The notes under the pieces were generated by a model. The model saw only the letters and a program-made list of their open reading frames with translations. It ran no database searches and was not told the origin of the DNA. The translations under genes were made by a program, and so were the position numbers. A DNA stretch of 13,205 nucleotides, taken from a virus. Its lineage: Duplodnaviria; Heunggongvirae; Uroviricota; Caudoviricetes. Where the stretch lies: the IMG/VR virus record IMGVR_UViG_2671180849_000011; one strand, 5' to 3'. Positions 1 to 13,205 of this stretch are shown here, piece by piece. Positions within the stretch are counted from its first letter, which is position 1; each line of letters opens with the position of its first letter.

Positions 1-88
1 CCCCCTGGGCACCGGACCCGCCTCAAAGGTCGGATCATCACAATTGGCGGGGCGATTTTATAGTCGCTTTAAGGTTTATAGACCGGAG

Positions 89-118
89 TTGACTTACCTT
101 CCGGCAACCTGCTAACAT
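89..118 (+). promoter_or_regulatory. candidate sigma70 promoter (TTGACT - 18 bp - TAACAT)
   Basis: -35 TTGACT at 89-94, 18-bp spacer, -10 TAACAT at 113-118; a 10-bp inverted repeat CCTGCTAACA (108-117) / TGTTAGCAGG (142-151) overlaps the -10 and could be an operator. Confidence 0.4.
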
Positions 119-124
119 TAGTCT

Positions 125-215
125 CGCGAGAGGTTGATTTTTGTTAGCAGGTTTTGCCCCGCATCAAAAGGATACCGGAGAAGAGCCCCTTTGTTAACAC
201 TTAGGGGCTTTTTTC
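125..215 (+). ncRNA. candidate small RNA of about 90 nt (promoter-to-terminator unit with no ORF)
   Basis: Predicted start about 125 after the -10; no ATG/GTG-initiated ORF before the terminator; 5' end GCGAGAGGTTGATTT (126-140) is antisense to leader elements at 8510-8527 and 9052-9069 of - strand mRNAs. Confidence 0.3.
184..215 (+). terminator. rho-independent terminator
   Basis: Stem AGCCCCT (184-190) / AGGGGCT (203-209), 12-nt loop, then T-run 209-214; sits just beyond the stop (266-268) of the convergent 708-aa gene. Confidence 0.6.
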
Positions 216-265
216 TTGCCTGGAGTTTATCCGGTCAGGCTAACTTATTGATTTAGATCACAATA

Positions 266-2392
266 TTAGAAAAGCTGGTTAGATTCCTGTGTGGCTTTCC
301 AATCCAACTGATCGCTGACTTCCTTCTGGATCACCCTGGCAATTCCACCCTCATCGATGGTTATCTCCCATTTGCCGGAAATCTCACCTTGTGGAACTAC
401 ATTAACCTGAGCAGGTTGATAGCCACCATTCTGAATAGCCGTACCAGTGCTAGGAGTAGGACGTGACGGGCTAATTGTTGGATATGGATTAAAGGAAGCT
501 CCTTTGCTGATGTAGCTATGGTTATAGGCCCCTGGCTTGGTCATAGCATCCTGCTCATCACTGAGAAGGCCTTTAGATTTAGCCCACTCCCCGAACTGAT
601 CAGCCTTGCTTTGCATCCATCCTCTGAACTTCTCACCTACCGTCTTAGCGCCAAGTGCGCCAGCGACACCAACACCCACACCTGCGGCACTGCCAGCGGC
701 TAATGCTGTTGTTGGGCTTCCAGCGACTGCCCCGCCAGCACCCTTAACGAGATTGCCCAGACCTGGAATCTTGCCTATCAGAGAAATCAGTTGGGTGACA
801 AGTGAAACAAATCCGGTTAGAGGGGAAAGCAGTGTAGTAATAACTTTCAGACCAGCTAAGCCGACTACCAATTTTCCGATAAGCTCGCCAACCTCTGATC
901 CGGTCATGCCGAACTCTTTAGCCTTGACCTCGATATATCCCTTAGCAAAGCCTACCCAATACATGATCTCCCGCATGGCAGCTCCGACTGCCTCACCAAA
1001 CTGTTTTGCCGCGCTCCCGCTGCCGTCCATATCAGTGGTGAGGTCTTCGAAGATGGAGATCAGAGATTCAGATAAGCTAATAACGCCATCTGCAGGATCC
1101 ACAACACCCATAAATTGAATCGCCAGCTCGTTAAAGCTGTTTTTCATGCGCTGCATTGCTACTTCTGGCTGTTTCATGGATTCAGCAAAAGCTTTAGTTT
1201 CTTTTGCAGCACCCCATATTTTCACCAAAGAAGGAAGTAGCTTGTCCAGGGTGATTTTGCCATCTTTAAGGGCTTTATCGAATTCCTGGGCATTCTTGAT
1301 GATTCCGGCATCAATAGCGGCCTGTTGGAAGTCCTGTTGTGAGCCTGCAAAGGCTTCTGACAGTTGGCCCCGCAGCTCTTCAGCCATAACTTTTCCCTTT
1401 GAAGCCATTTGTTGGACCGCAACAAGCGCCCTGTTCTGTTGCTCACCAGTAGCACCCACTGAGCGGCCTTTAATAGCCATAGCCTCAAAGAGAGCCTGCT
1501 TATCAGATTCCTTCATGGTGGGGGTAGCTGCAGCAAAGCGCATGTAGCCCCCTTGCATCTCCCGCTCATCCATCCCATAGGTGTAGGCTGTGTTCTTGAT
1601 AAAAGCCATCTGCTGATCAGTCTTGGCTTTATCATCCTTGTTCTGTGCCATCAAACCGAAGTAGGCACTGTTGCGATCTGCAAGGCTACCCATAGCACCA
1701 CTAACAGCACGCTGAACACCCCAGCCAGCGGCAGTAAGGCCAATGGCTATCTTGCCTAGTGTGGAGTTGATTTTGCCCAGGTTGTCATGCACCTTGCTGG
1801 CACCTGATGCCAGTTTATCCAGTCTGCTCTGAAATTTTCCGGCCTCTACTGTTGCCATCTTCATTTCAGATCTGAGCCGGGCCATTTTCTGATTATAGGT
1901 CTGCAGGTTAATAGCCCCTTTAGCATAATCAGCATTAACTCTCTGGATTCTGGATTGGAACTGAGCAACCAGGGAGCCATCAAACATGCTGCTGATTCGT
2001 GCACTGTTGGCCCCTACACGGGCCTTTCTGTGCTGAACATCTCCAACACTACGATCTAACAGTTTTTGTTGTCTGGCGGCCTCTCTGGCTTGCTGCTGAT
2101 AGAACTTGCGCATAGAGGAGAGCTCCGGATTATTGCCCCCGGTCAGACGGCTAACAGCCTGAGCACGTTGTTTCTTCTGTGCTCTGGCGATCTGCTCTTC
2201 CACCTTAGCGCGTGTTCTTTGTGTTCTGAGCACAGCCTGATTAGATTTAAAATCAGCTTTAGCTATATCGTCGGTAGCTTTCTTCCAGGATTTTTTATAA
2301 TCCTCAAGCCGTTTAACTTCTTTTCGCCAGCTGGATTTATCAGAATCCCAGTAAATAACGTTTGTTAGTCTGGCGATTTCCTTCATTGCCAT
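266..2392 (-). CDS. tail tape-measure-like protein (708 aa)
   Basis: Long ORF; N-terminal Q/R/A/K-rich predicted coiled coil; central segment (ALVAVQQMASKGKVMAEELRGQLSEAFAGS...) that I read as tape-measure-like; Gly/Ala/Val-rich hydrophobic stretch typical of tape measure proteins; RBS GGCGAGGTG before ATG at 2392; translationally coupled to the upstream gene. Confidence 0.55.
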   Translation of the reverse strand: MAMKEIARLTNVIYWDSDKSSWRKEVKRLEDYKKSWKKATDDIAKADFKSNQAVLRTQRTRAKVEEQIARAQKKQRAQAVSRLTGGNNPELSSMRKFYQQQAREAARQQKLLDRSVGDVQHRKARVGANSARISSMFDGSLVAQFQSRIQRVNADYAKGAINLQTYNQKMARLRSEMKMATVEAGKFQSRLDKLASGASKVHDNLGKINSTLGKIAIGLTAAGWGVQRAVSGAMGSLADRNSAYFGLMAQNKDDKAKTDQQMAFIKNTAYTYGMDEREMQGGYMRFAAATPTMKESDKQALFEAMAIKGRSVGATGEQQNRALVAVQQMASKGKVMAEELRGQLSEAFAGSQQDFQQAAIDAGIIKNAQEFDKALKDGKITLDKLLPSLVKIWGAAKETKAFAESMKQPEVAMQRMKNSFNELAIQFMGVVDPADGVISLSESLISIFEDLTTDMDGSGSAAKQFGEAVGAAMREIMYWVGFAKGYIEVKAKEFGMTGSEVGELIGKLVVGLAGLKVITTLLSPLTGFVSLVTQLISLIGKIPGLGNLVKGAGGAVAGSPTTALAAGSAAGVGVGVAGALGAKTVGEKFRGWMQSKADQFGEWAKSKGLLSDEQDAMTKPGAYNHSYISKGASFNPYPTISPSRPTPSTGTAIQNGGYQPAQVNVVPQGEISGKWEITIDEGGIARVIQKEVSDQLDWKATQESNQLF

Positions 2393-2395
2393 CTC

Positions 2396-2581
2396 TTACA
2401 CCTCGCCCTGTCTTAAAGATTTTGATAATGAAATAGCTCTTTTCAGGGCCTCTTTATCAATATTATATTTCTCCGCAAGCTCTTCGATTGAGAGGTCACC
2501 AGAGGAAGAAGCCCCGCCCTTAATGACGGGAGCATTGTTATCACTTTTTAATTTTTGATAAATCTTTTCGTAGGTATTCAT
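2396..2581 (-). CDS. hypothetical small protein (61 aa) with helix-turn-helix-like segment
   Basis: ATG at 2581 one nt after stop of the upstream gene (TGA-T-ATG); its stop TAA 2396-2398 lies 3 nt before the tape-measure ATG; segment LSIEELAEKYNIDKEALKRAI looks HTH-like. Confidence 0.45.
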   Translation of the reverse strand: MNTYEKIYQKLKSDNNAPVIKGGASSSGDLSIEELAEKYNIDKEALKRAISLSKSLRQGEV

Positions 2582-2582
2582 A

Positions 2583-2966
2583 TCATTTGCCTTTGCGTCT
2601 TAGTGGACACTTATCGCCAATAGTCCACACAAAAATATAATGGCGCTTGCTTTCAGCTTTAGGATTTAATAATTCTTTATGCAAATATCCGGCTGACAGC
2701 ATTTGATCGACCAGGTTTTTCACTCTTTGCCCTTCCTCAAACGTTTGTGTTTTGAAATAGAGATTTGGAAAGTTTTGGCCTGTATATTTTCCATCTTCAT
2801 ATAAGCGGGTGCATACCCAGCGACATAAATCATCATCGTTAAAATCACTAACGTGTGGTTTATCCTCACTGCTAAATAACGCCTGTTTAAAACGGGAGTA
2901 TTTAAACTCCCCATCTTCCAGGAAATCACCCTCATCGAATTCAACTATCATTTCTTCAATATTCAT
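2583..2966 (-). CDS. hypothetical acidic protein (127 aa from second ATG; 129 aa if ATG 2972)
   Basis: ORF in track; SD AAGGA is 7 nt before ATG at 2966; D/E-rich N-terminal half; occupies the position where tail assembly chaperones usually sit but no slippery heptamer seen. Confidence 0.5.
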   Translation of the reverse strand: MNIEEMIVEFDEGDFLEDGEFKYSRFKQALFSSEDKPHVSDFNDDDLCRWVCTRLYEDGKYTGQNFPNLYFKTQTFEEGQRVKNLVDQMLSAGYLHKELLNPKAESKRHYIFVWTIGDKCPLRRKGK

Positions 2967-3010
2967 AGGCATATCCTTTTAGATAAACATGAAAAGTAAG
3001 ATAAATAAAG

Positions 3011-3033
3011 GCACCCCCATTTTTTGAGGGTGC
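3011..3033 (-). terminator. intrinsic terminator-like hairpin (bidirectional context)
   Basis: Stem GCACCC (3011-3016) / GGGTGC (3028-3033) with T-rich loop; U-rich tail on the - strand (CTTTATTTAT, complement of 3001-3010) directly after the stop of the 147-aa gene at 3041. Confidence 0.4.
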
Positions 3034-3040
3034 TTATTAA

Positions 3041-3484
3041 TCATTCAAGATTTACCAGTTTGAGAGGCTTCACCGCCTGCAGCATGGCCTGCATCATTCC
3101 TACGCTTATTTCGAAGAGGTCTGCCATGTTTTGAAGGCTGGCACCTTCTGCCTCGATCATTGATTTGGAGAGCGCCGCGATCACGAATCCATCTTTGGCG
3201 TTATCCCACATGCTGATAAGAGGATCCTCACCGTGCTGGCGCATAAGGTCCTGAATCATCCACAGGCGCATTGCCATAACCACCAAATCGACATAAAAAA
3301 CATCACCATTGGCGGACTTGCATTCAGCAAAAGCGTGGTGTCTGTGTTTTAAGAAGTGCTCTTTGTCACGGGTAAATGCCAGGGTGTTGGTAAACTTGCC
3401 ATCTAAAAGATCCTGGCGAACTTTTGAATCTTCAGCGTCGATAGCTTTGATAACCTGGGATAATAATTTAGCGATTTGAGACAT
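3041..3484 (-). CDS. hypothetical protein (147 aa; track ORF extends to 3514)
   Basis: SD AAGGA 7 nt before internal ATG at 3484 (MSQIAKLL...); predicted helical protein with no recognisable motif. Confidence 0.5.
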   Translation of the reverse strand: MSQIAKLLSQVIKAIDAEDSKVRQDLLDGKFTNTLAFTRDKEHFLKHRHHAFAECKSANGDVFYVDLVVMAMRLWMIQDLMRQHGEDPLISMWDNAKDGFVIAALSKSMIEAEGASLQNMADLFEISVGMMQAMLQAVKPLKLVNLE

Positions 3485-3572
3485 TTGGAATTCCTTAAAA
3501 TTTATATGAGCCATCCGGCATATTTACCGGACGGCAGAATCAATAACTTGCGGCATATGTGAAGGCTATAAG

Positions 3573-4058
3573 CTATTTGCGCTGCATTGCTTTCCGGACT
3601 TTATTGCTGTGGCGGCGGTAGATGAATATAAATTCGCGATAAGCACGACTACCGGGCTTAGGCAAACGTTGATTAAGCTCCTTACGTGGCAGGAGGTCGC
3701 TCAACAAGCCCCAGACATGAAAGCAGGTTACTTTTAATTCTTTTGCTATCTCTTCAATATTCATCCCGCAATTCCACATTAAAAGAGATTTGCGGCGGCG
3801 ATCTTCGAAGACATTTCTATCTCTATCTATTTCGTTATAGACACTGAGGGGAACTCGACACCGTGGATTCCAGGATTCTTCATATAGTTTTTGGACTTTC
3901 TCAAGTTTAACGCCTGTATATTCCGCCACGAATTCAGGGGTAAAGCCCTCGACTAATAAGTGTTTGGCCTGTCGTGTTGGTTGATCATCACTGGGGAGAT
4001 ATTTCTGCAGTGCTACCAGTTTTTCAAATTGGGAATCAGAAAGATCAGATTTGAACAT
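3573..4058 (-). CDS. hypothetical DNA-binding protein (161 aa) with two HTH-like segments
   Basis: ATG 4058 preceded by GGAG at 8-nt spacing; segments FTPEFVAEYTGVKLEKVQKL and GMNIEEIAKELKVTCFHVWGLL resemble HTH motifs; basic C-terminus. Confidence 0.5.
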   Translation of the reverse strand: MFKSDLSDSQFEKLVALQKYLPSDDQPTRQAKHLLVEGFTPEFVAEYTGVKLEKVQKLYEESWNPRCRVPLSVYNEIDRDRNVFEDRRRKSLLMWNCGMNIEEIAKELKVTCFHVWGLLSDLLPRKELNQRLPKPGSRAYREFIFIYRRHSNKVRKAMQRK

Positions 4059-4146
4059 GATTAATTCTCCGAACGTTTAAAAGATCAGGGCAATCAATCT
4101 AGTTCTAGTAATTCTATGTTTAGTTTATTTAGTTTATTTGGGGGTG

Positions 4147-4293
4147 TTAATAAGGGATGTCAGAATCATTTTCTTCATCTGCTGGATCTTCAGCTAACCA
4201 ACCACAATATTCTTCCCAATATGAAAAATGTTGTGATAGTTCATCTTCAAAATATTTTTCCTTTTCCAGGTAATAATCAAAATCGCCATACAT
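4147..4293 (-). CDS. small highly acidic aromatic-rich protein (48 aa), not in ORF track
   Basis: ATG 4293 with SD AAGGAAG at 6-nt spacing, stop TAA 4147-4149; translation MYGDFDYYLEKEKYFEDELSQHFSYWEEYCGWLAEDPADEENDSDIPY has 16 D/E versus 2 K and no R; fills the gap between two called genes on the same strand. Confidence 0.35.
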   Translation of the reverse strand: MYGDFDYYLEKEKYFEDELSQHFSYWEEYCGWLAEDPADEENDSDIPY

Positions 4294-4334
4294 TTTAAAC
4301 TTCCTTAAACAAAAAAATAAGATTATCAGTGTTT

Positions 4335-5231
4335 TTATTTAAACTCTAAAATGCCTTTTTTATTTTTTCTAACATTTCTCCACAATATTTCGGGATAATC
4401 TCCGCAGGTTTTATCTAACAATATTTCGAATCCCATCCCAATAAGCTTATTTGCAAAAATAAAAACAGGTCTGGTTAAATGCCAGTATTCTTCCGGTTTC
4501 CAGATTTCACCCTCTATTTTCCCTTTATGTTGGCTTACCTCTTCTGCGGTGTAAAAATCCTCCTGAATCTTTGACAAAAGGATCGGGCGACGTTTGTTTA
4601 AATCTTTGTATTTGCTTTCCCACAGTGATCGCATTATGCCTTTAGCCTCACTCTCACCCAGGACAATCCAGCCCCCATCGGTTACATCTTTCACAGGACG
4701 GCCCCGGCGTGGCTTGTCACTAACAGCGTTAATTTGAGGCGCTTTAGTGTCTTGGGTAGGCAATTGCACCACCTTAGCCTTTTTAGCTTGCTGTGTGGCT
4801 TGTTTTGGGGCTTCTTGCGGGTGTTTCTCTTCACTACCTGCATTGCTCATAGGTTGTATTCCTTGAGCGTCACACATTTTGCAGATTTGAGAAGGAGTAA
4901 TTAACAGTTTGTAATGATTAGATTTGCCTTTACTTTTAATTACTGAAATAAGCCCGGCATTTTCCAGAGTTTTGATAGATTCAATGATTTTTCTATCACT
5001 CACACCACATATTTTTGCTAAGGTCTGCTCTGAGATAAATATTTCTTGCCCGTTTAAATGAAAACCTGCCATTTTTCCATAGATTGTTACCTCTATCAGG
5101 TCTAAATTAAATCGCTCTTTTGTTTTTCCAGTCTTTTTATTAGCAATTGTTGTTGCTACTGGTTTATCAAAAGTATACTGAATGAGGCGTTCGAAATGGG
5201 GATTAAAAACCTCCCCGTAATTACTTGCCAT
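4335..5231 (-). CDS. winged-helix DNA-binding protein (298 aa), replication-initiator-like or antirepressor-like
   Basis: ATG at 5231 preceded by GGGGGA; N-terminal wHTH-like segment ISEQTLAKICGVSDRKIIESIKTLENAGLISV; central P/Q/K/A-rich linker with KPRRGRPVK (AT-hook-like); architecture recalls lambda O-type initiators (from memory, unverified). Confidence 0.5.
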   Translation of the reverse strand: MASNYGEVFNPHFERLIQYTFDKPVATTIANKKTGKTKERFNLDLIEVTIYGKMAGFHLNGQEIFISEQTLAKICGVSDRKIIESIKTLENAGLISVIKSKGKSNHYKLLITPSQICKMCDAQGIQPMSNAGSEEKHPQEAPKQATQQAKKAKVVQLPTQDTKAPQINAVSDKPRRGRPVKDVTDGGWIVLGESEAKGIMRSLWESKYKDLNKRRPILLSKIQEDFYTAEEVSQHKGKIEGEIWKPEEYWHLTRPVFIFANKLIGMGFEILLDKTCGDYPEILWRNVRKNKKGILEFK

Positions 5232-5244
5232 AGTTCCCCCACAG

Positions 5245-5460
5245 TTATTTATTAATGTTGTTGGTGTATTTAGCCAGCTCACGCTCAAGGCGGAGACGAT
5301 TCAGTTCTAAAATTGCCGCTTCAATGTGTGGATATTCTCCTTTGTGTTTACGAATAAATGCATAAACGGAAGTTTTTCGAAAGTTACCTTTAAGCACGTT
5401 CTCGACGATTTCGTCAGTAGTCCAGTTTACCAGCTGGCTTATCGGTCCGGTTTTAGCCAT
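5245..5460 (-). CDS. hypothetical small protein (71 aa)
   Basis: ATG 5460 preceded by SD AGGAGA at 7-nt spacing; stop 13 nt before the next start; basic, possibly DNA-binding. Confidence 0.5.
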   Translation of the reverse strand: MAKTGPISQLVNWTTDEIVENVLKGNFRKTSVYAFIRKHKGEYPHIEAAILELNRLRLERELAKYTNNINK

Positions 5461-5592
5461 GATTCAATCTCCTGTTAGCTCACTAACCTGTGCGATATAT
5501 GGTTAAAAAGAAACGGGAACTTAAGACAAGCCCCCGCATTTTTGTTTAAGGAAATTCACTATGATGAGAATTACCCTATGATTTATATTTTA

Positions 5593-5742
5593 TCAGCTAT
5601 TTGCGAGATTGTCAACAATCTTTTTGTATTTATCTATCATTTTTTCTTCAAGGTTGTCGATTGCAGCTACTCCGGCTATGTAGGCAACACCGCACCACAG
5701 TACAGCCAGGTTGATGATCGCTATAGCGTCGCTCAGTTCCAC
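5593..5742 (-). CDS. small single-pass membrane protein (49 aa, GTG start), not in ORF track
   Basis: GTG 5742 preceded by GGAGG at 5-nt spacing; translation VELSDAIAIINLAVLWCGVAYIAGVAAIDNLEEKMIDKYKKIVDNLANS is one hydrophobic helix plus charged tail; stop TGA 5593-5595. Confidence 0.3.
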   Translation of the reverse strand: MELSDAIAIINLAVLWCGVAYIAGVAAIDNLEEKMIDKYKKIVDNLANS

Positions 5743-5786
5743 GTTGACCTCCGGATCTGTTTCTCCCACTATCTATAATCTTATCA

Positions 5787-5808
5787 TATTGACAACCAAT
5801 TGTCAATA
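5787..5808. promoter_or_regulatory. palindromic operator overlapping candidate leftward promoter
   Basis: Perfect inverted repeat TTGACAA (5789-5795) - CCAA - TTGTCAA (5800-5806), arms extend to 9 bp; on the - strand TTGACA, 17-bp spacer, TAAGAT; a third half-site TTGTCAAT at 5929-5936. Confidence 0.4.
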
Positions 5809-6424
5809 GGAATCATTATCATTTAGGCGAGCTATAGGTACAAACAAGTCCACAGCAAAGGGGTAAGCATTATTAATGGCCCCTACCGTGTCAAAACCAA
5901 AGTCACTTATAGCATTTATGCAATAAGATTGTCAATGGCCCACAAGGGAGGGAGAGCACTTTTTGCCTTAAGCGCTCTAAAATCGATTCTAACGCGATTT
6001 AGAGGTCAGGTAATGCAATTGCACTACTCACACAAGTTAATGCAGCCAGAAGGCCATTTAGGGGCCTTATTTTCGATTTCTGAGCGTCCTGTTACGTGTG
6101 TGCATACACGGGCGCGCGGAATCCCTCGCTTAAACGGTCCGGATTGGAAACAGAAGTCTCTTATCCGGACTCCACATTATATAGCTACGTGCTATCGCAC
6201 TACGCTACCCACACACAGGCCGACGTAGTCGGTTTAGCTGTATAGCTAAAGTCACAGAGTGACCCACACACAGATTGCCTAAAGAGTCGCTAATGCTCTT
6301 TAGGCTTTCATTTGTGGGTTAAGCTTTTCCCTTAGAAAACCTTCCCCACTCTCTGATCCCTCCCCATTCCCCTTGGGGGGTTAGGGGGGGATCTGTTGTG
6401 TGATCTATTAATTTATCTATTAGA

Positions 6425-6645
6425 GTGAGAAATTTTCAGGGGTACTAGTGAGAAATCTTCGGTAGTAGTGGTGAGAAATTCTCAGGGGTGTGGGTAGGTA
6501 TGGTGGTTAAGTAGTGAGAAATCTTCAGTAGTTAGAGGCTGTGTATCATGGGGGCAATGACTGCAAAACGGGAAAGCATGACTGTATAAACACACAGGTG
6601 TGAAAATTCTTCACAGGTTAGCGACACCGGAAAAATCTTCAGTAG
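6425..6645. repeat. iteron-like direct repeats, six copies of about 18 bp (consensus GTGAGAAATCTTCAG(G/T)(G/A)G)
   Basis: Copies at 6425-6442, 6448-6465, 6471-6488 (exact 23-bp phasing), 6514-6531, 6598-6617 (degenerate), 6630-6645; preceded by G-run GGGGGGTTAGGGGGGG 6375-6390. Confidence 0.6.
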
Positions 6646-6655
6646 TGTCTATCTG

Positions 6656-6753
6656 CATATGTGGGAAATACACCCTTATTGACCTATTTTGACTAGCAAA
6701 CCTCTCTCTTCTCTCTTTGCTCTGATTTCCTCTCATGTGTGGGAAATATGCAT
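6656..6753. repeat. second repeat family CAT(A/G)TGTGGGAAATA (two copies) flanking a CT-rich tract
   Basis: catatgtgggaaata at 6656-6670 and catgtgtgggaaata at 6734-6748; pyrimidine-rich tract 6701-6734; a related copy aaaatgtgggatata near 7047-7061. Confidence 0.45.
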
Positions 6754-7488
6754 ACCAACACCCGTTGATTTTATCAATAGCTATGTTGACCGGGCATCAT
6801 AAGTGTGGCCCCTGAGGCAGTCCATCCTTCCCTCACACAGGACAATGAATATATAAAGAACATGAAAGACTGTTCACACCAACACGCCGATAAATTGCCT
6901 GAAGAGGCTTACATGGGGTTATTGTTGTGTGGGTAATGGTGATCATGCTAACAGATTATGTTAATCAGATGTAAATTCCGATTTTGTGGTCTGCATGGAG
7001 CAAACTATACTGGTTAAATGATCAGGGGAATGACTACAAAACAATCAAAAATGTGGGATATAGCCATCTACACGTCTAATGTGCTGTGTGGGGTGTTAGT
7101 GCATGCTTACATGTAAGTCATTGATTTGAAGGGTTGGGAAAATTGCATTTAACATAATAGATCTTATCTACACTAATAAAGCGAACTACAAAATCTGATT
7201 TAAAAATCATGATCAGTGGGCACAGAATTTACGTACAGCCACCTGAATAAATAATGTGCACAACATACAGCAAAGCTTAAGAATTAACATAATAGCAACG
7301 TGGTCAGTAGTGGTGTGATATTTGAGAATTGTTAGAAGAAAAAAGGGAGGTGGGGGAGCGCCTGCCTGGCACCTCAGACGAGTTACCCATAAGCTCAAAT
7401 ACCGCTAATGGATATTTCTGACACCCACACCCAAGACCGCTTTCAGCACATAGCCATATAGCCACACAGGACCGCACAGGATGCAATT

Positions 7489-7698
7489 GTGATAACAAAA
7501 AATGGGGGTGTAATAGGGTAGGTCACCTTTCATCAAAATCACTTCTACGACGTTTCCAGAGTGATAACAAGAAAACAGGCCTCTAAGATTATCTGTGCCT
7601 CGTTTTTAGCTTTTTGTGTGGTTACCAGGTGAAGAGGAAATGTTAAAAACTGTTCATTTTATGCACAAACTAGTCAGGGTGATACCACAAAATGAGGT
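7489..7698. repeat. third repeat family GTGATA(A/C)CA-A-rich-GG, three copies
   Basis: gtgataacaaaaaatggggg 7489-7508, gtgataacaagaaaacagg 7561-7579, gtgataccacaaaatgagg 7679-7697; DnaA-box-like TTATGCACA at 7659-7667. Confidence 0.45.
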
Positions 7699-7887
7699 GT
7701 AAGAAATCCAGCTGCAGATAATCTTGCAGCCAGATTTTGCAGTTTTTTAGGGTATGTTAAATTTGACAAAAATAGAGAAAAGGCTTATTAAGCTAACTTA
7801 TTGATTTTATTAGTATTACGAAAAAGGGTTACACCCTCTCTCTTACTCTGTCAACCGGGCGGTTGTGGCATAAAACGGATTAAATCA

Positions 7888-7946
7888 ATAAATAGGCATT
7901 AAATAGGGGATAAATAGGGGTTAATTGAGGGATAAATAAAAAGGGG
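7888..7946. repeat. five tandem 11-bp phased repeats (A/T)TAAAT(A/T)GGGG
   Basis: Units start at 7888, 7899, 7910, 7921, 7932 (exact 11-bp period); last unit merges into the terminator stem. Confidence 0.55.
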
Positions 7947-7959
7947 CCGTGATGGCCCC
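7931..7959 (-). terminator. rho-independent terminator of the membrane-protein gene
   Basis: Stem GGGGCC (7943-7948) / GGCCCC (7954-7959), loop GTGAT; - strand tail TTTTTATTTATC (complement of 7931-7942); 8 nt past stop codon 7968-7970. Confidence 0.6.
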
Positions 7960-7967
7960 CTGGTAGG

Positions 7968-8498
7968 TCAGAACAGTTTTTTGCTTTTTCTCCAACTAAC
8001 GCCGCGTTTGCCTATGCTCAGCCAGCCGCCAGCGAATCGGGTACCTGCGGTAACACTAGCTCCCCTGGTACCTACATGTGCATAAATACCTGCTCCACTG
8101 CTACCACCGCTTCTACGGCTTTTTCCGCCATCGATATCAAGGAGAACACAGATCGCATTCCACCAAAAGCCGATCACCCATATTGCAAATGCTAAGCCTA
8201 AAACGCCCCAGGTGACCGCCCACCCTTCCAGACTAGTGGGGAAGTAGAAAGCATTGAGAACAGCATTTATAGGGCGGATCAGGAGAAAATCTATAAAACC
8301 AGTATCCACATGAAACGGTCCATTGCCGAACTTGCTACTGCCAATAAATAAGGTAGCAGGGTAAAAGAAGATAGCCATTGCCCAAGGGCCAATAAGCAGG
8401 ATAGTAGCCCCGAACTGTGCGGCCTCCTTAAAGAACATTTTTACTATTGCTTTAAAAAGCTTTTTGTTTTCTGATTCTTTATCTTTCTGAAATAACAT
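7968..8498 (-). CDS. polytopic membrane protein (176 aa) with Gly/Ser/Arg-rich C-terminal tail
   Basis: ATG 8498 preceded by AAGGGG; about four hydrophobic segments; own terminator; position and type fit a superinfection-exclusion or abortive-infection moron (inference). Confidence 0.6.
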   Translation of the reverse strand: MLFQKDKESENKKLFKAIVKMFFKEAAQFGATILLIGPWAMAIFFYPATLFIGSSKFGNGPFHVDTGFIDFLLIRPINAVLNAFYFPTSLEGWAVTWGVLGLAFAIWVIGFWWNAICVLLDIDGGKSRRSGGSSGAGIYAHVGTRGASVTAGTRFAGGWLSIGKRGVSWRKSKKLF

Positions 8499-8509
8499 GA
8501 CGGTACCCC

Positions 8510-8527
8510 TTTGCGAGAAGTTGAATT
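8510..8527 (-). promoter_or_regulatory. conserved leader element copy 1, 12 nt upstream of ATG 8498
   Basis: + strand TTTGCGAGAAGTTGA (8510-8524) identical to 9052-9066 at the same distance from a start codon; 13/15 match to 126-140. Confidence 0.5.
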
Positions 8528-8555
8528 TAGTTAATAACCTGTTGGACTGTTCCTA

Positions 8556-8816
8556 CTATTTATTCTTCTTAAATCTCCCATCCTCCTTTCTCTCGATATT
8601 GTGGTAGTCGGCATAGGCTTTCAGCCTTCTGTGCACGGTGGCGATCCCCACACCGAAGGTTTTAGCGATAACCTGTCGTGGTGTTCCCTCTTCAACCATC
8701 TTGTACATCTGTTCCGCTACATCCATTTGTGCGGCTATCTCCATTTGCTTTGCCTTAGCTTTAATTTCAGCTATCAGCTCTTCCCTCAGTCTCCTGATAT
8801 CTTTAGCCCCCGTCAT
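8556..8816 (-). CDS. small HTH DNA-binding regulator (86 aa)
   Basis: SD GAGGAG 3 nt before ATG 8816; N-terminal predicted coiled coil; C-terminal HTH TPRQVIAKTFGVGIATVHRRLK of the resolvase/Mor-like type (by eye). Confidence 0.6.
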   Translation of the reverse strand: MTGAKDIRRLREELIAEIKAKAKQMEIAAQMDVAEQMYKMVEEGTPRQVIAKTFGVGIATVHRRLKAYADYHNIERKEDGRFKKNK

Positions 8817-8839
8817 AAACTCCTCTCAATGCTGTTCAT
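8813..8839 (-). CDS. 8-codon upstream micro-ORF (MNSIERSL) overlapping the HTH gene start
   Basis: ATG 8839 preceded by GCGGAG; stop TGA 8813-8815 overlaps ATG 8816 (ATGA); lies in an 18-bp direct repeat that duplicates the SD-start region. Confidence 0.2.
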   Translation of the reverse strand: MNSIERSL

Positions 8840-8916
8840 AAACTCCGCTCAATCATGATTAGTAGAACATCCAGGATAGCCAGACCTATTAAAAATGCTT
8901 TGCCTCCTTTGCCCAT
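8836..8916 (-). CDS. 26-aa hydrophobic micro-ORF (MGKGGKAFLIGLAILDVLLIMIERSL)
   Basis: ATG 8916 preceded by GGAGG at 6-nt spacing, 1 nt after stop of the upstream micro-ORF; stop TGA 8836-8838 overlaps ATG of the 8-codon uORF (ATGA). Confidence 0.25.
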   Translation of the reverse strand: MGKGGKAFLIGLAILDVLLIMIERSL

Positions 8917-8917
8917 C

Positions 8918-9040
8918 TCACACCTCCACACACAGAGCTAACATCAGGGCTAACACTCCAACCACCTCAATTGCCTTAACAATGTGTGGGTGATGAAACC
9001 TGGCCTTTTGCCATGCGCTGGCACTGTTCTTGATACCCAT
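8918..9040 (-). CDS. 40-aa micro-ORF with C-terminal hydrophobic helix (track ORF extends to 9145)
   Basis: Internal ATG 9040 preceded by SD AAGGTGA at 5-nt spacing and by leader element copy 2; ATG 9145 has no SD and the N-terminal extension is low-complexity. Confidence 0.3.
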   Translation of the reverse strand: MGIKNSASAWQKARFHHPHIVKAIEVVGVLALMLALCVEV

Positions 9041-9051
9041 AACTATCACCT

Positions 9052-9069
9052 TTTGCGAGAAGTTGATTT
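9052..9069 (-). promoter_or_regulatory. conserved leader element copy 2, 12 nt upstream of ATG 9040
   Basis: + strand TTTGCGAGAAGTTGA (9052-9066) identical to 8510-8524; GCGAGAAGTTGATTT (9055-9069) is 14/15 identical to 126-140. Confidence 0.5.
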
Positions 9070-9336
9070 GTTTGTTCGGTTGGGGTGCTATCAATGATCC
9101 CCTTCCTTGATTCGAACTATAGCCGGGTAAATCACTGGAAAACATTGATATTGATCAAAAGATATCTATCACGAATGAAAAAGTTATGATAGATGATAGG
9201 AGTCGCATAGCTGCGACCTTGGCTGTGTGCCAAGCCTGCAAAGCAGGTCAGGGATGAGGTGACGTATTGATGGGATTGATAGAGGTCTGAAAATACCGTT
9301 ACCACGCTAATTATTAGAATTTATATAATCAGGATG

Positions 9337-9365
9337 TTGACAATGTGAGTAAATACTGATATAAT
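9337..9365 (+). promoter_or_regulatory. perfect-consensus sigma70 promoter (TTGACA - 17 bp - TATAAT) with AT-rich upstream region
   Basis: TTGACA 9337-9342, exactly 17-bp spacer, TATAAT 9360-9365; AT-rich 9305-9335 (UP-element-like); faces the capsid genes. Confidence 0.65.
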
Positions 9366-9373
9366 ATACAGTA
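9354..9373. promoter_or_regulatory. LexA-type SOS box overlapping the -10 element
   Basis: TACTGATATAATATACAGTA matches the E. coli-type consensus TACTG(TA)5CAGTA at all ten flanking positions with an AT-only core. Confidence 0.45.
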
Positions 9374-9508
9374 TACCGTGAATCATTTAGCGAAGGTGGT
9401 TTACCGTATTTTCCTCCAAAGTAACGGCGACCAGGTAGCGGTGCCGCCTTATAAATAACACTACCCTGATCATCGTTGAGTGGTCGATTAATTCTCCTAT
9501 TGGGCTAG

Positions 9509-9517
9509 TTATCCACA
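9509..9517 (+). promoter_or_regulatory. consensus DnaA box TTATCCACA inside the capsid-operon leader
   Basis: Exact 9-mer; also the 5' arm of an inverted repeat CCACACAG (9513-9520) / CTGTGTGG (9539-9546). Confidence 0.3.
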
Positions 9518-9845
9518 CAGTTTTCTTTTGCGGGTTTTCTGTGTGGGTAGCTATCCCGAAAGGTATTTCCCCGCTGATGTGACCGCAGCCTGAACTGATT
9601 CGGGGGAGTGCCTTTCGTGATAGTGCTCTCTAGCAACCGTAACCATGCAGTGAACTATCAGCCAACTGTTGTTGGTTTTCCCCATATGGAATAGCCCCCG
9701 CTTGGACGGTGCGGGGCTATCTCCCTCTCCTTATATCAATCCCCCTTTAGATTTCCGGCATAACTTTTCGGCCCGAGCCTGTCGTGGTTTGAGAGGTTAT
9801 ACCTGAACCCTTTGAGGGGAGTTAATTTAAATCGCAGGTGATCAA

Positions 9846-10181
9846 ATGAGAGATATGACTATCCGCACACGCGGACACATCATTTCATACGCCGCAGATG
9901 AGCAATTTAGTATTCGCGACGTTGAAGTTAAAAACAAAGTTAAGACTGAGATTCCGGCTGGCACTGTTGTTGTGGTGACTGAGGCTGGCGAGGTTGAGAC
10001 CTTCGTTAAAGCAACGCACACCGGTAAAACTCCGCTGCTGGTTGTAGAACGTGCTGAAGTTGGTGATTCCTTTATCGTTGTTGCGAACAAAGGTTGCTAC
10101 ATCAATCCGGCCTATGTGGACAAAGACGGCTTAGCCGCTGTTGTTGCTGCCAGCAATGGCGATTTGCGTGTTGCACAATAA
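9846..10181 (+). CDS. head decoration-like protein (111 aa), assignment by position
   Basis: ATG 9846 preceded by AGGTGA at 5-nt spacing; strongly biased high-expression-type codons; immediately upstream of the capsid gene, as gpD is in lambda; no sequence similarity to lambda gpD recognised. Confidence 0.5.
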   Translation: MRDMTIRTRGHIISYAADEQFSIRDVEVKNKVKTEIPAGTVVVVTEAGEVETFVKATHTGKTPLLVVERAEVGDSFIVVANKGCYINPAYVDKDGLAAVVAASNGDLRVAQ

Positions 10182-10192
10182 GGAGGTTGAAA

Positions 10193-11239
10193 ATGGCTAA
10201 GAAAGAATTCGAAGTTCGCGATCTGTGTGGTCTGATTAAAGATATCCCGCCGGATAACATGATTATTTCTGCAATGGATATCTTCAACACTACTGCTCTG
10301 TGCAATACCTTTAAATTTGAATATGACAAAGTTCGCCAGGTGAAACAAACCGCTTTCGGTCAGTATCCGCGCTACGGTGAACAGATGGCTACCATTACCG
10401 CAGATGAGCGTGAAACGGGCACGGGTGATATGGCATTCACTGCCGCATCAAGTGCTATTTATCCTTCTGACTGGCAGGGTATCCGCGTTCCTGGCAAAGA
10501 TTCCGAAGAGAATCTAGAGTCTGTAACCGCTCGTCGTGTTATTCAGCTGGGCGAAGGCTTACGCCAGACCCACGAAGAAGCACGCCAGCTTGCTCTCTTT
10601 GAGAACAAAATTATCCTCACCAAGGGTAAAGAACTGAATGTGTGCGAACTGCTGGGCGCACAGCAAACCACTTCAGAAGTGGATCTAACTCAAGATATCC
10701 TTAAACAGCTGCAGGACCTGGTTGCACTGAGCAAGGTTAAACAGCGTGGTGTCGTTCGTGCCCTGCGTGGTTTCACCCTGTTCTGCCGTGCTGAACTGTT
10801 TACCGCTATTCAGACTGATGAACTGCTCCGTAAAGTGCTGTTGTTCGGCAATCAGAACATTACCGACAAAGGTCTGATGTTCCCTGAGGATATTCTGCCG
10901 GGCTTCCCGACCTTCCGCATTCCGGGCTTAGCCCTGCGTGTGGTGCAAATGGATAGTCTGCCAGAGAATACTGCTTATCTGGTCCCACAGTTCCAGCCGC
11001 ATGCGTTAGGCGATATGGTGGGCGTTTATACTCAATTTTTCGGCCCTTGCGCTCGCAACCTGAAGCTGGCAAACGGCGCTGCACGTGAAGCTTTCATGTA
11101 TATGGAAGAGTCCAGAGGCAAACGCGAAATCTTCGTTGAATCCTCTTATGCTTTCATGAACATGATGCCTGAAGTTGTGGTTAAAGTGAGTGTTAAAAAC
11201 ACCGCCGCCGCTGCTCTGGCAAAAGCCAAGGCTAAATAA
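10193..11239 (+). CDS. major capsid protein, lambda gpE-like family (348 aa)
   Basis: ATG 10193 preceded by AAGGAGG at 6-nt spacing (track ORF starts at an upstream TTG); strong codon bias; collinear matches to lambda gpE as I recall it (FKF near N-terminus, LPENT versus LPDNT, C-terminal V-S-V); size fits. Confidence 0.6.
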   Translation: MAKKEFEVRDLCGLIKDIPPDNMIISAMDIFNTTALCNTFKFEYDKVRQVKQTAFGQYPRYGEQMATITADERETGTGDMAFTAASSAIYPSDWQGIRVPGKDSEENLESVTARRVIQLGEGLRQTHEEARQLALFENKIILTKGKELNVCELLGAQQTTSEVDLTQDILKQLQDLVALSKVKQRGVVRALRGFTLFCRAELFTAIQTDELLRKVLLFGNQNITDKGLMFPEDILPGFPTFRIPGLALRVVQMDSLPENTAYLVPQFQPHALGDMVGVYTQFFGPCARNLKLANGAAREAFMYMEESRGKREIFVESSYAFMNMMPEVVVKVSVKNTAAAALAKAKAK

Positions 11240-11243
11240 AAGC

Positions 11244-11296
11244 AAAGGGAAGAGGTGGGAGATTGTGGGTAGGTCTTTCCCTCTTCCCTTTTTTGT
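11244..11296 (+). terminator. strong rho-independent terminator after the capsid gene
   Basis: 12-bp stem AAAGGGAAGAGG (11244-11255) / CCTCTTCCCTTT (11280-11291) then T-run to 11294; begins 5 nt after stop codon. Confidence 0.65.
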
Positions 11297-11328
11297 TATC
11301 CCCGTCTTAAGTTTTTGAGGTGTCTTTT

Positions 11329-11580
11329 ATGAAAATTGTTTTATACGGCGACCGTGACGACGTGCCTTTTGATATTATCCATATCGATGACGAGGATCTG
11401 CCGGAATTCCTGCGTATCTCCACATTTGCCGCCTGCTATGACGTTAGCCGCCAGGCTATGCATAAATACCGTGAATATAATAAATGCACCTGGGCCGAGA
11501 CTTTCGAACATTTTATTGCACGCAAACAAGCCCAGGACCGCAAAAAAGCCCTGAATGCGCATAATCGTTTTGCAAAATAA
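11329..11580 (+). CDS. hypothetical small protein (83 aa)
   Basis: ATG 11329 preceded by GAGGTG at 6-nt spacing (track ORF starts at GTG 11320); acidic N-terminus, basic C-terminus. Confidence 0.5.
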   Translation: MKIVLYGDRDDVPFDIIHIDDEDLPEFLRISTFAACYDVSRQAMHKYREYNKCTWAETFEHFIARKQAQDRKKALNAHNRFAK

Positions 11581-11654
11581 CGATAGATAGCCCTGTCTTT
11601 TTATCAGAATTCACACAGGGCCACCAAAAGATTCAATTTGGAGGCATGTTTAAT

Positions 11655-12458
11655 ATGGCTAGTGATGCTCTGACAGCTGCAAAACAAGCTGAGTCGAGAT
11701 CTCCTGCATTCACTGTTATGTGTGGGGGATATTCACAAAACAAAAATATAATGGATGGCTTCAACTATACCGATAATGTGGCTATCTTCTTTGACTCTAT
11801 CTCTGATGTCAGCTATTCGTTCCCTGTTGAGAAATCGAGCTATGCGGTCGAGGATGGCACCACCATGTCAGACCATGCCGTCATTAAAGATAAATCTGTC
11901 AGCTTTACGGGTATTATTACCTCTTCCCCTCACATTATCCGGAAAGAGAACTACATCGACCGGAACACTGATCCAGATAATCCCCGTGAATCTATGCGCC
12001 CTGCTGCCGCTGTTCAGGCACTTATGGAAATGAGAGACAAGCGCCAGCTAGTTAGCCTGGTAAGTGAAGATGCCGGACTCCTTGAGAACTTCATCATGAC
12101 GAAATGTGAAGTTAAGCGTAGCTCTTCCTCTGGCGACTGCATCACTATTGATTGCACTTTTGAAGAATTCCGCACCTTCAAGGTGAAGATGGTCGAAAAT
12201 GCCGGAGTTTTCACTAACAGTAAGAAGGTGAATAAAACACAGCAAAAGGGTGCTGTTAACAGTGCTAAAGAGGGTAGTAACGCTGGCAATGCTGCTACGA
12301 AATCTACCAGAGCTAAGCATCGCGGGGAATATGCACAGGGAGAGGCAGCGGGAAAGATTGCCGCAGGTGATAAGTCTGTCGTGTCGAATGAGTTCCACGA
12401 AACGATGATTGATAAGGCCAACATGTTGCTTGATGACATCACGGAGATCAACAAATGA
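11655..12458 (+). CDS. hypothetical protein (267 aa; 270 aa if ATG 11646)
   Basis: GGAGG 11640-11644 is 1 nt from ATG 11646 but 10 nt from ATG 11655; Ser/Thr-rich; stop overlaps next start (ATGA). Confidence 0.55.
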   Translation: MASDALTAAKQAESRSPAFTVMCGGYSQNKNIMDGFNYTDNVAIFFDSISDVSYSFPVEKSSYAVEDGTTMSDHAVIKDKSVSFTGIITSSPHIIRKENYIDRNTDPDNPRESMRPAAAVQALMEMRDKRQLVSLVSEDAGLLENFIMTKCEVKRSSSSGDCITIDCTFEEFRTFKVKMVENAGVFTNSKKVNKTQQKGAVNSAKEGSNAGNAATKSTRAKHRGEYAQGEAAGKIAAGDKSVVSNEFHETMIDKANMLLDDITEINK

Positions 12459-12913
12459 GTCCGAAAGTCCGTTGCACCATAGACAAGCGCATGATGGATA
12501 AGCTGCATAAAGAGCTCTCACAGATGGAAGGTGTAGCGGTTGGCTGGGATGACGGGAAACACTATAGCGGCCTGAATTACGCCACACTGGCAGCAATTCA
12601 TTCTGAGGGGTGGGGTGATCTGCCTAAGCGCTCCTTTATGGAATCTGCCCACGCAGCAATGCTCTATGAGAGCCTGAGACACACAAAAGCCCTGATTAAT
12701 GCAATCGTAAAGGGTGGGAGCTCTGAGGCCGTCAGGAAGCGAATAGGCAAGCGATACGCCGACATTCTGGAGACTATCCTGATTAGTGGGCAATTCAGCA
12801 ACAACAAGGTTTCCCCACAATGGGCAAGCTATAAAGGCTTCAATGATGCCATGCGCCACTATGATGATTTGATCGGTGCAATCAAATACTGGTCAAATGT
12901 GGGGAGAGGTTGA
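12455..12913 (+). CDS. hypothetical protein (152 aa), translationally coupled
   Basis: ATG 12455 overlaps upstream stop (ATGA); GGAG 8 nt upstream; no recognisable motif. Confidence 0.55.
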   Translation: MSPKVRCTIDKRMMDKLHKELSQMEGVAVGWDDGKHYSGLNYATLAAIHSEGWGDLPKRSFMESAHAAMLYESLRHTKALINAIVKGGSSEAVRKRIGKRYADILETILISGQFSNNKVSPQWASYKGFNDAMRHYDDLIGAIKYWSNVGRG

Positions 12914-12929
12914 AAAGAGGTAATAGTGT

Positions 12930-13005
12930 TCTTTTGAGGCCGTAGTGAGGCTAATCACGGTCCGGCTTAAAAAAGACAATAGGATGTCTTTTGAGGCCGT
13001 AGTGA
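12930..13005. repeat. two copies of a 19-bp direct repeat TCTTTTGAGGCCGTAGTGA
   Basis: Exact copies at 12930-12948 and 12987-13005 (57-bp spacing), similarity extends upstream (AATAG..); 17 nt after stop of the 152-aa gene. Confidence 0.5.
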
Positions 13006-13205
13006 TACACCACAAATCAGCCCCTTTCCACTTCTTTTCTCGCGATTGGTCCCTTGTGAGAATCCTTTATCAGGTATGCATTGTCCCGTGCATGAGCGGT
13101 CGATAGAGCCAGCCTCTTTCCCGGACTGGTTAGGATTTAGTGCGCTGAGAGAGCGCCGCTATCACTGTTAGCCTGTTTATCGTTGCCTGGTTTGTGCATC
13201 ACTGC

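Follow-up and report, generated by a model that had tools for sequence, protein, structure and literature searches.

The window, by which we mean the whole 13,205-bp stretch of DNA analysed here, matches circular E. coli plasmids of 13.2–13.7 kb from end to end (megablast; 82–92% coverage, 90–95% identity) and is itself a whole circular E. coli plasmid of about 13.2 kb. One related plasmid record is a 39.6-kb trimer. Among 5426 complete E. coli genomes, seven have this type, in each case as a plasmid and never in the chromosome, and it is found in many draft assemblies as well; a search of the literature found no paper on the family. Carriers include E. coli E275a, with pE275a_13, and strain 190, with plasmid unnamed4. 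The plasmid carries homologues of structural proteins of rV5-like phages, and four of its proteins have homologues in the rV5-like phage Bas57, at 51, 45, 26 and 24% identity.

The rightward (+ strand) genes, which have a consensus promoter at 9337–9365, include those for the major capsid protein, a tail-tube-initiator-like protein and a tail-completion-like protein, the last of them ending at 12913. On the − strand lie the genes for the tape-measure protein (266–2392) and a Rep-like initiator (4335–5288), as well as several unknown genes, and Rep iterons with the motif GTGAGAAATYTTCAGKRGT are found at 6424–6646. A leftward operon, also on the − strand, starts with the gene for a 40-aa peptide (8918–9040) whose C-terminal half is hydrophobic (MGIKNSASAWQKARFHHPHIVKAIEVVGVLALMLALCVEV); it is followed immediately by an ORF for a hydrophobic 26-aa peptide (8836–8916), and then by genes for an 86-aa HTH_7 protein (8556–8816; Pfam HTH_7 at 3.4e-6, with matches to PHROG DNA-binding families) and a predicted membrane protein of 176 aa (7968–8498), after which a terminator at 7961–7941 closes the operon. 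No family match was found for the 40-aa peptide, which is conserved at the protein level in the related element L011, where it was read from the sequence, and is called as a 40-aa gene in L018/L020, where a 35-aa gene is called at the position of the 26-aa ORF. For the 176-aa membrane protein, neither defence families nor Pfam gave a match above threshold. In the control region at 9085–9295 there are repeats of another motif, TGATAG/CTATCA.

A candidate RNA gene between convergent operons

A spacer of about 550 bp (12914–13205 and 1–265) separates two convergent operons, and it is here, at 89–215 on the + strand, that the original prediction placed a promoter and a terminator with no coding sequence between them. 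The promoter, P1 (89–118), consists of a −35 element TTGACT (89–94), an 18-nt spacer and an extended −10 element TGC-TAACAT (110–118, with TAACAT at 113–118), and scored 9/12 matches plus TG (TGn at 110–112) in a promoter scan. Promoter-like sites number 20 in the window, no more than the 24 ± 5 to be expected by chance, so the P1 match alone means little. Transcription would start at G126 (± 1–2 nt), 7 nt past the −10 element, and the predicted RNA of about 90 nt (126–215) would have its 3′ end in the U-tract of an intrinsic terminator (177–215). The latter, given as 184–215 in the original prediction, is present with a core stem of AGCCCCT (184–190) and AGGGGCT (203–209), a 12-nt loop, and a U-tract (209–214) followed by C215; it was missed by the terminator scan because its loop exceeds the scan's maximum of 8 nt. 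Folding of 125–218 gave −33.2 kcal/mol (z = −3.6 against shuffles) and that of 126–216 gave −32.9 kcal/mol (z = −4.0). The sole ORF in the unit, a TTG ORF at 134–256, has no usable Shine–Dalgarno (SD) spacing, crosses the terminator and is missing in the other lineages described below, which bears out the earlier statement that the unit has no SD-equipped start codon; with no ORF kept among lineages, a small-protein reading of the unit was ruled out. In Rfam, no family matched at the gathering threshold, and at E ≤ 5 the only match was ctRNA_p42d, below threshold and to the terminator only. An sRNA annotation at 126–215 is absent from all RefSeq records.

The first 15 nt of the predicted RNA, GCGAGAGGUUGAUUU (126–140), are the candidate seed, of which 126–137 (GCGAGARGUUGA) is the core common to the lineages. 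This seed is purine-rich and SD-like (GAGAGG). Only its first 6 nt are unpaired in the minimum free energy (MFE) structure of the RNA, in which GGU 132–134 pairs with ACC 174–176, and opening the seed would cost 4.8–6.3 kcal/mol.

The spacer has two further features. An inverted repeat, AACCTGCTAACA (106–117) and TGTTAGCAGGTT (142–153), encloses the −10 element, the predicted start site and the seed. It can form a hairpin only in a longer transcript, and the 90-nt RNA does not explain it; it may serve P1 as an operator, or it may fold into a hairpin in RNA that comes from read-through or from P2. P2 is a second promoter-like site at 37–64 on the + strand (ATCACA-16-TATAGT, 9/12 matches), which would yield a longer form of about 145 nt, although on the sequence as it stands such a form is speculative.

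Two leader sites complementary to the predicted RNA 5′ end

The 15-mer GCGAGAGGTTGATTT occurs three times in the window, each time on the + strand: exactly at 126–140, with one mismatch at 9055–9069 and with two mismatches at 8513–8527, as had been claimed. Among 3000 first-order Markov random sequences of 13.2 kb each, copies with at most two mismatches were expected at a mean of 0.029, and two or more copies at a frequency of about 3e-4. Both distant copies lie on the antisense side of − strand leaders. Site 1, in mRNA sense AAAUCAACUUCUCGC (9055–9069), belongs to the 40-aa peptide gene, in whose leader it abuts the 5′ side of the SD AAGGUGA, upstream of AUG 9040, and site 2, in mRNA sense AAUUCAACUUCUCGC (8513–8527), is in the leader of the gene for the membrane protein, 5′ of the SD GGGG and upstream of AUG 8498. 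The interval between site and start codon is 14 nt for both genes (9041–9054 and 8499–8512), which corrects the 12 nt given previously. The two leaders are alike over 32 nt (repeat family D13) and are clearly paralogous. The gene for the 86-aa HTH_7 protein lies between the two sites.

The pairing of 12–15 bp with one G.U that had been proposed can indeed be drawn: the seed could form 15 bp, including one G.U, with the leader of AUG 9040, and 12 bp, a U.U mismatch and then 2 bp with that of AUG 8498. When a 20-nt 5′ seed was scanned against both strands of the whole element, the two leaders gave the two best duplexes (−24.5 kcal/mol for site 1 and −21.8 for site 2), a ranking that partly restates how the sites were found; the background was −10.9 ± 2.6 kcal/mol and the next-best start region reached −13.3. 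In a plain duplex scan with a 36-nt 5′ fragment the leaders were not singled out, scans with 36 nt or the whole sRNA being uninformative because GC-rich parts dominate them. Opening of the target would cost about 2.9 kcal/mol for each leader site, and net of opening costs the seed–leader duplexes are estimated at about −13 to −15 kcal/mol.

The leader target is pyrimidine-rich and resembles an anti-SD sequence. In five of six leaders taken from three lineages, the target (CUUCUC) is predicted to pair locally with the SD of its own leader (GGUGA, GGGG or GGAG), in cis hairpins that are weak, at about −4.5 to −9 kcal/mol for each whole 66-nt leader. A helix between the sRNA and the leader would end 1–4 nt from the SD.

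Conservation of the unit in three lineages, and of the leaders

For comparison the related elements were divided into lineage A, which is the window type (14 elements), lineage B (L010) and lineage C (L019/L020). The tail-completion protein of L010 is 50% identical to that of the window, and the HTH protein of L019/L020 is 86% identical, the spacer of the latter being otherwise unrelated. The leaders of lineage B lie off its contig, and L011 carries both leader motifs but has its sRNA off contig.

Within lineage A the whole spacer is near-invariant, as are some 450 nt upstream of the unit, whereas the adjoining end of the tape-measure gene diverges sharply; the unit is thus better conserved than the neighbouring coding sequence. 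Region 60–260 is 96.5–100% identical in nine relatives whose aligned regions average 90–95%, and what few polymorphisms the unit has are confined to two places, the spacer of its promoter and the first stem-loop, where they sit in the apical loop.

Between lineages the same geometry recurs, namely TTGACT, a spacer of 16–18 nt, a −10 element, 6–7 nt, GCGAGARGTT(G)A and an intrinsic terminator, while the intervening sequence differs so far that it does not align. The window type reads TTGACT-18-TAACAT-7-GCGAGAGGTTGATTT and then runs on to the terminator. In L010 the unit reads TTGACT-16-TG-TAGTAT-7-GCGAGAGGTTATCGA; its middle has diverged, and its terminator keeps the stem of the window type around another loop. 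In L019/L020 it reads TTGACT-17-CACACT-6-GCGAGAAGTTGAGG and passes without a break into a long terminator hairpin with a U-tract. The −10 element keeps TAnnAT in L010 and is poor in lineage C (CACACT). The predicted RNAs of lineages A, B and C fold with z = −4.0, −6.2 and −4.2 against shuffles, and the MFE structures of A and B leave the first 6 nt unpaired. RNAalifold on lineages A and B found only two compensatory pairs. What survives in all three lineages, a −35 element, the position of the −10 element, the seed at about +1 and a terminator, is therefore exactly the set of parts needed for a short RNA with this 5′ end, and the compact unit of lineage C, with its seed joined to the terminator, argues for selection on those parts. 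A conserved seed and terminator with a diverging middle is the usual pattern of a trans-acting sRNA.

The leaders are conserved in a corresponding manner. The motif CAACYTCTCGC (mRNA sense) is present in lineage A (14 elements), L011 and lineage C. Both leaders have it beside the SD in each element whose contig covers them, and in those with a start codon that was read (the window and relatives, and L019) it lies 13–14 nt from the AUG. The pattern that the original prediction had named as contrary, a leader 15-mer kept without the promoter-to-terminator unit, was not seen: in all 16 elements whose contigs span the place of the unit and of the two leaders, unit and leader motifs are both kept (those listed are L001–L009, L012, L013, L017, the window and L019/L020). 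Leader 2 is kept even where the gene downstream has been replaced (L004/L007/L008, L005, L011, L017 and L019) or deleted (L009), and the gene behind it varies, encoding proteins of 173–176, 179, 195, 225 or 236 aa or a signal-peptide protein. Leader 2 looks like a portable control cassette placed before a cargo slot.

Seed position 7 offers a view of pairing across lineages. It is A in lineage C, which gives 12/12 pairing with both leaders of that lineage, and G in lineage A, which makes a G.U with its own leaders and would pair with the C of leader 1 in L011. The combinations observed are G.U and A-U and never A.C, with G-C predicted for L011, in a comparison whose scope is three lineages. 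Under the pairing model the leaders of lineage B would be complementary to its sRNA sequence GCGAGAGGUU, and to GCGAGAGGUUAUCGA beyond the 10-nt core, and an L011-type seed would have G at position 7. A motif at the left end of L010 was considered as its leader 2 and rejected, as it is the homologue of the TGATAG-repeat region (window about 9268–9290). A metagenome scan added two lineage-A elements, and scans of IMG/VR and GTDB genomes for further lineages gave nothing or chance matches; the protein searches for further lineages were narrow in reach. Complete E. coli contigs of lineage B (14–15 kb) and of the L011 type (13.2–14.0 kb) exist, those of lineage B being absent from the plasmid and complete-genome collections searched and the L011-type query from complete genomes. 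Examples are the contigs that encode HGX8664196.1 or MCT6149949.1 for lineage B and the 13.3-kb contig of EEY2953763.1 for the L011 type.

A probable trans-acting sRNA and its alternatives

Taken together, we think it probable, with moderate confidence, that 89–215 is an sRNA gene whose product would act in trans through a 5′ seed and control both the 40-aa peptide gene and the variable membrane-protein gene. The sigma-70 promoter TTGACT-18-TGC-TAACAT would start transcription at about G126 and the intrinsic terminator would end it at about 215, giving a non-coding RNA of roughly 90 nt. Its 5′ end, GCGAGAGGUUGA(UUU), would base-pair in trans with the leader element CAACUUCUCGC, which stands immediately 5′ of the SD of the two leftward-operon genes starting at AUG 9040 and AUG 8498. 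The leader element together with the SD would constitute a portable cassette that puts any following gene under control of the sRNA. The antisense relationship to two distant leaders put forward in the original prediction is thus supported by the geometry of the sites, by the duplex ranking and by the pairing at position 7, all of which are properties of the sequences.

The direction of this control could be read in two ways. In the first, a helix of 12–15 bp ending so close to the SD would repress translation and keep the membrane proteins low in the plasmid state; in the second, the SD-like seed would sequester the cis anti-SD and free the SD. We lean modestly towards repression, given weak cis hairpins, a promoter of constitutive appearance and target genes that encode small membrane proteins, but activation is a live alternative because the target element is anti-SD-like.

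A different explanation, raised already with the original prediction, is that the three copies of GCGAGARGTTGA are DNA operators for one DNA-binding protein, for instance the 86-aa HTH_7 protein, with no functional RNA pairing and with the unit either incidental or itself a regulated promoter. The three sites repeat one another in direct orientation on one DNA strand, for which reason a role at the DNA level would also explain their similarity, and the HTH gene sits between the two leader copies. The copy in the unit covers +1 to +12 of the promoter, a classic position for a repressor, and the inverted repeat that brackets it in lineages A and B, with matched changes, behaves as a co-evolving palindromic operator would. 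Against this, the 12-mer has no dyad symmetry, save for TCTCGCGAGA, which is palindromic by chance and only at the lineage-A copy in the unit, and there is no evident promoter at the leader sites. These leader sites adjoin the SD and share a fixed orientation and a 13–14-nt phase to the AUG, which points to a role at the level of RNA or translation, and the TGATAG/CTATCA repeats at 9085–9295 are better candidate sites for the HTH protein. Operators would also leave unexplained why a −35 element, a −10 element and a terminator are kept around the first copy in three lineages, and why all variants at position 7 preserve pairing. The operator alternative is weakened accordingly, and we consider it unlikely.

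Quite unlikely in our estimation is the proposal that the functional RNA is a longer + strand RNA, made either from the 37–64 site or as the processed 3′ UTR of the capsid-tail operon, in which the hairpin of 106–153 would show the seed in its loop in the manner of a kissing loop; such an RNA may have a second action, in cis, on tape-measure mRNA reading through from the other strand. The capsid-tail operon ends at 12913 and there is no strong terminator until 184–215, and transcripts of the tape-measure gene may enter the unit because the terminator hairpin has no U-tract on the − strand. RNA spanning 71–216 folds with the hairpin in question (−56.7 kcal/mol, z = −4.95), and in L010 the inverted repeat takes the form GCTGTTAG/CTAACAGC, with two position-matched double changes relative to lineage A. 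The TATAGT block of the upstream site is conserved in L010, and besides the nearly invariant stretch upstream of the unit in lineage A, several blocks are kept in L010 and L019. The hairpin is nevertheless missing from the MFE structure of the L010 equivalent, lineage C (L019) has no inverted repeat, and what the three lineages have in common is the P1 geometry with the seed at +1. Since it uses the same seed and the same targets, this proposal is a variant of the trans-acting sRNA rather than a true alternative to it.

Least probable, and in our view very improbable, is that the unit has no dedicated function, its hairpin being the shared terminator that one expects anyway between convergent genes, its promoter a fortuitous match at the chance density seen in the window, and its 12-mer a relic of the duplicated leader cassette to which the paralogy of the two leaders testifies, for a relic would not keep a −35 element, the position of the −10 element and the seed, in its sequence and in its place at +1, across three lineages while the rest was replaced, nor be more conserved than the adjoining coding sequence, nor be rebuilt compactly with seed joined to terminator as in lineage C, so that pure chance or a relic fits the three-lineage pattern poorly.

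Several more specific identities were tried and rejected. A replication-control RNA was dismissed, as the unit has no complementarity to the rep leader (the rep start region gave a duplex of only −6.3 kcal/mol); on the 13.2-kb circle the unit lies about 4.1 kb from rep and about 6.2 kb from the iterons. The ctRNA_p42d match, at 23.6 bits against a gathering score of 50, was likewise set aside, as were the Rep iterons as a source of the 12-mer, their motif being different. A signal from, or target in, a helper phage was not borne out in the one rV5-like genome compared, that of Bas57, in which neither an exact core 11-mer nor either 15-mer (≤2 mismatches) occurs, and comparison of the leader and intergenic regions with 50,697 phage records gave chance matches only.

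To return to the trans-acting sRNA, the candidate would probably, from its sequence features, work like a classical trans-encoded 5′-seed sRNA, and is neither a formal type I toxin–antitoxin (TA) system, a P4/P1-type immunity RNA nor a ctRNA. The enterobacterial sRNAs RybB, OmrA/B and MicA exemplify 5′-seed sRNAs with a Rho-independent terminator. With them the candidate shares its own sigma-70-type promoter, a seed at the extreme 5′ end, a variable middle, a terminator with a U-tail, predicted imperfect pairing of 10–15 bp near the ribosome-binding site of several mRNAs, and a seed and terminator that are the most conserved parts. Unlike them, it lies on a phage-like plasmid with its predicted targets on the same replicon, has no Rfam family, and would pair through an SD-like purine seed with an anti-SD-like element upstream of the SD rather than with the SD or AUG. 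A further class, that of anti-antisense activator sRNAs, includes DsrA and RprA acting on rpoS, GlmZ on glmS and RNAIII on hla. The likeness here is that the sRNA would pair with the upstream strand of an SD-occluding leader hairpin; the differences are that the cis hairpins of the plasmid are weak and that a helix ending 1–4 nt from the SD could hinder the 30S subunit.

Of the two comparisons made in the original prediction, that with type I TA systems stands in part. Trans-acting antitoxin RNAs are known from tisB/istR-1, zorO/orzO and shoB/ohsC, and the candidate resembles these in facing the leader of a small hydrophobic peptide, the 40-aa product, with about 12–20 nt of complementarity to an sRNA that has its own promoter and terminator; its location on a plasmid would fit an addiction role. 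It differs in that the RNA gene lies about 4.3 kb from the peptide gene on the 13.2-kb circle, neither adjacent nor overlapping, and for this reason it is not a formal type I TA system; moreover, the second target is a variable cargo gene and the peptide is the first cistron of an operon with a regulator. The comparison with immunity RNAs fares similarly. The CI RNA of P4 and the c4 RNAs of P1/P7 are processed from the target transcript, on the same strand, and cause termination or a translational block of ant. The likeness lies in a short RNA, encoded by a satellite or phage-plasmid of E. coli, that would recognise two brief complementary stretches within one early or regulatory operon, but the candidate would come from a separate unit with its own promoter, on the strand opposite to its targets, and it has no Rfam C4 match either at the gathering threshold or at E ≤ 5.

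By analogy, the nearest biological parallel is SviR, a trans-acting sRNA of PLE, the phage satellite of Vibrio cholerae, which is conserved in all PLE members and regulates mRNAs of PLE itself as well as those of the helper phage ICP1 (10.1101/2022.04.08.487710). Like SviR, the candidate would be encoded by a phage-parasitic element, is conserved in the element family and would target mRNAs of its own element. The two have no sequence relation, the candidate is on a plasmid, and its seed and leader motifs are absent from the one rV5-like genome compared (Bas57). The plasmid may be a satellite, and a bolder view would be that virulent rV5-like (Vequintavirinae) phages have an undescribed family of satellites in plasmid form, the 13-kb plasmids, with the sRNA as their central switch and the leader cassette timing, on or off, the first gene of the regulatory operon and the membrane cargo relative to helper infection, all through one SD-mimicking RNA. 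As a whole this is speculative, and we hold it to be doubtful.

Trans-acting sRNAs with a 5′ seed are an already well-known class, so the finding adds to present ideas and overturns none; what is new is a candidate family member that has neither an Rfam entry nor an annotation. If the interpretation is correct, it would add an unannotated regulatory RNA to a recurrent and uncharacterised E. coli replicon and would provide a tractable handle on this plasmid, in the shape of a single RNA with a pair of short target sites and a cargo slot that takes exchangeable genes. With a small, modular leader cassette of about 30 nt, the rules of seed–target pairing should be easy to test and possibly reusable. 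It would also join SviR of PLE as a second case of a phage-parasitic element that uses RNA for control.

The leftward operon and its cargo slot

The leftward operon opens on the minus strand with two tandem ORFs for small hydrophobic peptides of 40 and 26 aa (8836-9040), which are separated by TGA-G-ATG and both precede the HTH gene. In L011, a contig that carries both leader motifs, the pattern IKNSA..W.K...HHPH of the 40-aa peptide is retained, as is a hydrophobic tail ending in CVE. The gene that follows the second leader (7968-8498, with equivalents in L004, L005, L009, L011, L017 and L019) occupies a variable cargo slot. The proteins encoded there (173-236 aa) are membrane or secreted products with no relation to one another, and none of them matched known defence families. 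The same conserved leader of ~45 nt stands in front of every cargo variant, and also in the lineage A element L009, from which the cargo gene has been cleanly deleted.

Control region and non-coding stretches

Between the leftward leader and a strong rightward promoter lie numerous half-sites of the TGATAG/CTATCA type (9085-9295; for example TTGATATTGATCAA, TATGATAGATGATAGG and ATTGATGGGATTGATAGAGG), which are kept in L019 (lineage C) and partly in L010 (lineage B). These are likely operators, and the HTH_7 protein is perhaps what binds them. The rightward promoter itself (9337-9365) is a perfect consensus, TTGACA-17-TG-TATAAT, and is followed by an untranslated leader of ~480 nt (9366-9845) that belongs to the capsid operon and is conserved in portions, such as GGCGACCAGGTAGCGGTGCCGCC, in L011 and L019.

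A further 2.5 kb (5461-7967) is nearly free of ORFs. The origin probably lies at a set of five iteron-like repeats in this stretch, GTGAGAAATYTTCAGKRGT (6424-6646), and an 11-bp repeat, ATAAATAGGGG, also located here in 4.6 copies (7888-7938), adjoins the terminator of the leftward operon.

The region upstream of the predicted sRNA promoter

The ~450 nt located 5' of the predicted sRNA's promoter (12914-13205 and 1-88) show almost no variation within lineage A, and several blocks of this region are kept in L010 or L019 (TTATCAGGTATGCATT, CCGTGCATGAGCGG, CTCTTTCCCGGA, GCCTGTTTATC, ACCCGCCTCAAAGGTC and GGTTTATAGTCG), with a small hairpin at CTCTTTCCCGGA in which the stem is switched from CCAG/CTGG to TTAT/ATAA. 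The region could be a packaging site or encode a further RNA. Within it the window carries an insertion of ~57 bp (12932-13005) that has a copy of a 17-bp direct repeat, TTTTGAGGCCGTAGTGA, on either side (12932-12948 and 12989-13005) and is absent from the two relatives checked, L012 and L013. A fourth near-copy of the seed core, GGGAGAGGTTGA (11/12, plus strand, 12902-12913), sits where the tail-completion-like gene has its stop codon; this match is probably coincidental, since it is found in several lineage A elements yet is missing from L010.

The replicon as a whole

The window (1-13205) is a complete circular E. coli plasmid of ~13.2 kb, present in 7 of 5426 complete E. coli genomes, once as a 39.6-kb trimer, and a literature search found no paper on its family. 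It encodes a Rep-like initiator alongside homologues of structural proteins from rV5-like phages (Vequintavirinae), namely a tail tube initiator (51% identity), a bas57_0011-like protein (45%), a tape measure (26%) and a major capsid protein (24%). No terminase, portal or sheath gene is present anywhere on the plasmid, which may therefore be an undescribed, plasmid-borne phage satellite.

Follow-up and report, generated by a model that had tools for sequence, protein, structure and literature searches.

To our knowledge, the phage satellites described so far remodel or replace the head of their helper phage and take the helper tails unchanged. P4, the 11.6-kb satellite of P2, can be maintained as a plasmid and contains a copy of the helper packaging site. 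Its genes specify the size-determination protein Sid and Psu but no structural proteins of the capsid or tail, and include an integrase and a primase-helicase. PLE of Vibrio cholerae, the satellite of ICP1, is an integrated parasite of a strictly virulent myophage which must reside in the cell before infection, has its own replication initiator and uses the helper capsid protein remodelled by TcaP. We know of no tape measure protein (TMP) encoded by PLE. In the cf-PICIs, which are integrated and have genes for an integrase, portal, protease, adaptor and small terminase, the island provides its own major capsid protein and the helper phage supplies the rest of the particle, including complete tails. 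PISP and cf-PISP are satellite-plasmids of Vibrio crassostreae (Nat Commun 2026, PMC13230959). These circular extrachromosomal elements are small (11-16 kb) and have replication genes of their own, an incomplete phage gene set and a capsid gene (of the lambda E type, PF03864, in PISP), and hijacked phage particles are proposed as their means of spread. Both were reported with parA, a terminase or small terminase and a protease and without tail genes, and their relatives were reported within Vibrio only (PMC13230959).

The window analysed here is a stretch of 13,205 nucleotides and is a whole circular plasmid of E. coli, which belongs to a family of 13.2-14.7 kb. It carries about 15 genes and shares with PISP and cf-PISP the small circular extrachromosomal form, replication genes of its own, an incomplete phage gene set with a capsid gene and the absence of an integrase match (Pfam/PHROG searches), and its spread in hijacked phage particles can likewise be proposed. 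It differs from PISP and cf-PISP in host genus, in having a TMP, a tube initiator and a neck-like gene, and in that no parA, terminase or protease was detected in Pfam, PHROG and TIGRFAM-type searches; the same searches detected no portal, scaffold, tube, sheath, baseplate or fibre genes. As in the cf-PICIs, a major capsid protein is encoded and a helper phage would supply the rest of the particle, but of the head genes only those for capsid and decoration proteins are present, accompanied by tail-core genes, and the element is a plasmid. Like PLE, it would be a parasite of a strictly virulent myophage that must reside in the cell before infection, and it has its own replication initiator, although the two have no sequence relationship. 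With P4 it shares a similar size, a plasmid life and a candidate copy of the helper packaging site. We consider it probable that the plasmid is a satellite of rV5-like (Vequintavirinae) virulent myophages which supplies its own tail ruler. It is most likely an undescribed parasite of these phages rather than a decayed prophage. From the sequence comparisons described below we infer that it lives as a satellite, which phages serve as its helper, that it is packaged at a matched site and that the TMP acts as the ruler in satellite-directed tails.

The TMP gene is located at 266..2392 on the minus strand, starts with ATG and encodes 708 aa. The initial annotation had read it as tape-measure-like, and this identity was borne out by curated family models, a PDB match and full-length alignments. 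The protein scored 51.3 bits against PF20155 TMP_3 in Pfam (cutoff 41) and 34.1 bits against TIGR02675 (cutoff 21.35), matched phrog_5255 in PHROG with E=4.6e-191, and matched the phiTE TMP in the PDB (9cuy_W) over residues 104-593 with E=9e-22. The TMPs of Vequintavirinae, namely rV5-like bas57_0018 (778 aa) and that of phiTE (811 aa; PDB 9cuy/9mjn chain W), belong to the same family (PF20155, TIGR02675, phrog_5255), and the plasmid protein was aligned end to end with the rV5-like and phiTE TMPs by MAFFT. These proteins are collinear from the N- to the C-terminus and have in common the MRKFYQQQA N-terminal motif, the TMP_3 core (residues 252-427 of the plasmid protein), the hydrophobic and Gly-rich segments and a conserved C-terminal motif that closes the protein. 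However, the plasmid TMP is only 24-30% identical to the Vequintavirinae TMPs (26% to its relatives in this subfamily) and 70-100 aa shorter, with three deletions of ~70 aa in total in its N-terminal half when compared with the rV5-like TMP. The description of the gene as short therefore holds only relative to the 778 aa of the rV5-like protein and the 811 aa of phiTE. Composition and hydropathy analysis gave the layout expected of a TMP, in which a long charged proline-poor N-terminal part (basic over the first 200 aa, with 1 Pro in residues 1-200) is followed by hydrophobic (501-546) and Gly/Ala-rich (562-582) segments near the C-terminus. Residues ~531-664 were observed to be mosaic and to vary between plasmids, the dN/dS of 0.12-0.26 indicates purifying selection, and no enzymatic or other extra domain was found in Pfam/TIGRFAM-type model searches. 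Judged by its sequence, the 708-aa gene is a genuine full-length phage tail TMP.

As had been noted initially, the TMP gene closes its operon, a leftward run of closely spaced genes in which o61 (2396..2581, minus strand) stops 3 nt ahead of the start of the TMP gene and o129 (2583..2972, minus strand) stops 1 nt ahead of o61. The small protein o61 has a weak helix-turn-helix signal (UPF0122/GntR-like, below cutoffs) and its gene is predicted to be translationally coupled to the TMP gene. The acidic protein o129 has no detectable similarity to phage tail assembly chaperones; it was rejected as such a chaperone at an hhalign probability of 0.4% against the rV5/phiTE chaperone and has no Pfam or PHROG matches, so that the earlier observation that the upstream genes are unlike tube or chaperone genes stands. 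Unlike the TMP genes of Vequintavirinae, the plasmid gene ends a replication operon, lacks chaperone genes upstream and hub or baseplate genes downstream, is followed by a terminator and has its tube initiator on a convergent operon. The canonical context, with a chaperone pair and distal-tail or hub genes in the operon, is a feature of gene context and not a property of the protein.

A terminator-like hairpin between o157 and o129 (3011..3033, minus strand) may separate o129, o61 and the TMP gene from the upstream replication and regulation genes. All of these are on the minus strand. The gene o157 (3041..3514) is under purifying selection. Two helix-turn-helix units are present in o161 (3573..4058), which is 28-47% identical to counterparts in a second plasmid lineage and in chromosomal islands; its AF2 model (pLDDT 78.7) had no significant fold match in the PDB with Foldseek, where the best match (E=0.4) was a generic sigma region 4 / KorA-like HTH. 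This outcome neither favours nor contradicts a reading of o161 as a small terminase. A replication-initiator-like winged-helix protein is encoded at 4335..5288 (PF13730 31.6 bits, cutoff 25; phrog_270/186/678) and its true start is probably an internal ATG because annotated relatives have 288-305 aa. The first gene of the operon is o71 (5245..5460), which has a homolog in an island (L018), and two strong sigma-70-like promoter matches at 5587..5806 face the operon, namely TTGACA-17-TAAAAT (11/12) and TTGACA-17-TAAGAT (10/12).

The terminator proposed after the TMP gene was confirmed as a strong hairpin at 185..215, ~50 nt beyond the stop codon and between the convergent TMP gene and capsid/tail operon. 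It has the arms AGCCCCT..AGGGGCT with A-tract and T-tract flanks and forms a 14-bp stem in the minimum-free-energy fold. The T-run is best on the plus strand with the A-tract on the opposite side, and the hairpin is potentially bidirectional. A weak resemblance to a ctRNA terminator was also noticed. In place of the convergent promoter proposed at this end, we found only consensus-level matches (9/12) at 37-64 and 89-118. Positions 12964-13205 and 1-266 of the window are contiguous, within 1 nt, in plasmid pE275a_13 (NZ_CP035869), and the TMP gene looks orphaned in a linear reading because it converges on the capsid/tail operon across this junction. The claim that it is not followed by other tail genes was overturned, as the junction leads to a neck/tail-completion-like gene and a Dit-like tube initiator gene; these two are the only further tail genes past the window edge, which is short of a complete tail module. 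The junction itself is spanned by an ultra-conserved, ORF-free, structured element (12987..13205 plus 1..230) which extends as far as the terminator behind the TMP gene. No tRNA, tmRNA or known RNA was detected at the junction by ARAGORN and Rfam, including in a record where the region is contiguous.

The capsid/tail operon runs rightward on the plus strand. A head-decoration-like protein of 111 aa (9846..10181) is encoded directly upstream of the capsid gene in rV5-like synteny, and it was matched to the decoration proteins of rV5, phiTE and the islands with an hhalign probability of 91.4% (E=9e-7). The major capsid protein (10190..11239) has the HK97 fold, belongs to the lambda E-like family (phrog_29, E=2.8e-21) and is 24% identical to the rV5-like capsid protein with a dN/dS of ~0.11. 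The conserved small protein o86 (11320..11580) is followed by the Dit-like tail tube initiator (11646..12458; PF21821, 89.6 bits), which is 51% identical to its rV5-like counterpart, matches phiTE 9cuy_K in the PDB (E=1e-34) and has a dN/dS of 0-0.06. A homologous tube initiator is likewise encoded together with the TMP in Vequintavirinae, and that of phiTE is the tube-base (hub-proximal) ring of the baseplate. The last gene, at 12455..12913, encodes the neck1/tail-completion-like protein (phrog_222, E=7.9e-29), with identities of 45% to rV5-like bas57_0011 and 49% to phiTE_219 and a dN/dS of 0-0.06. Its AlphaFold model has a mean pLDDT of 49.9 from a 5-sequence alignment, too low for use, no PDB sequence was matched even at E<=10, the phiTE homolog likewise matched no PDB chain, phiTE entries included, and its putative neck role rests on the PHROG label and the position in the phage neck module. 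The dN/dS values place all the structural genes under purifying selection.

Between the two operons lies an iteron array (6423..6646), a putative plasmid origin with five ~19-21 nt copies (GTGAGAAATYTTCRG..) at mostly 23-bp spacing. On the minus strand, o176 (7968..8498) is a predicted membrane protein that is variable between plasmids, and an HTH_7 DNA-binding protein (8556..8816; 27.5 bits, cutoff 23.8; dN/dS ~0.05-0.15) is probably a regulator. The plasmid lacks the full complement of genes for virions, packaging and lysis that would identify a phage-plasmid or an intact prophage; as in a satellite, a Rep-like protein and iterons are present yet only five virion-type genes.

Matches to the plasmid were found in seven of the 5426 complete E. 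coli genomes (0.13%), at nine places which are all plasmid and none chromosomal. The plasmids of this type in complete genomes have a size of 13.2-13.7 kb, except for one head-to-tail trimer. More than 100 homologs at 85-97% identity were observed, nearly all on contigs of 13.2-14.2 kb, and the exceptions are a few short fragments and one contig of 18.6 kb (L006). The latter was rejected as a larger variant, being an inverted-duplication assembly with no added cargo. A linear plasmid with fixed ends was considered as well, given that BLAST matches spanned whole records, and was rejected on the circular records, their varied start points and the contiguous junction.

The gene order was found to be kept across hundreds of isolates and in a second plasmid lineage, which is 38-58% identical at the protein level (38% for the TMP) and has the same architecture. 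The lambda E type of capsid seen in PISP occurs among the relatives, where the capsid homolog of L097/L098 carries PF03864. Furthermore, integrase-bearing islands in Enterobacter, Pectobacterium and Pseudocitrobacter combine a gene for a full-length TMP with one for a capsid protein and a decoration-like gene. A homolog of o161 is present in two of the islands (Enterobacter and Pseudocitrobacter), and two have a stretch of 30 aa that nearly copies the N-terminus of the rV5 scaffold, a motif that was not found in the plasmid. The TMP is a core gene of this element type. Scans of IMG/VR viral contigs with the TMP and the capsid protein yielded no relatives, GenBank phages had none at the DNA level, and no description of this E. 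coli plasmid element was found in the literature.

The nearest phage relatives of all five head and tail proteins are in the Vequintavirinae, and the plasmid also carries a short match to the genome end of these phages. The region at 7312..7425 on the plus strand copies the sequence found at the physical end (the direct terminal repeat boundary) of rV5-like genomes, and consists of TGATATTTGAGAATTGTTAGAAGAA, 26 nt and GCC|TGGCA plus a second GATATTTCTG box. This ORF-poor region contains a 24/25-nt copy of a sequence that lies 26 nt inside the rV5-like genome end; the match is short, comprising 25 nt and spaced short motifs. The phage 24-mer has a single match in the window (7317-7340, 1 mismatch; 0/200 shuffles) and matches ~110 rV5-like records in unannotated DNA. 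As an example, the matching sequence of HdK5 is located 27-51 nt from the genome end, within an exact 459-bp terminal repeat, and a terminal redundancy of 458 bp has been reported (PMC6563267). Plasmid and phage have the 26-nt spacer and the GCC|TGGCA junction in common, and both persist as islands of conservation in L007, a divergent plasmid. Each plasmid unit contains the 14-mer core exactly once, and 0/83 unrelated loci contain it. Neither the second plasmid lineage nor the chromosomal islands have the terminus motif. We regard 7312..7425 as a candidate packaging signal for the helper terminase.

The plasmid replicates on its own by means of the Rep-like protein and the iterons. Under the satellite reading, once an rV5-like phage infects a plasmid-bearing cell, the helper terminase would recognise the plasmid copy of the phage genome-end sequence and package unit-length plasmid DNA of ~13-14 kb into small heads built from the plasmid-encoded capsid and decoration proteins. 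The plasmid TMP and tube initiator would nucleate tails on the helper hub, and helper tube and sheath would polymerise along the plasmid TMP (708 aa, compared with 778 aa in the helper), which by the phiTE ratio predicts satellite tails ~9% shorter. The tail-completion-like protein would then finish the head-proximal tail end. Against this reading, small terminase, portal, scaffold and protease are not recognisable on the plasmid, and a plasmid capsid protein so divergent from that of the helper would have to assemble on helper parts. We also noted on this side that a TMP chaperone gene was not found, that the terminus match is short and missing from the second lineage and the islands, that the neck-like protein owes its role to a PHROG label, and that the element is rare and absent from viral contig collections.

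Another explanation is that the plasmid interferes with phage assembly as a form of defence, where its TMP, tube initiator, neck-like and capsid homologs act mainly as dominant-negative decoys that poison rV5-like virion assembly and protect the bacterial population, and where the plasmid is not efficiently packaged. At 45-51% identity, co-assembly of the tube initiator and the neck-like protein with the phage versions is plausible, the TMP retains the phage-like terminal motifs, and the element is unseen in viral contig collections. Known satellites often pair interference with spread (PLE, PICI; PMC10002752, PMC11364771), and the two can coexist. However, interference leaves the narrow size range of the plasmids, the divergent pair of capsid and decoration genes and the copy of the phage-terminus sequence unexplained, and comparison of the plasmid with PADLOC defence-system models gave nothing significant. 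We consider this explanation unlikely.

The initial annotation had also raised the option that the TMP domain serves some other role. In such a reading, the plasmid would have recruited the protein for a function apart from virion tails, such as contact with the membrane or cell wall, maintenance of the plasmid or transfer of DNA. The co-orientation and coupling of the TMP gene with replication and regulatory genes instead of tail genes, the missing chaperone pair and the mosaic segment are consistent with such a role, but the full-length collinearity with virion TMPs, which includes both termini, the absence of an added domain and the observation that a tube initiator is always co-encoded (and, in the wider family, always a capsid gene) make it very unlikely. 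A TMP that is collinear with true TMPs and encoded beside a tube initiator favours a real tail role within a satellite-type element. A degraded prophage or phage-plasmid remnant, with the TMP left at the edge of a decayed tail module as first suggested, would account for the many missing head and tail genes and for a gene order unlike that of a phage module, but it is largely refuted and hardly credible, since the window holds an entire, self-contained circular replicon with iterons, every structural gene is intact and subject to purifying selection, hundreds of isolates as well as the divergent lineages retain the architecture and size, and none of the nine matching places is chromosomal.

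The satellite reading extends, more tentatively, to the suggestion that this plasmid is the first of a class of satellites which encode the core of the helper tail (ruler, tube initiator and tail-completion protein) besides their own capsid. Members of this class would persist in E. coli as multicopy plasmids and in other Enterobacterales as integrated islands, and the phages they exploit would be strictly virulent rV5-like myophages of ~137 kb. The plasmids are present in sequenced strains and the matching phages in public collections (BASEL), which makes the system directly testable. If the satellite reading is true, E. coli would harbour a plasmid-borne satellite of rV5-like phages that are candidates for therapy, which bears on phage resistance as well as on the phage-mediated spread of plasmids classed as non-mobilizable. 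It would also offer a natural system for how the helper hub, tube, sheath and chaperones accept a foreign ruler. Tail assembly would then be a further target of molecular piracy, and tail assembly and tail length, besides capsid size, would be open to re-specification by a satellite.

The 708-aa reading frame, located at 266-2392 as stated in the initial annotation, is on the minus strand, begins with ATG and encodes a real, selected and full-length tape measure protein (TMP). The proposed tape-measure identity was borne out by HMM searches where the protein matched Pfam TMP_3 (PF20155, 51.3 bits, gathering cutoff 41, residues 252-427), NCBIfam TIGR02675 (34.1 bits, cutoff 21.35) and PHROG 5255, "tail length tape measure protein" (E=4.6e-191). 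By sequence, the nearest solved structure is chain W of 9cuy/9mjn (E=9e-22), the phiTE phage TMP as seen inside its tail. MAFFT aligned the protein, from residue 1 through its last residues, with its 778-aa counterpart in the rV5-like phage MaxTheCat (Bas57, MZ501094). Three blocks (about 70 aa together) are missing from its N-terminal half, and the MRKFYQQQA(R/K)EA island, the TMP_3 core, the C-terminal motif, the hydrophobic segment 501-546 and the Gly/Ala-rich segment 562-582 are kept. The dN/dS of the gene against seven related plasmids is 0.12-0.26 and therefore it is maintained as a protein.

TMP residues of about 93-105 (window 2078-2113, SMRKFYQQQAREA) were observed to be nearly identical to the rV5 and phiTE TMPs, with 89% DNA identity. 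The MRKFYQQQA island stands out in a protein otherwise about 26% identical to the rV5 TMP, and it is not present in a second E. coli plasmid lineage or in chromosomal islands of other species. Speculatively, a helper factor may make contact here, for example the TMP chaperone, which is absent from the plasmid. In addition, TMPs of the family are mosaic at residues of about 531-664 (window 401-800) and 265-390. There are two allelic forms of the post-hydrophobic segment and two of part of the TMP_3 core, which are reassorted among otherwise similar plasmids; nucleotide conservation in the mosaic segment is about 60%, compared with at least 90% in the rest of the gene.

A megablast search of 5426 complete E. 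coli genomes found the whole window in seven, with all nine matching places on plasmids and none on chromosomes. The matching records are 13.2-13.7 kb long, plus one 39.6-kb head-to-tail trimer, and are classed as non-mobilizable in PLSDB. In NZ_CP035869, a circular record, only one base lies between the end of window 12964-13205 and the start of window 1-266; therefore, the window is one complete circle. More than 100 TMP homologs with 85-97% identity were found in the protein database, almost all from contigs of 13.2-14.2 kb. The trimer record (NZ_CP043822, L002) has small differences among the copies of its 13.2-kb unit, and an 18.6-kb draft contig (L006) contains the unit as an inverted duplication. 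Both could have arisen in assembly, or else they indicate that multimers or concatemers exist.

TMP is the final gene of a leftward string which runs from promoter-like sites (5587-5806) through o71 (ORFs are named by their length in aa), a Rep-like winged-helix gene, o161, o157, a hairpin (3011-3033), o129 and o61. A hairpin terminator at 185-215 separates TMP from a convergent rightward operon encoding a head-decoration-like protein (111 aa), the major capsid protein (10190-11239, phrog_29), o86 (86 aa, no assigned function), a Dit-like tail tube initiator (11646-12458; PF21821, 89.6 bits; phiTE tube initiator 9cuy_K, E=1e-34) and a neck-like protein (12455-12913, 152 aa; PHROG 222, "tail completion or Neck1"). 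The tube initiator and neck-like genes thus face TMP across the circular junction, and the earlier statement that no other tail genes follow it arose because the circle was read as a line. The gene context is indeed odd, and more pointedly so, in that a 13-kb replicon carries five virion genes including TMP, which looks orphaned only when the sequence is read linearly. Five iterons with 23-bp spacing (6423-6646), within an ORF-poor stretch (5800-7900), form a putative origin. Searches with Pfam, PHROG and NCBIfam found no terminase, portal, protease, scaffold, tube, sheath, baseplate wedge or fibre on the plasmid, and no lysis protein, integrase or partition protein. The predicted structure of o161 gave no significant structural match.

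The hairpin at 3011-3033 (minus strand, GCACCC..GGGTGC with a T-rich tail) lies between o157 and o129 and is intrinsic-terminator-like; therefore, o129-o61-TMP may be a separately controlled unit. Part of this hairpin recurs inverted at 7496-7533. Four tandem 11-bp repeats (ATAAATAGGGG-like, 7888-7931), distinct from the iterons, adjoin the end of the o176 gene. Just past the neck-like gene is a 57-nt tandem duplication (12930-12986) with exactly repeated 19-nt ends (TCTTTTGAGGCCGTAGTGA), which is missing from seven other compared plasmids.

For each of the five virion-type proteins, the nearest phage relatives belong to the Vequintavirinae (rV5-like coliphages and phiTE-like phages). The tube initiator is 51% identical to bas57_0019 of MaxTheCat, the neck-like protein 45% to bas57_0011 (49% to phiTE_219), TMP 26% to bas57_0018 and the capsid protein 24% to bas57_0008. 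The decoration-like protein matches rV5/phiTE decoration proteins (hhalign 91%, E=9e-7), and that of MaxTheCat is encoded at the same position, 5' of the capsid gene. In phiTE, the tube initiator forms a six-fold ring at the tube base, which is the first ring of the inner hub (PMC11972413). The phage counterpart of the putative neck-like protein is encoded in a block of head-proximal genes for the neck and tail completion.

Plasmid-phage DNA matches are weak within the TMP and tube-initiator genes, and there is otherwise only one, which is non-coding. Of the 25 positions of window 7316-7340 (TGATATTTGAGAATTGTTAGAAGAA), 24 are identical in rV5-like genomes. A single copy of the phage 24-mer is present in the window and none was seen in 200 shuffles; about 110 rV5-like records have a match to it, in DNA without annotation. 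Where a record was deposited with its terminal repeats, the 24-mer is present twice, 27-51 nt from the end. In phage HdK5, an exact 459-bp direct repeat is found at both ends with the motif 26 nt inside the left end; its authors gave the terminal redundancy as 458 bp (PMC6563267). A phage record reading through the junction has the motif, 26 nt ending in ..CCGCC and then TGGCA, and the plasmid has the motif, 26 nt ending in ..CTGCC and then TGGCA. In a divergent family plasmid (L007), the flanks of the site have drifted and TGATATTTGAGAATT, AAGAA, the spacing and CTGCCTGGCAC are retained. A second GATATTTCTG box lies downstream of the site in plasmid and phage alike, and in the phage four of these boxes surround the end. 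Each plasmid unit contains the 14-nt core exactly once, and 83 unrelated loci do not contain it at all; the terminus motif was not found in the second plasmid lineage (L097/L098) or the chromosomal islands. We infer that this region may be a copy of the terminase recognition and cutting site of a helper phage, from a sequence match that is short but in a very particular place. In MaxTheCat, a 2.5-kb stretch without an annotated gene (90,051-92,584; L005 8051-10584) lies between convergent gene blocks. In it are the region of the terminal repeat and four GATATTT(G/C) boxes that surround the genome end.

Judged from its sequence, the plasmid is probably a phage satellite. During rV5-like infection, its TMP, tube initiator and neck-like protein would seed and finish tails which draw on the hub, tube, sheath and chaperones of the helper. 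Small heads would be built from the plasmid capsid and decoration proteins, and unit-length plasmid DNA would be packaged by the helper terminase from the copied end sequence onwards. Sizes within the family vary little (13.2-14.7 kb), which is consistent with packaging that is limited by capsid size or runs from site to site. They resemble the genome sizes of satellites whose heads are small (T=4), namely 11.6 kb for P4 and about 15 kb for SaPIs. A pure defence plasmid built on decoys, acting by interference only, is a plausible alternative that could coexist with a satellite lifestyle, but we consider it unlikely as it explains the size constraint, the capsid-decoration pair and the terminus copy less well. 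A non-tail role for a TMP-domain protein, one of two readings first offered, is more doubtful still, given that the protein is collinear with TMPs over its full length and that its gene is constantly accompanied by tube-initiator and capsid genes. The other, a degraded prophage edge, is very improbable as it is contradicted by the location on a plasmid, the purifying selection and the conservation of the architecture.

The phiTE TMP has 811 aa for a tail of about 1020 Å (PMC11972413). Scaled from phiTE, 708 aa correspond to about 890 Å and the 778 aa of rV5 to about 980 Å; tails seeded by the satellite would then be shorter by roughly two rings of the tube. Carrying its own ruler could give the satellite control of tail initiation, interfere with the helper or meet a DNA-delivery requirement. 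The closest described entities are PISP/cf-PISP, satellite-plasmids reported from Vibrio only, without tail genes and with parA, terminase and protease (PMC13230959). The plasmid shares the lifestyle idea but not the gene content that defines them, and by gene content it is not a cf-PICI, PLE or P4-like element either. IMG/VR scans with TMP and capsid found no family members, and no papers on these plasmids, their proteins or TMP-encoding satellites were found in the open-access literature searched.

Between the neck-like gene and the TMP stop is an ORF-free element of about 450 nt (12987-13205 and 1-230, contiguous on the circle; L001 905-1352). Its identity over eight plasmids, one of them with gene dS near 1, is 99-100%, and at 78% it is the best-conserved DNA relative to the second lineage, where proteins are only about 50% identical. 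Its fold has z=-4.2 (plus strand) with a terminator at its end. RNAalifold across lineages gave 87 pairs, 13 compensatory and none broken; the reverse strand scores similarly. No match to Rfam was found. The element may act as a structured RNA or at the DNA level, for example as a site for multimer resolution, partition or control.

The second lineage (L097/L098, 14.7 kb) has every gene in common with the plasmid at 24-58% protein identity (TMP 38%, capsid 50%, tube initiator 58%). The genes are laid out identically in this lineage: TMP is the last gene of the Rep operon and faces the neck, tube initiator, o86, capsid and decoration genes. Its lack of the rV5-type terminus motif suggests a different helper. 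When one genome per bacterial species was scanned, no close relatives were found outside E. coli, and three chromosomal islands were identified, in Enterobacter nematophilus (L016 9508-14216), Pectobacterium odoriferum (L017 3871-12118) and Pseudocitrobacter vendiensis (L018 1549-15215). All three have a full-length TMP of PHROG 5255 together with capsid, decoration-like and integrase genes. Their TMPs are 23-25% identical to the plasmid TMP and 24-27% to the rV5 TMP, and an o161 homolog is found only in the Enterobacter and Pseudocitrobacter islands. In the Enterobacter and Pectobacterium islands, a small ORF just 5' of TMP holds a 30-aa stretch (IKEKGIALCHKAQGYSANNRPVSLLMK) that shares 57-73% identity with the N-terminal end of the head scaffold protein of rV5, which looks like a device against helper head assembly. 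The second lineage and the islands may use other helpers. Given these relatives, the pairing of TMP and capsid in small mobile elements is old and recurrent, and is not an accident of one plasmid.

Follow-up and report, generated by a model that had tools for sequence, protein, structure and literature searches.

Satellite P4 is an element of 11.6 kb that can persist as a plasmid, and its replication operon is controlled by premature termination in the leader. The cf-PICIs, as described in the excerpted text of bioRxiv 10.1101/2022.09.08.507074, encode a full head and packaging set with small terminase, portal, protease and connectors.

The DNA analysed here, a stretch of 13,205 nucleotides referred to below as the window, represents an entire plasmid, circular and about 13.2 kb long, where an earlier note on the sequence had assumed a prophage setting. 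It matches circular E. coli plasmids of 13.2-13.7 kb end to end at 90-98% identity. This plasmid family is rare, being present in 7 of 5426 complete E. coli genomes (with 9/9 matches in such genomes lying on plasmids) and in 5 of 72,556 plasmids in a search of a plasmid collection. The element is typed as non-mobilizable, and the contig sizes of its relatives are confined to 12.6-14.9 kb. The window matched no phage record and shares no DNA similarity with phages, members of the family were missing from IMG/VR and the viral contig collections searched, and no published description of the plasmid was found in the literature. Its capsid and tail genes nevertheless resemble those of Vequintavirus (rV5-like) phages, with identities to the counterparts of 50% (Dit-like), 42% (tail-completion-like), 27% (tape-measure protein, TMP) and 23% (major capsid protein, MCP). 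Since these virion genes come without terminase, portal, sheath or tube, and no plasmid ORF matched terminase, portal, protease, sheath or tube families, the element looks like a plasmid-borne phage satellite, a lifestyle for which it is a candidate. On balance, region 2396-5460 probably serves this circular E. coli plasmid of about 13 kb as its conserved 'early' operon for replication and control; the plasmid carries a partial Vequintavirus-like virion gene set and looks like a plasmid-resident phage satellite.

With P4 the plasmid shares its small size (~13 kb against 11.6 kb), the possibility of a plasmid-borne existence, a replication module of its own, an incomplete virion set and, in the leader of the replication/regulation operon, a hairpin resembling a terminator. 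It differs from P4 in having its own capsid, decoration-like, tape-measure, Dit-like and tail-completion-like genes, which relate to a large virulent myovirus (Vequintavirus) and not to P2, and no homologue of the P4 alpha primase-helicase, sid, psu, delta, epsilon or integrase was matched in it. Likeness to the cf-PICIs and the PICIs of Enterobacteriaceae lies in the size of about 12-15 kb, in an own major capsid protein, and in the Klebsiella relatives of the plasmid, which are integrated islands with an integrase. Unlike the cf-PICIs, in the portion of their description excerpted (bioRxiv 10.1101/2022.09.08.507074), the plasmid lacks small terminase, portal, protease and connectors and has tail genes (TMP, Dit-like, tail-completion-like); in contrast to both groups, it replicates as a plasmid and gave no integrase, alpA or pri-rep matches.

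Composition and conservation of the gene cassette

The features of the cassette and its surroundings are as follows.

266..2392, minus strand: tape-measure protein, 708 aa, last gene of the same-strand block (Pfam TMP_3 above cut-off; PHROG 5255, E=4.6e-191)
2396..2581, minus strand: g61, 61-aa protein with HTH-like C-terminus
2583..2966, minus strand: g127, 127-aa orphan restricted to the plasmid family (dN/dS 0.16)
3011..3033, minus strand: strong hairpin with T-rich tail in the g147/g127 interval (terminator scan; 9 pairs, 6 of them G-C)
3041..3484, minus strand: g147, 147-aa orphan, mostly helical (dN/dS 0.10)
3573..4058, minus strand: g161, 161-aa basic protein with two HTH units (sub-threshold HTH matches)
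4147..4293, minus strand: g48, 48-aa hyper-acidic, aromatic-rich protein
4335..5231, minus strand: Rep, 298-aa winged-helix replication initiator with AT-hook-like linker and conserved C-terminal domain (Pfam and PHROG matches)
5245..5460, minus strand: g71, 71-aa basic protein, first gene of the operon (pI 9.6; dN/dS ~0.35)
5513..5537, minus strand: leader hairpin with T-run, candidate attenuator between promoter and g71 (terminator scan; 11 pairs, then TTCTTTTT)
5587..5615, minus strand: promoter-like site of the cassette operon (TTGACA-17-TAAAAT, extended -10 TG; 11 of 12 consensus positions matched)
6423..6646, no strand assigned: iterons, presumed Rep origin (repeat family D1), five direct repeats of ~21 nt (GTGAGAAATCTTCAGTAGT), the first three at 23-bp spacing

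All seven small genes, of the lengths given in the earlier note, are present on the minus strand and are likewise annotated by RefSeq in related plasmids. They are under purifying selection, with pairwise dN/dS of 0.10-0.42, comparable to that of the TMP and MCP genes (0.10-0.19), and homologues are still present in lineages whose proteins are just 27-57% identical. The intergenic gaps from g71 to the tape-measure gene are 13, 41, 88, 88, 74, 1 and 3 nt; the last of these, between the stop of g61 and the tape-measure ATG, agrees with the proposed coupling to that gene. The place of the cassette had been called unexpected, but it is constant in about 10 of 10 family members examined, including lineages with protein identities of just 35-57% and, with the same gene order, L012 and L013, so that the cassette is a core part of the plasmid. 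A related g71-Rep-g161 order is seen in integrated Klebsiella islands.

The cassette was also said to be AT-richer than its flanks, and this is borne out: its GC content is 0.399 (39.9%), against 0.492 for the tape-measure gene, 0.475 for the capsid/tail block at 9846-12913 and 0.460 for the rest of the window, and the circular 3065-bp segments of lower GC (9/265) all overlap it. The dip is uneven, from 0.32 in g48 through 0.38-0.39 in g61, g127 and Rep to 0.43 in g161 and 0.47 in g147. While its left edge at the tape-measure gene is sharp, position 5460 is no compositional boundary, because the ORF-poor stretch at 5461-7967 is AT-rich as well (GC 0.416); the low-GC half is in fact 2396-7967 (0.406 vs 0.475). 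The dip recurs in L013 (0.395 vs 0.49) and L012 (0.417 vs 0.477), and is therefore an old property of the module and no trace of recent acquisition.

Most cassette proteins belong to uncharacterised families, in line with the difficulty of assigning functions noted at the outset, and none matched an enzymatic family in Pfam, PHROGs, NCBIfam or PADLOC, as the absence of obvious enzymatic motifs had suggested. The profile of an early-type module with a replication initiator and DNA-binding regulators stands. As for the outcome that the earlier note had named as refuting it, namely that all proteins resolve to ordinary tail-assembly and replication families, Rep alone falls in a replication family and none of the proteins in a tail-assembly family. 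Beyond the replicon, the roles proposed below are those that we infer.

Operon signals and replicon

Leftward transcription would start from the near-consensus promoter at 5615-5587 and pass through a leader that contains a hairpin resembling a terminator (5537-5513); both signals were called as consensus matches. The TTGACAAT...TGATAAAAT arrangement upstream of the g71 homologue is kept in every lineage, including L012 and L013, which is consistent with a promoter function of the 5587..5615 site. In L005 and L013 the site of the leader hairpin is occupied by other sequence, and a hairpin with T-run is formed there too. This hairpin is the likely attenuation point at which the output of the operon would be set. 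Within the main lineage the g147/g127 hairpin is preserved, and in L002 and L005 it has compensatory differences and no T-run; in L012, a hairpin with T-run also lies ahead of the last small gene.

The product made first would be g71, small and, as previously described, basic, and probably a DNA-binding regulator. Homologues precede Rep in all lineages, and the N-terminal 65 residues resemble (E=1e-4) the start of a 152-aa protein encoded ahead of Rep in the Klebsiella islands, with no family match for g71 itself.

That the 298-aa protein is a winged-helix replication initiator, and the region a replicon, is well supported. The previously proposed winged helix scores above the Pfam cut-off for HTH_36 (31.6 bits vs 25), the AT-hook-like linker has an RGRP core, and PHROG matches, down to E=1.2e-9, are to replication initiator, lambda O-like and DnaD-like families. 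The Rep N-domain is mosaic within the family (99 to 29% identity) and switches together with the iteron sequence: five distinct Rep types occur, each paired with a different iteron sequence spaced by 22-23 bp. In the window, 7 iteron matches were found where 1.3 are expected. Rep would bind its cognate iterons at 6423-6646 and open the origin, with iteron specificity set by the N-terminal winged-helix domain and the AT-hook situated in the linker.

These properties are reminiscent of iteron-controlled theta replicons, i.e. lambda O/ori-lambda and the RepA/RepE/pi-type replicons of pSC101, F and R6K: a winged-helix initiator gene, five direct repeats of ~21 bp of which three successive ones are spaced by 23 bp, joint switching of initiator type and iterons, and matches of Rep to lambda O-like and DnaD-like PHROG initiators. 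Unlike in these systems, Rep matched neither Pfam Rep_3 nor any other plasmid Rep family, the iterons lie 1.2 kb away from the Rep gene within 2.2 kb of ORF-poor sequence, DnaA boxes show no enrichment, and Rep has an AT-hook linker, an extra C-terminal domain and, as a companion, a separate acidic protein whose end resembles the SSB tip. By tblastn, the Rep protein was detected in only 4 of 72,556 plasmids.

Small genes downstream of Rep

The hyper-acidic character claimed for the 48-aa protein is evident from its 16 D/E residues, next to 12 aromatic ones. Its final residues, DSDIPY, resemble the C-terminal tip of SSB, given as DDDIPF in the excerpted text of PMC5872125. A small acidic gene always lies directly after Rep, and the positional equivalents of g48 end in DDILPY, DSAIPY, DSCIPY or DEDY, the D-x-x-I-P-Y tip being kept between g48-type proteins just 27% identical overall. 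Lineage L003 has no separate g48 gene and lacks the usual Rep C-domain; there, an unrelated Rep itself ends in ...DSAIPY. It is tempting to speculate that g48 docks on Rep and presents its SSB-like tip to recruit host replication proteins; in one lineage this tail belongs to Rep itself. As in the bacterial SSB-Ct, D-D-D-I-P-F in that excerpt (PMC5872125), g48 and its equivalents are acidic and carry D-[SD]-x-I-P-Y at the extreme C-terminus. They differ in that the last residue is Tyr and not Phe, in the lack of an OB fold, given a length of just 48-62 aa, and in the two lineages that end otherwise, L019 (DEDY) and L012 (a 126-aa acidic protein ending HEYHY); SSB-partner binding by g48 is putative.

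Next in the operon is g161, the most widely conserved cassette protein. The double-HTH reading of this protein holds insofar as it contains two HTH-like units, with matches to Sigma70_r4, HTH_23 and KorA that are all under family cut-offs; its best PDB matches are designed repeat proteins. An exhaustive profile search yielded 109 relatives, full-length ones being found on other contigs of 12.6-14.9 kb and on Klebsiella, Citrobacter, Pantoea and Cedecea chromosomes. In islands carrying a capsid gene, they lie directly after the Rep gene. Kept beside Rep in plasmid and integrated relatives alike, the tandem-HTH protein g161 could be the main transcriptional regulator, and may control the virion genes.

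The remaining three proteins may be further control or specificity factors. Homologues of g147 are limited to the plasmid family and to L013 (40% identity) and L012 (24%); Foldseek and PDB profile searches gave nothing meaningful, and the AlphaFold2 model (pLDDT 52) is unusable. For g127, whose AlphaFold2 model has a pLDDT of 44, there was no family or PDB match, and a 47%-identical homologue is present in L013 but none in L012; it had been called acidic, and is so only mildly (pI 5.4). With gaps of 1 nt to g127 and 3 nt to the tape-measure gene, g61 is translationally coupled to both, so that g127 and g61, situated past the hairpin, would be co-expressed with the tape-measure gene. Homologues of g61 (61-117 aa) share an N-terminal helix, followed by a linker that varies and an HTH-like end, the earlier HTH-like label resting on sub-threshold matches to YlxM/GntR only.

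Alternative readings

The earlier description of the cassette as inserted would imply that foreign DNA of separate origin had recently entered a phage morphogenesis region; in favour, one could cite a GC content of the cassette below that of the flanks and the mosaic nature of Rep across family members. We consider this very improbable: the cassette with its GC dip occupies the same place in every member and lineage examined, which contradicts such an insertion, the low-GC tract runs on through the origin region to ~7967, and no repeats, integrase or transposase were found at the borders. Mosaic variation, moreover, affects only the Rep N-domain, g48 and the iterons, as is usual when replicons exchange their specificity. 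The orphans might instead be an anti-defence or host-takeover payload, e.g. anti-restriction proteins that mimic DNA, or factors inhibiting host or helper functions, riding with the replicon and serving neither replication nor regulation. Small size and hyper-acidity give g48 a typical DNA-mimic profile, g127 is mildly acidic, g48, g127 and g147 have no known family, and an SSB-tip mimic could just as well inhibit SSB partners by competition. Between L013 and the window, the block g161-g147-g127-g61 (38-57% identity) is also far more diverged than the flanking TMP and the C-terminal part of Rep, as would fit arms-race genes. Yet the fusion of the g48 tail to Rep in L003 and the constant place of the acidic gene after Rep point to a role in replication, the pairwise dN/dS estimates carry no sign of positive selection, and g161 and g61 look like DNA-binding proteins. 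No Pfam anti-restriction or PADLOC match was obtained either, the latter being weak evidence since PADLOC models cover defence and not anti-defence. A payload is thus unlikely as compared with the replication-and-control operon proposed above.

The left half of that operon could also be ordinary tail morphogenesis, if g127 and g61, or g147 and g61, were tail-assembly chaperones of the tape-measure gene, equivalent to the 157-aa chaperone and 82-aa partner that precede this gene in Vequintavirus. Like gpG/gpGT chaperones (Vequintavirinae phrog_3840 and its partner ORF), they are small genes of comparable size coupled directly upstream of the tape-measure gene: Vequintavirinae carry a 147-159-aa chaperone (phrog_3840) and a 38-82-aa ORF at the same place, sizes are similar (147-157 aa for g147, 61-82 aa for g61), the 1-nt and 3-nt gaps fit position and coupling, and the hairpin sets g127-g61-TMP off from the upstream genes. 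A TMP just 27% identical to that of the phage might, in addition, need its own chaperone. We nonetheless hold this to be improbable, as the cassette proteins have neither sequence or profile similarity to such chaperones, nor a frameshift signature, nor co-evolution with the tape-measure protein. BLASTP gave no match, chaperone PHROGs were not matched even at E<=1 (the phage protein reaches 1.7e-68), and comparison of the g147, g127 and g61 families with a five-genus chaperone alignment and the partner gave profile-profile probabilities below 1%. No slippery site was seen, and the g61 frame is open for just 6 codons upstream of its ATG, so that a frameshift fusion is unlikely. In L013 the TMP is 84% identical, against 51% for g61, 47% for g127 and 40% for g147; L012 does without g127, and g61 has its HTH-like end. 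It is likewise rather unlikely that the element is a cryptic plasmid or a decaying phage-plasmid remnant, the cassette being a plain replicon with autoregulators, without link to a helper phage, and the structural genes relics. No helper phage is known, and the rarity of the element, its absence from viral contig collections, its lack of DNA similarity to phages and its non-mobilizable type would all suit such a remnant. The structural genes, however, are intact and evolve under strong purifying selection (dN/dS 0.10 for MCP, 0.12-0.19 for TMP), and one set of five virion genes recurs in lineages 35-50% diverged, in elements of a tight size range. Integrated relatives, too, retain a pair of decoration-like and capsid genes beside the same Rep-g161 module in the Klebsiella islands, and the two genes are also carried by a 12.8-kb contig with a g161 relative next to Rep.

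A small-plasmid family and the place of the cassette within it

The seven small minus-strand ORFs that the earlier note had placed next to the tape-measure gene (TMP, 266-2392, minus strand) were all found, with the lengths claimed (71, 298, 48, 161, 147, 127 and 61 amino acids). They are named here by length (g71, g48 and so on), except for the 298-aa winged-helix replication initiator, Rep. The lower GC content of this cassette (2396-5460, minus strand) was also confirmed, at 0.399 versus 0.492 for the TMP gene and 0.475 for the capsid/tail block. A lower value was observed in only 9 of 265 circular windows of 3065 bp, all 9 of which overlap the cassette. The dip is not uniform (0.32 in g48, 0.47 in g147) and continues past position 5460, the ORF-poor stretch 5461-7967 being also of low GC content (0.416). 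These ORFs represent real genes, since they are also annotated by RefSeq in relatives, display pairwise dN/dS ratios of 0.10-0.42, close to the values of TMP and of the major capsid protein (MCP), and have homologues that are still present in far more diverged lineages.

Cassette DNA gave no match among 50,697 phage records, and matched 7 E. coli plasmids of 13.3-13.7 kb and one record of 39.6 kb. At 90-95% identity, these circular plasmids can be aligned with the window over its full length; the window is therefore a complete small plasmid and not a piece of a prophage. The gene order g71, Rep, small acidic protein, g161, g147, g127, g61, TMP is found in every family member. Two diverged lineages were available, one represented by the 13.4-kb L013 (57% identity to the window for g161 and 84% for TMP), the other by the 14.7-kb L011 and L012 (47% for g161, 35% for TMP and 50% for MCP). 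Cassette order is kept in both L013 and L012, except that the g127 homologue is missing from L012, and the GC dip recurs in each (0.395 versus 0.49 in L013, 0.417 versus 0.477 in L012). A cassette found at the same place, with the same gene order and the same GC dip, in diverged lineages argues against insertion from a separate source. What stands of the original proposal is an early-type, largely uncharacterised module, consisting of an initiator and regulators; its foreign origin and unexpected placement do not. The cassette is the iteron replicon, together with the control genes, of a plasmid-borne satellite-like element, and nothing in the evidence points to a new defence or anti-defence system.

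The family is rare: 7 of 5426 complete E. coli genomes carry a member, and 5 of 72,556 PLSDB plasmids belong to it, all typed as non-mobilizable. A metagenome scan yielded only two further close members, on contigs of 13.9 kb; the protein clusters of the family nevertheless hold 190-370 member sequences, on contigs of 13-14.9 kb. Neither the TMP protein nor a conserved 27-mer was matched in GTDB representative genomes, and neither g161 nor the 27-mer in IMG/VR. Literature searches on the plasmid, on the accessions of its proteins and on satellites of Vequintavirus brought up no description of the family. The 39.6-kb record (NZ_CP043822.1, L004) consists of three head-to-tail copies of the element, one of them with broken genes. 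It may be a genuine multimer or concatemer, or have arisen as an artefact of long-read assembly.

The identity profile of the window against five close members delineates a mosaic of four segments:

400-1000, C-terminal part of TMP
4200-5400, Rep and g48
6000-6700, iteron region
7900-8450, membrane protein g176

Unlike these segments, g161, g147 and g127 show 86-98% identity within the main lineage. Between the window and L013, the g161-g147-g127-g61 block is evenly diverged, and its flanks are less so (80% nucleotide identity for TMP, 91% for the 3′ part of Rep). Such block-wise divergence is, by analogy, the pattern of regulatory or specificity modules in mobile elements. In a family otherwise 90-98% identical, the C-terminal third of TMP (400-1000) is hypervariable, as are the N-terminal and middle parts of the 176-aa membrane protein g176 (7968-8498), the C-terminus of which is conserved and Gly-rich.

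Replication initiator, iterons and the acidic protein g48

Rep matches the Pfam winged-helix DNA-binding family HTH_36 with 31.6 bits (cut-off 25), as well as a dozen replication-initiator, lambda O-like and DnaD-like PHROG families (E=1.2e-9 to 4e-3), and its linker carries an AT-hook core, PRRGRPVK. It gave no match at E<=0.1 in Pfam to Rep_3 (PF01051) or any other named plasmid Rep family, only sub-threshold HTH matches in NCBIfam, and nothing meaningful in PDB sequence and profile searches; tblastn retrieved Rep from four plasmids only. Located 1.2 kb from rep, at 6423-6646, are five direct repeats of about 21 nt with start-to-start distances of 23, 23, 43 and 114 bp, a tandem arrangement whose pattern has 7 matches where 1.3 are expected. 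Five Rep types are found in the family, each with a distinct iteron sequence and a spacing of 22-23 bp.

Iteron sequences in the family (L002, L003 and L005, plasmid relatives; L012 and L013, diverged lineages)
Window: GTGAGAAATCTTCAGTAGT
L002: CTGTGGGAAATTCCAACAGGT
L003: CGGAAATATTTACCGGGGT
L005 and L013 (common Rep type): CCCCGGTAAATTTTACCGGGGT
L012: TGATCTAAATGAACACATTA

Such a match of initiator type to iteron sequence across the family is characteristic of iteron replicons; the replicon assignment, for which support is strong, is the best-founded part of our interpretation. That all family records are circular plasmids lends indirect support to the autonomous replication predicted for a fragment carrying the origin. 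DnaA boxes were not enriched. The replicon would work much like those of iteron plasmids and the lambda O-ori system, with the difference that its Rep lies outside the named Rep families.

Some members feature an extra ORF of 121-133 aa between g71 and Rep (6451-6816 in L002; 3397-3798 in the plasmid relative L019). It is a paralogue of the N-terminal winged-helix domain of Rep only, with 47% identity to Rep residues 11-130, and may either be left over from an exchange of specificity domains or act in trans as a competitor. A peptide TPEGV-x-x-x-HL is common to the variable linkers of g61 homologues and to the linker of the unrelated Rep of L003 (L004 18545-18781, L012 4695-5048 and L003 10592-11503), and may represent a trace of recombination or else a short linear motif that these proteins share.

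The g48 protein contains 16 Asp or Glu and 12 aromatic residues among its 48, and ends in DSDIPY. Its positional equivalents are barely alignable (27% identity), yet the tip is mostly similar (DDILPY in L013, DSAIPY in the plasmid relative L020, DSCIPY in L005); the L019 equivalent, ending in DEDY, has not kept the IPY tip. [quoted passage not shown] The end of g48 resembles this hexapeptide, except that its last residue is Tyr instead of Phe; the L019 and L012 endings deviate from it altogether. No separate g48 gene is present in L003, where an unrelated Rep lacking the usual C-terminal domain itself ends in ...DEYTNDSAIPY; Rep of integrated islands in Klebsiella ends in ...EYDEDPNF. It is mainly the fusion of the tail to Rep in L003 that suggests that g48 works with Rep, and not as a free DNA mimic. 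From these sequences we infer that g48 may dock on the C-terminal domain of Rep and supply an SSB-like recruiting tail.

Putative regulatory genes and non-coding elements

In a word-indexed search, g161 was confined to this plasmid family, and an exhaustive profile search revealed 109 relatives. Those of full length (150-210 aa) are found on other contigs of 12.6-14.9 kb and on Klebsiella, Citrobacter, Pantoea and Cedecea chromosomes; numerous long proteins built of HTH repeats match the second g161 unit alone. Both units fit the generic HTH pattern G-x-t-x-e-e-I-A-x-x-L-g-l-s, with all family matches below cut-off, and PDB sequence and profile searches gave nothing meaningful, the top matches being designed helical-repeat proteins. 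The g161 protein is probably the main DNA-binding regulator. The Klebsiella chromosomes (L007-L009) carry integrase-bounded islands (8335-14748) with the following genes, in order:

Gene 1, 152-aa protein with a g71-like N-terminus
Gene 2, winged-helix Rep (DUF6945)
Genes 3 and 4, g161-like protein followed by a 126-aa protein, then a gap
Gene 5, 109-aa decoration-like protein, which resembles the plasmid's 111-aa decoration-like g111 through a relative on contig L010
Genes 6-8, Phage_cap_E capsid protein, 68-aa HTH protein and integrase

The same core is present in the 12.8-kb contig L010. Plasmid and integrated elements alike thus combine the g71-Rep-g161 module with the decoration-capsid pair. 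The islands and the contig seem to represent a broader group, apparently not yet described, of elements that carry a capsid gene and share the cassette core.

The remaining cassette proteins g147, g127 and g61 are confined to the plasmid family (word-indexed homologue searches for g127 and g147). Pfam, PHROGs, NCBIfam and PADLOC returned nothing above threshold for g71, g48, g147 and g127, and PDB sequence and profile searches nothing meaningful for g147, g127 and g61; g61 is likewise without a family match. AlphaFold2 models built on shallow alignments were unusable (pLDDT 52 for g147 and 44 for g127), and Foldseek with the g147 model gave no match below E=2.5. A PDB match of g147 to AcrVIA2, over 21 residues with E=0.045, is at chance level and was rejected.

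Judging from position, g127 and g61, or else g147, might be thought to be tail-assembly chaperones of the gpG/GT type. The g127 and g61 genes lie directly upstream of the TMP gene, with only 1 nt between the end of g127 and the ATG of g61 and 3 nt between the g61 stop and the ATG of TMP, and Vequintavirinae feature a chaperone of 147-159 aa (phrog_3840) and an ORF of 38-82 aa at the same position. Comparison of g147, g127 and g61 with a five-genus alignment of the Vequintavirinae chaperone, however, gave hhalign probabilities below 1%; no PHROG chaperone was matched at E<=1, and BLASTP was negative. Nor is a frameshift fusion apparent, as read directly from the sequence: the g61 frame is stopped 6 codons upstream of its ATG, and no slippery heptamer is evident. 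In L013, moreover, the three proteins retain 40-51% identity as against 84% for TMP. The chaperone assignment is thus unsupported and seems unlikely; g147, g127 and g61 could be further control or specificity factors of the plasmid.

Candidate signals in the window include:

5615-5587, minus strand, cassette promoter TTGACA-17-TAAAAT with TG extension, near-consensus and kept in all lineages
5537-5513, minus strand, leader hairpin with T-run, between the cassette promoter and g71
3033-3011, minus strand, 9-bp G+C-rich hairpin dividing g147 from g127-g61-TMP
9337-9365, plus strand, capsid-operon promoter TTGACA-17-TATAAT with TG, perfect sigma-70 consensus
6208 and 6263, minus strand, and 6736, 6926, 7085, 8983, 9540 and 11719, plus strand, octamer TGTGTGGG
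12993-13205 and 1-219, plus strand, conserved non-coding element of about 430 nt, inside which the window is cut

The leaders of L005 and L013 differ in sequence and again feature a hairpin with a T-run, which suggests control of the cassette operon by premature termination. Phage P4 and antisense-controlled plasmids are also controlled through premature termination. The hairpin at 3033-3011 is conserved and shows compensatory changes, its T-run being missing in two members. The cassette promoter sits in the 3′ end of a 49-aa ORF (5593-5742, minus strand) with a hydrophobic segment and a promoter-like site of its own at 5806-5778. This ORF is conserved (dN/dS 0.16) and RefSeq-annotated in relatives, and its product could be a small membrane peptide or that of a toxin-like maintenance gene.

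The iterons take up only about 230 bp of the 2.2-kb ORF-poor stretch 5770-7967, which gave no Rfam match and showed no similarity to any phage record. Its part 6800-7800 is 90-98% conserved in the main lineage and cannot be aligned to L012. No tRNAs were found in the window, and no Rfam family at meaningful scores. The octamer TGTGTGGG occurs 8 times versus 0.37 expected. Left of the iterons its copies are on the minus strand, right of them on the plus strand. In L012 it is arranged in this way too, around iterons that are unrelated, and L013 also contains the motif. It is likely to be the binding site of a conserved factor, possibly one of the HTH proteins of the cassette. About 480 nt separate the capsid-operon promoter from the decoration-like and capsid genes downstream, and its leader, which reaches 9845, is 98-100% conserved at 9400-9600 and holds a 25-nt inverted repeat (9496-9563, including TTATCCACA); one copy of the octamer lies inside this repeat.

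The 430-nt element lies between the 3′ ends of g152, with which the tail operon closes, and of the TMP gene, and is finished by an intrinsic terminator (179-219). Its identity is 96-98% within the main lineage and 77.7% to L012, against which it is the best-conserved DNA, the flanking proteins being only 35-50% identical. RNAalifold predicted 121 pairs, 14 with compensatory double changes, as against 0-2 in slid controls and 3.5±1.6 in shuffles (0 of 500 reaching 14), a covariation signal limited by there being only two effective lineages. The MFE z-score is -3.9, and no Rfam family or phage match was found. The element may encode a structured RNA, or else serve as a cis-acting site, for instance in packaging.

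Virion genes and a possible link to rV5-like phages

The plasmid encodes an incomplete set of five virion proteins, and an 86-aa HTH-like gene follows that for MCP.

Virion genes of the plasmid (blocks 9846-12913, plus strand, and 266-2392, minus strand), with identity to the Vequintavirus counterpart
Decoration-like, g111 (111 aa): so called only from its position upstream of MCP; no family or phage match, no Vequintavirus identity detected
MCP: phrog_29, 23-24%
Dit-like "tail tube initiator": PF21821, 50-52%
Tail-completion-like, g152 (152 aa): phrog_222, 42%
TMP: PF20155, 27%

No plasmid ORF matched terminase, portal, protease, sheath or tube families, and searches with the cassette, the non-coding half and the 430-nt element revealed no DNA shared with phages (no pac or cos site, for example). 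With its 13.2-13.7 kb, the plasmid is about one tenth as long as the ~137-kb Vequintavirus genomes. We infer from this gene profile a phage satellite or assembly parasite linked to rV5-like phages. It is tempting to go further and to propose an undescribed class of satellite, an autonomous iteron plasmid of E. coli that parasitises virulent Vequintavirus (rV5-like) phages with the cassette as its control centre, although we hold this extended reading to be doubtful. In such a satellite, g48 would act as a detachable, SSB-tip-mimicking acidic subunit through which the initiator recruits replication proteins of the host. The orphan HTH proteins g161 and g61, and perhaps g71, g147 and g127, would sense the helper and switch on the capsid, tape-measure and tail-tip genes of the plasmid, and the Rep-g161 core would also drive those islands with a capsid gene that are integrated in Klebsiella and other Enterobacteriaceae.

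Known satellites resemble the plasmid in part only. Like P4, it is plasmid-capable and has a putative leader termination, but the P4 alpha primase-helicase, sid/psu, delta/epsilon and integrase are absent from it (no PHROG or Pfam match). With cf-PICIs it shares the possession of its own capsid gene; their small terminase, portal, protease, head-tail connectors and integrase were not detected in the plasmid, and they are without the tail genes that it carries. The Acinetobacter satellite Phanie is reportedly a phi29-like element unrelated to the plasmid. According to a 2025 review (PMC12282955), a single phage satellite, that of an inovirus, had by then been shown to exist as a plasmid, with others probably still to be discovered.

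If the element is a satellite, it would represent a new architecture, plasmid-borne and with capsid, tape-measure and tail-tip genes of its own, and could explain the spread of some small plasmids typed as "non-mobilizable". Virulent rV5-like phages are used in phage-therapy cocktails, and given the apparent rV5-like match such a satellite could matter for phage resistance. If it is a cryptic plasmid only, a false call of an insertion in a prophage is removed, and a replicon type missed by plasmid typing schemes gets annotated. Two further leads are provided by an initiator that may work with an SSB-tip-like acidic tail, either separate or, in one lineage, fused, and by the tandem-HTH family, which appears to mark a broader range of elements with a capsid gene in Enterobacteriaceae.

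What the first reader, a model, noticed from the sequence alone, without database searches (positions are those of the whole stretch)
4147..4293. Unannotated 48-aa hyper-acidic, aromatic-rich micro-protein
A - strand ORF with a good SD fills the gap between two genes and is absent from the ORF track. Sixteen of 48 residues are D/E, with only two K and no R, and there are many Y/W/F. That composition is typical of DNA-mimic proteins (Ocr/ArdA-like anti-restriction factors, some anti-CRISPRs) and of acidic chaperone tails.
Basis: partly seen in the sequence, partly recalled or inferred. Interest (0 to 1): 0.55.

Follow-up and report, generated by a model that had tools for sequence, protein, structure and literature searches.

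The report
Acidic tail microprotein partnering plasmid initiator
The 48-residue acidic ORF is a real, selected gene, but it looks less like an anti-restriction DNA mimic than like a detachable acidic tail of the plasmid's replication initiator, ending in a motif that resembles the tip bacterial SSB uses to recruit replication proteins.

Summary
The ORF at 4147..4293 (-) exists as described: 48 aa, 16 D/E, 2 K, no R, 12 aromatics, with an AAGGAAG Shine-Dalgarno 6 nt upstream. It is protein-coding: dN/dS is 0.11 against an 81%-identical allele. RefSeq relatives already annotate it as a hypothetical protein.

The window is a ~13 kb Escherichia/Shigella plasmid that carries capsid and tail genes distantly like rV5-type phages, so it is probably a plasmid-borne phage satellite.

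The ORF always sits directly downstream of the lambda-O/RepA_N-like replication initiator. Every initiator allele with a folded, basic C-terminal domain (motif YWHLT) is followed by a small acidic, aromatic-rich ORF of 48, 71 or an unrelated 53/54 aa. Initiator alleles that lack this domain have no such ORF. They carry a fused acidic, aromatic-rich tail that is homologous to the microprotein tail and ends ...NDSAIPY, against ...NDSDIPY in the microprotein.

AlphaFold predicts one amphipathic helix followed by a disordered tail.

Best reading (inferred, not shown): the microprotein supplies the initiator in trans with an SSB-tip-like (DDDIPF-like) docking tail that recruits host or helper-phage replisome proteins. 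The DNA-mimic anti-restriction reading is not excluded but is poorly supported.

The parts
4147..4293 (-). 48-aa acidic, aromatic-rich microprotein gene, including the stop codon
   Evidence: dN/dS 0.11 against L007. The protein is identical or 98% identical in every plasmid fetched that carries the canonical 48-aa form; diverged 81% and 71-aa alleles and an unrelated 53/54-aa ORF also occur in the slot. Annotated as WP_001682500.1 in RefSeq relatives.
4300..4306 (-). Shine-Dalgarno AAGGAAG, 6 nt before the ATG
   Evidence: Conserved as AAGGAA(A/G) in relatives.
4192..4287 (-). Residues 3-34: predicted amphipathic helix with an aromatic/hydrophobic stripe (F5, L9, F15, L19, F23, W26, C30, L33)
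   Evidence: AF2 model m617c8058f413, pLDDT 70-81 over this segment. Residues 1-33 are conserved in the 71-aa homologue P0051.
4150..4191 (-). Residues 35-48: disordered acidic tail AEDPADEENDSDIPY, ending in the conserved N-x-x-x-[IV]-P-Y-COOH
   Evidence: pLDDT 50-57, no secondary structure. The terminal motif is kept in P0002, in P0051 (..NCDCVPY) and in the fused initiator tails (..NDSAIPY).
4335..5231 (-). Replication initiator, 298 aa from MASNYG. N-terminal winged-helix domain (4848..5204), disordered P/Q-rich linker (4692..4847), folded basic C-terminal domain with IWKxxxYWHLT (4338..4691)
3573..4058 (-). Downstream 161-aa gene with weak HTH matches. Present in all family members whether or not the microprotein is present
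5587..5615 (-). Best sigma-70-like promoter upstream of the orf71-rep-microORF-orf161 gene string (TTGACA-17-TAAAAT, 11/12). No terminator-like site is predicted around the microORF
   Evidence: This is a consensus match only.
6423..6646 (+). Five copies of a 21-23 bp repeat (probable iterons and origin) inside a ~2.2 kb CDS-free region. This places the likely origin away from the microORF

Best explanation
The ORF encodes a small adaptor protein that belongs to the plasmid's replication-initiation module. It has an N-terminal amphipathic, aromatic-faced helix (residues 3-34). I infer that this helix docks onto the basic, folded C-terminal 'YWHLT' domain of the lambda-O/RepA_N-like initiator encoded immediately upstream. 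It also has a disordered, strongly acidic, aromatic-rich tail whose last residues (N-x-x-x-I/V-P-Y-COOH) form a docking tip. That tip is of the same kind as the E. coli SSB C-terminal tip (DDDIPF-COOH) and the acidic, aromatic-terminated tails of T7 gp2.5 and gp4. Bound to the origin through the initiator, the tail would recruit a replisome component. Candidates are host SSB-interacting proteins such as PriA, DnaG or Pol III chi, and/or the DNA polymerase of the rV5-like helper phage. In sister plasmids the same job is done in cis: the initiator has lost the YWHLT domain and the separate ORF, and carries a homologous acidic tail at the end of a P/Q-rich disordered linker. That arrangement (DNA-binding domain, linker, tip) matches the architecture of SSB.

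Status of each step. Shown: the gene is real and under purifying selection. Shown: strict linkage to the initiator. Shown: split and fused forms are mutually exclusive. Shown: the tails are homologous. Shown only as a prediction: the helix-plus-disordered-tail shape. Inferred: binding to the initiator C-terminal domain. Inferred: the identity of what the tip recruits.
For: 1. Real gene: dN/dS 0.11. The ORF is intact in every plasmid examined that has it.

2. Position: always 30-45 nt after the initiator stop, with its own SD and no terminator predicted.

3. Split/fused complementarity: 98 of 100 initiator clusters of types A/B/B' contain YWHLT and none ends in IPY. All of the type C clusters whose sequences were retrieved (32 of the 44 found) lack YWHLT and end ...DPYGYDEDEYxPFEDEYxNDSAIPY. 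Every YWHLT locus in which the slot could be read, including three Rep clusters chosen blind to the slot, has a small acidic ORF there. All six type C loci have none, only an 88-nt gap.

4. Tail homology: the 71-aa homologue P0051 shares the N-terminal helix with the 48-aa protein. Its last 20 residues align with the type C tail (DPEDWDPNEDKYANCDCVPY against DEDEYSPFEDEYINDSAIPY), scoring 53 against 27.6 +/- 5.1 in shuffles, p ~0.001.

5. Selection on the tip: between the 48-aa and 71-aa genes the last 7 codons differ at 10 of 21 bases, yet N, I/V, P and Y are kept.

6. An unrelated 53/54-aa ORF in the same slot is also acidic (-12), Tyr-rich and ends ...DDDYYDEDY, which points to convergence on an acidic tail with an aromatic terminus.

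7. Charge complementarity: the C-terminal halves of YWHLT initiators are +7 to +9 (pI ~9.5), the microproteins are -12 to -15, and the type C C-terminal half is -19.

8. AF2 predicts one helix plus a disordered tail for the microprotein. For the initiator it predicts a winged helix, a disordered linker and a folded C-terminal domain. The initiator N-terminal domain resembles DnaD-NTD and RepA_N initiators.

9. Precedent for the motif: SSB-Ct DDDIPF binds DnaG, chi, PriA, ExoI and more than 14 partners in all (PMC5872125). The acidic tail of T7 gp2.5, with an essential C-terminal Phe, binds T7 DNA polymerase (PMC12339929 and references there).

10. In an rV5-like phage (the closest relatives of the plasmid's capsid and tape-measure genes), a 409-aa protein ends ...AFDDDIPF and the primase-helicase ends ...FEDDETPF.
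Against: No binding was tested, and no co-folding could be run.

The tip ends in Tyr, not the canonical Phe, and positions -4 to -6 are S/D/N rather than D-D-D. The 53/54-aa analogue lacks the I/V-Pro motif.

The identical 48-aa protein pairs with C-terminal domains of types A and B, which are only about 30-45% identical. Type B' domains pair with three different small proteins. So a specific helix-to-domain interface is not evident from co-variation.

Adjacent genes are co-inherited, so linkage alone does not prove a physical interaction.

Most loci were retrieved through the microprotein or the initiator, so the counts are not a random sample.

Purifying selection rests mainly on one diverged lineage. 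The window-against-L019 comparison over the helix gives dN/dS 0.62 from few changes.
Confidence: 0.5

Rival explanations
1. Free-acting decoy. The microprotein is not tethered to the initiator. It floats as a competitive mimic of SSB or primase-helicase acidic tails and titrates the binding pocket of a helper-phage polymerase or of host SSB-dependent nucleases and helicases. The effect would be to damp helper replication, or to protect the satellite, in the satellite's favour.
For: The tip resemblance is the same as in the main model (PMC5872125). The rV5-like phage has DDDIPF- and ETPF-terminated replication proteins. There is no clear co-variation with the type of initiator C-terminal domain. 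Satellites are known to interfere with helper replication (own knowledge: PLE against ICP1).
Against: This does not explain why the ORF disappears exactly when the initiator acquires a homologous tail and loses its basic C-terminal domain. A constitutive decoy for essential SSB interactions would be expected to be costly in a plasmid that is stably carried.
Confidence: 0.15
2. DNA-mimic anti-defence protein. An acidic helical protein, perhaps dimerising into a coiled coil like T7 gp5.9, blocks a DNA-binding defence enzyme such as a type I restriction enzyme or RecBCD.
For: Net charge is -14 in a 48-aa protein on a mobile element. A single long acidic helix is compatible with a gp5.9-type dimer (PMC9836394). 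An unrelated acidic ORF can occupy the same slot, as in accessory-gene hotspots.
Against: There is no similarity to Ocr, ArdA or any Pfam, PHROG or PDB entry. Conservation is strongest on the aromatic face and on the terminal N-x-x-x-[IV]-P-Y, not on a periodic charge pattern. The tail is homologous to one fused to a replication initiator. Presence is tied to the initiator type rather than varying freely. No homologue exists in 50,697 phage records or outside this plasmid family.
Confidence: 0.12
3. Initiator regulator. The acidic tail acts as a DNA mimic towards the initiator's own DNA-binding surfaces, in trans as the microprotein or in cis as the fused tail. It would limit iteron binding or handcuffing and so set copy number, as acidic tails auto-inhibit SSB, T7 gp2.5 or HMGB1.
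For: The linkage, split/fused pattern and charge complementarity fit this as well as the main model. Acidic tails that fold back on DNA-binding domains are well known (own knowledge).
Against: Electrostatic auto-inhibition does not need a precisely conserved C-terminal I/V-Pro-Tyr-COOH and Asn at -7, and such a tip suggests a specific pocket. Type C keeps the tip although the basic C-terminal domain is gone.
Confidence: 0.15
4. No protein function. The ORF is conserved because the DNA is a cis-acting site (origin or packaging site) or encodes an RNA.
For: The DNA is almost 100% identical across plasmids whose flanks differ. The region is AT-rich, 31% GC.
Against: In the diverged allele, substitutions pile up at third positions (dN/dS 0.11) and the frame and length are kept. 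The iterons lie elsewhere. There is no Rfam match and no repeats in the ORF. Type C plasmids do without this DNA.
Confidence: 0.03

Closest known systems
C-terminal tip of bacterial SSB (SSB-Ct, ...DDDIPF-COOH in E. coli)
   Same: The tip sits at the extreme C-terminus of a disordered acidic segment. Ile/Val is at -3, Pro at -2 and an aromatic residue carries the free carboxylate. In type C initiators the whole layout (DNA-binding domain, P/Q-rich disordered linker, acidic tip) copies the SSB architecture (PMC5872125).
   Different: The terminal residue is Tyr, not Phe. The three Asp residues are replaced by N-D-S-D/A. There is no OB fold. The tip is carried by a 48-aa helix protein or by a dsDNA-binding initiator. 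No binding to SSB partners has been shown.
Acidic C-terminal tails of T7 gp2.5 (SSB) and gp4 (primase-helicase), which bind T7 DNA polymerase
   Same: A disordered acidic tail ends in an aromatic residue and acts as a replisome-assembly handle (PMC12339929). The rV5-like candidate helper has analogous tails...DDDIPF and ...EDDETPF. The 53/54-aa slot analogue ends ...DEDY, which is closest to this type.
   Different: The T7 tails belong to large enzymes and ssDNA-binding proteins. Here the tail is a stand-alone microprotein or part of an origin-binding initiator.
Two-domain plasmid and phage initiators (lambda O; RepA_N family such as pSK41 RepA; PLE RepA)
   Same: An N-terminal winged-helix iteron-binding domain is joined to a variable C-terminal part that is thought to recruit the host or helper replisome (the family biology is own knowledge).
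   Different: As far as I could find, none of these is described as using a separately encoded acidic microprotein or an SSB-like tip (searches found none).
Small acidic DNA mimics (T7 Ocr, ArdA, T7 gp5.9)
   Same: Small, very acidic proteins encoded on mobile elements. gp5.9 is about 52 aa and largely one helix (PMC9836394).
   Different: There is no sequence or profile similarity. The aromatic content is 25%. The conserved C-terminal docking motif, the fusion to an initiator in sister plasmids and the strict linkage to the initiator type are all absent from the mimics.

Membership tests
Ocr / ArdA anti-restriction DNA mimics | Sequence or profile similarity to the Ocr or ArdA families | tested here: not met
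   No Pfam-A family at E <= 0.1. The only PHROG hit has unknown function at E 0.064. No PDB sequence hit below E 0.24.
Ocr / ArdA anti-restriction DNA mimics | Compact fold, usually dimeric, that displays carboxylates in a B-DNA-like pattern | tested here: inconclusive
   The AF2 monomer is one helix (residues 3-34) plus a 14-residue disordered tail, mean pLDDT 67. Oligomers could not be modelled.
Ocr / ArdA anti-restriction DNA mimics | Protects DNA from type I restriction or other DNA-binding defences | not testable with these tools
   Needs an in vivo restriction-alleviation assay.
SSB C-terminal tip (SSB-Ct) motif | Motif located at the extreme C-terminus of a disordered acidic segment | tested here: met
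   ...EENDSDIPY-COOH; residues 35-48 are predicted disordered.
SSB C-terminal tip (SSB-Ct) motif | Ile/Leu-Pro at positions -3 and -2 | tested here: met
   I-P in the 48-aa protein and the type C tails, V-P in the 71-aa homologue. The motif is conserved while neighbouring codons diverge.
SSB C-terminal tip (SSB-Ct) motif | C-terminal Phe preceded by three Asp (DDDIPF) | tested here: not met
   The terminal residue is Tyr, and positions -4 to -6 are D/A/C, S/D and D/N/C. I therefore call it SSB-Ct-like, not a member.
SSB C-terminal tip (SSB-Ct) motif | Binds the basic-rim hydrophobic pocket of SSB-interacting proteins (chi, PriA, DnaG, ExoI and others) | not testable with these tools
   Needs peptide binding assays or complex prediction.
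lambda-O / RepA_N-type initiator module (the upstream gene that this ORF is proposed to serve) | N-terminal winged-helix DNA-binding domain with profile similarity to phage or plasmid initiators | tested here: met
lambda-O / RepA_N-type initiator module (the upstream gene that this ORF is proposed to serve) | Iterated binding sites (iterons) on the replicon | tested here: met
   Five copies of a 21-23 bp repeat at 6423-6646. Binding by this protein was not tested.

The most novel reading that the evidence does not exclude
A stand-alone microprotein supplies a replication initiator, in trans, with an SSB-tip-like docking tail. This lets a plasmid-borne phage satellite plug its origin into the host's SSB-partner network or into the replisome of an rV5-like helper phage. 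The same module switches evolutionarily between a split form (microprotein plus adaptor domain) and a fused form (tail on the initiator). This would be a previously undescribed way of recruiting a replisome to an origin and a natural example of SSB-tail mimicry by a mobile element.
Probability: 0.3. Interest if true: 0.75.

Novelty: new variant of a known kind. Interest (0 to 1): 0.58.

Why it matters
If the model holds, it shows that the short acidic C-terminal docking tip used by SSBs and T7-type replisome proteins can be borrowed by an origin-binding initiator. The tip can even be delivered by a separate 48-residue protein.

That offers a simple, testable answer to how a small initiator with no helicase loader assembles a replisome. 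It also suggests how a satellite might capture its helper's replication machinery.

It adds a well-defined microprotein with a natural split/fused 'Rosetta-stone' pair, which is rare for proteins this small.

It also draws attention to a family of ~13-14 kb Escherichia/Shigella plasmids with capsid and tail genes. The literature searches made here found no description of this family as a phage satellite.

Tried and rejected
- **Profile and sequence searches for the microprotein.** Rfam with the permissive threshold gave only sub-threshold chance hits and none in the ORF. Pfam, PHROGs and PDB sequence searches gave nothing meaningful.
- **Phage and plasmid collections.** tblastn against phages found no match. 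Against PLSDB plasmids it found only three E. coli plasmids plus noise.
- **Homologues in large protein sets.** The word-indexed search of 5.8 billion proteins and the exhaustive HMM search of 1.84 billion representatives found only family-internal homologues: P0001, P0002 and P0051.
- **Other contig collections.** Scans of viral contigs and genome contigs with the neighbouring 161-aa protein found no true relatives.
- **Iterons or repeats inside the ORF.** None were found. The iterons are at 6423-6646, so the idea that the ORF is conserved as origin DNA is rejected.
- **Toxin-antitoxin pairing with the 161-aa gene.** Rejected, because that gene is present in type C plasmids that lack the ORF.
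- **Leader-peptide idea.** Rejected on dN/dS and on conservation of the full length.
- **Homology between the 48-aa and 53-aa slot proteins.** Not supported; shuffle p = 0.6.
- **Literature searches.** Searches for this plasmid family, for rV5 satellites and for initiators with SSB-like tails found nothing relevant.

Full report
**Observation.** The - strand ORF 4293..4147 reads MYGDFDYYLEKEKYFEDELSQHFSYWEEYCGWLAEDPADEENDSDIPY*. It has 16 D/E, 2 K, no R and 12 aromatic residues; net charge is -14 and pI about 4.05. An AAGGAAG Shine-Dalgarno lies at 4306..4300, 6 nt upstream of the ATG. The ORF fills the gap between a 298-aa gene (stop at 4335) and a 161-aa gene (start at 4058).

**What the window is.** Megablast places the region only on small circular plasmids of 13.2-13.7 kb, in 7 of 5,426 complete E. 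coli genomes. There is no chromosomal or phage-record match. One record, NZ_CP043822.1, is 39,610 bp with three copies, so it is apparently a trimer.

The wider protein searches show more than 140 initiator clusters (at 90% identity). Nearly all sit on contigs of 13-14.4 kb from E. coli, E. albertii or Shigella, and one is labelled as a Caudoviricetes MAG.

The plasmids carry four kinds of phage structural gene:
- a major capsid protein (phrog_29);
- a tape-measure protein (phrog_5255, E 5e-191);
- a Dit-like baseplate protein (PF21821; phrog_5197, E 2e-107);
- a tail-completion/Neck1 protein.

The nearest phage relatives of the capsid and tape-measure proteins are rV5-like Vequintavirinae, at about 24-26% identity. 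So the element is most simply read as a plasmid-borne phage satellite. This is an inference. I found no paper describing it.

**Is the ORF a gene?** PGAP annotates it as WP_001682500.1 (hypothetical protein) in six of the seven complete plasmids. Among close relatives the ORF DNA is nearly invariant, even where the 3' end of the upstream gene is a completely different allele. That pattern alone cannot separate protein-level from DNA-level constraint.

The diverged allele P0002 (81% identity; loci L007 and L008) settles the question:
- It differs at 23 bases, 13 of them at third codon positions, giving dN 0.097, dS 0.857 and dN/dS 0.11.
- Length and frame are unchanged.
- The antisense ORF 4116..4298 takes 17 amino-acid changes over the same DNA, against 9 in the sense frame.

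No Rfam family matches here. There are no repeats in the ORF. The probable iterons lie about 2 kb away, at 6423-6646. The ORF is therefore a real protein-coding gene.

**How far the family reaches.** The word-indexed search of 5.8 billion proteins returned two clusters. The exhaustive profile search of 1.84 billion representatives added one more, the 71-aa P0051. All three lie in the same slot of the same plasmid family. Nothing was found in phage records, Pfam, PHROGs or the PDB.

**Anatomy.** AlphaFold2 on a shallow alignment (mean pLDDT 67) predicts one helix, residues 3-34, followed by a disordered tail, residues 35-48. The helix has a regular 3-4 spaced aromatic/hydrophobic stripe: F5, L9, F15, L19, F23, W26, C30, L33.

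P0051 keeps residues 1-33 but has a longer tail...DPEDWDPNEDKYANCDCVPY. Between the two genes the last seven codons differ at 10 of 21 bases, yet Asn(-7), Ile/Val(-3), Pro(-2) and Tyr(-1) are kept. The extreme C-terminus is therefore under selection.

**The neighbour.** The upstream gene is a replication initiator. It matches Pfam HTH_36 and the PHROG families for replication initiation, lambda-O-like and DnaD-like proteins.

Its AF2 model, built from 43 sequences, has three parts:
- a winged-helix N-terminal domain, residues 10-128;
- a disordered P/Q-rich linker, residues 129-180;
- a folded C-terminal domain, residues 181-298, with pLDDT 75-94.

**The key pattern.** The initiator is modular.
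- Alleles I call A, B and B' share a homologous C-terminal domain with the motif IWKxxxYWHLT. Their C-terminal halves are basic, +7 to +9 with pI about 9.5.
- Allele type C comprises 44 clusters at 70-100% identity to one another. It has a different winged helix and the same PQEAPKQAAQQ linker, but no YWHLT domain. In its place is about 110 residues of disordered sequence ending in an invariant acidic, aromatic-rich tail...DPYGYDEDEY(N/S)PFEDEY(T/I)NDSAIPY. Net charge of this half is -19.

Of 100 A/B/B' clusters, 98 contain YWHLT and none ends in IPY. None of the type C sequences retrieved contains YWHLT.

In the DNA, every YWHLT locus in which the slot could be read has a small acidic ORF in the slot. 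These include loci fetched from three initiator clusters chosen without reference to the slot. All six type C loci have only an 88-nt gap there.

Three kinds of ORF occupy the slot:
- the 48-aa protein;
- its 71-aa homologue;
- in B' plasmids, an unrelated 53/54-aa protein, MITLDLTDMVVSKEYLDDLATDKQTQEYYEHTAKDGYIAELRTFDDD(D)YYDEDY. It is also acidic (-12), Tyr-rich and aromatic-terminated. It is not significantly similar to the 48-aa protein (shuffle p 0.6).

The tail of the 71-aa protein aligns with the type C tail over 20 residues: score 53 against 27.6 +/- 5.1 in shuffles, p about 0.001. The 48-aa tail shares its last seven residues with type C, and shares DNA similarity over about 40 nt. 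So the separately encoded tails and the fused tails are homologous. The two arrangements, basic C-terminal domain plus acidic microprotein or fused acidic tail, are mutually exclusive.

**Mechanism.** The simplest reading is a gene fission/fusion pair. What matters functionally is an acidic, aromatic-rich tail with an N-x-x-x-[IV]-P-Y-COOH tip attached to an origin-binding winged helix. The attachment is either covalent (type C) or through a microprotein that I infer binds the basic YWHLT domain with its amphipathic helix.

The tip resembles the E. coli SSB C-terminal hexapeptide DDDIPF. That hexapeptide binds DnaG, Pol III chi, PriA, exonuclease I and more than 14 partners in all (PMC5872125). 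More loosely, it resembles the acidic tails of T7 gp2.5 and gp4, whose terminal Phe is needed to engage T7 DNA polymerase (PMC12339929 and references there).

Type C initiators even reproduce the SSB layout of DNA-binding domain, P/Q-rich disordered linker and acidic tip.

In the rV5-like phage EduardKellenberger, a 409-aa hypothetical protein next to the replication genes ends ...AFDDDIPF, and the primase-helicase ends ...FEDDETPF. The candidate helper's replisome therefore appears to use such handles too.

I propose that the tail recruits a host SSB-interacting protein and/or a helper replisome protein to the plasmid origin. I put the probability at about 0.6 that the microprotein is a functional part of the initiation module. 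I put it at about 0.35 that the tip works specifically by SSB-tip-like docking. Neither interaction was tested.

**Weak points.**
- The tip ends in Tyr, not Phe, and lacks the Asp triplet.
- The 53/54-aa analogue has no [IV]-P.
- One identical microprotein serves C-terminal domains of types A and B, and B' domains pair with three different small proteins, so co-variation does not demonstrate an interface.
- Adjacent genes are co-inherited.
- Sampling was largely query-driven.

**Rivals.**
- A free decoy that titrates helper or host pockets for acidic tails (0.15).
- A regulator in which the tail mimics DNA towards the initiator itself (0.15).
T7 gp5.9 (PMC9836394) is a precedent for a tiny helical mimic. 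This reading has no similarity support, and it does not explain the fusion to an initiator or the strict dependence on initiator type.
- A purely cis-acting DNA or RNA element. This is essentially excluded.

**Novelty and verdict.** The gene itself is already annotated as hypothetical, and acidic docking tails are a known device. What appears new is their use by an origin-binding initiator, their delivery by a dedicated microprotein, and the natural split/fused pair. My searches found no description of any of these. I rate this a new variant of a known kind, of moderate to good interest. The surrounding plasmid-satellite family is worth attention in its own right.

Noticed in passing
window 1-13205 (whole): The window looks like a complete ~13.2 kb circular plasmid. 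It belongs to a family found in 7 of 5,426 complete E. coli genomes and in many draft assemblies of E. coli, E. albertii and Shigella. The plasmids carry a major capsid protein (10094-11239 +), a tape-measure protein (266-2392 -), a Dit-like baseplate protein (11646-12458 +) and a Neck1/tail-completion protein (12455-12913 +). These are distantly related (~25% identity, strong PHROG profile hits) to rV5-like Vequintavirinae. The element is a probable plasmid-borne phage satellite, and I found no description of it in the literature searched.
   Followed up: partly
window ~5800-7960: About 2.2 kb has no annotated CDS in any relative. It contains five copies of a 21-23 bp repeat (6423-6646, probable iterons), 4.6 copies of an 11-bp unit ATAAATAGGGG (7888-7938) and scattered CCCACACACAGG-like motifs. 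There is no Rfam match. It may hold the origin and a partition or packaging site.
   Followed up: partly
window, whole; perfect site at 9509-9517 (+): DnaA-box-like sequences (TTATCCACA, up to 1 mismatch) occur 14 times against 3.5 expected from shuffles (0 of 200 shuffles reach 14). They are scattered rather than clustered.
   Followed up: no
L022 23605-24834 (phage EduardKellenberger MZ501061, bas59_0085) and L022 15500-17578 (bas59_0073): An rV5-like phage 409-aa 'hypothetical protein' (phrog_4477, unknown function) has a Q-rich linker and ends in the exact E. coli SSB tip, ...AFDDDIPF. It may be an unrecognised phage SSB. The phage primase-helicase ends in a T7-gp4-like acidic tail, ...FEDDETPF.
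   Followed up: partly
L030-L032, L037-L040 (upstream of the initiator); L007 6797-7183: Some family members carry an extra 128-172 aa winged-helix gene just upstream of the initiator. The 166-aa version is homologous to the N-terminal domain of the type C initiator. This suggests that type C arose by fusing this module to the shared PQEAPKQAAQQ linker.
   Followed up: no
NZ_CP043822.1 (39,610 bp; hits H5, H8, H24): This record contains three copies of the 13.2 kb unit. It is either a concatemer or multimer of the plasmid, or an assembly artefact.
   Followed up: no
window 4116-4139 (- strand, just downstream of the ORF stop): A short tandem repeat AAATAAACT/TAAAC varies in copy number and sequence between plasmids. 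It lies in the AT-rich spacer before the 161-aa gene.
   Followed up: no

Follow-up and report, generated by a model that had tools for sequence, protein, structure and literature searches.

Features of the locus

The window, that is, the whole stretch of 13,205 nucleotides that was analyzed, represents a phage-like circular E. coli plasmid of approximately 13 kb with structural genes similar to those of rV5-like phages. The locus is centered on a 49-codon micro-ORF on the minus strand and features, in the leftward direction of reading, the following parts:

5906-5935, minus strand: promoter-like site P0, consisting of TTGACA (5935-5930), 18 nt, and TGcTATAAG; it includes the outermost of three repeat half-sites
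5801-5806, minus strand: -35 element of promoter P1, TTGACA, with 6/6 columns invariant in 24 unique relatives
5787-5808, no strand: perfect inverted repeat TATTGACAA-CCAA-TTGTCAATA with 9-bp arms, lineage-specific
5790-5795, minus strand: second hexamer in the P1 spacer, TTGTCA in the window and TTGACA in 34/36 loci
5778-5786, minus strand: extended -10 element of P1, TGaTAAGAT, with 9/9 columns invariant (TAAGAT at 5783-5778, TG at 5786-5785)
5748-5752, minus strand: Shine-Dalgarno sequence GGAGG, 5 nt before the start codon
5593-5742, minus strand: micro-ORF V/MELSDAIAIINLAVLWCGVAYIAGVAAIDNLEEKMIDKYKKIVDNLANS, 49 codons and stop, with GTG at 5742 and TGA at 5595-5593
5616-5657, minus strand: A/T-rich, UP-element-like stretch upstream of the -35 element of promoter P2, in codons 29-42 of the micro-ORF
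5587-5615, minus strand: P2, consisting of TTGACA (5615-5610), 17 nt, and TGaTAAAAT (5595-5587)
5547-5578, minus strand: stem-loop SL1 in the leader of the P2 transcript, from RNA folding
5504-5537, minus strand: intrinsic terminator or attenuator, an 11-bp hairpin (5537-5513) followed by UUUCUUUUU
5245-5473, minus strand: 71-aa gene (5460-5245) with its Shine-Dalgarno sequence AGGAGA (5473-5468)
4335-5231, minus strand: replication initiator (HTH_36, O-like/DnaD-like), with a probable ATG at 5231 and a longest ORF reaching to 5288

The locus was compared with nine complete relatives and with 36 related loci in all, 24 unique sequences of which served for column and codon statistics. The relatives used for the conservation arguments are only 5-20% diverged.

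The membrane-peptide gene

The micro-ORF is the first coding sequence to the left of a 2.2-kb ORF-poor region. Its GGAGG motif is retained in all relatives, with one sequence reading TGAGG, and the distance from the predicted P1 start to the GTG leaves a short 5′ UTR of approximately 28 nt. The start codon is GTG or ATG, switching in place, with ATG in most relatives. PGAP annotates the micro-ORF as a CDS in 9/9 complete relatives, and the frame and the length of 49 codons are intact in 36/36 loci. The first-pass annotation, made from the letters of the window and a list of its open reading frames, had described a GTG-initiated peptide of 49 residues with a single membrane helix behind GGAGG and 5 nt, and had named missing conservation of the frame among the refuting outcomes; both the start region and the frame are borne out as those of a conserved GTG/ATG-initiated gene, the helix being predicted.

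The variable sites fall on the three codon positions as 10/7/24 (binomial p = 8e-4). The mean pN/pS is 0.21, and the most divergent pairs have a pS of 0.46 versus a pN of 0.11-0.13. As judged by this pattern, the micro-ORF is a genuine gene under purifying selection. A reading in which it is untranslated or without function, its conservation reflecting promoter constraint at the DNA level and the closeness of the relatives, is most improbable. Such a reading would fit the 3′ third of the gene, which is clearly constrained as DNA, the lack of homologues elsewhere among 1.84 billion representative proteins, and the antisense frame, which is also open in 23/24 unique sequences. However, the first 90 nt, which lie away from P2, vary as 5/4/20 by codon position (p = 9e-5), the GTG/ATG switch occurs in place with the Shine-Dalgarno sequence kept, and the hydrophobic helix is preserved via conservative V/I/A/T exchanges; together with the low pN/pS and the pS and pN of the divergent pairs, these features argue for a translated product. 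The overlapping plus-strand ORF 5542-5778, dismissed as implausible in composition at first reading, does exist, yet it is noncoding, with the variation on its first codon position and a stop in one relative.

The peptide features a hydrophobic helix at residues 6-28, a segment of 23 residues, followed by a charged C-terminal helix. The Kyte-Doolittle maximum over 19 residues is 2.18, and AlphaFold2 yields one continuous helix spanning residues 2-48 with a pLDDT of 81. The product is hence predicted to be a single-pass membrane peptide. It would insert into the inner membrane with its N terminus facing outward and its C terminus facing inward, because the N-terminal tail is acidic and all four lysines come after the helix. 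No match to the peptide was found in Pfam, PHROGs, NCBIfam, PADLOC, or the PDB sequences. A match to DUF2680 at E = 0.031 lies below threshold and was discarded. The profile search of the 1.84 billion representative proteins recovered only the peptide's own family, a chimeric protein (P0008), and two giant repeat proteins. By these searches, the peptide is without a homologue outside the element family.

The suggestion that the peptide is holin-like was not upheld: the gene adjoins replication genes (the 71-aa gene and the initiator) and there is no lysis cassette, with no endolysin gene recognized in the element. The traits of class I and class II holins are absent as well, the peptide having one hydrophobic segment and the gene one start codon without a dual-start motif. 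The gene had also been taken as the first product of a leftward operon. It is indeed a real gene and the first coding sequence; however, the stronger promoter P2 lies inside its 3′ end, and a terminator precedes the next gene.

Promoters P1 and P2 and the promoter-like site P0

The -35 and extended -10 elements of P1 are spaced by 17 nt and match 10/12 consensus positions. Their columns are invariant throughout (15/15), compared with 58/122 for the upstream region overall (p = 5e-6). The transcription start is predicted, from spacing only, at approximately 5772-5769. By this conservation, P1 is a leftward promoter of the σ70 type that is invariant among the relatives. The leftward promoter of the first-pass annotation, with its -35 in a palindrome and TAAGAT at 17 bp, is thereby present in sequence. 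The promoter scan of the window as a whole does not exceed shuffled sequences (9 sites versus 6.8 ± 2.9), so that the evidence for P1 and P2 comes from their conservation in the relatives.

P2 lies within the last 10 codons of the micro-ORF, and the TGA stop codon supplies the TG of its extended -10 element. It is near consensus, matching 11/12 positions in addition to the TG, and its start is predicted at approximately 5580. The -35 columns are invariant (6/6), as are 8/9 of the -10 columns, the exception being TATAAT in one locus (L032); in the spacer, only 6/14 are. The constraint extends upstream: in the 34-nt stretch tested (5616-5649), 32/34 columns are invariant, and third codon positions are invariant in 13/15 of codons 31-45 versus 9/29 of codons 2-30 (Fisher p = 0.001). 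As judged by these columns, the last third of the peptide gene doubles as the upstream region, the -35 element, and the extended -10 element of P2. The gene clearly illustrates how the final third of a coding sequence can also serve as a strong promoter, its stop codon providing the TG of the extended -10 element. Both P2 and the terminator downstream of it had been overlooked in the first-pass annotation.

The promoter-like site P0 occurs in 30/36 loci, in a mosaic segment that is absent from L002, L003, L008, and L009. It was read from the sequence and is not listed in the promoter scan because its -10 element lacks the final T.

Repeats at P1

The core of the inverted repeat, TTGACAA-CCAA-TTGTCAA at 5789-5806, is perfect, extends to arms of 9 bp, and overlaps the -35 element and the spacer of P1, i.e., the core promoter. 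The first-pass annotation had located this palindrome correctly, doubling as a -35 element, and had taken it as the operator of an autoregulated operon, with a third half-site TTGTCAAT at 5929-5936. The latter is present in the window and absent from 4/9 complete relatives and from 6/36 loci. The palindrome is perfect in only 2/36 loci, namely, the window and L006, and the other 34 carry TTGACA-N5-TTGACA in direct orientation in its place. Five of the six columns of the second hexamer are invariant, in contrast to variation at 4/5 of the bases that separate it from the first. A change of one base, A to T in the second hexamer, turns the conserved direct repeat into the perfect palindrome, which is not a conserved operator. 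The conserved second TTGACA could be a regulator site; P1 may thus not be constitutive.

Inverted repeats of this kind are common by chance. A perfect one with 9-bp arms and a loop of at most 6 nt arises in 31% of Markov-1 simulations of the window, inverted repeats with 7-bp arms number 6 versus 7.1 in shuffles, and the palindrome pattern with up to 3 mismatches occurs once versus 1.08 times expected. The heptamer TTGTCAA/TTGACAA is enriched, with seven copies in the window versus 2.7 expected, a count reached in 1/200 shuffles. Four of the seven lie within 5609-5935: three are the -35 hexamers of the leftward promoter-like sites P0, P1, and P2, which stand in tandem, and one is the second palindrome arm.

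It is very unlikely that 5787-5808 is an operator for a dimeric HTH repressor of the element, with 5929-5936 as auxiliary half-site and with P1 and the leftward operon autoregulated. This reading draws on the perfection of the repeat and its position over the -35 element and spacer, on the local enrichment of the heptamer, on the several small HTH proteins that the element encodes, and on a further small palindrome, AGATTGT-TG-ACAATCT at 5606-5621, that contains the -35 element of P2. However, that palindrome too is perfect only in the window and L006, and the direct-orientation hexamers of the other 34 loci would be read differently by a symmetric dimer. No allele of an HTH gene is common only to the two palindrome-bearing elements, so the symmetry does not co-vary with a candidate repressor; the third site is missing in the relatives mentioned, and each of the four clustered heptamers either is a -35 hexamer or differs from one by a single base. 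The repeat itself has the chance expectation of 31% given above, and the autoregulatory claim is not supported. The candidate HTH proteins of the element are those of 86, 61, 161, and 71 aa together with Rep.

Two known boxes were also scored at 5789-5820. The best Fur match is 14/19 (5802-5820), and the best Pho match is 14/18 at 9175-9192, off the locus. Both readings were rejected because the scores equal the maxima of shuffled sequences (13-15 in either case).

Leader, terminator, and replication genes

The 83-nt leader RNA folds at -22.2 kcal/mol, with z = -4.0 relative to shuffles. The terminator hairpin has an 11-bp stem, a 3-nt loop, and the U-run directly after it. It is retained in all variants of the type-A leader despite indels; the unrelated type-B leader of the L004 clade carries a different hairpin and U-run, GCUGGGUUACAUCCCAGC-UUCUUUUUU, before the next gene. 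Within the type-A alleles, compensatory base changes in the hairpin were seen in 0/10 pairs. In many minimum-free-energy folds, the 3′ arm of SL1, AAUUUCCU, is able to pair with the Shine-Dalgarno region AGGAGAUU of the 71-aa gene.

The 71-aa gene is the first gene past the terminator and is annotated in relatives; its product has no family match. The initiator matches Pfam HTH_36 at 1.5e-7 and replication-initiation families of PHROGs down to 1.2e-9. Its alleles are highly divergent among relatives (29-99% identity). The downstream operon includes a tape-measure gene. Searches with Rfam of the whole window, and with laxer filters of 5430-5960, gave matches at chance level only, such as L20_leader at 21.8 bits versus a gathering threshold of 58.7. 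The C4/CI covariance models yielded no match in this 531-nt region even at E <= 10.

Model of the cassette

The locus is probably a conserved control cassette, consisting of P1, the peptide gene, P2, and an attenuator, that heads the leftward replication or early operon. P1 would transcribe the peptide gene as an mRNA of approximately 265 nt, and P2 would yield a leader RNA of approximately 75 nt, both mostly ending at the terminator, with 3′ ends predicted near 5504-5512. Downstream of P2 lie the structured leader and the terminator, then the 71-aa gene with its Shine-Dalgarno sequence and ATG, and then the O-like initiator. Since no further promoter is visible between the terminator and the ATG, the replication genes would be expressed by read-through only, and the terminator would for that reason act as an attenuator that holds initiator levels low. 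Because P1 and the ribosome-binding site appear both strong and free of repression, the peptide more probably serves as an accessory membrane factor that the cell tolerates, for maintenance, exclusion, or an interaction with a helper phage, than as a holin or a lethal toxin.

The emphasis may be placed differently, with the peptide secondary and the approximately 75-nt RNA of P2 (5580 to approximately 5505) being a regulatory RNA that gates the replication and tail genes on a cue from a helper phage. It could take the form of an immunity RNA, as in P4 (CI) and P1 (C4), or of a processive antitermination switch like pR′-6S-tR′ of lambda; in either form, the reading is rather unlikely. The near-consensus and invariant P2, the folding of the leader beyond shuffles, the maintenance of a terminator across unrelated leader alleles, the possible pairing of SL1 with the Shine-Dalgarno sequence of the 71-aa gene, and the tape-measure gene in the downstream operon are all consistent with it. 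However, neither C4/CI nor another Rfam family matches, no covariation is seen, no Q- or N-like antiterminator is recognized among the proteins of the element, and a leader that attenuates in cis requires no function in trans. This reading differs from that of a control cassette in emphasis alone and is otherwise compatible with it.

That the peptide is a Hok-like type I toxin, which kills plasmid-free segregants and is checked by a small RNA, is unlikely. Its size of 49 residues, single hydrophobic helix, and polar tail would suit such a role, as would its plasmid location; no par or TA genes are recognized among the ORFs of the element, which a toxin of this kind would stabilize, and an abundant short RNA is predicted from the adjoining P2. 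Against this, no toxin family of Pfam, NCBIfam, or PADLOC matches the peptide, and no Rfam antitoxin RNA is found. The plus strand has only weak promoter-like sites (9/12) and no terminator for an antisense RNA. The 28-nt 5′ UTR, the consensus promoter, and GGAGG also contrast with the strong repression built into known type I toxin loci, such as hok/sok, tisB/istR, and ldr/rdl. The toxin-like label attached at first reading is not sustained, with neither an antisense partner nor a family match found. The P2 leader RNA was also considered as an antitoxin acting in trans on the peptide mRNA and was discarded: the duplex energy is -27.3 kcal/mol, compared with -28.4 ± 4.3 kcal/mol for shuffled sequences. 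A broader scheme, improbable as a whole, starts from the cassette as the one regulatory block that stays constant next to an initiator exchanged among very different alleles. The cassette would switch the lifestyle of satellites that are carried as plasmids, form an undescribed family, and depend on virulent rV5-like phages. Helper infection would be sensed or counteracted by the peptide, or other elements excluded by it, the abundant sense-strand P2 leader RNA or helper-induced read-through would gate the replication and tail genes, and the direct repeat would bind a regulator of the helper or the element.

The practical value of the control cassette is that of a map for experiments, with two promoters, an attenuator, and a peptide mapped ahead of the replication genes in a compact element. 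Should copy number or the response to a helper phage prove to be under the control of the peptide or the leader RNA, the cassette is the place to look; otherwise, the locus amounts to a promoter region of the ordinary kind plus an orphan small gene.

Comparison with known systems

In IncFII plasmids such as R1, an upstream constitutive promoter drives a small first gene, copB, and reads on toward the replication gene, which a second promoter, PrepA, serves from the far end of copB. CopB, a soluble DNA-binding protein, represses PrepA, and control further involves the antisense RNA CopA and the coupled leader peptide tap. The cassette resembles copB/PrepA in its tandem promoters, the second of which lies at the end of the small gene, and in an initiator that would be kept low via a leader. 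However, its product is a hydrophobic single-helix peptide without sequence similarity to CopB, and in place of CopA and tap, there is an intrinsic terminator in the leader and no detectable antisense gene.

The combination of a strong promoter with a terminator within 60-100 nt and a short default RNA is shared with pT181, pIP501/pAMβ1, and the pR′-6S RNA-tR′ region of lambda. Termination is brought about by an antisense RNA in pT181 and pIP501 and is suppressed in lambda by Q loaded at a qut site. Neither an antisense promoter like that of pT181/pIP501 nor an equivalent of Q/qut was found in the element. The CI RNA of P4 and the C4 RNA of P1/P7 are immunity RNAs derived from leaders of a satellite and a plasmid prophage, respectively. 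Like the P2 RNA, they are short, structured, and derived from the 5′ leader of a replication or antirepressor operon, and their host elements are extrachromosomal or satellite elements of enterobacteria. C4 differs from the P2 RNA in that its Rfam model is unmatched, no RNase P-type processing signal is evident, and no repeated complementary targets are demonstrated.

The peptide itself resembles the type I toxins Hok/Gef, Ldr, TisB, Ibs, ShoB, and Zor, as well as AcrZ and MgrB, in its size below 60 residues, its single transmembrane helix, and its short polar tail. Type I toxins and small single-pass inner-membrane proteins of E. coli often occur on mobile elements. The peptide is set apart from the former by the lack of a family match and of a partner RNA and by a seemingly unrepressed promoter and ribosome-binding site; in addition, the N-terminal tail of Hok is basic, whereas that of the peptide is acidic. 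It is one well-supported addition to the growing list of small membrane proteins of mobile elements.

Distribution of the element and mobility of the module

The element seems to be a satellite-like plasmid, so far unstudied, that is akin to rV5-like phages; no description of its family was found in full-text literature searches. One of these plasmids in E. coli is pE275a_13 (NZ_CP035869.1). One of the proteins of the element (270 aa) is best matched by phrog_5197, a PHROG family without a name, and by an rV5-like protein that one record names "tail tube initiator." No BLASTP alignment was obtained between the C terminus of the peptide and the rV5-like gene nom_18, and the 2.2-kb ORF-poor region and the replication module have no DNA match in GenBank phages. 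An rV5-like phage contig (L010) has acquired, in one piece, the block that runs from the middle of the micro-ORF across P2, the leader, and the 71-aa gene into the N-terminal part of the initiator, a joint transfer that speaks for P2; the junction between phage and satellite is located at a 7-nt microhomology. The exact P1 or P2 pattern has no match in GTDB representative genomes or in IMG/VR. In the JGI/ENA metagenomes, the exact-pattern scan gave four matches, all with the same P1 and micro-ORF, and three of the four are contigs of 13.9-15.5 kb, the size of the window element.

Organization of the locus

The conserved locus is better understood as a cassette of two promoters and one attenuator, with an orphan membrane peptide. 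It consists of the promoter P1, a 49-codon micro-ORF, a second promoter P2 inside the 3' end of this ORF, a leader, and a terminator; this anatomy is conserved among relatives, and the palindrome at P1 is incidental to it. The first-pass annotation had proposed a palindromic operator and an autoregulated leftward operon starting with a small membrane protein. All features that it listed (repeat, -35, spacing, -10, GGAGG, GTG, 49 codons, and the site at 5929-5936) are present, and P2 and the terminator are absent from its account. Its observation is confirmed in part and its interpretation supported in part: gene and promoter stand, and the palindrome as operator does not.

Features of the locus
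P0, promoter-like site: TTGACA, 18 nt, TGcTATAAG; contains the third half-site
5929-5936: third half-site TTGTCAAT
5789-5806: inverted repeat, with 9-bp arms at 5787-5808
5806-5801 and 5783-5778, minus strand: P1, TTGACA, 17 nt, TAAGAT, TG upstream
5752-5748, minus strand: Shine-Dalgarno GGAGG, 5 nt before the GTG
5742-5593, minus strand: micro-ORF of 49 codons, GTG at 5742, TGA stop at 5595-5593
5615-5610 and 5592-5587, minus strand: P2, TTGACA, 17 nt, TAAAAT, TG before; 11 of 12 consensus positions
5537-5504: terminator, an 11-bp hairpin and then UUUCUUUUU; the predicted P2 start lies about 45 nt upstream

The peptide gene

The micro-ORF was compared across 36 loci, representing 24 unique sequences, taken from complete plasmids, metagenomes, and contigs of Logan, NCBI and ENA. 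The frame, proposed from the sequence of the window, is intact in all 36 loci; the start codon keeps its position (GTG in 14, ATG in 22), as does the Shine-Dalgarno sequence. The 41 variable sites are distributed 10/7/24 over the codon positions (binomial p = 8e-4), and those in the first 90 nt 5/4/20 (p = 9e-5). The mean pN/pS is 0.21, with pS 0.42-0.47 versus pN 0.10-0.13 in the most divergent pairs. This conservation marks the micro-ORF as a real gene. In nine of nine complete relatives, PGAP already places a 150-nt CDS at its position (e.g., WP_157794903.1), labelled as a hypothetical protein. The overlapping plus-strand ORF, whose composition had been considered implausible, is open in 23 of 24 sequences, but is rejected as coding because variation sits on its first codon position and the complete relative L007 carries a stop.

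The peptide features an acidic N-terminal tail of 5 residues, a hydrophobic segment of 23 residues (Kyte-Doolittle maximum 2.18), and a C-terminal tail that is charged and carries all four lysines. In the AlphaFold2 model, residues 2-48 form a single continuous helix (pLDDT 81). No match was found in Pfam, PHROG, NCBIfam, PADLOC, or PDB, and neither a word-indexed search of 5.8 billion clusters nor an exhaustive profile search over 1.84 billion representatives turned up a homologue outside the element family.

P1 and the palindrome

P1 bears out the proposed leftward promoter: among the 24 unique sequences, the -35 (6/6 columns) and the extended -10 (9/9) are invariant, compared with 58/122 columns of upstream background (p = 5e-6). 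The inverted repeat is another matter. A perfect repeat of this kind (9-bp arms, short loop) occurs in 31% of simulated sequences of the same length and composition; repeats with 7-bp arms number 6 in the window versus 7.1 in shuffles, and the palindrome pattern with up to 3 mismatches occurs once versus 1.08 expected. The heptamer TTGTCAA/TTGACAA is enriched (7 copies versus 2.7 expected), with four copies grouped in 5609-5935: three form the -35 hexamers in a tandem of three leftward promoter-like sites, and the remaining one makes up the palindrome's second arm. This arm reads TTGTCA only in the window and the complete relative L006 and TTGACA in the other 34 of 36 loci. Hence, the usual state at P1 is a direct repeat, TTGACA-N5-TTGACA, which a single A-to-T change turned into a perfect inverted repeat. 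The second hexamer, located in the P1 spacer, is conserved in 5 of 6 columns, with 4 of the 5 bases between the hexamers varying; no -10-like hexamer lies at a position suitable for its use as a -35.

No HTH allele common to the window and L006 alone was found in a table of protein identities. The third half-site, real as a sequence, belongs to P0, whose segment is mosaic and absent from four complete relatives (L002, L003, L008, and L009). The palindrome is not conserved, no HTH allele covaries with it, and the third half-site lies in a mosaic segment; therefore, the operator and autoregulation reading is unsupported, and the palindrome is a lineage-specific accident.

P2, leader, and terminator

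P2 is the best promoter match in the interval 5200-8100. The TG of its extended -10 comes from the TGA stop codon of the micro-ORF. Its hexamers are invariant compared with 6 of 14 spacer columns, and the A/T-rich, UP element-like stretch upstream of the -35 (5616-5649) is invariant in 32 of 34 columns. Third codon positions are invariant in 13 of 15 cases in codons 31-45 versus 9 of 29 in codons 2-30 (p = 0.001). The -35 lies within its own small palindrome, AGATTGT-TG-ACAATCT (5606-5621), also perfect in the window and L006 only.

The predicted P2 transcript of 83 nt forms two stem-loops (z = -4.0 versus shuffles). The hairpin is retained in every window-like (type A) leader despite small indels, with no compensatory changes seen. 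In the commonest clade (type B, L004-like), leader, next small gene, and initiator are replaced by unrelated sequences; here, too, a hairpin with a U-run stands before the next gene, but a different one (GCUGGGUUACAUCCCAGC-UUCUUUUUU). In the stretch from the terminator to the ATG at 5460 no promoter is seen; we therefore infer that expression of the 71-aa gene and the initiator depends on read-through, with the terminator as attenuator.

Interpretation and alternatives

Transcript ends would lie at P1, P2, and the terminator, and expression downstream would be attenuated through terminator read-through. The peptide would be inserted N-out/C-in in the membrane and its expression tolerated, that is, non-lethal. 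The closest working analogy is the tandem-promoter arrangement of copB/PrepA in IncFII plasmids, combined with a leader attenuator; there is no homology.

That the micro-ORF is non-functional is the least probable alternative, contradicted by the codon statistics, and a palindromic operator, contradicted by conservation and chance expectation, is very improbable as well. The earlier suggestion of a toxin, here a type I toxin, agrees with the size and hydrophobicity of the peptide, but neither a partner RNA nor a family match nor a repressed architecture supports it, making it unlikely. The anatomy would also accommodate a regulatory leader RNA or helper-triggered antitermination, but no positive evidence speaks for either; this reading is doubtful, if slightly less so than a toxin. 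The holin-like role also suggested is unlikely for a peptide with a single start codon that adjoins replication genes.

Possible exchange with phage

The 82-aa protein P0008, which has in common with the peptide only the 27 residues at the peptide's C terminus, is located on the Logan contig L010 (ERR13318355, 38 kb). The first 10 kb of L010 are 98.6% identical to the rV5-like Vequintavirus phage nom, and the N-terminal 68 residues of P0008 belong to the phage family phrog_12604, corresponding to nom_18. After a 7-nt microhomology, TAACTGC, the contig is 96% identical to the related, satellite-like E. coli plasmid pE275a_13; this part (10173-11583) comprises the distal micro-ORF, P2, leader, terminator, 71-aa gene, and N-terminal part of the initiator. 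The plasmid module is joined in frame inside the nom_18/phrog_12604 gene, and the identical junction occurs on a second contig (L011) from another sequencing run. This suggests genetic exchange between phage and plasmid family, with an assembly artifact not fully excluded.

Because the junction falls inside the ORF, the 3' third of the micro-ORF travels with the replication module, in keeping with its function as promoter region for these genes. The initiator is swapped among alleles with 29-99% identity to the protein of the window, and the 71-aa gene likewise with 40-100% (4335-5460, compared with the nine complete relatives), while identity does not drop below 90% in the P1-peptide-P2 cassette or the structural genes. 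Recombination breakpoints lie just after the P2 -10 and near 5831-5839.

The surrounding element

The surrounding element is more unusual than the micro-ORF locus itself. A few circular E. coli "plasmids", 13.2-13.7 kb in size, align to the window end to end at 90-95% identity. The window itself is apparently one complete circle of about 13.2 kb. NZ_CP043822.1 (39,610 bp; L009) matches the window in three places, and its length is almost exactly that of three units; it is a trimer, or a concatemer assembled as a single molecule.

The leftward gene order is micro-ORF, 71-aa gene, initiator, small HTH genes, and tape measure gene. The initiator gene, an ORF of 317 codons on the minus strand (4335-5288), encodes an HTH_36, O-like/DnaD-like replication protein; iteron-like repeats are also present in the window. 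A 48-aa micro-ORF (4147-4293, minus strand) lies between the initiator gene and a 161-aa HTH gene; annotated as WP_001682500.1, it has no family match and is 100% identical in seven of nine complete relatives.

Genes annotated in the relatives include those for tape measure, major capsid, and phage baseplate proteins and for several HTH proteins. The window encodes tape measure and major capsid proteins, a tail-completion/Neck1-like protein, and a 270-aa protein matching an rV5-like protein labelled "tail tube initiator" in one phage record; no terminase, portal, integrase, or partition gene is recognizable in it. A DNA search of GenBank phages with the window gave no match. At the protein level, the closest GenBank phage relatives are virulent rV5-like Vequintavirinae (tape measure 26%, capsid 24.5%, 270-aa protein 51% identity). 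The element has the appearance of a so far undescribed satellite of rV5-like phages, borne on a plasmid; no description of the family was found in the literature.

To the right of the leftward gene string, 5807-7967 (~2.2 kb) has no tRNA and no ORF above 99 codons, carries no annotated gene in the nine relatives, and gave no match in Rfam or, as DNA, among GenBank phages. When relatives are compared, its left part is mosaic. Two sets of repeats are found here:

6423-6646: iteron-like repeats, five copies of the 21-mer TAGTGAGAAATCTTCAGTAGT, first three pairs 23 bp apart
7888-7931 and 7941-7961: 11-bp-spaced overlapping copies of ATAAATAGGGG

The iteron-like array is a probable replication origin or initiator-binding array. 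The ATAAATAGGGG copies directly adjoin a strong minus-strand terminator at the end of a 176-aa membrane-protein gene, and short CCCACACACAGG/TGTGTGGG motifs are dispersed over 6205-7624.

What the first reader, a model, noticed from the sequence alone, without database searches (positions are those of the whole stretch)
5810..7965. About 2.1 kb with no credible ORF, bounded by a promoter and a terminator
No convincing ORF on either strand across about 2.1 kb (track ORFs here are R/H/T-rich or low-complexity with no SD), which is unusual for compact phage DNA. The region sits between the leftward promoter (about 5806) and a terminator (7931-7959). It contains four repeat families (listed separately), a G-run GGGGGGTTAGGGGGGG (6375-6390), a 34-bp pyrimidine tract (6701-6734), a terminator-like hairpin AAGGCC/GGCCTT with U-rich tail (6050-6080), and a recurrent motif CCACACAG (near 6205, 6265, 6590, 6836, 7467). 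Together this suggests a replication origin / partition / regulatory hub, and possibly a long structured RNA.
Basis: partly seen in the sequence, partly recalled or inferred. Interest (0 to 1): 0.75.

Follow-up and report, generated by a model that had tools for sequence, protein, structure and literature searches.

The report
Gene-free plasmid origin with phage-like module
The 2.1 kb gene-free stretch of this small E. coli plasmid is not junk or one long RNA: it holds the plasmid's replication origin plus a conserved block of DNA signals, including a chromosome-type dimer-resolution site, that it shares with an unexplained gene-free region of rV5-like virulent phages.

Summary
Window 5810-7965 has no conserved ORF, stop codons are at random density in all six frames, and the gap exists in all 19 family members examined. 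The window is a complete 13.2 kb circular E. coli plasmid whose capsid, tape-measure, Dit and one further protein are homologous to rV5-like virulent myoviruses.

The interval is a mosaic of cis-acting DNA elements:
- Divergent promoters and an operator (5778-5816).
- Swappable hairpin cassettes (5955-6305) with fully compensated stems; one cassette is homologous to an rV5-like phage (E=1e-22).
- An iteron origin (6390-6650) with conserved geometry, whose repeat sequence co-varies with the Rep allele.
- A 1.1 kb right half containing about 510 bp as constrained as codon positions 1+2, and a dif-like Xer core (7147-7174).

The right half shares its motif vocabulary specifically with the 2.5 kb ORF-free region of rV5-like phages (z=6-11), and that phage region carries a perfect dif site.

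A long structured RNA is not supported (z about 0 on both strands over 6550-7600; no Rfam match). A pseudogene is excluded. The origin call is strong and the Xer call moderate. The constrained block's function, proposed to be a phage-responsive replication or packaging handle, is inferred.

The parts
5778..5816 (.). Divergent sigma-70-like promoters overlapping a perfect 8-bp inverted repeat with a 4-nt spacer (ATTGACAA-CCAA-TTGTCAAT, 5788-5807), a likely operator. The leftward promoter drives the 49-aa, 71-aa, Rep and tail-gene operon.
   Evidence: minus strand 5806->5778, 10/12 with TG; plus strand 5789-5816, 10/12; inverted repeat I6; 92% mean identity in the family.
5955..6275 (.). Zone of swappable hairpin cassettes, each ending in CCCACACA. 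The majority family version is homologous to rV5-like phage MaxTheCat 131,682-131,936.
   Evidence: nhmmer E=1.1e-22, with a second phage copy at E=0.0045; cassette mosaic and compensated long stem, plasmid GCTGCC/GGCAGC versus phage ACCGAC/GTCGGT; diversity 0.15-0.27, above neutral.
6050..6080 (+). Hairpin AAGGCC/GGCCTT followed by a T-rich tail (terminator-like on the plus strand). The stem is conserved, but the tail is replaced in some members.
6207..6273 (.). One three-hairpin module (GGCCGAC-GTA-GTCGG, TTAGCT-GTAT-AGCTAA, GTCAC-AGA-GTGAC) flanked by direct repeats ACCCACACACAG (6207-6218 and 6262-6273).
   Evidence: Covariation across six distinct instances: 100% paired, 8 of 12 pairs changed on both sides, none on one side only. 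The same module is a 50-nt presence/absence insertion in 3 of 7 rV5-like phages.
6277..6305 (+). Perfect 11-bp stem and 7-nt loop hairpin followed by TTTCATTTGT (terminator-like on the plus strand).
   Evidence: identical in 11/19 members; alifold z = -6.6 (plus) and -8.8 (minus) for 6200-6399.
6326..6391 (.). C-rich tract followed by the G-run GGGGGGTTAGGGGGGG. Together they form a long imperfect hairpin next to the origin.
   Evidence: z -6 to -9 on both strands.
6390..6422 (+). AT-rich patch (80% AT at 6400-6424) with two tandem oriC-13-mer-like elements (GATCTGTTGTGTG, GATCTATTAATTT) and the conserved TTATCTATTAG that precedes the iterons in every member. Candidate DNA-unwinding element.
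   Evidence: The window-wide 13-mer count is not above chance (8 versus 7.3), so this is positional evidence only.
6423..6646 (+). Iteron array: units of about 22 bp, AGTGAGAAATYYTCAGGGGTA (palindromic core GAGAAATTCTC), at 6423, 6446, 6469, 6512 and 6626, plus a degenerate copy at about 6601.
   Evidence: family D1. The geometry 23/23/43/~86-110 is conserved in 17 of 19 members while the unit sequence differs by Rep group. Rep identity is 0.87-1.00 within an iteron type and 0.27-0.82 between types.
6656..6775 (+). Two CATrTGTGGGAAATA boxes (6656-6670 and 6734-6748; TGTGGGAAA is 8/9 to a DnaA box) flanking the pyrimidine-rich tract 6701-6734. The 6700-6775 part is tightly conserved.
   Evidence: diversity 0.036; TGTGTGGGAAA is shared with the phage ORF-free region.
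7147..7174 (-). dif/cer-type Xer core: AGTGTAGATAA-GATCTA-TTATGTTAAAT. The XerD arm is 11/11 to E. coli dif, the spacer is 6 bp, and the XerC arm is 7/11.
   Evidence: The XerD arm is invariant in 19/19 members; L010 and L014 carry AGTTCGCTTTA-CGCACA-TTATGTTAAAT, again 7/11. The related phage region has a perfect dif-type site.
7317..7425 (+). Patch collinear with phage 91,576-91,690. It begins with the 18-mer GATATTTGAGAATTGTTA and ends with GATATTTCTG. It includes a hairpin (7347-7352 with 7370-7375) that on the minus strand is followed by CCTTTTTTCTTC.
   Evidence: (E=0.008). The 18-mer is identical in 19/19 plasmids and 17-18/18 in 7 phages. Diversity of 7317-7374 is 0.012.
7375..7399 (.). 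Hypervariable island. A 16-nt patch (7382-7397) in the window and L021 differs from the other 17 members.
   Evidence: diversity 0.197; no co-varying partner was found elsewhere on the plasmid.
7400..7775 (.). Tightly constrained block of unknown function. It contains a repeat of about 28 bp, GTGATAmCAmAAAATGrGGTGTAAkA (7489 and 7679, with a half copy at 7561), a consensus DnaA box TTATGCACA (7659-7667), the hairpin GCTGCA/TGCAGC (7711-7730) followed by T6 (7743-7748), and a second XerD-arm-like GTATGTTAAAT (7752-7762).
   Evidence: diversity 0.029 versus 0.108 at four-fold sites; no fold signal; k-mer sharing with the phage ORF-free region z=4.4-10.8.
7794..7806 (-). IHF-consensus match (minus strand AATCAATAAGTTA fits WATCAANNNNTTR). 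A related copy lies at 237-255, just past the tape-measure gene.
   Evidence: consensus match read from the sequence.
7888..7931 (+). Four ATAAATAGGGG-like repeats with 11-bp phasing; variable among members.
   Evidence: family D2; 3 exact TAAATAGG versus 0.56 expected; 4/200 shuffles reach 3; diversity 0.12.
7941..7961 (-). Intrinsic terminator of the leftward 176-aa gene (7968-8498). It insulates the interval from incoming transcription.
   Evidence: 8-bp stem, 6 GC pairs, then TTTTATTTAT on the minus strand.

Best explanation
The interval is the plasmid's cis-acting replication and maintenance region. It acts as DNA and is built from modules.

(1) Shown. An iteron origin lies at 6390-6650. 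The plasmid's lambda-O-like Rep (4335-5288, minus strand) binds the ~22-bp iterons and opens the adjacent AT-rich patch. Rep and iterons diversify together, as expected when co-resident relatives select for new incompatibility specificities.

(2) Structure shown, function inferred. To the left, arrays of small hairpins with compensated stems and GNA-type loops, each ending in CCCACACA, lie between the origin and the divergent promoters. The motif switches strand across the origin. I infer that they act as single-stranded DNA hairpins, for example as priming or loading signals for each strand. At least one module type is a small mobile insertion shared with rV5-like phages.

(3) Sequence shown, function inferred. 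To the right, a dif-type core (7147-7174) lets host XerC/XerD resolve plasmid multimers.

(4) Inferred. The tightly constrained block 7317-7775 carries binding sites shared with the conserved ORF-free region of rV5-like phages: an invariant 18-mer, TGTGTGGG boxes and TATGTTAAAT. I propose it is the handle through which an infecting rV5-like phage's replication or packaging proteins act on the plasmid. That would fit a plasmid that carries rV5-like capsid and tail genes but no portal, terminase or lysis genes.
For: No coding.
-, and the annotations.

Origin.
- Rep matches replication-initiator PHROGs and HTH_36.
- Iteron family D1.
- Identical array geometry in 17/19 members with unit sequence tracking the Rep group.
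- Rep four-fold divergence is 0.25 and the iteron zone 0.31, while the DNA between them (5245-5810) stays about 92% identical.

Hairpins.
- z of -3 to -9 on both strands.
- 8 of 12 pairs doubly compensated, none changed on one side only, 0/500 shuffles reach this.
- Motif strand flip: 46 versus 8 on the left, 26 versus 80 on the right.

Xer.
- XerD arm 11/11 and invariant in 19/19; an alternative XerC arm that is still dif-like in the two divergent members.
- A trimeric relative exists.

Constraint.
- Diversity 0.012-0.036, against 0.108 at four-fold sites and 0.022 at codon positions 1+2.

Phage link.
- Dit 51%, g152 45%, TMP 26% and MCP 24% identity to rV5-like phages.
- The four best 2.5-kb phage windows by shared k-mers are the phage ORF-free region (z 5-6).
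- z of 6-11 against dinucleotide shuffles, with no signal for control regions.
- Shared anchors in the same order.
- The phage region is more conserved than its flanking gene and holds a perfect dif-type site.
Against: - No experiment or transcript data; RNA roles for parts of the interval cannot be excluded.
- The plus-strand promoter at 5789-5816 and the two plus-strand terminator-like hairpins could define a 250-490 nt transcript.
- Rep/iteron co-variation could partly reflect linkage, since they lie only 1.1 kb apart.
- The 13-mer count is at chance level.
- The plasmid's XerC arm is only 7/11, and no ArgR/PepA-type accessory sequences were identified.
- The TATGTTAA motif recurs four times, so it might bind something other than XerD.
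- Plasmid-phage similarity in the right half is motif-level only. The full profile gives one local hit at E=0.008, and the sequence between anchors is unalignable.
- No helper phage has been shown.
- The module instances used for the covariation count were chosen because they fold.
Confidence: 0.6

Rival explanations
1. The interval, or its conserved right half, encodes one or more non-coding RNAs, for example a long structured RNA or small RNAs that regulate plasmid or helper-phage genes. The constrained block would then be conserved as RNA.
For: - Strong sequence constraint without an ORF.
- A plus-strand promoter at 5789-5816 and a weak one at 7228-7255.
- Terminator-like hairpins on the plus strand at 6050-6080, 6277-6305 and 7711-7748, and on the minus strand at 7375->7335.
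- The hypervariable island lies directly 5' of the minus-strand hairpin, as an sRNA seed region might.
Against: - Fold z is about 0 on both strands for 6550-7600, both for the single sequence and for the 19-member alignment.
- No Rfam match in the window or in five relatives.
- No strong promoter lies inside 6700-7965.
- The island has no complementary partner on the plasmid.
- The hairpin covariation shows no G-U intermediates, and the signals are equal on both strands.
- The conserved content consists of short motifs shared in scattered order with the phage region, as expected for protein-binding sites.
Confidence: 0.12
2. The right half is mainly a packaging (pac/cos-type) signal copied from the helper phage, and the dif-like sequence is part of that signal rather than a Xer site.
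For: - The plasmid lacks terminase and portal genes but has capsid and tail genes.
- The invariant 18-mer and TATGTTAAAT are shared with the phage ORF-free region.
- Several phage GenBank records begin or end inside that region.
- An IHF-like site and three TGATCA hexamers are present.
- A 39.6 kb trimer exists.
Against: - The record ends in the phage region fall at four different positions and may be arbitrary.
- The annotated repeat_regions are short internal repeats, not terminal repeats.
- The phage site matches dif in both arms, 22/22, which a terminase site has no reason to do.
- The physical ends of rV5-like genomes were not determined here.
Confidence: 0.2
3. Part of the interval (the 11-bp phased ATAAATAGGGG repeats at 7888-7931, or the TGTGGG boxes) is a partition centromere used by a partition system supplied in trans by a host, plasmid or helper.
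For: - Short phased direct repeats resemble ParR/ParG-type centromeres (established knowledge of R1 parC).
- TAAATAGG occurs three times against 0.56 expected.
- A stably inherited 13 kb plasmid needs some stabilising function.
Against: - No ParA, ParM or ParB gene on the plasmid.
- The repeats vary in number and orientation between members (diversity 0.12).
- They do not track the neighbouring variable gene.
- The enrichment is modest: 4/200 shuffles reach it.
Confidence: 0.1
4. The interval is decayed coding sequence or neutral filler with no function beyond the origin.
For: Sub-blocks 6776-7146 and 7175-7316 evolve at or above the neutral rate (diversity 0.136 and 0.18).
Against: - Stops are at random density in all frames.
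- No profile hit in six frames.
- The gap is kept in all 19 members.
- About 510 bp is as constrained as codon positions 1+2.
- There is a specific motif relationship to a conserved phage region.
Confidence: 0.03

Closest known systems
Iteron-controlled plasmid origins (pSC101, R6K gamma, P1 oriR, F oriS) and the lambda O / ori-lambda system
   Same: Tandem repeats of about 22 bp at roughly two helical turns, next to an AT-rich patch; a cognate initiator with an N-terminal winged-helix/HTH domain (PHROG 'replication initiation O-like', Pfam HTH_36); iteron and initiator specificity diversify together.
   Different: The iterons lie 1.1 kb from the rep gene, not inside it as in lambda. No clear high-affinity DnaA box abuts the array. 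The origin is embedded in a 2.1 kb ORF-free region with hairpin modules and a phage-related block. Rep binding was not tested.
XerCD sites: chromosomal dif and plasmid cer/psi
   Same: An 11-6-11 core with a XerD arm identical to E. coli dif and a XerC arm that keeps GTG...ATAA; located on a small plasmid that is seen as a multimer in one assembly.
   Different: The XerC arm is only 7/11. No ArgR/ArcA/PepA accessory region was recognised. Three further TATGTTAA copies lie nearby. A perfect counterpart sits in a virulent phage, where dimer resolution is not an obvious need.
The unexplained 'non-coding' region of rV5-like phages (between ORF 163 and ORF 164 of rV5; PMC3606486, Figure 2)
   Same: A 2.1-2.6 kb ORF-free region conserved as well as or better than neighbouring genes; shared motifs (GATATTTGAGAATTGTTA, TGTGTGGGAAA, TATTATGTTAAAT, TGCCTGAAGAGG); a dif-type site; the three-hairpin module.
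   Different: Most of the sequence is not alignable and the motif order is only partly collinear. The phage region has its own repeats (ATAGTTGCC inverted repeats at 90.7-90.9 kb) instead of the plasmid's Rep iterons. Function is unknown in both.
Single-strand initiation signals (G4-type and phiX-type ssi; RSF1010 ssiA/ssiB) and small palindromic mobile repeats (REP/BIME, IS200/IS605-derived PATEs)
   Same: Clusters of short stable hairpins next to an origin, on opposite strands on its two sides; GNA-type loops known to stabilise DNA hairpins; presence/absence polymorphism of a 50-nt module, as for miniature mobile repeats.
   Different: No sequence similarity to any of these was tested or seen. 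No primase or HUH transposase is encoded on the plasmid. The resemblance comes from general knowledge, not from a test.
Phage satellites (P4, PICI/cf-PICI, PLE)
   Same: A 13 kb element with its own replication module that carries a subset of structural genes homologous to one phage lineage and lacks packaging and lysis genes.
   Different: It is a free plasmid without an integrase. It carries tail genes (TMP, Dit) as well as a capsid gene. The presumed helper is a virulent 137 kb myovirus. No helper dependence has been shown.

Membership tests
Iteron-type plasmid replication origin | Three or more directly repeated ~17-23 bp units with helical-turn spacing | tested here: met
   Five to six units at spacings 23, 23, 43, ~86-114 bp; same geometry in 17/19 members.
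Iteron-type plasmid replication origin | A cognate plasmid-encoded initiator whose specificity matches the iterons | tested here: met
   Rep matches replication-initiator PHROGs (E=1e-9) and HTH_36. Iteron type tracks Rep group: identity 0.87-1.00 within a type, 0.27-0.82 between types. Binding itself was not tested.
Iteron-type plasmid replication origin | Adjacent AT-rich DNA-unwinding element and DnaA box(es) | tested here: inconclusive
   An 80% AT patch with two tandem 13-mer-like elements abuts the array, but the window-wide 13-mer count is at chance. Only 8/9 DnaA boxes lie nearby; the consensus box is 1 kb away.
Iteron-type plasmid replication origin | Autonomous replication of the fragment when Rep is supplied | not testable with these tools
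   Needs cloning of 6300-6800 with Rep in cis or in trans.
XerCD recombination site (dif/cer/psi type) | 11-bp XerC arm, 6-8 bp central region, 11-bp XerD arm | tested here: met
   AGTGTAGATAA-GATCTA-TTATGTTAAAT: XerD arm 11/11, spacer 6 bp, XerC arm 7/11. The XerD arm is invariant in 19/19, and the variant XerC arm is also 7/11.
XerCD recombination site (dif/cer/psi type) | For plasmid sites: about 180 bp of accessory sequences binding ArgR or ArcA plus PepA on the XerC side | tested here: inconclusive
   No ARG-box-like sequence was seen by inspection, and 7175-7316 evolves at the neutral rate. No formal model was available.
XerCD recombination site (dif/cer/psi type) | XerC/XerD-dependent recombination and multimer resolution | not testable with these tools
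   Only circumstantial: a trimeric relative exists.
Structured non-coding RNA | Thermodynamic stability or conserved secondary structure above background on one strand | tested here: not met
   z about 0 on both strands across 6550-7600. Signals at 6050-6450 and 7600-8000 are equal on both strands.
Structured non-coding RNA | Match to a curated RNA family | tested here: not met
   No Rfam hit in the interval at E<=1, in five relatives, or in the homologous phage segment apart from a sub-threshold chance hit.
Structured non-coding RNA | Discrete transcript with its own promoter and terminator | not testable with these tools
   Only consensus-level promoter and terminator candidates; no expression data.
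Decayed protein-coding gene | Residual frame bias or profile similarity in some frame, or an intact homologue in relatives | tested here: not met
   no relative has a CDS there.
Partition centromere | Repeat array plus a cognate ParB/ParR-type protein and NTPase on the replicon | tested here: not met
   Repeats exist at 7888-7931, but no partition genes were detected.
Homologue of the rV5-like ORF-free region | Alignable sequence similarity over most of its length | tested here: not met
   The full profile gives one 27-nt hit at E=0.008. The pairwise alignment shows only anchor islands. BLASTN at E<=1e-5 finds nothing.
Homologue of the rV5-like ORF-free region | Specific excess of shared short motifs, and shared functional sites | tested here: met
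   The top four of all phage windows; z 6-11 against shuffles with negative controls; dif-type site, 18-mer, TGTGTGGG boxes and hairpin module present in both.

The most novel reading that the evidence does not exclude
The plasmid is a free-replicating satellite of virulent rV5-like myoviruses. The constrained right half of its ORF-free region is a functional miniature of the helper's own enigmatic ORF-free control region: the same protein-binding sites, including a dif-type site. Through it, the infecting phage's replication and/or packaging machinery amplifies the plasmid and loads it into particles built partly from the plasmid's own capsid and tail proteins. This would also assign a first function to the 'non-coding' region conserved in more than 120 rV5-like phages.
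Probability: 0.3. Interest if true: 0.9.

Novelty: new variant of a known kind. Interest (0 to 1): 0.68.

Why it matters
- **The origin alone is ordinary.** Iteron origins are textbook biology.
- **Link to an unexplained phage region.** The interval connects a small, uncharacterised E. coli plasmid family found in human, bovine, pig and chicken isolates and a Hadza gut metagenome (one copy carries strA/strB/tet genes) to rV5-like phages, which are widely used as therapy and biocontrol candidates. It points to a shared set of cis-acting signals in a phage region marked 'non-coding' and left unexplained since the rV5 genome paper.
- **A possible new route of gene movement.** If the shared block is where phage proteins act, the plasmid would be the first described plasmid satellite of a virulent tailed phage, and a route by which lytic therapeutic phages could move plasmid-borne genes.
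- **Two further open questions.** A perfect dif site in a virulent phage, and a 50-nt three-hairpin insertion module shared by phage and plasmid, are each unexplained and experimentally tractable.

Tried and rejected
- **Long structured RNA.** Rejected for 6550-7600: fold z about 0 for the single sequence and the alignment on both strands, and no Rfam match.
- **Pseudogene.** Rejected. The first attempt with DNA references failed because of stop codons.
- **Close relatives outside the family.**
  - None in GenBank phages at megablast or blastn.
  - None in IMG/VR by capsid protein or DNA word.
  - None in other plasmids.
  - None in E. coli chromosomes.
  - The capsid family is confined to about 13 kb E. 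coli contigs. The one 81% relative (L009) ends before the interval, so deep covariation analysis was not possible.
- **Hypervariable island as an RNA or site partner.** No co-varying match found.
- **Phage FtsK-gamma-like activator next to the phage dif site.** The GenBank 'FtsK' label on the 87-aa protein is not supported by Pfam, and it is unrelated to the plasmid's HTH_7 protein.
- **KOPS-like polarity of TGTGTGG converging on the dif-like site.** It roughly holds inside the plasmid interval, but not in the rest of the plasmid or in the phage region.
- **Phage 'repeat_region' annotations as terminal repeats.** They are 31-41 bp internal repeats.
- **rV5 late-promoter-like motif TggTAaAAtA on the plasmid.** Not enriched.
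- **ATAAATAGGGG repeats as T4-type late promoters.** No support.
- **oriC-type 13-mers.** Positionally suggestive, but the count is at chance.
- **Full-length phage-region profile against the plasmid.** Only one short hit.


Full report
**What the window is**

The 13,205-bp window is a complete circular replicon. Its end-to-start junction is contiguous at 97-99.7% identity in nine relatives. It belongs to a family of 13.2-14 kb non-mobilizable E. coli plasmids:
- Five are in PLSDB and seven in complete RefSeq genomes.
- Further copies occur in draft assemblies and in a Hadza gut metagenome.
- One relative is a head-to-tail trimer.
- One carries a strA/strB/tet insertion.

The genes on the plasmid are as follows:
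- A tape-measure protein with upstream chaperone-like and tube-like genes.
- A lambda-O-like/HTH_36 replication initiator (4335-5288, minus strand).
- A small HTH_7 protein.
- A major capsid protein.
- A Dit-like 'tail tube initiator'.

No portal, terminase, sheath, baseplate or lysis gene is present. The closest phage homologues of four proteins are all in rV5-like virulent myoviruses (Vequintavirinae): Dit at 51%, g152 at 45%, TMP at 26% and MCP at 24% identity. Gene order mirrors the rV5-like structural module. I found no literature on this family or on satellites of rV5-like phages. A 2025 review notes that only one plasmid satellite, of an inovirus, has been demonstrated (PMC12282955).

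**Checking the observation**

The ORF-free interval is real.
- The longest ORF is 99 aa, has a TTG start, and lies in an indel-rich zone.
- Stop codons occur at random density in all six frames: 39-54 against 46 +/- 6.7.
- Six-frame translations match no Pfam or PHROG family.
- No relative annotates a gene there, and all 19 distinct members keep a 2.1-2.6 kb gap.

The leftward promoter and the hairpin at 7941-7961 exist. However, the hairpin is the minus-strand terminator of the neighbouring 176-aa gene. It insulates the interval rather than ending a transcript made from it. The other listed features are present, with minor corrections given in the observation check.

**Conservation splits the interval**

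Using 13 members with full data, diversity at four-fold synonymous sites of eight genes is 0.108, and at codon positions 1+2 it is 0.022.

| Sub-block | Diversity | Reading |
|---|---|---|
| 5810-6699 | 0.15-0.31 | Above neutral; sub-blocks are swapped between members |
| 6700-6775 | 0.036 | As constrained as protein-coding positions |
| 6776-7146 | 0.136 | Neutral or faster |
| 7175-7316 | 0.18 | Neutral or faster |
| 7317-7374 | 0.012 | As constrained as protein-coding positions |
| 7400-7775 | 0.029 | As constrained as protein-coding positions |

**The origin**

Every member has a repeat array that starts right after a conserved TTATCTATTAG and shares one geometry: three units at 23-bp spacing, then +43, then about +86-110. 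The unit sequence differs between members. The window type is AGTGAGAAATYYTCAGGGGTA; others are TGTGGGAAATTCCAACAGGTA, GTAAAATATTTTGACAGGTAGTA, CGGAAATATTTACCGGGGTA and more. The unit sequence follows the Rep allele: Rep identity is 0.87-1.00 within an iteron type and 0.27-0.82 between types along the whole protein. Rep and the iteron zone are the two most divergent parts of the left half of the plasmid, yet the 560 bp between them stays about 92% identical. An 80% AT patch with two tandem oriC-13-mer-like elements abuts the array, but that pattern is not enriched overall. I consider the iteron origin well supported and the unwinding element plausible.

**Hairpin cassettes**

The zone 5955-6305 is hairpin-rich on both strands (z of -3 to -9). 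It is made of modules that each end in CCCACACA. One module type has three small hairpins:
- GCCC-GAA-GGGC or GCCGAC-GTA-GTCGGC
- TTAGCY-loop-RGCTAA
- a 5-bp stem with a GNA loop

It occurs in at least six sequence-distinct versions, in either orientation. On an alignment of these, all cells pair. Eight of twelve pairs change on both sides and none changes on one side only, and 0 of 500 shuffles reach this. The instances were selected because they fold, so the pairing percentage is partly circular; the compensation at aligned positions is not.

The absence of G-U intermediates, the equal signal on both strands, and the GNA loops favour DNA hairpins over RNA. GNA loops are known from the literature to stabilise DNA mini-hairpins; that point rests on my knowledge and was not tested here.

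The CCACAC/GTGTGG motif switches strand across the iteron array in nearly every member. A profile of this zone hits the rV5-like phage MaxTheCat at 131,682-131,936 with E=1.1e-22, including a long hairpin whose stem differs by three fully compensated pairs around a conserved 24-nt loop. The three-hairpin module is also a precise 50-nt presence/absence insertion in three of seven rV5-like phages. A related two-hairpin version sits at the edge of the phage ORF-free region.

**A dif-like site**

On the minus strand at 7174->7147 lies AGTGTAGATAA-GATCTA-TTATGTTAAAT. Its XerD arm is identical to E. coli dif, its spacer is 6 bp, and its XerC arm matches 7/11 while keeping the inner ATAA. The XerD arm is invariant in all 19 members. 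The two most divergent members have a different XerC arm and spacer, AGTTCGCTTTA-CGCACA, which again match dif at 7/11 but now at the central CGC. An exact 11-mer match is expected about 0.006 times in the window. Multimer resolution is a sensible need for this plasmid, and one relative is assembled as a trimer. No accessory sequences were recognised, so membership in the cer/psi class remains open.

**Relationship to the rV5-like ORF-free region**

rV5-like phages have their own 2.5-2.6 kb region without genes. It is drawn as a 'non-coding' box in the rV5 genome paper and left unexplained there (PMC3606486). In MaxTheCat it spans 90,051-92,584, between convergent gene blocks. It is present at 89-96% identity in 122 phage records and is more conserved than the adjacent gene.

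The plasmid's right half (6700-7780) shares far more 9-11-mers with this region than with any other part of the 135-kb phage genome. The four best windows all lie there, with z of 5-6. The excess stands against dinucleotide shuffles (z 6-11, above all 300 shuffles). The left half, 7780-7965, another intergenic region and two coding controls show nothing.

The shared words are short sites: GATATTTGAGAATTGTTA (identical in 19/19 plasmids and 17-18/18 in seven phages), TGTGTGGGAAA, TATTATGTTAAAT and TGCCTGAAGAGG. TGTGTGG is about nine-fold enriched in the phage region. The phage region contains GGTGCGCATAA-TGGGTA-TTATGTTAAAT at 91,429-91,456. This is a dif-type site with both arms perfect, and the arms are invariant in seven phages.

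The 18-mer and a GTATGTTAAAT lie in the same order, 435 nt apart in the plasmid and 388 nt in the phage, and plasmid 7317-7425 is collinear with phage 91,576-91,690. The rest is not alignable. The relationship is therefore a shared architecture and site vocabulary, not end-to-end homology.

**What is not supported**

- A long structured RNA over the conserved core is not supported. Fold z is about 0 on both strands, for the single sequence and for the 19-member alignment, and no Rfam family matches.
- Transcripts are still possible, for example from the plus-strand promoter at 5789-5816 to the terminator-like hairpins at 6050-6080 or 6277-6305. I cannot test that.
- The hypervariable island at 7382-7397 has no co-varying partner.
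- The 'FtsK' label on a small phage protein beside the phage dif site is not supported.
- A KOPS-like reading of the TGTGTGG polarity fails outside the interval.

**Mechanism, with the status of each step**

- **Shown by comparative sequence analysis:** an iteron origin matched to Rep; hairpin modules under selection for pairing; a conserved dif-type core; about 510 bp of strongly constrained non-coding DNA; a specific motif relationship to the rV5-like ORF-free region.
- **Inferred:** Rep opens the AT-rich patch. The hairpins act as single-stranded DNA signals on each side of the origin. XerCD resolves multimers at 7147-7174. The constrained block 7317-7775 is bound by proteins of an infecting rV5-like phage, for replication or packaging, which would make the plasmid a satellite.

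No helper has been demonstrated and no experiment bears on any step.

**Verdict**

The finding is real, and the 'origin / regulatory hub' reading is right for the left-centre of the interval. The RNA reading is not supported. The unexpected part is the right half: a conserved, non-coding, phage-related module with a dif-type site, in a plasmid that looks like a satellite of virulent rV5-like phages.

Noticed in passing
window 1-13205 (whole): The window is a complete circular plasmid. It carries rV5-like capsid, tape-measure, Dit ('tail tube initiator', 51% identity) and one head-tail-region protein (g152, 45%), but no portal, terminase, sheath, baseplate or lysis genes. This makes it a candidate plasmid-borne satellite of virulent rV5-like myoviruses. 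No literature on it was found.
   Followed up: partly
L008 (NZ_CP043822.1, 39,610 bp): This 'plasmid' is a head-to-tail trimer of the 13.2 kb unit, with some units carrying small disruptions. It could be a true multimer, a packaged-size concatemer or an assembly artefact.
   Followed up: no
L010 13452-21041 (NTNY01000053.1): One family member sits on a 30 kb contig next to aminoglycoside phosphotransferase (strA/strB-like), a DDE transposase and tetR-type genes, so the element can acquire resistance genes.
   Followed up: no
L023 40051-42584 (MaxTheCat 90,051-92,584); L027 (rV5, between ORF 163 and ORF 164): rV5-like phages have a 2.5 kb ORF-free region that is more conserved than the flanking genes. 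It contains a perfect dif-type XerC/XerD site (GGTGCGCATAA-TGGGTA-TTATGTTAAAT at 91,429-91,456) and a 100%-conserved cluster of ATAGTTGCC inverted repeats at 90.70-90.90 kb. Why a virulent phage keeps a dif site is unexplained.
   Followed up: partly
L026, L028, L031 (insertion at the position matching MaxTheCat ~91,635); window 6218-6263: A three-hairpin module of about 50 nt (GCCC-GAA-GGGC, TTAGCY-loop-RGCTAA, 5-bp stem with GNA loop) is a precise presence/absence insertion in 3 of 7 rV5-like phages. It occurs in variable copy number and orientation in the plasmids, so it behaves like a miniature mobile element shared by phage and plasmid.
   Followed up: partly
window 9337-9845: A perfect consensus sigma-70 promoter (TTGACA, 17-nt spacer, TATAAT, 9337-9365) is followed by a highly conserved leader of about 480 nt before the capsid operon. 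The leader includes an inverted repeat carrying the same motif (TTATCCACACAG ... CTGTGTGGGTAGC, 9509-9552) and a consensus DnaA box (TTATCCACA).
   Followed up: no
window 7968-8498: The gene bordering the interval on the right is replaced among members by alleles of 173-239 aa with little nucleotide similarity (diversity 0.3-0.48), a hot spot of cassette exchange. The window's version has a weak membrane-protein-like Pfam hit.
   Followed up: no
window 401-800 and 12801-13000: The C-terminal part of the tape-measure gene and the region after the 152-aa gene are further variable hot spots (58-67% identity among otherwise ~95% identical plasmids).
   Followed up: no
window 179-219 and 237-255: A terminator hairpin downstream of the tape-measure gene gives a sub-threshold Rfam ctRNA_p42d hit (23.6 bits against a 50-bit cut-off; it is simply a terminator). 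Next to it lies a copy of the IHF-like element AAGCTAACTTATTGATTTT, also found at 7790-7808.
   Followed up: no
L024 31682-31936 (MaxTheCat 131,682-131,936): The phage segment homologous to the plasmid's hairpin cassette overlaps an annotated 56-aa hypothetical ORF (bas57_0219). That ORF may be spurious, given that the homologous plasmid sequence is non-coding and structured.
   Followed up: no

Follow-up and report, generated by a model that had tools for sequence, protein, structure and literature searches.

A probable iteron origin and its candidate winged-helix initiator, matched in specificity, in a family of small phage-like plasmids of Escherichia coli

The DNA analysed here (the window) is a complete contig of 13,205 bp from an Escherichia assembly and represents an entire circular plasmid of E. 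coli, ~13.2 kb in size, on which genes for phage capsid and tail proteins are found. From sequence comparison we consider it very likely that positions 6358-6532 form the vegetative origin of this plasmid-like element of ~13 kb, with a 298-aa protein encoded at 4335-5231 on the minus strand (Rep) as the initiator. In the sampled loci, the recognition helix of Rep predicts without exception which type of repeat this segment contains. An earlier note on this DNA had read the repeats as those of an iteron origin, and the sequence-based support for that reading comes from the families matched by Rep, a conserved layout, covariation of helix and repeats and a lambda-like order of parts. Furthermore, the element needs a replicon and searches of the 13 kb with Rfam, Pfam, PHROG and NCBIfam revealed no other initiator candidate or RNA-primed origin family, which supports the assignment of Rep and the repeats to an origin.

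The repeats and the layout around them

According to the earlier note, an 18-bp consensus occurs six times between 6425 and 6645, the first three copies following one another at exact 23-bp intervals. A search for the pattern GTGAGAAATCTTCAGKRG, allowing up to three mismatches, returned five sites, all on the plus strand and all within 6425-6645 (one mismatch at 6425 and at 6448, two at 6471, none at 6514 and three at 6628). The chance expectation in dinucleotide shuffles was 0.01 sites, and five sites were reached in 0 of 200 shuffles. The same five copies were returned by an independent repeat finder, at spacings of 23, 23, 43 and 114 bp, and a sixth, GTGAAAATTCTTCACAGG at 6601, carries four mismatches to GTGAGAAATCTTCAGKRG (counted by eye from the sequence). 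The repeat family is real, and the 23-bp phasing of the copies at 6425, 6448 and 6471 was confirmed as exact. The count of six was overstated, since a single copy, that at 6514, matches the consensus exactly and the remaining copies carry one to four mismatches; four copies (6425, 6448, 6471 and 6514) are cognate, and those at 6601 and 6628 are divergent and belong to other classes. The full repeat unit spans ~19 bp, comprising a 15-bp partly dyad-symmetric core and a GGGT/TAGT tail, and the 43-bp step before the fourth cognate copy is kept in all repeat types. The cognate copies and the two segments to their left are as follows.

6358-6390, no strand assigned: imperfect GC-rich inverted repeat, CCCTCCCCATTCCCCTTGGGGGGTTAGGGGGGG, which a terminator scan marked as a stem
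6391-6423, no strand assigned: AT-rich block, 73-77% A+T, candidate DNA-unwinding element, ending in TTTATCTATTAG
6425-6443, plus strand: cognate iteron 1, GTGAGAAATTTTCAGGGGT
6448-6466, plus strand: cognate iteron 2, GTGAGAAATCTTCGGTAGT, 23 bp further on
6471-6489, plus strand: cognate iteron 3, GTGAGAAATTCTCAGGGGT, 23 bp further on
6514-6532, plus strand: cognate iteron 4, GTGAGAAATCTTCAGTAGT, 43 bp further on

The earlier note had asked whether the repeats might be missing from related elements. Comparison of 30+ loci revealed that the four-repeat layout is present throughout while the sequence of the repeats varies: in relatives with this Rep family, a GC-rich inverted repeat is followed by an AT-rich block of ~32 bp and by four repeats at 23/23/43-44 bp. 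The GC-rich inverted repeat, which flanks the AT-rich block at its end distal to the repeats, is found in all non-type-D relatives, with a conservation of 0.89-0.96 across 24 loci. The AT-rich block is likewise conserved across the family. It contains two GATC sites (6390 and 6402) 12 bp apart and three ATCT(A/G)TT motifs ~11-12 bp apart, and it is one of the six least stable 32-bp windows in the 13.2 kb, ranking in the top 0.3% (least stable) within the non-coding region. Of the non-coding segments, the iteron block is the one with the lowest conservation across the 24 loci (0.45-0.68, with flanks at ~0.9, or 90-96%), because the repeat sequence comes in discrete types.

The repeats lie in non-coding DNA ~1.2 kb upstream of the start of rep, with two small ORFs between, and fall inside a stretch of ~2.2 kb (5800-7968) that carries no annotated gene in any relative. 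The cumulative GC-skew minimum is located near 6400, which is weakly consistent with an origin. No DnaA box (TTWTNCACA, 0 mismatches) occurs between 5500 and 7658, the nearest perfect boxes being at 7659, 8077 and 9509, and no convincing IHF sites were found near the repeats. Nor were further cognate-type sites (≤3 mismatches) found anywhere in the window, including near the rep promoter, where they might have served autoregulation. Two adjacent 13-mers resembling GATCTnTTnTTTT are present at 6390 and 6402; such oriC-type 13-mers were set aside as origin evidence, the motif not being enriched window-wide (8 found vs 7.3 expected).

Rfam, applied to the whole window with a cut-off of E≤1, gave no match in 5800-8000, and the window contains no tRNAs. 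For the block at 6650-7969, folding z-scores were near 0 on both strands, giving no sign of a large structured RNA, and no convincing small ORF was seen either in this block or after the array. A few local hairpins occur in the same block, on the minus strand only.

The candidate initiator and its pairing with the repeats

The protein assigned as initiator is encoded as follows.

4335-5231, minus strand: rep, 298-aa initiator candidate, matching Pfam HTH_36 and PHROG initiator and loader families, with a helix that covaries with the repeats

Residues 47-95 of Rep match Pfam HTH_36 (PF13730) with 31.7 bits against a cut-off of 25. The six best PHROG matches are annotated as replication initiation, DnaD-like helicase loader and replication initiation O-like (E 1e-9 to 7e-6), the 'O-like' families aligning over the winged helix-turn-helix (wHTH) region (E 1e-7 to 1e-4). 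No Pfam match at E≤0.1 was obtained to Phage_rep_O, Rep_3 (PF01051) or RepA_N (PF06970), and comparison with lambda O by BLASTP gave E=1.4, that is, no detectable similarity. The protein comprises an N-terminal winged helix (~aa 10-125), a disordered linker (130-188) in which the motif PQEAPKQ is invariant, and a C-terminal domain (aa ~190-298). In an AlphaFold model built with 28 homologues, the N-domain (pLDDT 80-90) contains helices at 45-58, 68-75 and 79-91 followed by a beta wing at 95-109, and the helix at aa 79-91, DRKIIESIKTLEN, is the predicted recognition helix. Matches to known structures were weak: a PDB sequence search returned weak wHTH matches only, and the Foldseek list was headed by the N-domain of a staphylococcal RepA_N initiator (4PQL/4PT7, E~6e-3, TM 0.44-0.46) with many ordinary wHTH regulators below it. 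No helicase-loader gene was recognised in the element with Pfam, PHROG or NCBIfam.

Alignment showed Rep to be modular, a variable N-domain combining freely with at least three types of C-domain, such that one N-type is found with two or three C-types. Some relatives also carry Rep paralogues that consist of the N-domain only.

The repeats, too, fall into discrete types, at least seven in number, each possessing a 15-bp core that is partly to perfectly dyad-symmetric and a GGGT/AGGT/TAGT tail.

Type A (the window): GTGAGAAATCTTCAG
Type A': CGGAGAAATCTTCCG
Type B: GTGGGAAATTCCAACAGGT
Type B2: GGGAAATTCCCGCATAT
Type C: CGG(T/A)AAT(A/T)TTTACCG
Type C': GT(C/A)AAATATTTT(T/G)AC
Type E: CGGTAAATTTTACCG

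Mantel rank correlations of pairwise identities were moderate (rho 0.45 for the N-domain) because specificity is categorical, and a class-based analysis expressed as the adjusted Rand index (ARI) was used instead. Across 22 loci representing 6 repeat types, a 15-residue segment spanning the recognition helix matched the repeat type exactly (ARI 1.00). Over the same loci, the ARI against repeat type was 0.26 for the Rep C-domain, 0.03 for a 300-bp segment adjoining rep and -0.03 for one of equal length to the left of the origin. For the 86-aa HTH_7 protein (8556-8816), which the earlier note had offered as an alternative binder, it was 0.00; this suggestion finds no support in an association with repeat type, and the 298-aa winged-helix protein stands as the candidate binder, its recognition helix tracking the repeats. 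In an extended set of 30 loci with 7 types, which are related and include many near-identical arrays such that the independent associations number ~10-15 (types plus recombinant contexts) rather than 30, the helix again fully determined the repeat type. The ARI of 0.73 obtained here is below 1 only because one repeat type occurs with two helix variants; the corresponding values were 0.13 for the C-domain and 0.09 for the intervening DNA. The intervening DNA recombines freely while helix and repeats stay paired, and simple linkage therefore cannot explain the match.

Comparison of the window with one close relative (L028) illustrates how small a change accompanies a switch of type. Of the 298 residues, 8 are different between the two Reps, including three in the helix (I83R, E84D and T88S), and the repeats differ by a symmetric change in the outer dyad, TGA...TCA (GTGAGAAATCTTCAG) in the window vs CGGA...TCCG (CGGAGAAATCTTCCG) in the relative. 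An arginine at helix position 83 is paired with CGG...CCG in types A', C and E, and isoleucine, valine or alanine at this position with GTG/GTN. B-type elements, for their part, have the same repeats with either C-domain and with either wing variant.

The repeats of four Rep helix variants outside the sample were predicted before the sequences were looked at. Two predictions were correct: a variant with the A' helix had A' repeats, and one with an E-like helix had E repeats. A third was partly correct, in that a B helix with a V-to-A change and a new wing keeps the GGGAAATTCC core with a new 3' flank. The fourth failed: helix type G (SRPTIIKAIKSLVN) has the same repeats as C' (SRPTVINSIKSLEN), the two helix types having their first six residues in common. 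The whole helix sequence therefore over-splits specificity, and the notion that every new helix sequence denotes a new repeat type was abandoned. Two independent metagenome loci, found via the conserved anchor, fit the same mapping of helix to repeat.

From these observations we infer a mechanism of initiation. The N-terminal winged helix of Rep would bind each of the four ~19-bp iterons, probably as a dimer since the 15-bp core is partly dyad-symmetric, and residues at the start of the helix at 79-91 would read the outer base triplets. The resulting multi-protein complex would strain and open the adjacent 32-bp AT-rich block, whereupon the C-terminal domain, held on its disordered linker, would recruit a helicase or loader that the element does not seem to encode. 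A split of specificity into at least seven matched initiator/iteron types would let relatives avoid a replication specificity that is shared or targeted.

Exceptions, orphan sites and alternative readings

Four loci that lie beside C- or E-type arrays have a Rep N-domain that is unrelated and MarR-like (types D and D'), and were considered as counter-examples to the pairing. They were resolved by the finding that these loci carry repeats of their own in an insert of ~500 bp left of the GC repeat, namely three TATATCAnnTTGATATGTTGATA units of ~30 bp at steps of 33 and 44 bp in type D and three GATGTGCTGCTATCGCACAC units in type D', the helix of which differs from that of D. In two type-D elements (L023 and L029) the whole module of GC repeat, AT-rich block and four repeats is missing. 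This pattern is the one expected if each Rep N-domain travels with its own origin.

Two further sites lie to the right of the cognate array in the window.

6601-6619, plus strand: orphan iteron-like site of class 'F', GTGAAAATTCTTCACAGGT, inside a TGTGAA/TTCACA dyad
6628-6646, plus strand: orphan iteron-like site, CGGAAAAATCTTCAGTAGT, with two mismatches to type A' (CGGAGAAATCTTCCG) vs three to the cognate type A

The class 'F' site is conserved at the 6601 position in relatives with other Rep types, and no cognate Rep for it was found in the sampled loci; both the 6601 and the 6628 classes recur at the same place in relatives whose cognate repeats are different. When each locus was scanned with the seven consensus sequences, 4-5 cognate copies were found together with single copies of foreign type, all in one orientation, where shuffled sequence gave an expectation of 0.08. 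The type-D element L023 has a tight tandem array (4886-5028) of six foreign sites that belong to four classes, and foreign copies are absent from four of the five sampled B-type elements. The orphan sites may be recombination scars or competition decoys. That they form, together with the N-domain-only Rep paralogues, a system of competition between elements rather than scars of recombination is an idea that we regard as unlikely. Decoy sites and truncated binders would in that case titrate or block the initiators and origins of rivals of other specificity or, alternatively, protect against helper-phage factors that mimic Rep. Such competition, if real, would drive diversification into the at least seven Rep/iteron types.

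The geometry of the array raises the most serious alternative to an origin, because lambdoid operators are similarly arranged: the repeats might form an operator array and the 298-aa protein might act mainly as a transcriptional repressor (in immunity or autoregulation, as with lambdoid OR/OL), the types being immunity specificities. Lambdoid operators are dyad-symmetric sites at ~23-bp spacing that are bound by HTH proteins, and the dyad-symmetric sites of 15-19 bp described here, also ~23 bp apart, would suit such a function. The PDB sequence and fold matches of Rep are mostly to wHTH repressors (CodY, MarR and ArsR), and the N-domain-only paralogues could act as DNA binders only. However, no sigma-70-like promoter was predicted in or next to 6420-6650, the nearest gene start to the left is ~680 bp away (that of a 49-aa ORF ending at 5742), the nearest gene to the right is convergent and 1.3 kb away, and no plausible small ORF follows the array. 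The copies, moreover, all point in the same direction and abut a conserved AT-rich block and GC clamp, and the best PHROG matches of Rep are initiators and loaders. An operator array would also leave the element without a replicon. We consider this explanation improbable.

A centromere-like partition site, with the winged-helix protein as a centromere-binding protein of the TubR or ParR type, was judged very improbable. In type III (TubR/tubC) partition sites, small wHTH proteins bind to series of short direct repeats, and TubR does appear among the weak PDB matches of Rep (4aso, E 0.1; 3m8f). Yet no partner NTPase of the ParA, ParM or TubZ type is encoded according to Pfam, PHROG and NCBIfam, Rep possesses a second domain of ~110 aa and matches initiator families, and neither the AT-rich block of unwinding type nor the GC inverted repeat would have a role in a centromere.

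A further candidate explanation is that the repeats are bound by another factor, either the 86-aa HTH_7 protein, itself a plausible DNA binder, or one supplied by a helper phage, and serve packaging (as a pac site) or helper-dependent regulation. The element resembles a phage satellite, having capsid and tail genes and no terminase or portal, and from this gene content a packaging signal must sit somewhere in its non-coding DNA. A site for a helper terminase should, however, be conserved, whereas the repeats are the most variable non-coding segment, and it is the Rep helix and not the HTH_7 variants that tracks repeat type. We give this reading, too, only a very small chance of being correct. 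Finally, although the region is mosaic and single orphan copies of several classes could be recombination scars, it is scarcely credible that the repeats as a whole are non-functional remnants of slippage or recombination in fast-evolving non-coding DNA, given that the number (four), spacing (23/23/43), orientation and position of cognate copies are kept across seven types and that within an element these copies have been homogenised and correspond to its Rep helix, a state that drift would not produce.

Comparison with known origins and the element family

An origin at 6358-6532 would be of a known kind and, as an origin type, is conventional; its nearest counterparts include the lambda origin with the O initiator and the O/ori pairs, specific by type, of lambdoid phages. 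Lambda O dimers bind inverted-repeat iterons and open the neighbouring AT-rich region (PMC5043065). The annotated lambda origin comprises four 18-bp dyad-symmetric iterons 20, 24 and 23 bp apart, an A+T-rich region and then an imperfect palindrome. The proposal in the earlier note of a lambda-type origin with an O-like initiator holds for the order of parts: there are four dyad-symmetric sites in both (18 bp in lambda, ~19 bp here), an A+T-rich region lies directly beside the sites in both with an inverted repeat beyond, and a flexible linker joins the DNA-binding N-terminal domain of the initiator to a second domain, an arrangement that is predicted in the present case. It does not hold for ancestry or position, Rep being no detectable homologue of lambda O (neither a Phage_rep_O match nor pairwise similarity) and the origin, which is inside the initiator gene in lambda, being 1.2 kb outside rep here. 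Additional differences from lambda are the 23/23/43-bp spacing with its extra 20-bp gap before the fourth iteron, the lack of a P-like loader gene in Pfam, PHROG and NCBIfam searches, an AT-rich block that has GATC sites and is without lambda's purine strand bias, and the downstream orphan sites of other specificities.

A second parallel is provided by the PLE satellites of the Vibrio cholerae phage ICP1, in which the N-domain of RepA covaries with the iterons while the C-domain is shuffled independently, a sign of repeated swaps of specificity, and in which the proposed driver of the swaps of N-domain and iterons is a phage nuclease mimicking RepA (PMC8263062). As in PLE, an initiator is combined with an intergenic iteron origin in the replicon of a phage satellite, the N-domain pairs with the iterons, the C-domain is exchanged independently (ARI 0.13-0.26), and the best, though weak, PDB fold matches of Rep are RepA_N N-domains. 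The systems differ in that PLE is integrated and replicates only upon helper infection, whereas the present element is a free plasmid; PLE has three semi-palindromic iterons of ~30 bp in two groups, in contrast to four of ~19 bp in at least seven groups here; and Rep has no RepA_N Pfam match. We know of no phage nuclease that targets the origin of this element.

Tandem sites in the same orientation beside an AT-rich block, here a candidate unwinding element, are also shared with the iteron-containing theta plasmids (pSC101, F, P1, R6K and RK2), which have initiators of the Rep_3 type. P1 possesses extra iterons, incA, outside its minimal origin, of which the orphan sites described here may be an analogue. 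The iterons of plasmids are for the most part simple direct repeats to which monomers bind (PMC5043065), in contrast to the dyad-symmetric iterons of this family. Unlike Rep_3 plasmids, the element shows neither a Rep_3 domain nor a DnaA box within or adjoining the array, and its rep promoter has no inverted or partial iterons.

The close relatives of the window (~93% identity) are annotated in complete E. coli genomes and in PLSDB as circular, non-mobilizable plasmids of 13.2-13.7 kb, and their plasmid records give no replicon type. A linear plasmid, considered on account of several records that seemingly start at the same base, was dismissed since the records are annotated as circular and their start points differ. 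Beyond rep, the element encodes a tape-measure protein, a major capsid protein, a Dit-like baseplate protein and a tail-completion (Neck1-like) protein; family searches of the window proteins found no terminase, portal or integrase. The proteins downstream of rep (48, 161, 147 and 127 aa) have no significant match to a Pfam, PHROG or NCBIfam family, and nothing significant was returned by the PADLOC defence-system models. In GenBank phages, the capsid and tape-measure proteins have distant relatives only (24-26% identity), all in rV5-like myophages. Neither the window nor its conserved non-coding block matched any GenBank phage at the DNA level, and no homologue of Rep was found there. Similarly, a search with Rep of IMG/VR and GTDB genomes gave no confirmed relatives, and the conserved anchor pattern had no match in IMG/VR. 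The literature searched yielded no account of the family, and both element and replicon are apparently undescribed.

The origin and candidate initiator would together define the replicon of a family of small phage-like plasmids that is present in thousands of E. coli assemblies and, in the records seen, is left untyped by the standard replicon scheme. The value lies in the family itself and in a clean natural specificity series rather than in a new mechanism: the family appears to be an unusually clean natural record of a protein and its DNA site changing specificity together, with at least seven matched initiator/iteron specificities set in a backbone that is otherwise ~93% identical, including a pair that differs in the recognition helix by three residues and in the repeat by a symmetric base change. 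Such a series could be used to study the recognition code of winged helices and to design compatible mini-replicons. It could also serve to ask whether the diversification of satellite replicons is driven by incompatibility or by phage antagonism, as proposed for PLE.

The element is common, since two of its small proteins recur with identical sequence in ~1,800 and 2,600 blocks of the contig collection, and the contigs bearing these two proteins are overwhelmingly 10-20 kb in length. One relative is recorded at 39.6 kb and is a direct trimer.

Nature and gene content of the element

The window (positions 1-13205) comprises the entire sequence of a small circular plasmid-like element. Among its products are a major capsid protein, a tape-measure protein, a Dit-like baseplate protein and a tail-completion/Neck1-like protein. 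Among the genes of the whole 13,205-nt window, none for a terminase, portal or integrase was found. The sole relatives of the capsid and tape-measure proteins among GenBank phages are rV5-like virulent myophages, at 24-26% identity. The small proteins of the element recur, identical in sequence, in about 1,800-2,600 blocks of the contig collection, and no description of the family was found in the literature searched. The element appears to be a phage satellite, plasmid-borne and so far undescribed.

Some copies, identified among the related loci compared with the window, are fused to larger replicons or resistance genes. One (L011/L021) sits on a 79-kb contig beside a Tn3-family transposase and a beta-lactamase, and the contig bears microcin-B17-like genes as well; a second (L012/L024) lies within a 94-kb IncFII-type contig. 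A third (L013), in which rep is separated from the origin array, lies on a 353-kb contig beside a DDE transposase and a beta-lactamase, and a fourth (L023) adjoins aminoglycoside phosphotransferase genes.

The backbone is ~93% identical among loci outside its hot spots of variability, which include two further ones, listed below; at each of these two only 25-55% of loci align.

401-1000, the part of the tape-measure gene coding for the C-terminal third
8001-8500, the 176-aa predicted membrane protein (7968-8498)

Rep modules and iteron-like sites of foreign class

Rep, the 298-aa winged-helix candidate initiator (4335-5231), belongs to a family assembled from interchangeable parts. Its N-domains fall into at least eight types, which recombine freely with C-domains of at least three types (ending ...GILEFK, ...ELTITK and ...MVLLDK, with a type-D tail, ...DSAIPY, in addition). 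Between the two domains stands an invariant linker motif, PQEAPKQ(A/P)(T/A)QQ (aa ~138-148), which, judged from the protein sequences, looks like a recombination joint.

A second class of N-domain, comprising types D and D', is MarR-like and unrelated to the first, and is accompanied by triple repeats of its own, which lie in an insert of ~500 bp. In type D these are ~30-bp TATATCAnnTTGATATGTTGATA units with 33/44 bp spacing, and in type D' they are GATGTGCTGCTATCGCACAC units. The triple repeats of these two types were located in four related loci.

L008 13012-13118
L023 4753-4858
L029 11939-12063
L026, about 140-190 bp upstream of the L026 anchor

Single orphan sites, that is, iteron-like copies of a non-cognate class, occur in the window (6601-6619 and 6628-6646) and in L004, L006 and other relatives, and match repeat types that are cognate in other members of the family. 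In L004, L006 and others they are positioned downstream of the primary array of cognate iterons, and the orientation of orphan sites is always that of the primary array; chance would give 0.08 such sites. The type-D element L023 possesses six of them in tandem, drawn from four foreign classes (4886-5028); of five sampled B-type elements, four lack such sites.

In some relatives an additional ORF is found immediately upstream of the complete rep gene; it encodes a Rep-like N-terminal DNA-binding domain alone, whose specificity type differs from that of the adjacent full rep.

L015 3603-3989, N-domain-only ORF, 128 aa
L028 932-1318, N-domain-only ORF, 128 aa
L014 6802-7320, N-domain-only ORF, 172 aa

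These ORFs may be leftovers of module replacement or, possibly, trans-acting blockers. Candidate ORFs of 165-166 aa also lie directly upstream of rep in L038, L039, L042 and L043.

Conserved non-coding DNA

Two stretches of the window are conserved without being assigned to genes.

6690-7780, 1.1-kb block without an annotated gene, conservation 0.91-1.00 per 25-nt bin (24 loci)
9146-9845, non-coding stretch flanked by the HTH_7 operon (leftward) and the capsid operon (rightward), conservation 0.81-0.99

Across the 24 loci, conservation of the first block equals that of the coding genes. A search for a small ORF within it yielded none that was convincing, and no match was found to phages or E. 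coli chromosomes. RNA-folding z-scores were ~0 except at minus-strand hairpins at 6875-7024 and 7625-7924. A packaging signal and a helper-responsive control region are both possibilities for this block. The second stretch, presumably a divergent promoter and control region, contains the sole perfect TTATCCACA DnaA-box consensus of the window (at 9509) together with a second local minimum of the cumulative GC skew.

Further sets of short repeats were recorded in the non-coding region (7888-7932; 7489, 7562 and 7679; 6656, 6734 and 7048; 6207 and 6262). AAATAGG(G/C) occurs three times at exact 11-bp steps directly ahead of the terminator of the 176-aa gene, as it does in L003, L010 and L023. 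A GTGATAACAA-like repeat is present three times, CATATGTGGGAAATA, which is similar to half of a B-type iteron, two to three times, and ACCCACACACAG twice. Directly left of the origin lies a conserved terminator-like hairpin (6277-6305, plus strand), GCCTAAAGAG...CTCTTTAGGC followed by TTTCATTT. No plus-strand gene is annotated upstream of it. The hairpin could terminate a rightward transcript that is not annotated, such as one running antisense to the leader of the rep operon.

Follow-up and report, generated by a model that had tools for sequence, protein, structure and literature searches.

Three direct repeats in the gene-free block of a putative plasmid-like phage satellite may be sites for a satellite-encoded regulator

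Three copies of the word GTGATAMCA, each leading into an A-rich run and a G-rich stretch, are found in the gene-free block of the viral DNA analysed here (13,205 nt, referred to below as the window). Tentatively, we regard them as a site array for a regulator encoded by the satellite itself, most likely its HTH_7 protein, which would control transcription or, less likely, packaging. Several observations are consistent with this possibility. The repeats are alike beyond chance and were kept selectively, on both sides of a spacer (between copies 1 and 2) that did not survive in divergent relatives. There is no surviving ORF of at least 15 aa over them, no RNA-structure signal (z +0.4 to +1.8) and no Rfam match. 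Moreover, the motif is satellite-specific, since no comparable position weight matrix (PWM) site was found in rV5 or in the ends of the HdK5 genome.

A pattern scan of the whole window returned exact GTGATAMCA matches at 7489-7497, 7561-7569 and 7679-7687, all on the + strand, and so bears out the earlier note, which had claimed three direct repeats at 7489, 7561 and 7679 sharing GTGATA(A/C)CA. A fourth exact match, at 2536-2544 (- strand), is within a small ORF. The expected count across the 13,205-nt window is 0.15. The copies are as follows.

7487-7515, + strand: repeat copy 1, TTGTGATAACAAAAAATGGGGGTGTAATA, with the core at 7489-7497, an A-tract, a G-run and TGTAAT
7559-7589, + strand: repeat copy 2, GAGTGATAACAAGAAAACAGGCCTCTAAGAT, the weakest copy
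7677-7705, + strand: repeat copy 3, GGGTGATACCACAAAATGAGGTGTAAGAA, a match to the pattern

The unit had been described as about 19 bp with an A-run and GG. The shared word is indeed exact, but the length was underestimated: the unit is about 27 nt and consists of GTGATAMCA, an A-rich run, a G-rich stretch and then T(G/C)TAA(T/G). All copies have the same orientation and together span 210 bp, with irregular spacings of 72 and 118 bp. The PWM made from the copies scores the three of them at 18-22 bits. As a post-hoc statistic on a single 9-mer is weak, a family-wide shuffle test was used instead, in which any three-copy 9-mer family with at most one mismatch in total within 250 nt was sought in 1000 dinucleotide shuffles of 6229-7967. 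Such a family is present in 7% of the shuffles. The observed copies are 79% alike (sum-of-pairs identity 45/57 over 19 nt), which is comparable to the self-similarity of the iterons (45-49/57), while the families in the shuffles reach 38 at most. Because 0 of the 1000 shuffles attain the observed three-way similarity, the repeats are beyond chance, and the suspicion that they might fall within chance expectation can be dropped. A scan of IMG/VR and metagenomes for the three-copy arrangement returned unrelated tandem arrays only, none like that in the window.

One more strong PWM match, a candidate fourth site at 11287-11302 (- strand) that has GATAACAAAAAA in common with copy 1, was rejected: it coincides with the T-tract in the terminator of the capsid gene, and CP148565 has a changed sequence there. 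This terminator (11244-11302) reads AAGGGAAGAGG...CCTCTTCCCTT followed by T6, and 12 nt of copy 1 are exactly complementary to its tail, TTTTTTGTTATC. The complementarity is probably a coincidence, since it too is altered in CP148565.

Two divergent full-length lineages, reached via homologues of the HTH_7 protein, allow the copies to be compared with their surroundings; block identity to the window is 85% for L141 and 80% for L143 and L144. The core of copy 1 is 100% identical in L141 (GTGATAACA) and 87% identical in L143 (CTGATAACA), its A-tract and extension are 95% and 89% identical, respectively, and the copy is unchanged in 9 close relatives. The core of copy 3 is 87% identical in both lineages (GTGATACCA in L141 and GTGATATCA in L143) and its extension 95% in both. 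Copy 2 reads GAGATAACAGTAAAA-AG in L141 and L143, with 80% identity in the core and 68-79% in the extension, and is conserved no better than the block average. In L143 the 9-mer decays differently in each copy (CTGATAACA, GAGATAACA and GTGATATCA). Two of the intervening segments behave very differently from each other.

7523-7558: spacer between copies 1 and 2, replaced in L141 and L143, with 39% identity against 80-100% for the flanking copies
7590-7654: conserved segment separating copies 2 and 3, with 90% identity in each of the two divergent lineages, containing TTTTTGTGTGGTTAC and AAACTGTTC

Copies 1 and 3 are conservation islands beside the replaced spacer; with their 3′ extensions they are 87-100% identical, against a block average of 80-85% in those lineages. 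In the divergent lineages the replaced spacer carries CTCTTCAGG, the reverse complement of the helper-box word CCTGAAGAG. Downstream of the repeats, identity over 7773-7880 is 50% in both L141 and L143. The earlier note had made its repeats depend on conservation, and this was found: the copies are 80-100% identical in relatives that are themselves 80-85% identical. However, the repeat stretch must be under additional constraints, since the 60 nt after copy 2 (7595-7654) are conserved as well as the copies or better; over the 35 nt at 7590-7624, a single position differs across L141 and L143, in L143. Among 10 close relatives the whole of 7400-7790 is nearly invariant, so that conservation at this shorter distance is not specific to the repeats.

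Complete circular E. coli 'plasmids', 13.2-13.7 kb long, are 88-95% identical to the window. The encoded proteins include a tape-measure protein, an O-like/HTH_36 replication initiator (Rep), a variable membrane protein, the 86-aa HTH_7 protein, a major head protein, a Dit-like protein and a neck/tail-completion protein. In protein-domain scans of the ORFs, no terminase, portal or integrase gene was found in the element. The rV5-like relatives of the structural proteins are from Vequintavirinae, which are virulent myoviruses, and the identity to rV5-like phages is 50-52% for Dit, 45% for the neck protein, 26% for the tape measure and 24% for the capsid; no rV5 homologues of Rep, the HTH_7 protein or the membrane protein were found. 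Capsid homologues in a collection of 5.8 billion proteins are all at least 81% identical and, where the organism is named, all from E. coli. Capsid-based searches of GTDB genomes and IMG/VR returned no relatives. From its gene content, the element looks like a plasmid-like satellite of about 13 kb that belongs to rV5-type (Vequintavirus) phages. No description of such an element was found in the literature searched. One record, NZ_CP043822.1 (39,610 bp), is three units long and contains the region in triplicate; it is therefore a trimeric or concatemeric form. Another relative, L147 (GCA_028597965.1, JAQRGU010000003.1, 67265-87738), is a rearranged copy of the element, 81-97% identical; it sits between IS elements in a 94.6-kb contig, beside an IncFII repA, and no HTH_7 gene is called in it.

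About a quarter of the element is noncoding, and no conserved ORF is present in 5770-7967, where the repeats are located. In the identity profile over nine relatives, the iterons (6400-6700) are at 56-74%, most of 6700-7800 is at 94-99% and the membrane-protein gene (7968-8498) is at 38-71%. The 1.1-kb noncoding block thus exceeds some genes in conservation. Part of it resembles DNA of the putative helper.

6700-7450: helper-like part of the ORF-free block, with 10-25-nt words in common with the ORF-free box/terminal-repeat region of rV5-like phages
7316-7340, - strand: 25-nt word with a counterpart in Vequintavirus HdK5, at bases 27-51 of its 459-bp direct terminal repeat

The block and the rV5 ORF-free box (DQ832317 104,014-106,617; L015:4014-6617) have 13 12-mers in common, against 1.2 ± 1.9 for other rV5 windows, and only rV5 windows that overlap the box score comparably. 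The 25-nt word is matched at 24/25 identity in 21 Vequintavirus genomes, always in unannotated DNA, and these are the only recurrent phage matches of the block. The HdK5 record (MK373780) begins and ends with the exact 459-bp repeat (1-459). A colinear homology between the block and the HdK5 concatemer junction was considered and rejected, since the Smith-Waterman score is 48, against 37.7 ± 3.3 for shuffled sequences, and only short words are common to the two. To judge from these words, the helper-like block may mimic the genome-end or packaging region of the helper. Word-sharing with the helper box peaks over 6800-7450 and is at background over 7480-7700, which places the repeats in satellite-specific DNA. 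None of 50,697 phage records contains DNA matching 7480-7710. The best PWM match in rV5 or the HdK5 ends reaches 14 bits, and the box holds a single GTGATAAC only. The repeats thus adjoin a segment that resembles a helper genome end, and are 150-360 bp away from the 25-nt word.

Two other kinds of short sequence recur in this part of the element. The word TGTGTGG(G)/CCCACACA is found about 12 times, in both orientations, over 6207-7622 (for example, at 6736, 6926, 7085 and 7615 on the + strand and at 6208, 6263, 7424 and 7462 on the - strand). It is also frequent in the rV5 ORF-free box and resembles the proposed late extended -10 motif of rV5, tGTGGTAAAATa. At 7888-7940, units of the TAAATAGGGG type recur with an 11-bp phase; relatives differ in how many they have and in the G/C polarity (TAAATAGGGG versus TAAATACCC), and some have insertions of 30-100 bp there. 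These phased units may be bent DNA or a binding array.

The repeats have to be compared with the iterons and with a DnaA-box-like site.

6423-6646, + strand: Rep iterons, five copies of GTGAGAAATCTTCAGTAGT
7659-7667, + strand: DnaA-box-like 9-mer TTATGCACA, an exact fit to TTATNCACA, between copies 2 and 3

The iteron words differ from lineage to lineage while their 23-23-43 bp spacing is kept; the loci compared (window 6423-6646, L141:5172-5363, L143:11455-11565 and L007:360-477) show four variants, GTGAGAAATCTTC, CGGAGAAATCTTCCG, CGGTAATATTTACCG and GTAAAATATTTTGAC. This suggests a rapid co-evolution of Rep and its iterons, possibly driven by incompatibility. The GTGATAMCA copies are nearly fixed across the same lineages in which the iterons are rewritten. 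Therefore, the repeats represent a specificity separate from Rep, and the distinction drawn earlier between them and the iterons at 6425-6645 is upheld. Secondary Rep iterons were likewise rejected, as the repeats have a different word, no tandem phasing of about 22 bp and no co-variation with the Rep lineage. A second DNA-binding specificity, as the earlier note had implied, is thus supported indirectly by these comparisons: its separateness from Rep appears sound, regulation is plausible as a role and is what we infer, and partition is not supported.

The idea that the repeats are a partition centromere or a DnaA-assisted origin element is very improbable. In its favour, direct repeats are typical of centromeres, an exact TTATNCACA stands between copies 2 and 3, and DnaA-like 9-mers with at most one mismatch are enriched in the window as a whole (30, against 13.7 ± 3.6), although they are dispersed over the element. 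However, no ParA, ParM or ParB-type domain was found in the 16 ORFs scanned with Pfam, 10 of which were also scanned with PHROGs, and the copies number only three and are irregularly spaced (72 and 118 bp), which speaks against a centromere of the parC/parS type. The claimed DnaA-box-like site does fit the pattern exactly, but is not conserved: TTATGCACA reads TTGTGCACA in CP178698 and TTCTGCTCA in L141, L143 and L144. Three exact DnaA boxes are present in the window, against about 0.4 expected; the remaining two (8077, - strand, and 9509, + strand) are also lost, so that none of the three is conserved, and full-length L141 has none at all. In addition, the TTATGCACA site is 1 kb from the iterons. 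A DnaA box or DnaA-assisted origin was rejected on the loss of the 9-mer in divergent relatives and the lack of any conserved exact box; by this comparison of sequences, the match of TTATGCACA arose by chance. The word ACTGTTCA occurs twice in the window (6869 and 7649), one copy directly preceding the DnaA-like 9-mer. In rV5 itself, about 12 close-set ACTGTTYAC-like words resembling origin iterons are present at 105,480-105,640 (L015:5480-5640), in the ORF-free box past the inferred terminal repeat.

Just past copy 3 there is a hairpin for which the comparison of relatives is informative.

7713-7749, + strand: intrinsic terminator, with an outer stem (7713-7717/7739-7743) and an inner 4-bp stem, then T6

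Three of the five pairs of the outer stem are changed on both sides in L141 and L143 with pairing kept (CG>UA, UA>GC and GC>CG). Of the stem cells, 95.6% are paired; sliding the 3′ partner by 1-3 columns lowers this to 24-44%. A competing proximal hairpin loses two pairs. All three changes are in one lineage, and the covariation therefore amounts to effectively one evolutionary event. Given this covariation-supported terminator immediately downstream, + strand transcription across at least copy 3 is likely. A promoter-like site is present on the + strand at 7228-7255, while a promoter scan of 7480-7720 found none. By inspection for -35 and -10 hexamers 16-18 bp apart, with A at -11 and T at -7, an acceptable sigma-70 pair exists in copy 2 only (GTGATA-17-TAAGAT), and its -10 is lost in L143; neither sigma-70 promoters nor rV5 'late' extended -10 motifs fit the copies, and both were rejected as explanations of them.

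Other roles in expression were also considered. A structured noncoding RNA was rejected, as folding z values over the repeats are 0 to +1.8 (7400-7720) and not below those of shuffles, an Rfam search gave no match in the window or in the rV5 box, and RNAalifold on the aligned relatives found no compensatory change outside the terminator. In the RNAalifold model, copy 3 pairs with conserved words upstream; all four of the single substitutions there are pair-compatible and none is compensatory. Pairing of all copies with an anti-repeat, as in P4, was rejected as well: the candidate, a U-rich stretch at 7604-7627, is at the 1.2 percentile against copy 3, but its energies against copies 1 and 2 (-7.3 and -8.9 kcal/mol; 44th and 19th percentile) are background. 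No ORF of at least 15 aa over the repeats is intact in L141 or L143, and small ORFs or leader peptides were rejected since the ATG of copy 3 becomes TTG or TCG in relatives and the ORFs that start in the copies are not conserved. Past the terminator, a 16-codon ORF (7754-7804, ATG...TGA) is open at the same length in all relatives examined; its amino acids diverge past residue 5, and it is without a well-spaced ribosome-binding site. Elsewhere in the window, the stretch 6200-6400, between the iterons and the region upstream of the rep operon, is strongly structured: folding z is -6 to -7 for the + strand and -4.6 to -4.8 for the - strand, and its parts include a hairpin (6277-6305) and a C-run/G-run element (6360-6390). 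At 9338-9366 (+ strand), about 480 nt upstream of the capsid operon, there is a consensus sigma-70 promoter, TTGACA-17-TATAAT, and the long leader of that operon (to 9845) holds the inverted repeat CCACACAG...CTGTGTGG at 9512-9548.

The candidate binder of the repeats is encoded nearby.

8556-8816, - strand: coding region of the 86-aa HTH_7 protein, which lies about 860 bp away from copy 3

The protein matches Pfam HTH_7 at 27.5 bits (cut-off 23.8), and its best sequence match in the PDB is Hin's DNA-binding domain (E=3.5e-4, residues 34-67). Every lineage for which the repeats could be read has the same recognition-helix region, FGVGIATVHRRLKAYADYH. A more distant HTH, in the L012 lineage (SRR3146357), is 59% identical and has the recognition helix IATVQRRLR, which carries the changes H62Q and K66R; the L012 contig ends inside the neighbouring gene, before the noncoding block, and in a search for that block the only homologue found led to the close relative L147. 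The AF2 model of the protein (mean pLDDT 85) has a 40-residue N-terminal helix, the HTH and a low-confidence hairpin. A Foldseek search with this model returned generic winged-HTH regulators only (E at least 0.1) and did not single out Hin. Domains of the Hin type read a short major-groove word beside an A-tract (hix half-site TTATCAAAAACC; TTATC + AAAAA). The layout of the repeats, GATAAC + AAAAAA (GATAACAAAAAA), resembles a hix half-site, which is a lead. The HTH_7 protein is considered the candidate binder on account of its proximity, its joint conservation with the repeats and this site architecture.

In the regulator-site reading, the three copies would be recognition sites of one sequence-specific DNA-binding protein, neither Rep nor DnaA, for which the element's own 86-aa protein, similar to Hin/resolvase DNA-binding domains, is the candidate. 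The repeats would form a satellite-specific module (approximately 7480-7750) of the 1.1-kb conserved gene-free control region. Once occupied, three sites in the same orientation over 210 bp could control events across the stretch. Of such events, + strand transcription up to the terminator just past copy 3 would be the likeliest target; whether the packaging machinery of the helper can reach the segment, some 150 bp off, that looks like a genome end would be a less likely one. Against the regulator-site reading stand the generic Foldseek result, the conservation of copy 2 at the block average, the lack of any PWM copy of the motif upstream of the HTH_7 gene and the fact that no convincing sigma-70 promoter overlaps the sites.

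Three other explanations have to be weighed against it. The repeats could be sites for a protein of the helper, either a small terminase or packaging factor (cf. the R sites in the cosB of lambda) or a factor for replication or transcription, and thus a part of the genome-end mimicry. The setting is suggestive, with the Vequintavirus terminal-repeat word (bases 27-51) 150-360 bp away, a surrounding block that resembles the helper's ORF-free box in word content, an element that has no terminase or portal gene of its own, and a precedent in cosB for three spaced repeats beside a cut site. However, the best PWM match in rV5 and the HdK5 ends has 14 bits against 18-22 for the copies, although the true helper could differ from both; the sharing of words drops to background exactly over 7480-7700, and 0 of the 50,697 phage records match the stretch. 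We consider this rather unlikely. Still less probable is that the repeats act at the RNA level, in a + strand noncoding transcript ending at the terminator at 7713-7749, where the A-rich run and the Shine-Dalgarno-like G-run (GGGGGUG, GAGGUG) might be bound by Hfq, by ribosomes or by some other RNA-binding protein, or might make up a small-RNA module. The three compensatory pairs in the terminator, the pairing of copy 3 with conserved upstream words (4/4 compatible substitutions), the promoter-like site at 7228-7255 and the purine-rich + strand across the block (AT skew up to +0.22) are all consistent with it. Yet compensatory changes are confined to the terminator, folding z is 0 to +1.8 over the repeats with no Rfam match, the invariant U-rich word is at background against copies 1 and 2 (44th and 19th percentile), the short ORFs beginning in the copies are not conserved, and no convincing promoter is found close upstream.

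Finally, the repeats might be functionless remnants of local duplications, kept only because the block evolves slowly. The near invariance of 7400-7790 among close relatives would agree with this, as would the conservation of copy 2 at the block average only and the different decay of the 9-mer in each copy in L143. It is difficult to reconcile with the retention of copies 1 and 2 on either side of a replaced spacer, with the 87-100% identity of copies 1 and 3 and their 3′ extensions against 80-85% for the block, and with a three-way similarity far above that of shuffles; we therefore think it improbable.

Known systems offer partial parallels. In lambda, the cosB sites R3-I1-R2-R1 are bound by the small terminase gpNu1. 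Both arrangements have three spaced words of about 16-27 bp over 120-210 bp, here beside genome-end-like sequence. In contrast to lambda, this element has no terminase gene, neither rV5 nor HdK5 contains its motif, helpers of this type end in direct terminal repeats and not in cohesive ends, and the repeats are all direct. The hix sites of Hin and Gin and the res sites of Tn3 and gamma-delta offer another parallel: an HTH_7 protein is encoded nearby whose best solved relative is the Hin DNA-binding domain, a short word is followed by an A-tract as in TTATCAAAAACC, and there are three sites, as in res. Nevertheless, the 86-aa protein is without the catalytic domain of serine recombinases, and nothing here implies a role in recombination; the sites are single and direct, not inverted pairs of half-sites, and the fold search was not Hin-specific. 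The satellite phage P4 can exist in a plasmid state, has a cos copied from its helper P2 and has an immunity based on CI RNA with the repeats seqA, seqB and seqC. Both P4 and the present element are helper-dependent, plasmid-capable and 11-13 kb in size, and each combines end sequences like those of its helper with short repeats located in a noncoding control region that is transcribed. They differ in the helper lineage, which here is that of virulent rV5-like myoviruses, in the capsid, tape-measure, Dit and neck proteins that this element encodes itself, and in the complementary anti-repeat of the seqB kind, which was searched for here and not found. The Rep-bound iterons of plasmids are likewise direct repeats of about 19-22 bp in noncoding DNA near the origin, but the repeats here have another word, no tandem 22-23-bp phasing and no co-variation with the Rep lineage.

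By itself, a small array of protein sites in the control region of a mobile element is nothing unusual; it is the setting that makes these repeats notable. As a more speculative version, which we consider a long shot, they could be the packaging-specificity module of the satellite: once bound to them, the HTH_7 protein would recruit the terminase of the virulent rV5-type helper to the mimic of the terminal-repeat end about 150 bp away, or position it there. If this were true, a phage with direct terminal repeats would package a 13-kb plasmid into capsids made of the satellite's own coat protein, and a virulent myovirus would have a plasmid-borne satellite whose cosB-like recognition array originates from the satellite itself. 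Whichever role they have, the repeats mark the border between helper-like and satellite-specific DNA. They represent a defined target for tests of the small HTH_7 protein and a mutable handle on the regulation or packaging of the element.

Follow-up and report, generated by a model that had tools for sequence, protein, structure and literature searches.

An array of tandem 11-bp units at positions 7888-7942 of the window, the 13,205-nucleotide stretch of DNA that was analysed, is a family-wide, constrained cis element of a group of small Escherichia coli plasmids. The array is genuine and non-random. It is less regular than first described, and blocks of G4 are not its defining feature; the hexamer TAAATA and its 11-bp phase are fixed among relatives and the spacers between hexamers are free. 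Our preferred reading, held tentatively, is that the array may be a same-face site for a sequence-specific protein that would work together with IHF-type bends.

The plasmid family that carries the array

The window is a complete, circular E. coli plasmid of about 13.2 kb. An exact-protein look-up led to circularly permuted contigs of 12.9-15.3 kb, and the megablast matches, at 90-95% identity, were complete circular plasmids of E. coli with lengths of 13.2-13.7 kb. Members of the family were detected in 7 of 5426 complete E. coli genomes and chromosomal matches in none. They were typed as non-mobilizable, all complete records are free circular plasmids, and the 39.6 kb record NZ_CP043822.1 is a trimer, a hint that multimers form. 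Contig break points were scattered and contig ends were k-mer-length overlaps, as for a circle, with no sign of fixed termini. In the assembly collection, 228 blocks index a helix-turn-helix protein of the family (the 86-aa HTH_7 protein); 194 of these blocks have contigs of 10-20 kb, and all of the homologues found were from E. coli. We found no published description of these plasmids.

The gene content of the plasmid combines a replication initiator, several conserved small helix-turn-helix proteins and a set of phage structural genes (Table 1). Among phages, the structural genes are closest to those of rV5-like myoviruses, and the relationship is distant, with identities of 51% for the Dit-like protein, 24.5% for the major head protein and 26% for the tape measure protein. 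No terminase, portal, sheath or tube genes were recognised in the element, and searches of its open reading frames with Pfam, PHROGs and PADLOC gave no recognisable partition ATPase, integrase, excisionase or small terminase. PADLOC models for defence systems gave nothing meaningful.

The array lies at the right end of a large non-coding region and is the only repeat set in that region whose motif is constant throughout the family. The non-coding DNA at 6700-7750 had seemed to be an exceptionally conserved kilobase; this was dropped because the whole-plasmid comparison placed it at the level of the backbone (92.6% identity vs. 91-96% for most genes). Dam sites (GATC) were not enriched in the plasmid (51 found vs. 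52 expected).

Table 1. Coordinates of the array, its flanks and other features of the plasmid (positions are those of the window).
Feature	Position	Strand	Remarks
Tape measure protein	266..2392	-	
Rep/O-like initiator	4335..5288	-	HTH_36 domain
ORF-free stretch	5800-7968		about 2.1 kb
GATCT-type 12-13-mers	~6388-6425		origin-like module
23-bp iterons	6423-6532; further copy 6626-6646		origin-like module
Perfect IHF consensus match	7794-7806	-	AATCAATAAGTTA; kept in all alleles
Inverted repeat, left arm	7798-7807		TTATTGATTT; overlaps the perfect IHF consensus
Interior between inverted-repeat arms	7808..7879		variable, 62-72 bp across alleles
Small hairpin with A/T run	7821-7837		within the interior
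TGTCAAC	7849-7855		invariant; GTTGACA on the minus strand
Palindrome CAACCG-GG-CGGTTG	7852-7865		within the interior
Leader	7880..7887	+	TTAAATCA; 8 nt upstream of unit 1, not in 11-bp phase
Inverted repeat, right arm	7882-7891	+	AAATCAATAA; leader plus unit 1; 10-bp repeat, invariant
IHF consensus match, one mismatch	7883-7895	+	AATCAATAAATAG; TAG in place of TTR; overlaps unit 1
Core array (units 1-3)	7888-7920	+	TAAATA at an exact 11-bp period
Unit 1	7888-7898	+	ATAAATAGGCA; ends GGCA
Unit 2	7899-7909	+	TTAAATAGGGG
Unit 3	7910-7920	+	ATAAATAGGGG
Unit 4	7921-7931	+	TTAATTGAGGG; degenerate, TTAATTG
Unit 5	7932-7942	+	ATAAATAAAAA; TAAATA in phase
Terminator hairpin	7943-7959	-	GGGGCC-GTGAT-GGCCCC; ends the membrane-protein gene transcript
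176-aa predicted membrane protein	7968..8498	-	sole gene adjoining the array
86-aa HTH_7 protein		-	conserved in the family; operon ends at the array
Major head protein, Dit-like tail tube initiator, tail completion protein		+	

Structure of the array

Five 11-bp units precede a hairpin, and Tandem Repeats Finder reported a period of 11 with 4.6 copies, 72% matches and a score of 53. The original prediction described the array as (A/T)TAAAT(A/T)GGGG repeated five times; the five units exist, and the exact consensus is confined to units 2 and 3. In-phase TAAATA hexamers start at 7889, 7900, 7911 and 7933 (units 1, 2, 3 and 5). When the window was shuffled 2000 times with dinucleotide composition preserved, the longest in-phase run of exact TAAATA was one unit in 1989 shuffles, two units in 11 and three units in none. 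The three-unit run of the core therefore lies far above chance.

The array ends in the intrinsic terminator of the membrane-protein gene. A terminator at this place had been proposed and it proved real, on the minus strand: an 8-pair stem with 6 GC pairs and a 5-nt loop is followed by TTTATTTATC in the terminator scan, and the RNA fold of the hairpin had an energy of -15.2 kcal/mol (z = -2.3). The GC-rich hairpin and the U-tract lie on the same strand and 3' of the stop codon (7968-7970), from which the hairpin is 9 nt distant; the plus strand has no T-run after the hairpin. The last unit had been thought to supply part of the stem, but in the minus-strand orientation unit 5 gives the U-tract, as its template TTTTTATTTAT, and the GGGG that had been credited to it is 4 nt out of phase and forms the 5' half of the hairpin. 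Fusion of the array with the terminator thus holds for the last unit as T-tract and not otherwise; the terminator needs unit 5 alone, and units 1-4 are dispensable for it.

Hairpin identity was 1.000 in the full-length alignment of the family, with the exception of one locus (L140) that had one extra G in the stem, and the hairpin was kept even beside a replaced, different allele of the downstream gene. The membrane-protein gene is a hypervariable module of the family, with a mean nucleotide identity of 63% and alleles of 173-236 aa. At locus L012, a protein distantly related to the membrane protein (46% identity) is encoded by a different element, which does not have the array.

Hexamers are fixed and spacers vary among relatives

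The array region was extracted from about 45 loci, which yielded at least 17 alleles, and the array was found in every family member examined. Each of the loci had at least three to four contiguous, in-phase TAAATA units with an 11-bp period. All alleles opened with TTAAATCA-ATAAATAGG(C/T)A-TTAAATA, with the leader TTAAATCA identical in all loci examined, and closed at the same hairpin. Repeat number, which had been proposed as something to check between related elements, varied. The window-type allele has the spacers GGCA / GGGG / GGGG, followed by TTAATTGAGGG and a final AAAAA; an allele with six units (L008 type) reads GGCA / CCCA / CCCC / GGGG / TTAATTGAGGG / AAAAA, and another (L015 type) reads GGCA / CCCA / GGGG / GGGG / AAAAA. 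Unit 4 is missing from some alleles, and variants of unit 5 among the relatives include GGAAATAGAAAA and GTAAATAGAAAA. Some alleles have inserts of 19-133 nt to the right of unit 4 (TTAATTG), sometimes followed by more TAAATA units; the largest array (L143) had eight hexamer units in two blocks. The inserts are not extra copies of the plasmid's own iterons, as they share no 9-mers with the iteron block, and the insert of one allele (L001) duplicates an unrelated segment in inverted orientation.

Spacers in the core of the array were GGCA, GGTA, GGGG, CCCA or CCCC. The suggested alternation of in-phase A/T tracts with G4 was accordingly not conserved, since spacers flip to CCCC or CCCA. When the 13 distinct unit types were pooled, positions 2, 3, 4 and 6 never varied and positions 5 and 7 differed solely in the TTAATTG unit; positions 1 and 8-11 each had three or four different bases. 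A rough binomial estimate gave p of about 0.002 for just 2 of about 14 minimal changes falling in 6 of the 11 positions, a contrast that is partly circular in that units beyond the inserts were recognised by their hexamer, and that would carry less weight if the alleles stem from recombination among a few ancestral units rather than from independent mutation. Because the plasmid backbone has diverged by only 4-9% in the whole-plasmid comparison, conservation of the array start weighs little, and the argument rests on the contrast between hexamer and spacer. A fixed 6-bp core, a free spacer, an 11-bp period and a variable copy number point to recognition of a short motif on one face of duplex DNA. 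This is the pattern predicted by the putative same-face protein recognition that had been proposed from the window. The exchange of G4 for C4 in the spacers argues against a strand-specific role in RNA and makes a role of the G-runs themselves unlikely as well.

The same variation bears on a neutral origin for the array, in which replication slippage of the A/T-rich shoulder of the terminator (CCCC plus TTTTTATTTAT) left a harmless 11-bp minisatellite. A unit read in the minus sense, CCCCTATTTAT, resembles the 3' stem of the hairpin plus its T-tract, copy number changes by whole units, and the array accepts inserts of 19-133 nt in its right half; low backbone divergence and the lack of a known partner protein or phenotype also suit such a by-product. 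Against this account, the hexamer is invariant and the spacers are free across 13 unit types, each of the approximately 45 loci has at least three to four contiguous units, and loss of the array was seen in no allele even though the region is an indel hotspot. Its start is fixed beside a segment that varies between 62 and 72 bp, and both flanks are variable (the interior of the inverted repeat on the left, the membrane-protein gene on the right) while array start and hairpin are fixed. We regard the neutral account as unlikely.

The left flank and predicted curvature

Two matches to the IHF consensus used in our scan, WATCAANNNNTTR, lie at and to the left of unit 1, and each overlaps one arm of an inverted repeat (Table 1). 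In relatives, the N positions of the match at 7794-7806 vary and its specified positions are fixed. IHF-like matches with at most one mismatch were not enriched window-wide (24 found vs. 19 expected). As minus-strand RNA, the inverted-repeat segment had a predicted energy of -27.3 kcal/mol (z = -4.5); the outer stem never varies and hence offers no evidence of covariation, so the segment was treated as a DNA feature. Promoter scanning and allele comparison revealed no conserved promoter adjoining the array. The GTTGACA of the minus strand is invariant but is not accompanied by an acceptable, conserved -10, and a plus-strand TTGACA-17-TATTAA at 7764-7792 is not conserved among relatives. A Xer/cer-type resolution site was rejected because only a XerD-arm-like sequence (TATGTTAAAT, ~7753-7762) was present with no XerC arm, judged against the dif/cer consensus.

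Curvature was predicted with a wedge model that used Bolshoy-Trifonov-type parameters and was calibrated on A-tract controls. The array of the window had a predicted curvature of 41 degrees per 31 bp, compared with 70-79 degrees for the A-tract controls, and all alleles fell between 36 and 44 degrees per 31 bp. The bend was predicted to depend on phase: with the period set to 8 bp it dropped to 15 degrees, and with 13 bp to 24 degrees. The value for the array is at the 98th percentile of the window. Higher curvature was predicted for several other sites of the plasmid, and the native value was reached by 12% of unit-internal shuffles. The case for the intrinsic curvature put forward in the original prediction is weakened, the predicted bend being phase-dependent and only moderate in size. 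Curvature of this order is plausible and would be insufficient to account for an invariant hexamer.

Host nucleoid proteins would offer another function, in which the phased AAAT tracts of the array bend the DNA or nucleate H-NS, IHF or Fis, and the array acts as an architectural or silencing element, or as a transcriptional insulator, at the end of the membrane-gene operon, with no need for a dedicated plasmid or phage protein. The percentile and phase dependence of the predicted curvature are consistent with this, as are the perfect and one-mismatch IHF consensus matches. The published H-NS motif is tCGATAAATT, 10 bp long (PMC2094087); the best units match it at 7 of 10 positions (GGGATAAATA), and two units contain its GATAAAT core, an overlap that serves as a lead only. 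Against a nucleoid-protein function, predicted curvature is about half that of the A-tract controls, is reached by 12% of unit-internal shuffles, is exceeded elsewhere in the plasmid and depends on the wedge parameters used, and IHF-like matches are no more frequent in the window than expected. Curvature or H-NS binding would also allow many A/T substitutions, yet TAAATA is invariant, and the G/C-rich spacers break the A/T tract that H-NS favours. This explanation has, in our judgement, a low probability.

Other identities for the array

Read on the plus strand, the units might be tandem -10-type boxes (NWTAAATA) similar to the T4 late consensus TATAAATA, from which a phage-modified or sigma-like factor would drive transcription antisense through the membrane-protein and HTH_7 genes toward the capsid operon. 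The structural operon does lie downstream on the same strand, a 161-aa protein of the plasmid has sub-threshold matches to sigma-70 region 3/4, and the units depart from TATAAATA at the first one or two positions only. Its first T, however, is missing in all units, which read A/T/G-W-TAAATA, and the capsid operon has a perfect sigma-70 promoter of its own at 9337-9365. The "late promoter" motif reported for rV5 by Kropinski et al. (PMC3606486), TGGTAAAATA, is an extended -10 that the units do not match: no array unit came within 2 mismatches of it, and the motif had 21 matches in the window vs. 18 expected, which is no enrichment. rV5 is also reported to be without homologues of gp55, gp33 and gp45 (PMC3606486). 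Promoter boxes of this kind are very unlikely.

Rep had been named as a possible binder of the array, and a component of the replication origin, either Rep iterons or a DNA-unwinding element, is the least probable of the functions considered and a highly improbable one. The array does fit such a role in being a set of A/T-rich direct repeats in tandem, in having IHF-like sites near it and in lying within the large non-coding region of a plasmid that encodes Rep. Rep-binding iterons are tandem repeats of about 17-23 bp beside an A/T-rich unwinding element and near rep, whereas the array has a period of 11 bp and is 2.6 kb away from rep; a module of that description is found instead at ~6388-6650, where it also includes a G/C-rich block, so that a complete origin-like module already exists 1.4 kb from the array. 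In all members of the family, a tandem repeat of 23 bp lies about 1.4-1.5 kb left of the array. These iterons fall into at least seven sequence types across the family, and iteron type tracks the N-terminal helix-turn-helix half of Rep in most comparisons. In the comparison of loci L013 and L016, for example, the N-terminal halves of Rep are 94-99% identical, the C-terminal halves are 24-30% identical and the iteron is shared; the pair L139/L140 is an exception. Conservation within the plasmid is lowest in the iteron block (63%) and in rep (68%). Rep proteins range from 26 to 99% identity across the family, and the TAAATA hexamer is identical in the same plasmids. Because Rep and its 23-bp iterons are hypervariable, the invariant hexamer is not the specificity partner of Rep.

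RNA and coding features were rejected. No Rfam model matched the window at gathering thresholds or positions 5700-8000 at E<=5, no tRNA or tmRNA was found in the window, the array is unstructured as RNA on both strands, and the flips from G4 to C4 exclude a strand-specific motif such as a GGA-type protein sponge. The longest stop-free stretches in 6230-7968 do not exceed 72 codons, and a period of 11 bp is not a multiple of 3.

Similar arrays were found in none of the phage records, IMG/VR, other plasmids or the GTDB species representatives. A blastn search of positions 5700-8000 against 50,697 phage records gave no match, and a short query picked up nothing but a generic terminator of rV5-like phages (AAAAAGGGGCCGTTTGGCCCC in FV3), which no array accompanies. 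A loose pattern scan of IMG/VR produced at least 120 A/T-rich matches and was uninformative, a stricter S-spacer pattern produced three unrelated, perfect minisatellites, and the array start had no matches in IMG/VR or the GTDB species representatives.

Comparison with known repeat arrays

In geometry, the array resembles the repeats of parC, cosB, phage integrase arm-type sites and the Pho box, and the element lacks the gene content that belongs with parC and arm-type sites. The parC locus of plasmid R1 consists of 11-bp direct repeats that ParR binds cooperatively on one helix face, and these lie on either side of the promoter of the neighbouring parMR operon. Both are tandem direct repeats with an 11-bp period and about five units per cluster on a small enterobacterial plasmid. 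Unlike parC, the array is at the 3' end of an operon, has an unrelated sequence and is not accompanied by a ParM-, ParA- or ParR-like gene; Pfam, PHROGs and PADLOC found no operon of a ParM/ParA NTPase plus adaptor among the open reading frames.

In lambda, cosB comprises the R sites for gpNu1 and the IHF site I1, and the sites of other small terminases are similar in kind. The array shares with cosB the combination of repeated, short, putative protein-binding motifs and an IHF-type site in the non-coding DNA of a phage-related replicon, and an element that depends on a helper would require a signal for packaging. It differs in that the element has no recognisable small terminase gene, no similarity to phage DNA in GenBank phages or IMG/VR and no sign of fixed termini.

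The P' arm of lambda attP has the IHF site H' followed by three tandem arm-type Int sites, and an IHF-type site followed by at least three direct repeats about one helical turn apart is also the arrangement found here. Arm-type sites had been suggested for the array, but the element encodes no integrase or excisionase domain, and every complete record shows it as a free circular plasmid. Pho-box and OmpR-type sites are 7-bp direct repeats with a 4-bp spacer and an 11-bp period, and are promoter-proximal sites for activators. The likeness to the array, with its core of about 6-7 bp and free spacer of about 4-5 bp head-to-tail every 11 bp, is one of geometry only, as no conserved promoter lies beside the array. 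A further parallel, from a preprint (bioRxiv 10.1101/2021.05.14.444153), is provided by the TTTTGAT heptad repeats of the cholera toxin promoter, whose copy number varies between strains and which are reported to recruit transcriptional regulators. As described there, they too are short, A/T-rich, tandem repeats that differ in copy number between strains, but with a period of 7 bp rather than 11, upstream of a known promoter, and in another organism and sequence.

A model for the array and its significance

The array is best explained as a cis-acting DNA site, neither an RNA nor a coding feature, in which three to eight TAAATA hexamers 11 bp apart would be displayed on one face of the helix. 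A small DNA-binding protein would read the hexamers base-specifically and bind head-to-tail and cooperatively. The IHF-type sites directly to the left, one overlapping unit 1 and one about 85 bp upstream in inverted orientation, may bend the DNA such that array and IHF-type sites come together in a compact nucleoprotein complex within the non-coding control region of a phage-related plasmid of about 13 kb; the terminator-proximal unit would also serve as the U-tract of the membrane-gene terminator. Protein binding to the array is suggested by the pattern of sequence conservation, and the candidate binders that we infer are the 86-aa HTH_7 protein, another small helix-turn-helix protein or a protein of a helper phage. 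Several results weigh against this model. No gene for a partition ATPase, an integrase or a small terminase is recognisable in the element, neither the promoter region of the HTH_7 operon nor any other part of the plasmid is enriched in TAAATA, and no array-like sequence was found in rV5-like or other phages. As to purpose, the array might mark the plasmid for packaging or for maintenance, guesses that we consider improbable when taken singly.

A bolder possibility, and quite an unlikely one, is that the array and the IHF-type sites constitute the signal by which a hitherto undescribed class of phage satellite, borne on plasmids of E. coli, is recognised. Such a signal would be pac-like, or a sensor of helper infection, and a helper-phage protein that binds the phased TAAATA hexamers would package or activate the plasmid.

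The array is a further example of helically phased direct repeats, on which a protein probably assembles along one helix face. In itself it is of modest interest and draws its value from its setting; more interest attaches to the plasmid family around it. The family is common, restricted to E. coli and equipped with phage structural genes without the full set of genes for a virion. rV5-like phages are used in phage therapy and biocontrol. If the plasmids are satellites of rV5-like phages, or elements that interfere with their assembly, the conserved cis sites would offer handles on recognition, maintenance and packaging.

Phased repeats and the membrane-protein cassette

The gene that adjoins the array of in-phase TAAATA units encodes a predicted membrane protein and is a hypervariable cassette among the homologues, with alleles of 173, 176, 179, 195, 225 and 236 amino acids and a mean nucleotide identity of 63%. 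One recombination boundary of this cassette coincides precisely with the invariant terminator hairpin.

Another short repeat, (T)TTGAC, is likewise helically phased, with a period of about 11 bp, and lies about 1.2 kb to the left of the array. It is present in two copies in the window and in about four in two related plasmids (L016 and L140). Predicted curvature reaches its plasmid-wide maximum at this repeat, with a wedge-model value of 68 degrees per 31 bp near position 6690. Perfect 11-bp minisatellites with the core of the array were also detected in three unrelated IMG/VR viral contigs, L160 (8700-8800), L161 and L162, where the units were GCGGTTAAATA (four to five copies) and ATAAATAGGCC (three copies); these surfaced solely through the search pattern used.

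Features of the window
Feature	Position	Strand	Sequence or composition
Origin-like module	6388-6650		GATCT-type 12-13-mers, then 23-bp iterons
Phased repeat	6680-6700		(T)TTGAC
Non-coding kilobase	6701-7750
Membrane-protein gene	7968-8498	minus
Perfect sigma-70 promoter	9337-9365		TTGACA-17-TATAAT
Short motif	9450-9457		TATAAATA
Inverted-repeat region with perfect DnaA-box sequence	9585-9640		TTATCCACA, within inverted repeat GCTAGTTATCCACACAG ... CTGTGTGGGTAGCTATC

Origin-like module and non-coding regions

The iterons of the origin-like module are of the GTGAGAAATCTTCAG type and number four tandem copies plus one. At least seven unrelated iteron sequences occupy the same position across the family, and the Rep initiator proteins are mosaic, with identities of 26-99%. 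The N-terminal helix-turn-helix domain of Rep mostly predicts the iteron type, the one exception being L139 vs. L140.

The non-coding kilobase contained no open reading frame longer than 72 codons, no Rfam match and no similarity to phages, and its conservation (92.6%) was at the level of the protein-coding backbone. Its plus strand is purine-rich, and the region carries several dispersed repeat families, CACACAGG, GTGGGAAATA, GTGATAACAA and YATTGATTT. The DnaA-box sequence sits in a separate, 700-bp intergenic region between divergent operons.

Nature and distribution of the plasmid family

The window represents one entire circular plasmid of E. coli, about 13.2 kb long and typed as non-mobilizable. 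The family is common and confined to E. coli; it was present in 7 of 5426 complete E. coli genomes, and 228 assembly blocks index its conserved HTH_7 protein. No paper describing the family was found in the literature. One relative (L142; NZ_CP043822.1, 39,610 bp, a "plasmid" in RefSeq) consists of three copies of the 13.2 kb unit joined head to tail, with structural genes frameshifted or fragmented in one copy. This record represents a genuine multimer or concatemer, or else an artefact of long-read assembly.

The window encodes a major head protein, a tape measure, a Dit-like tail tube initiator and a tail completion protein, which show distant kinship to those of rV5-like phages (24-51% amino acid identity). 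Genes for terminase, portal, sheath and tube were not recognised in the window. The plasmid has the appearance of a plasmid-borne phage satellite not described before, or else of an element that interferes with assembly.
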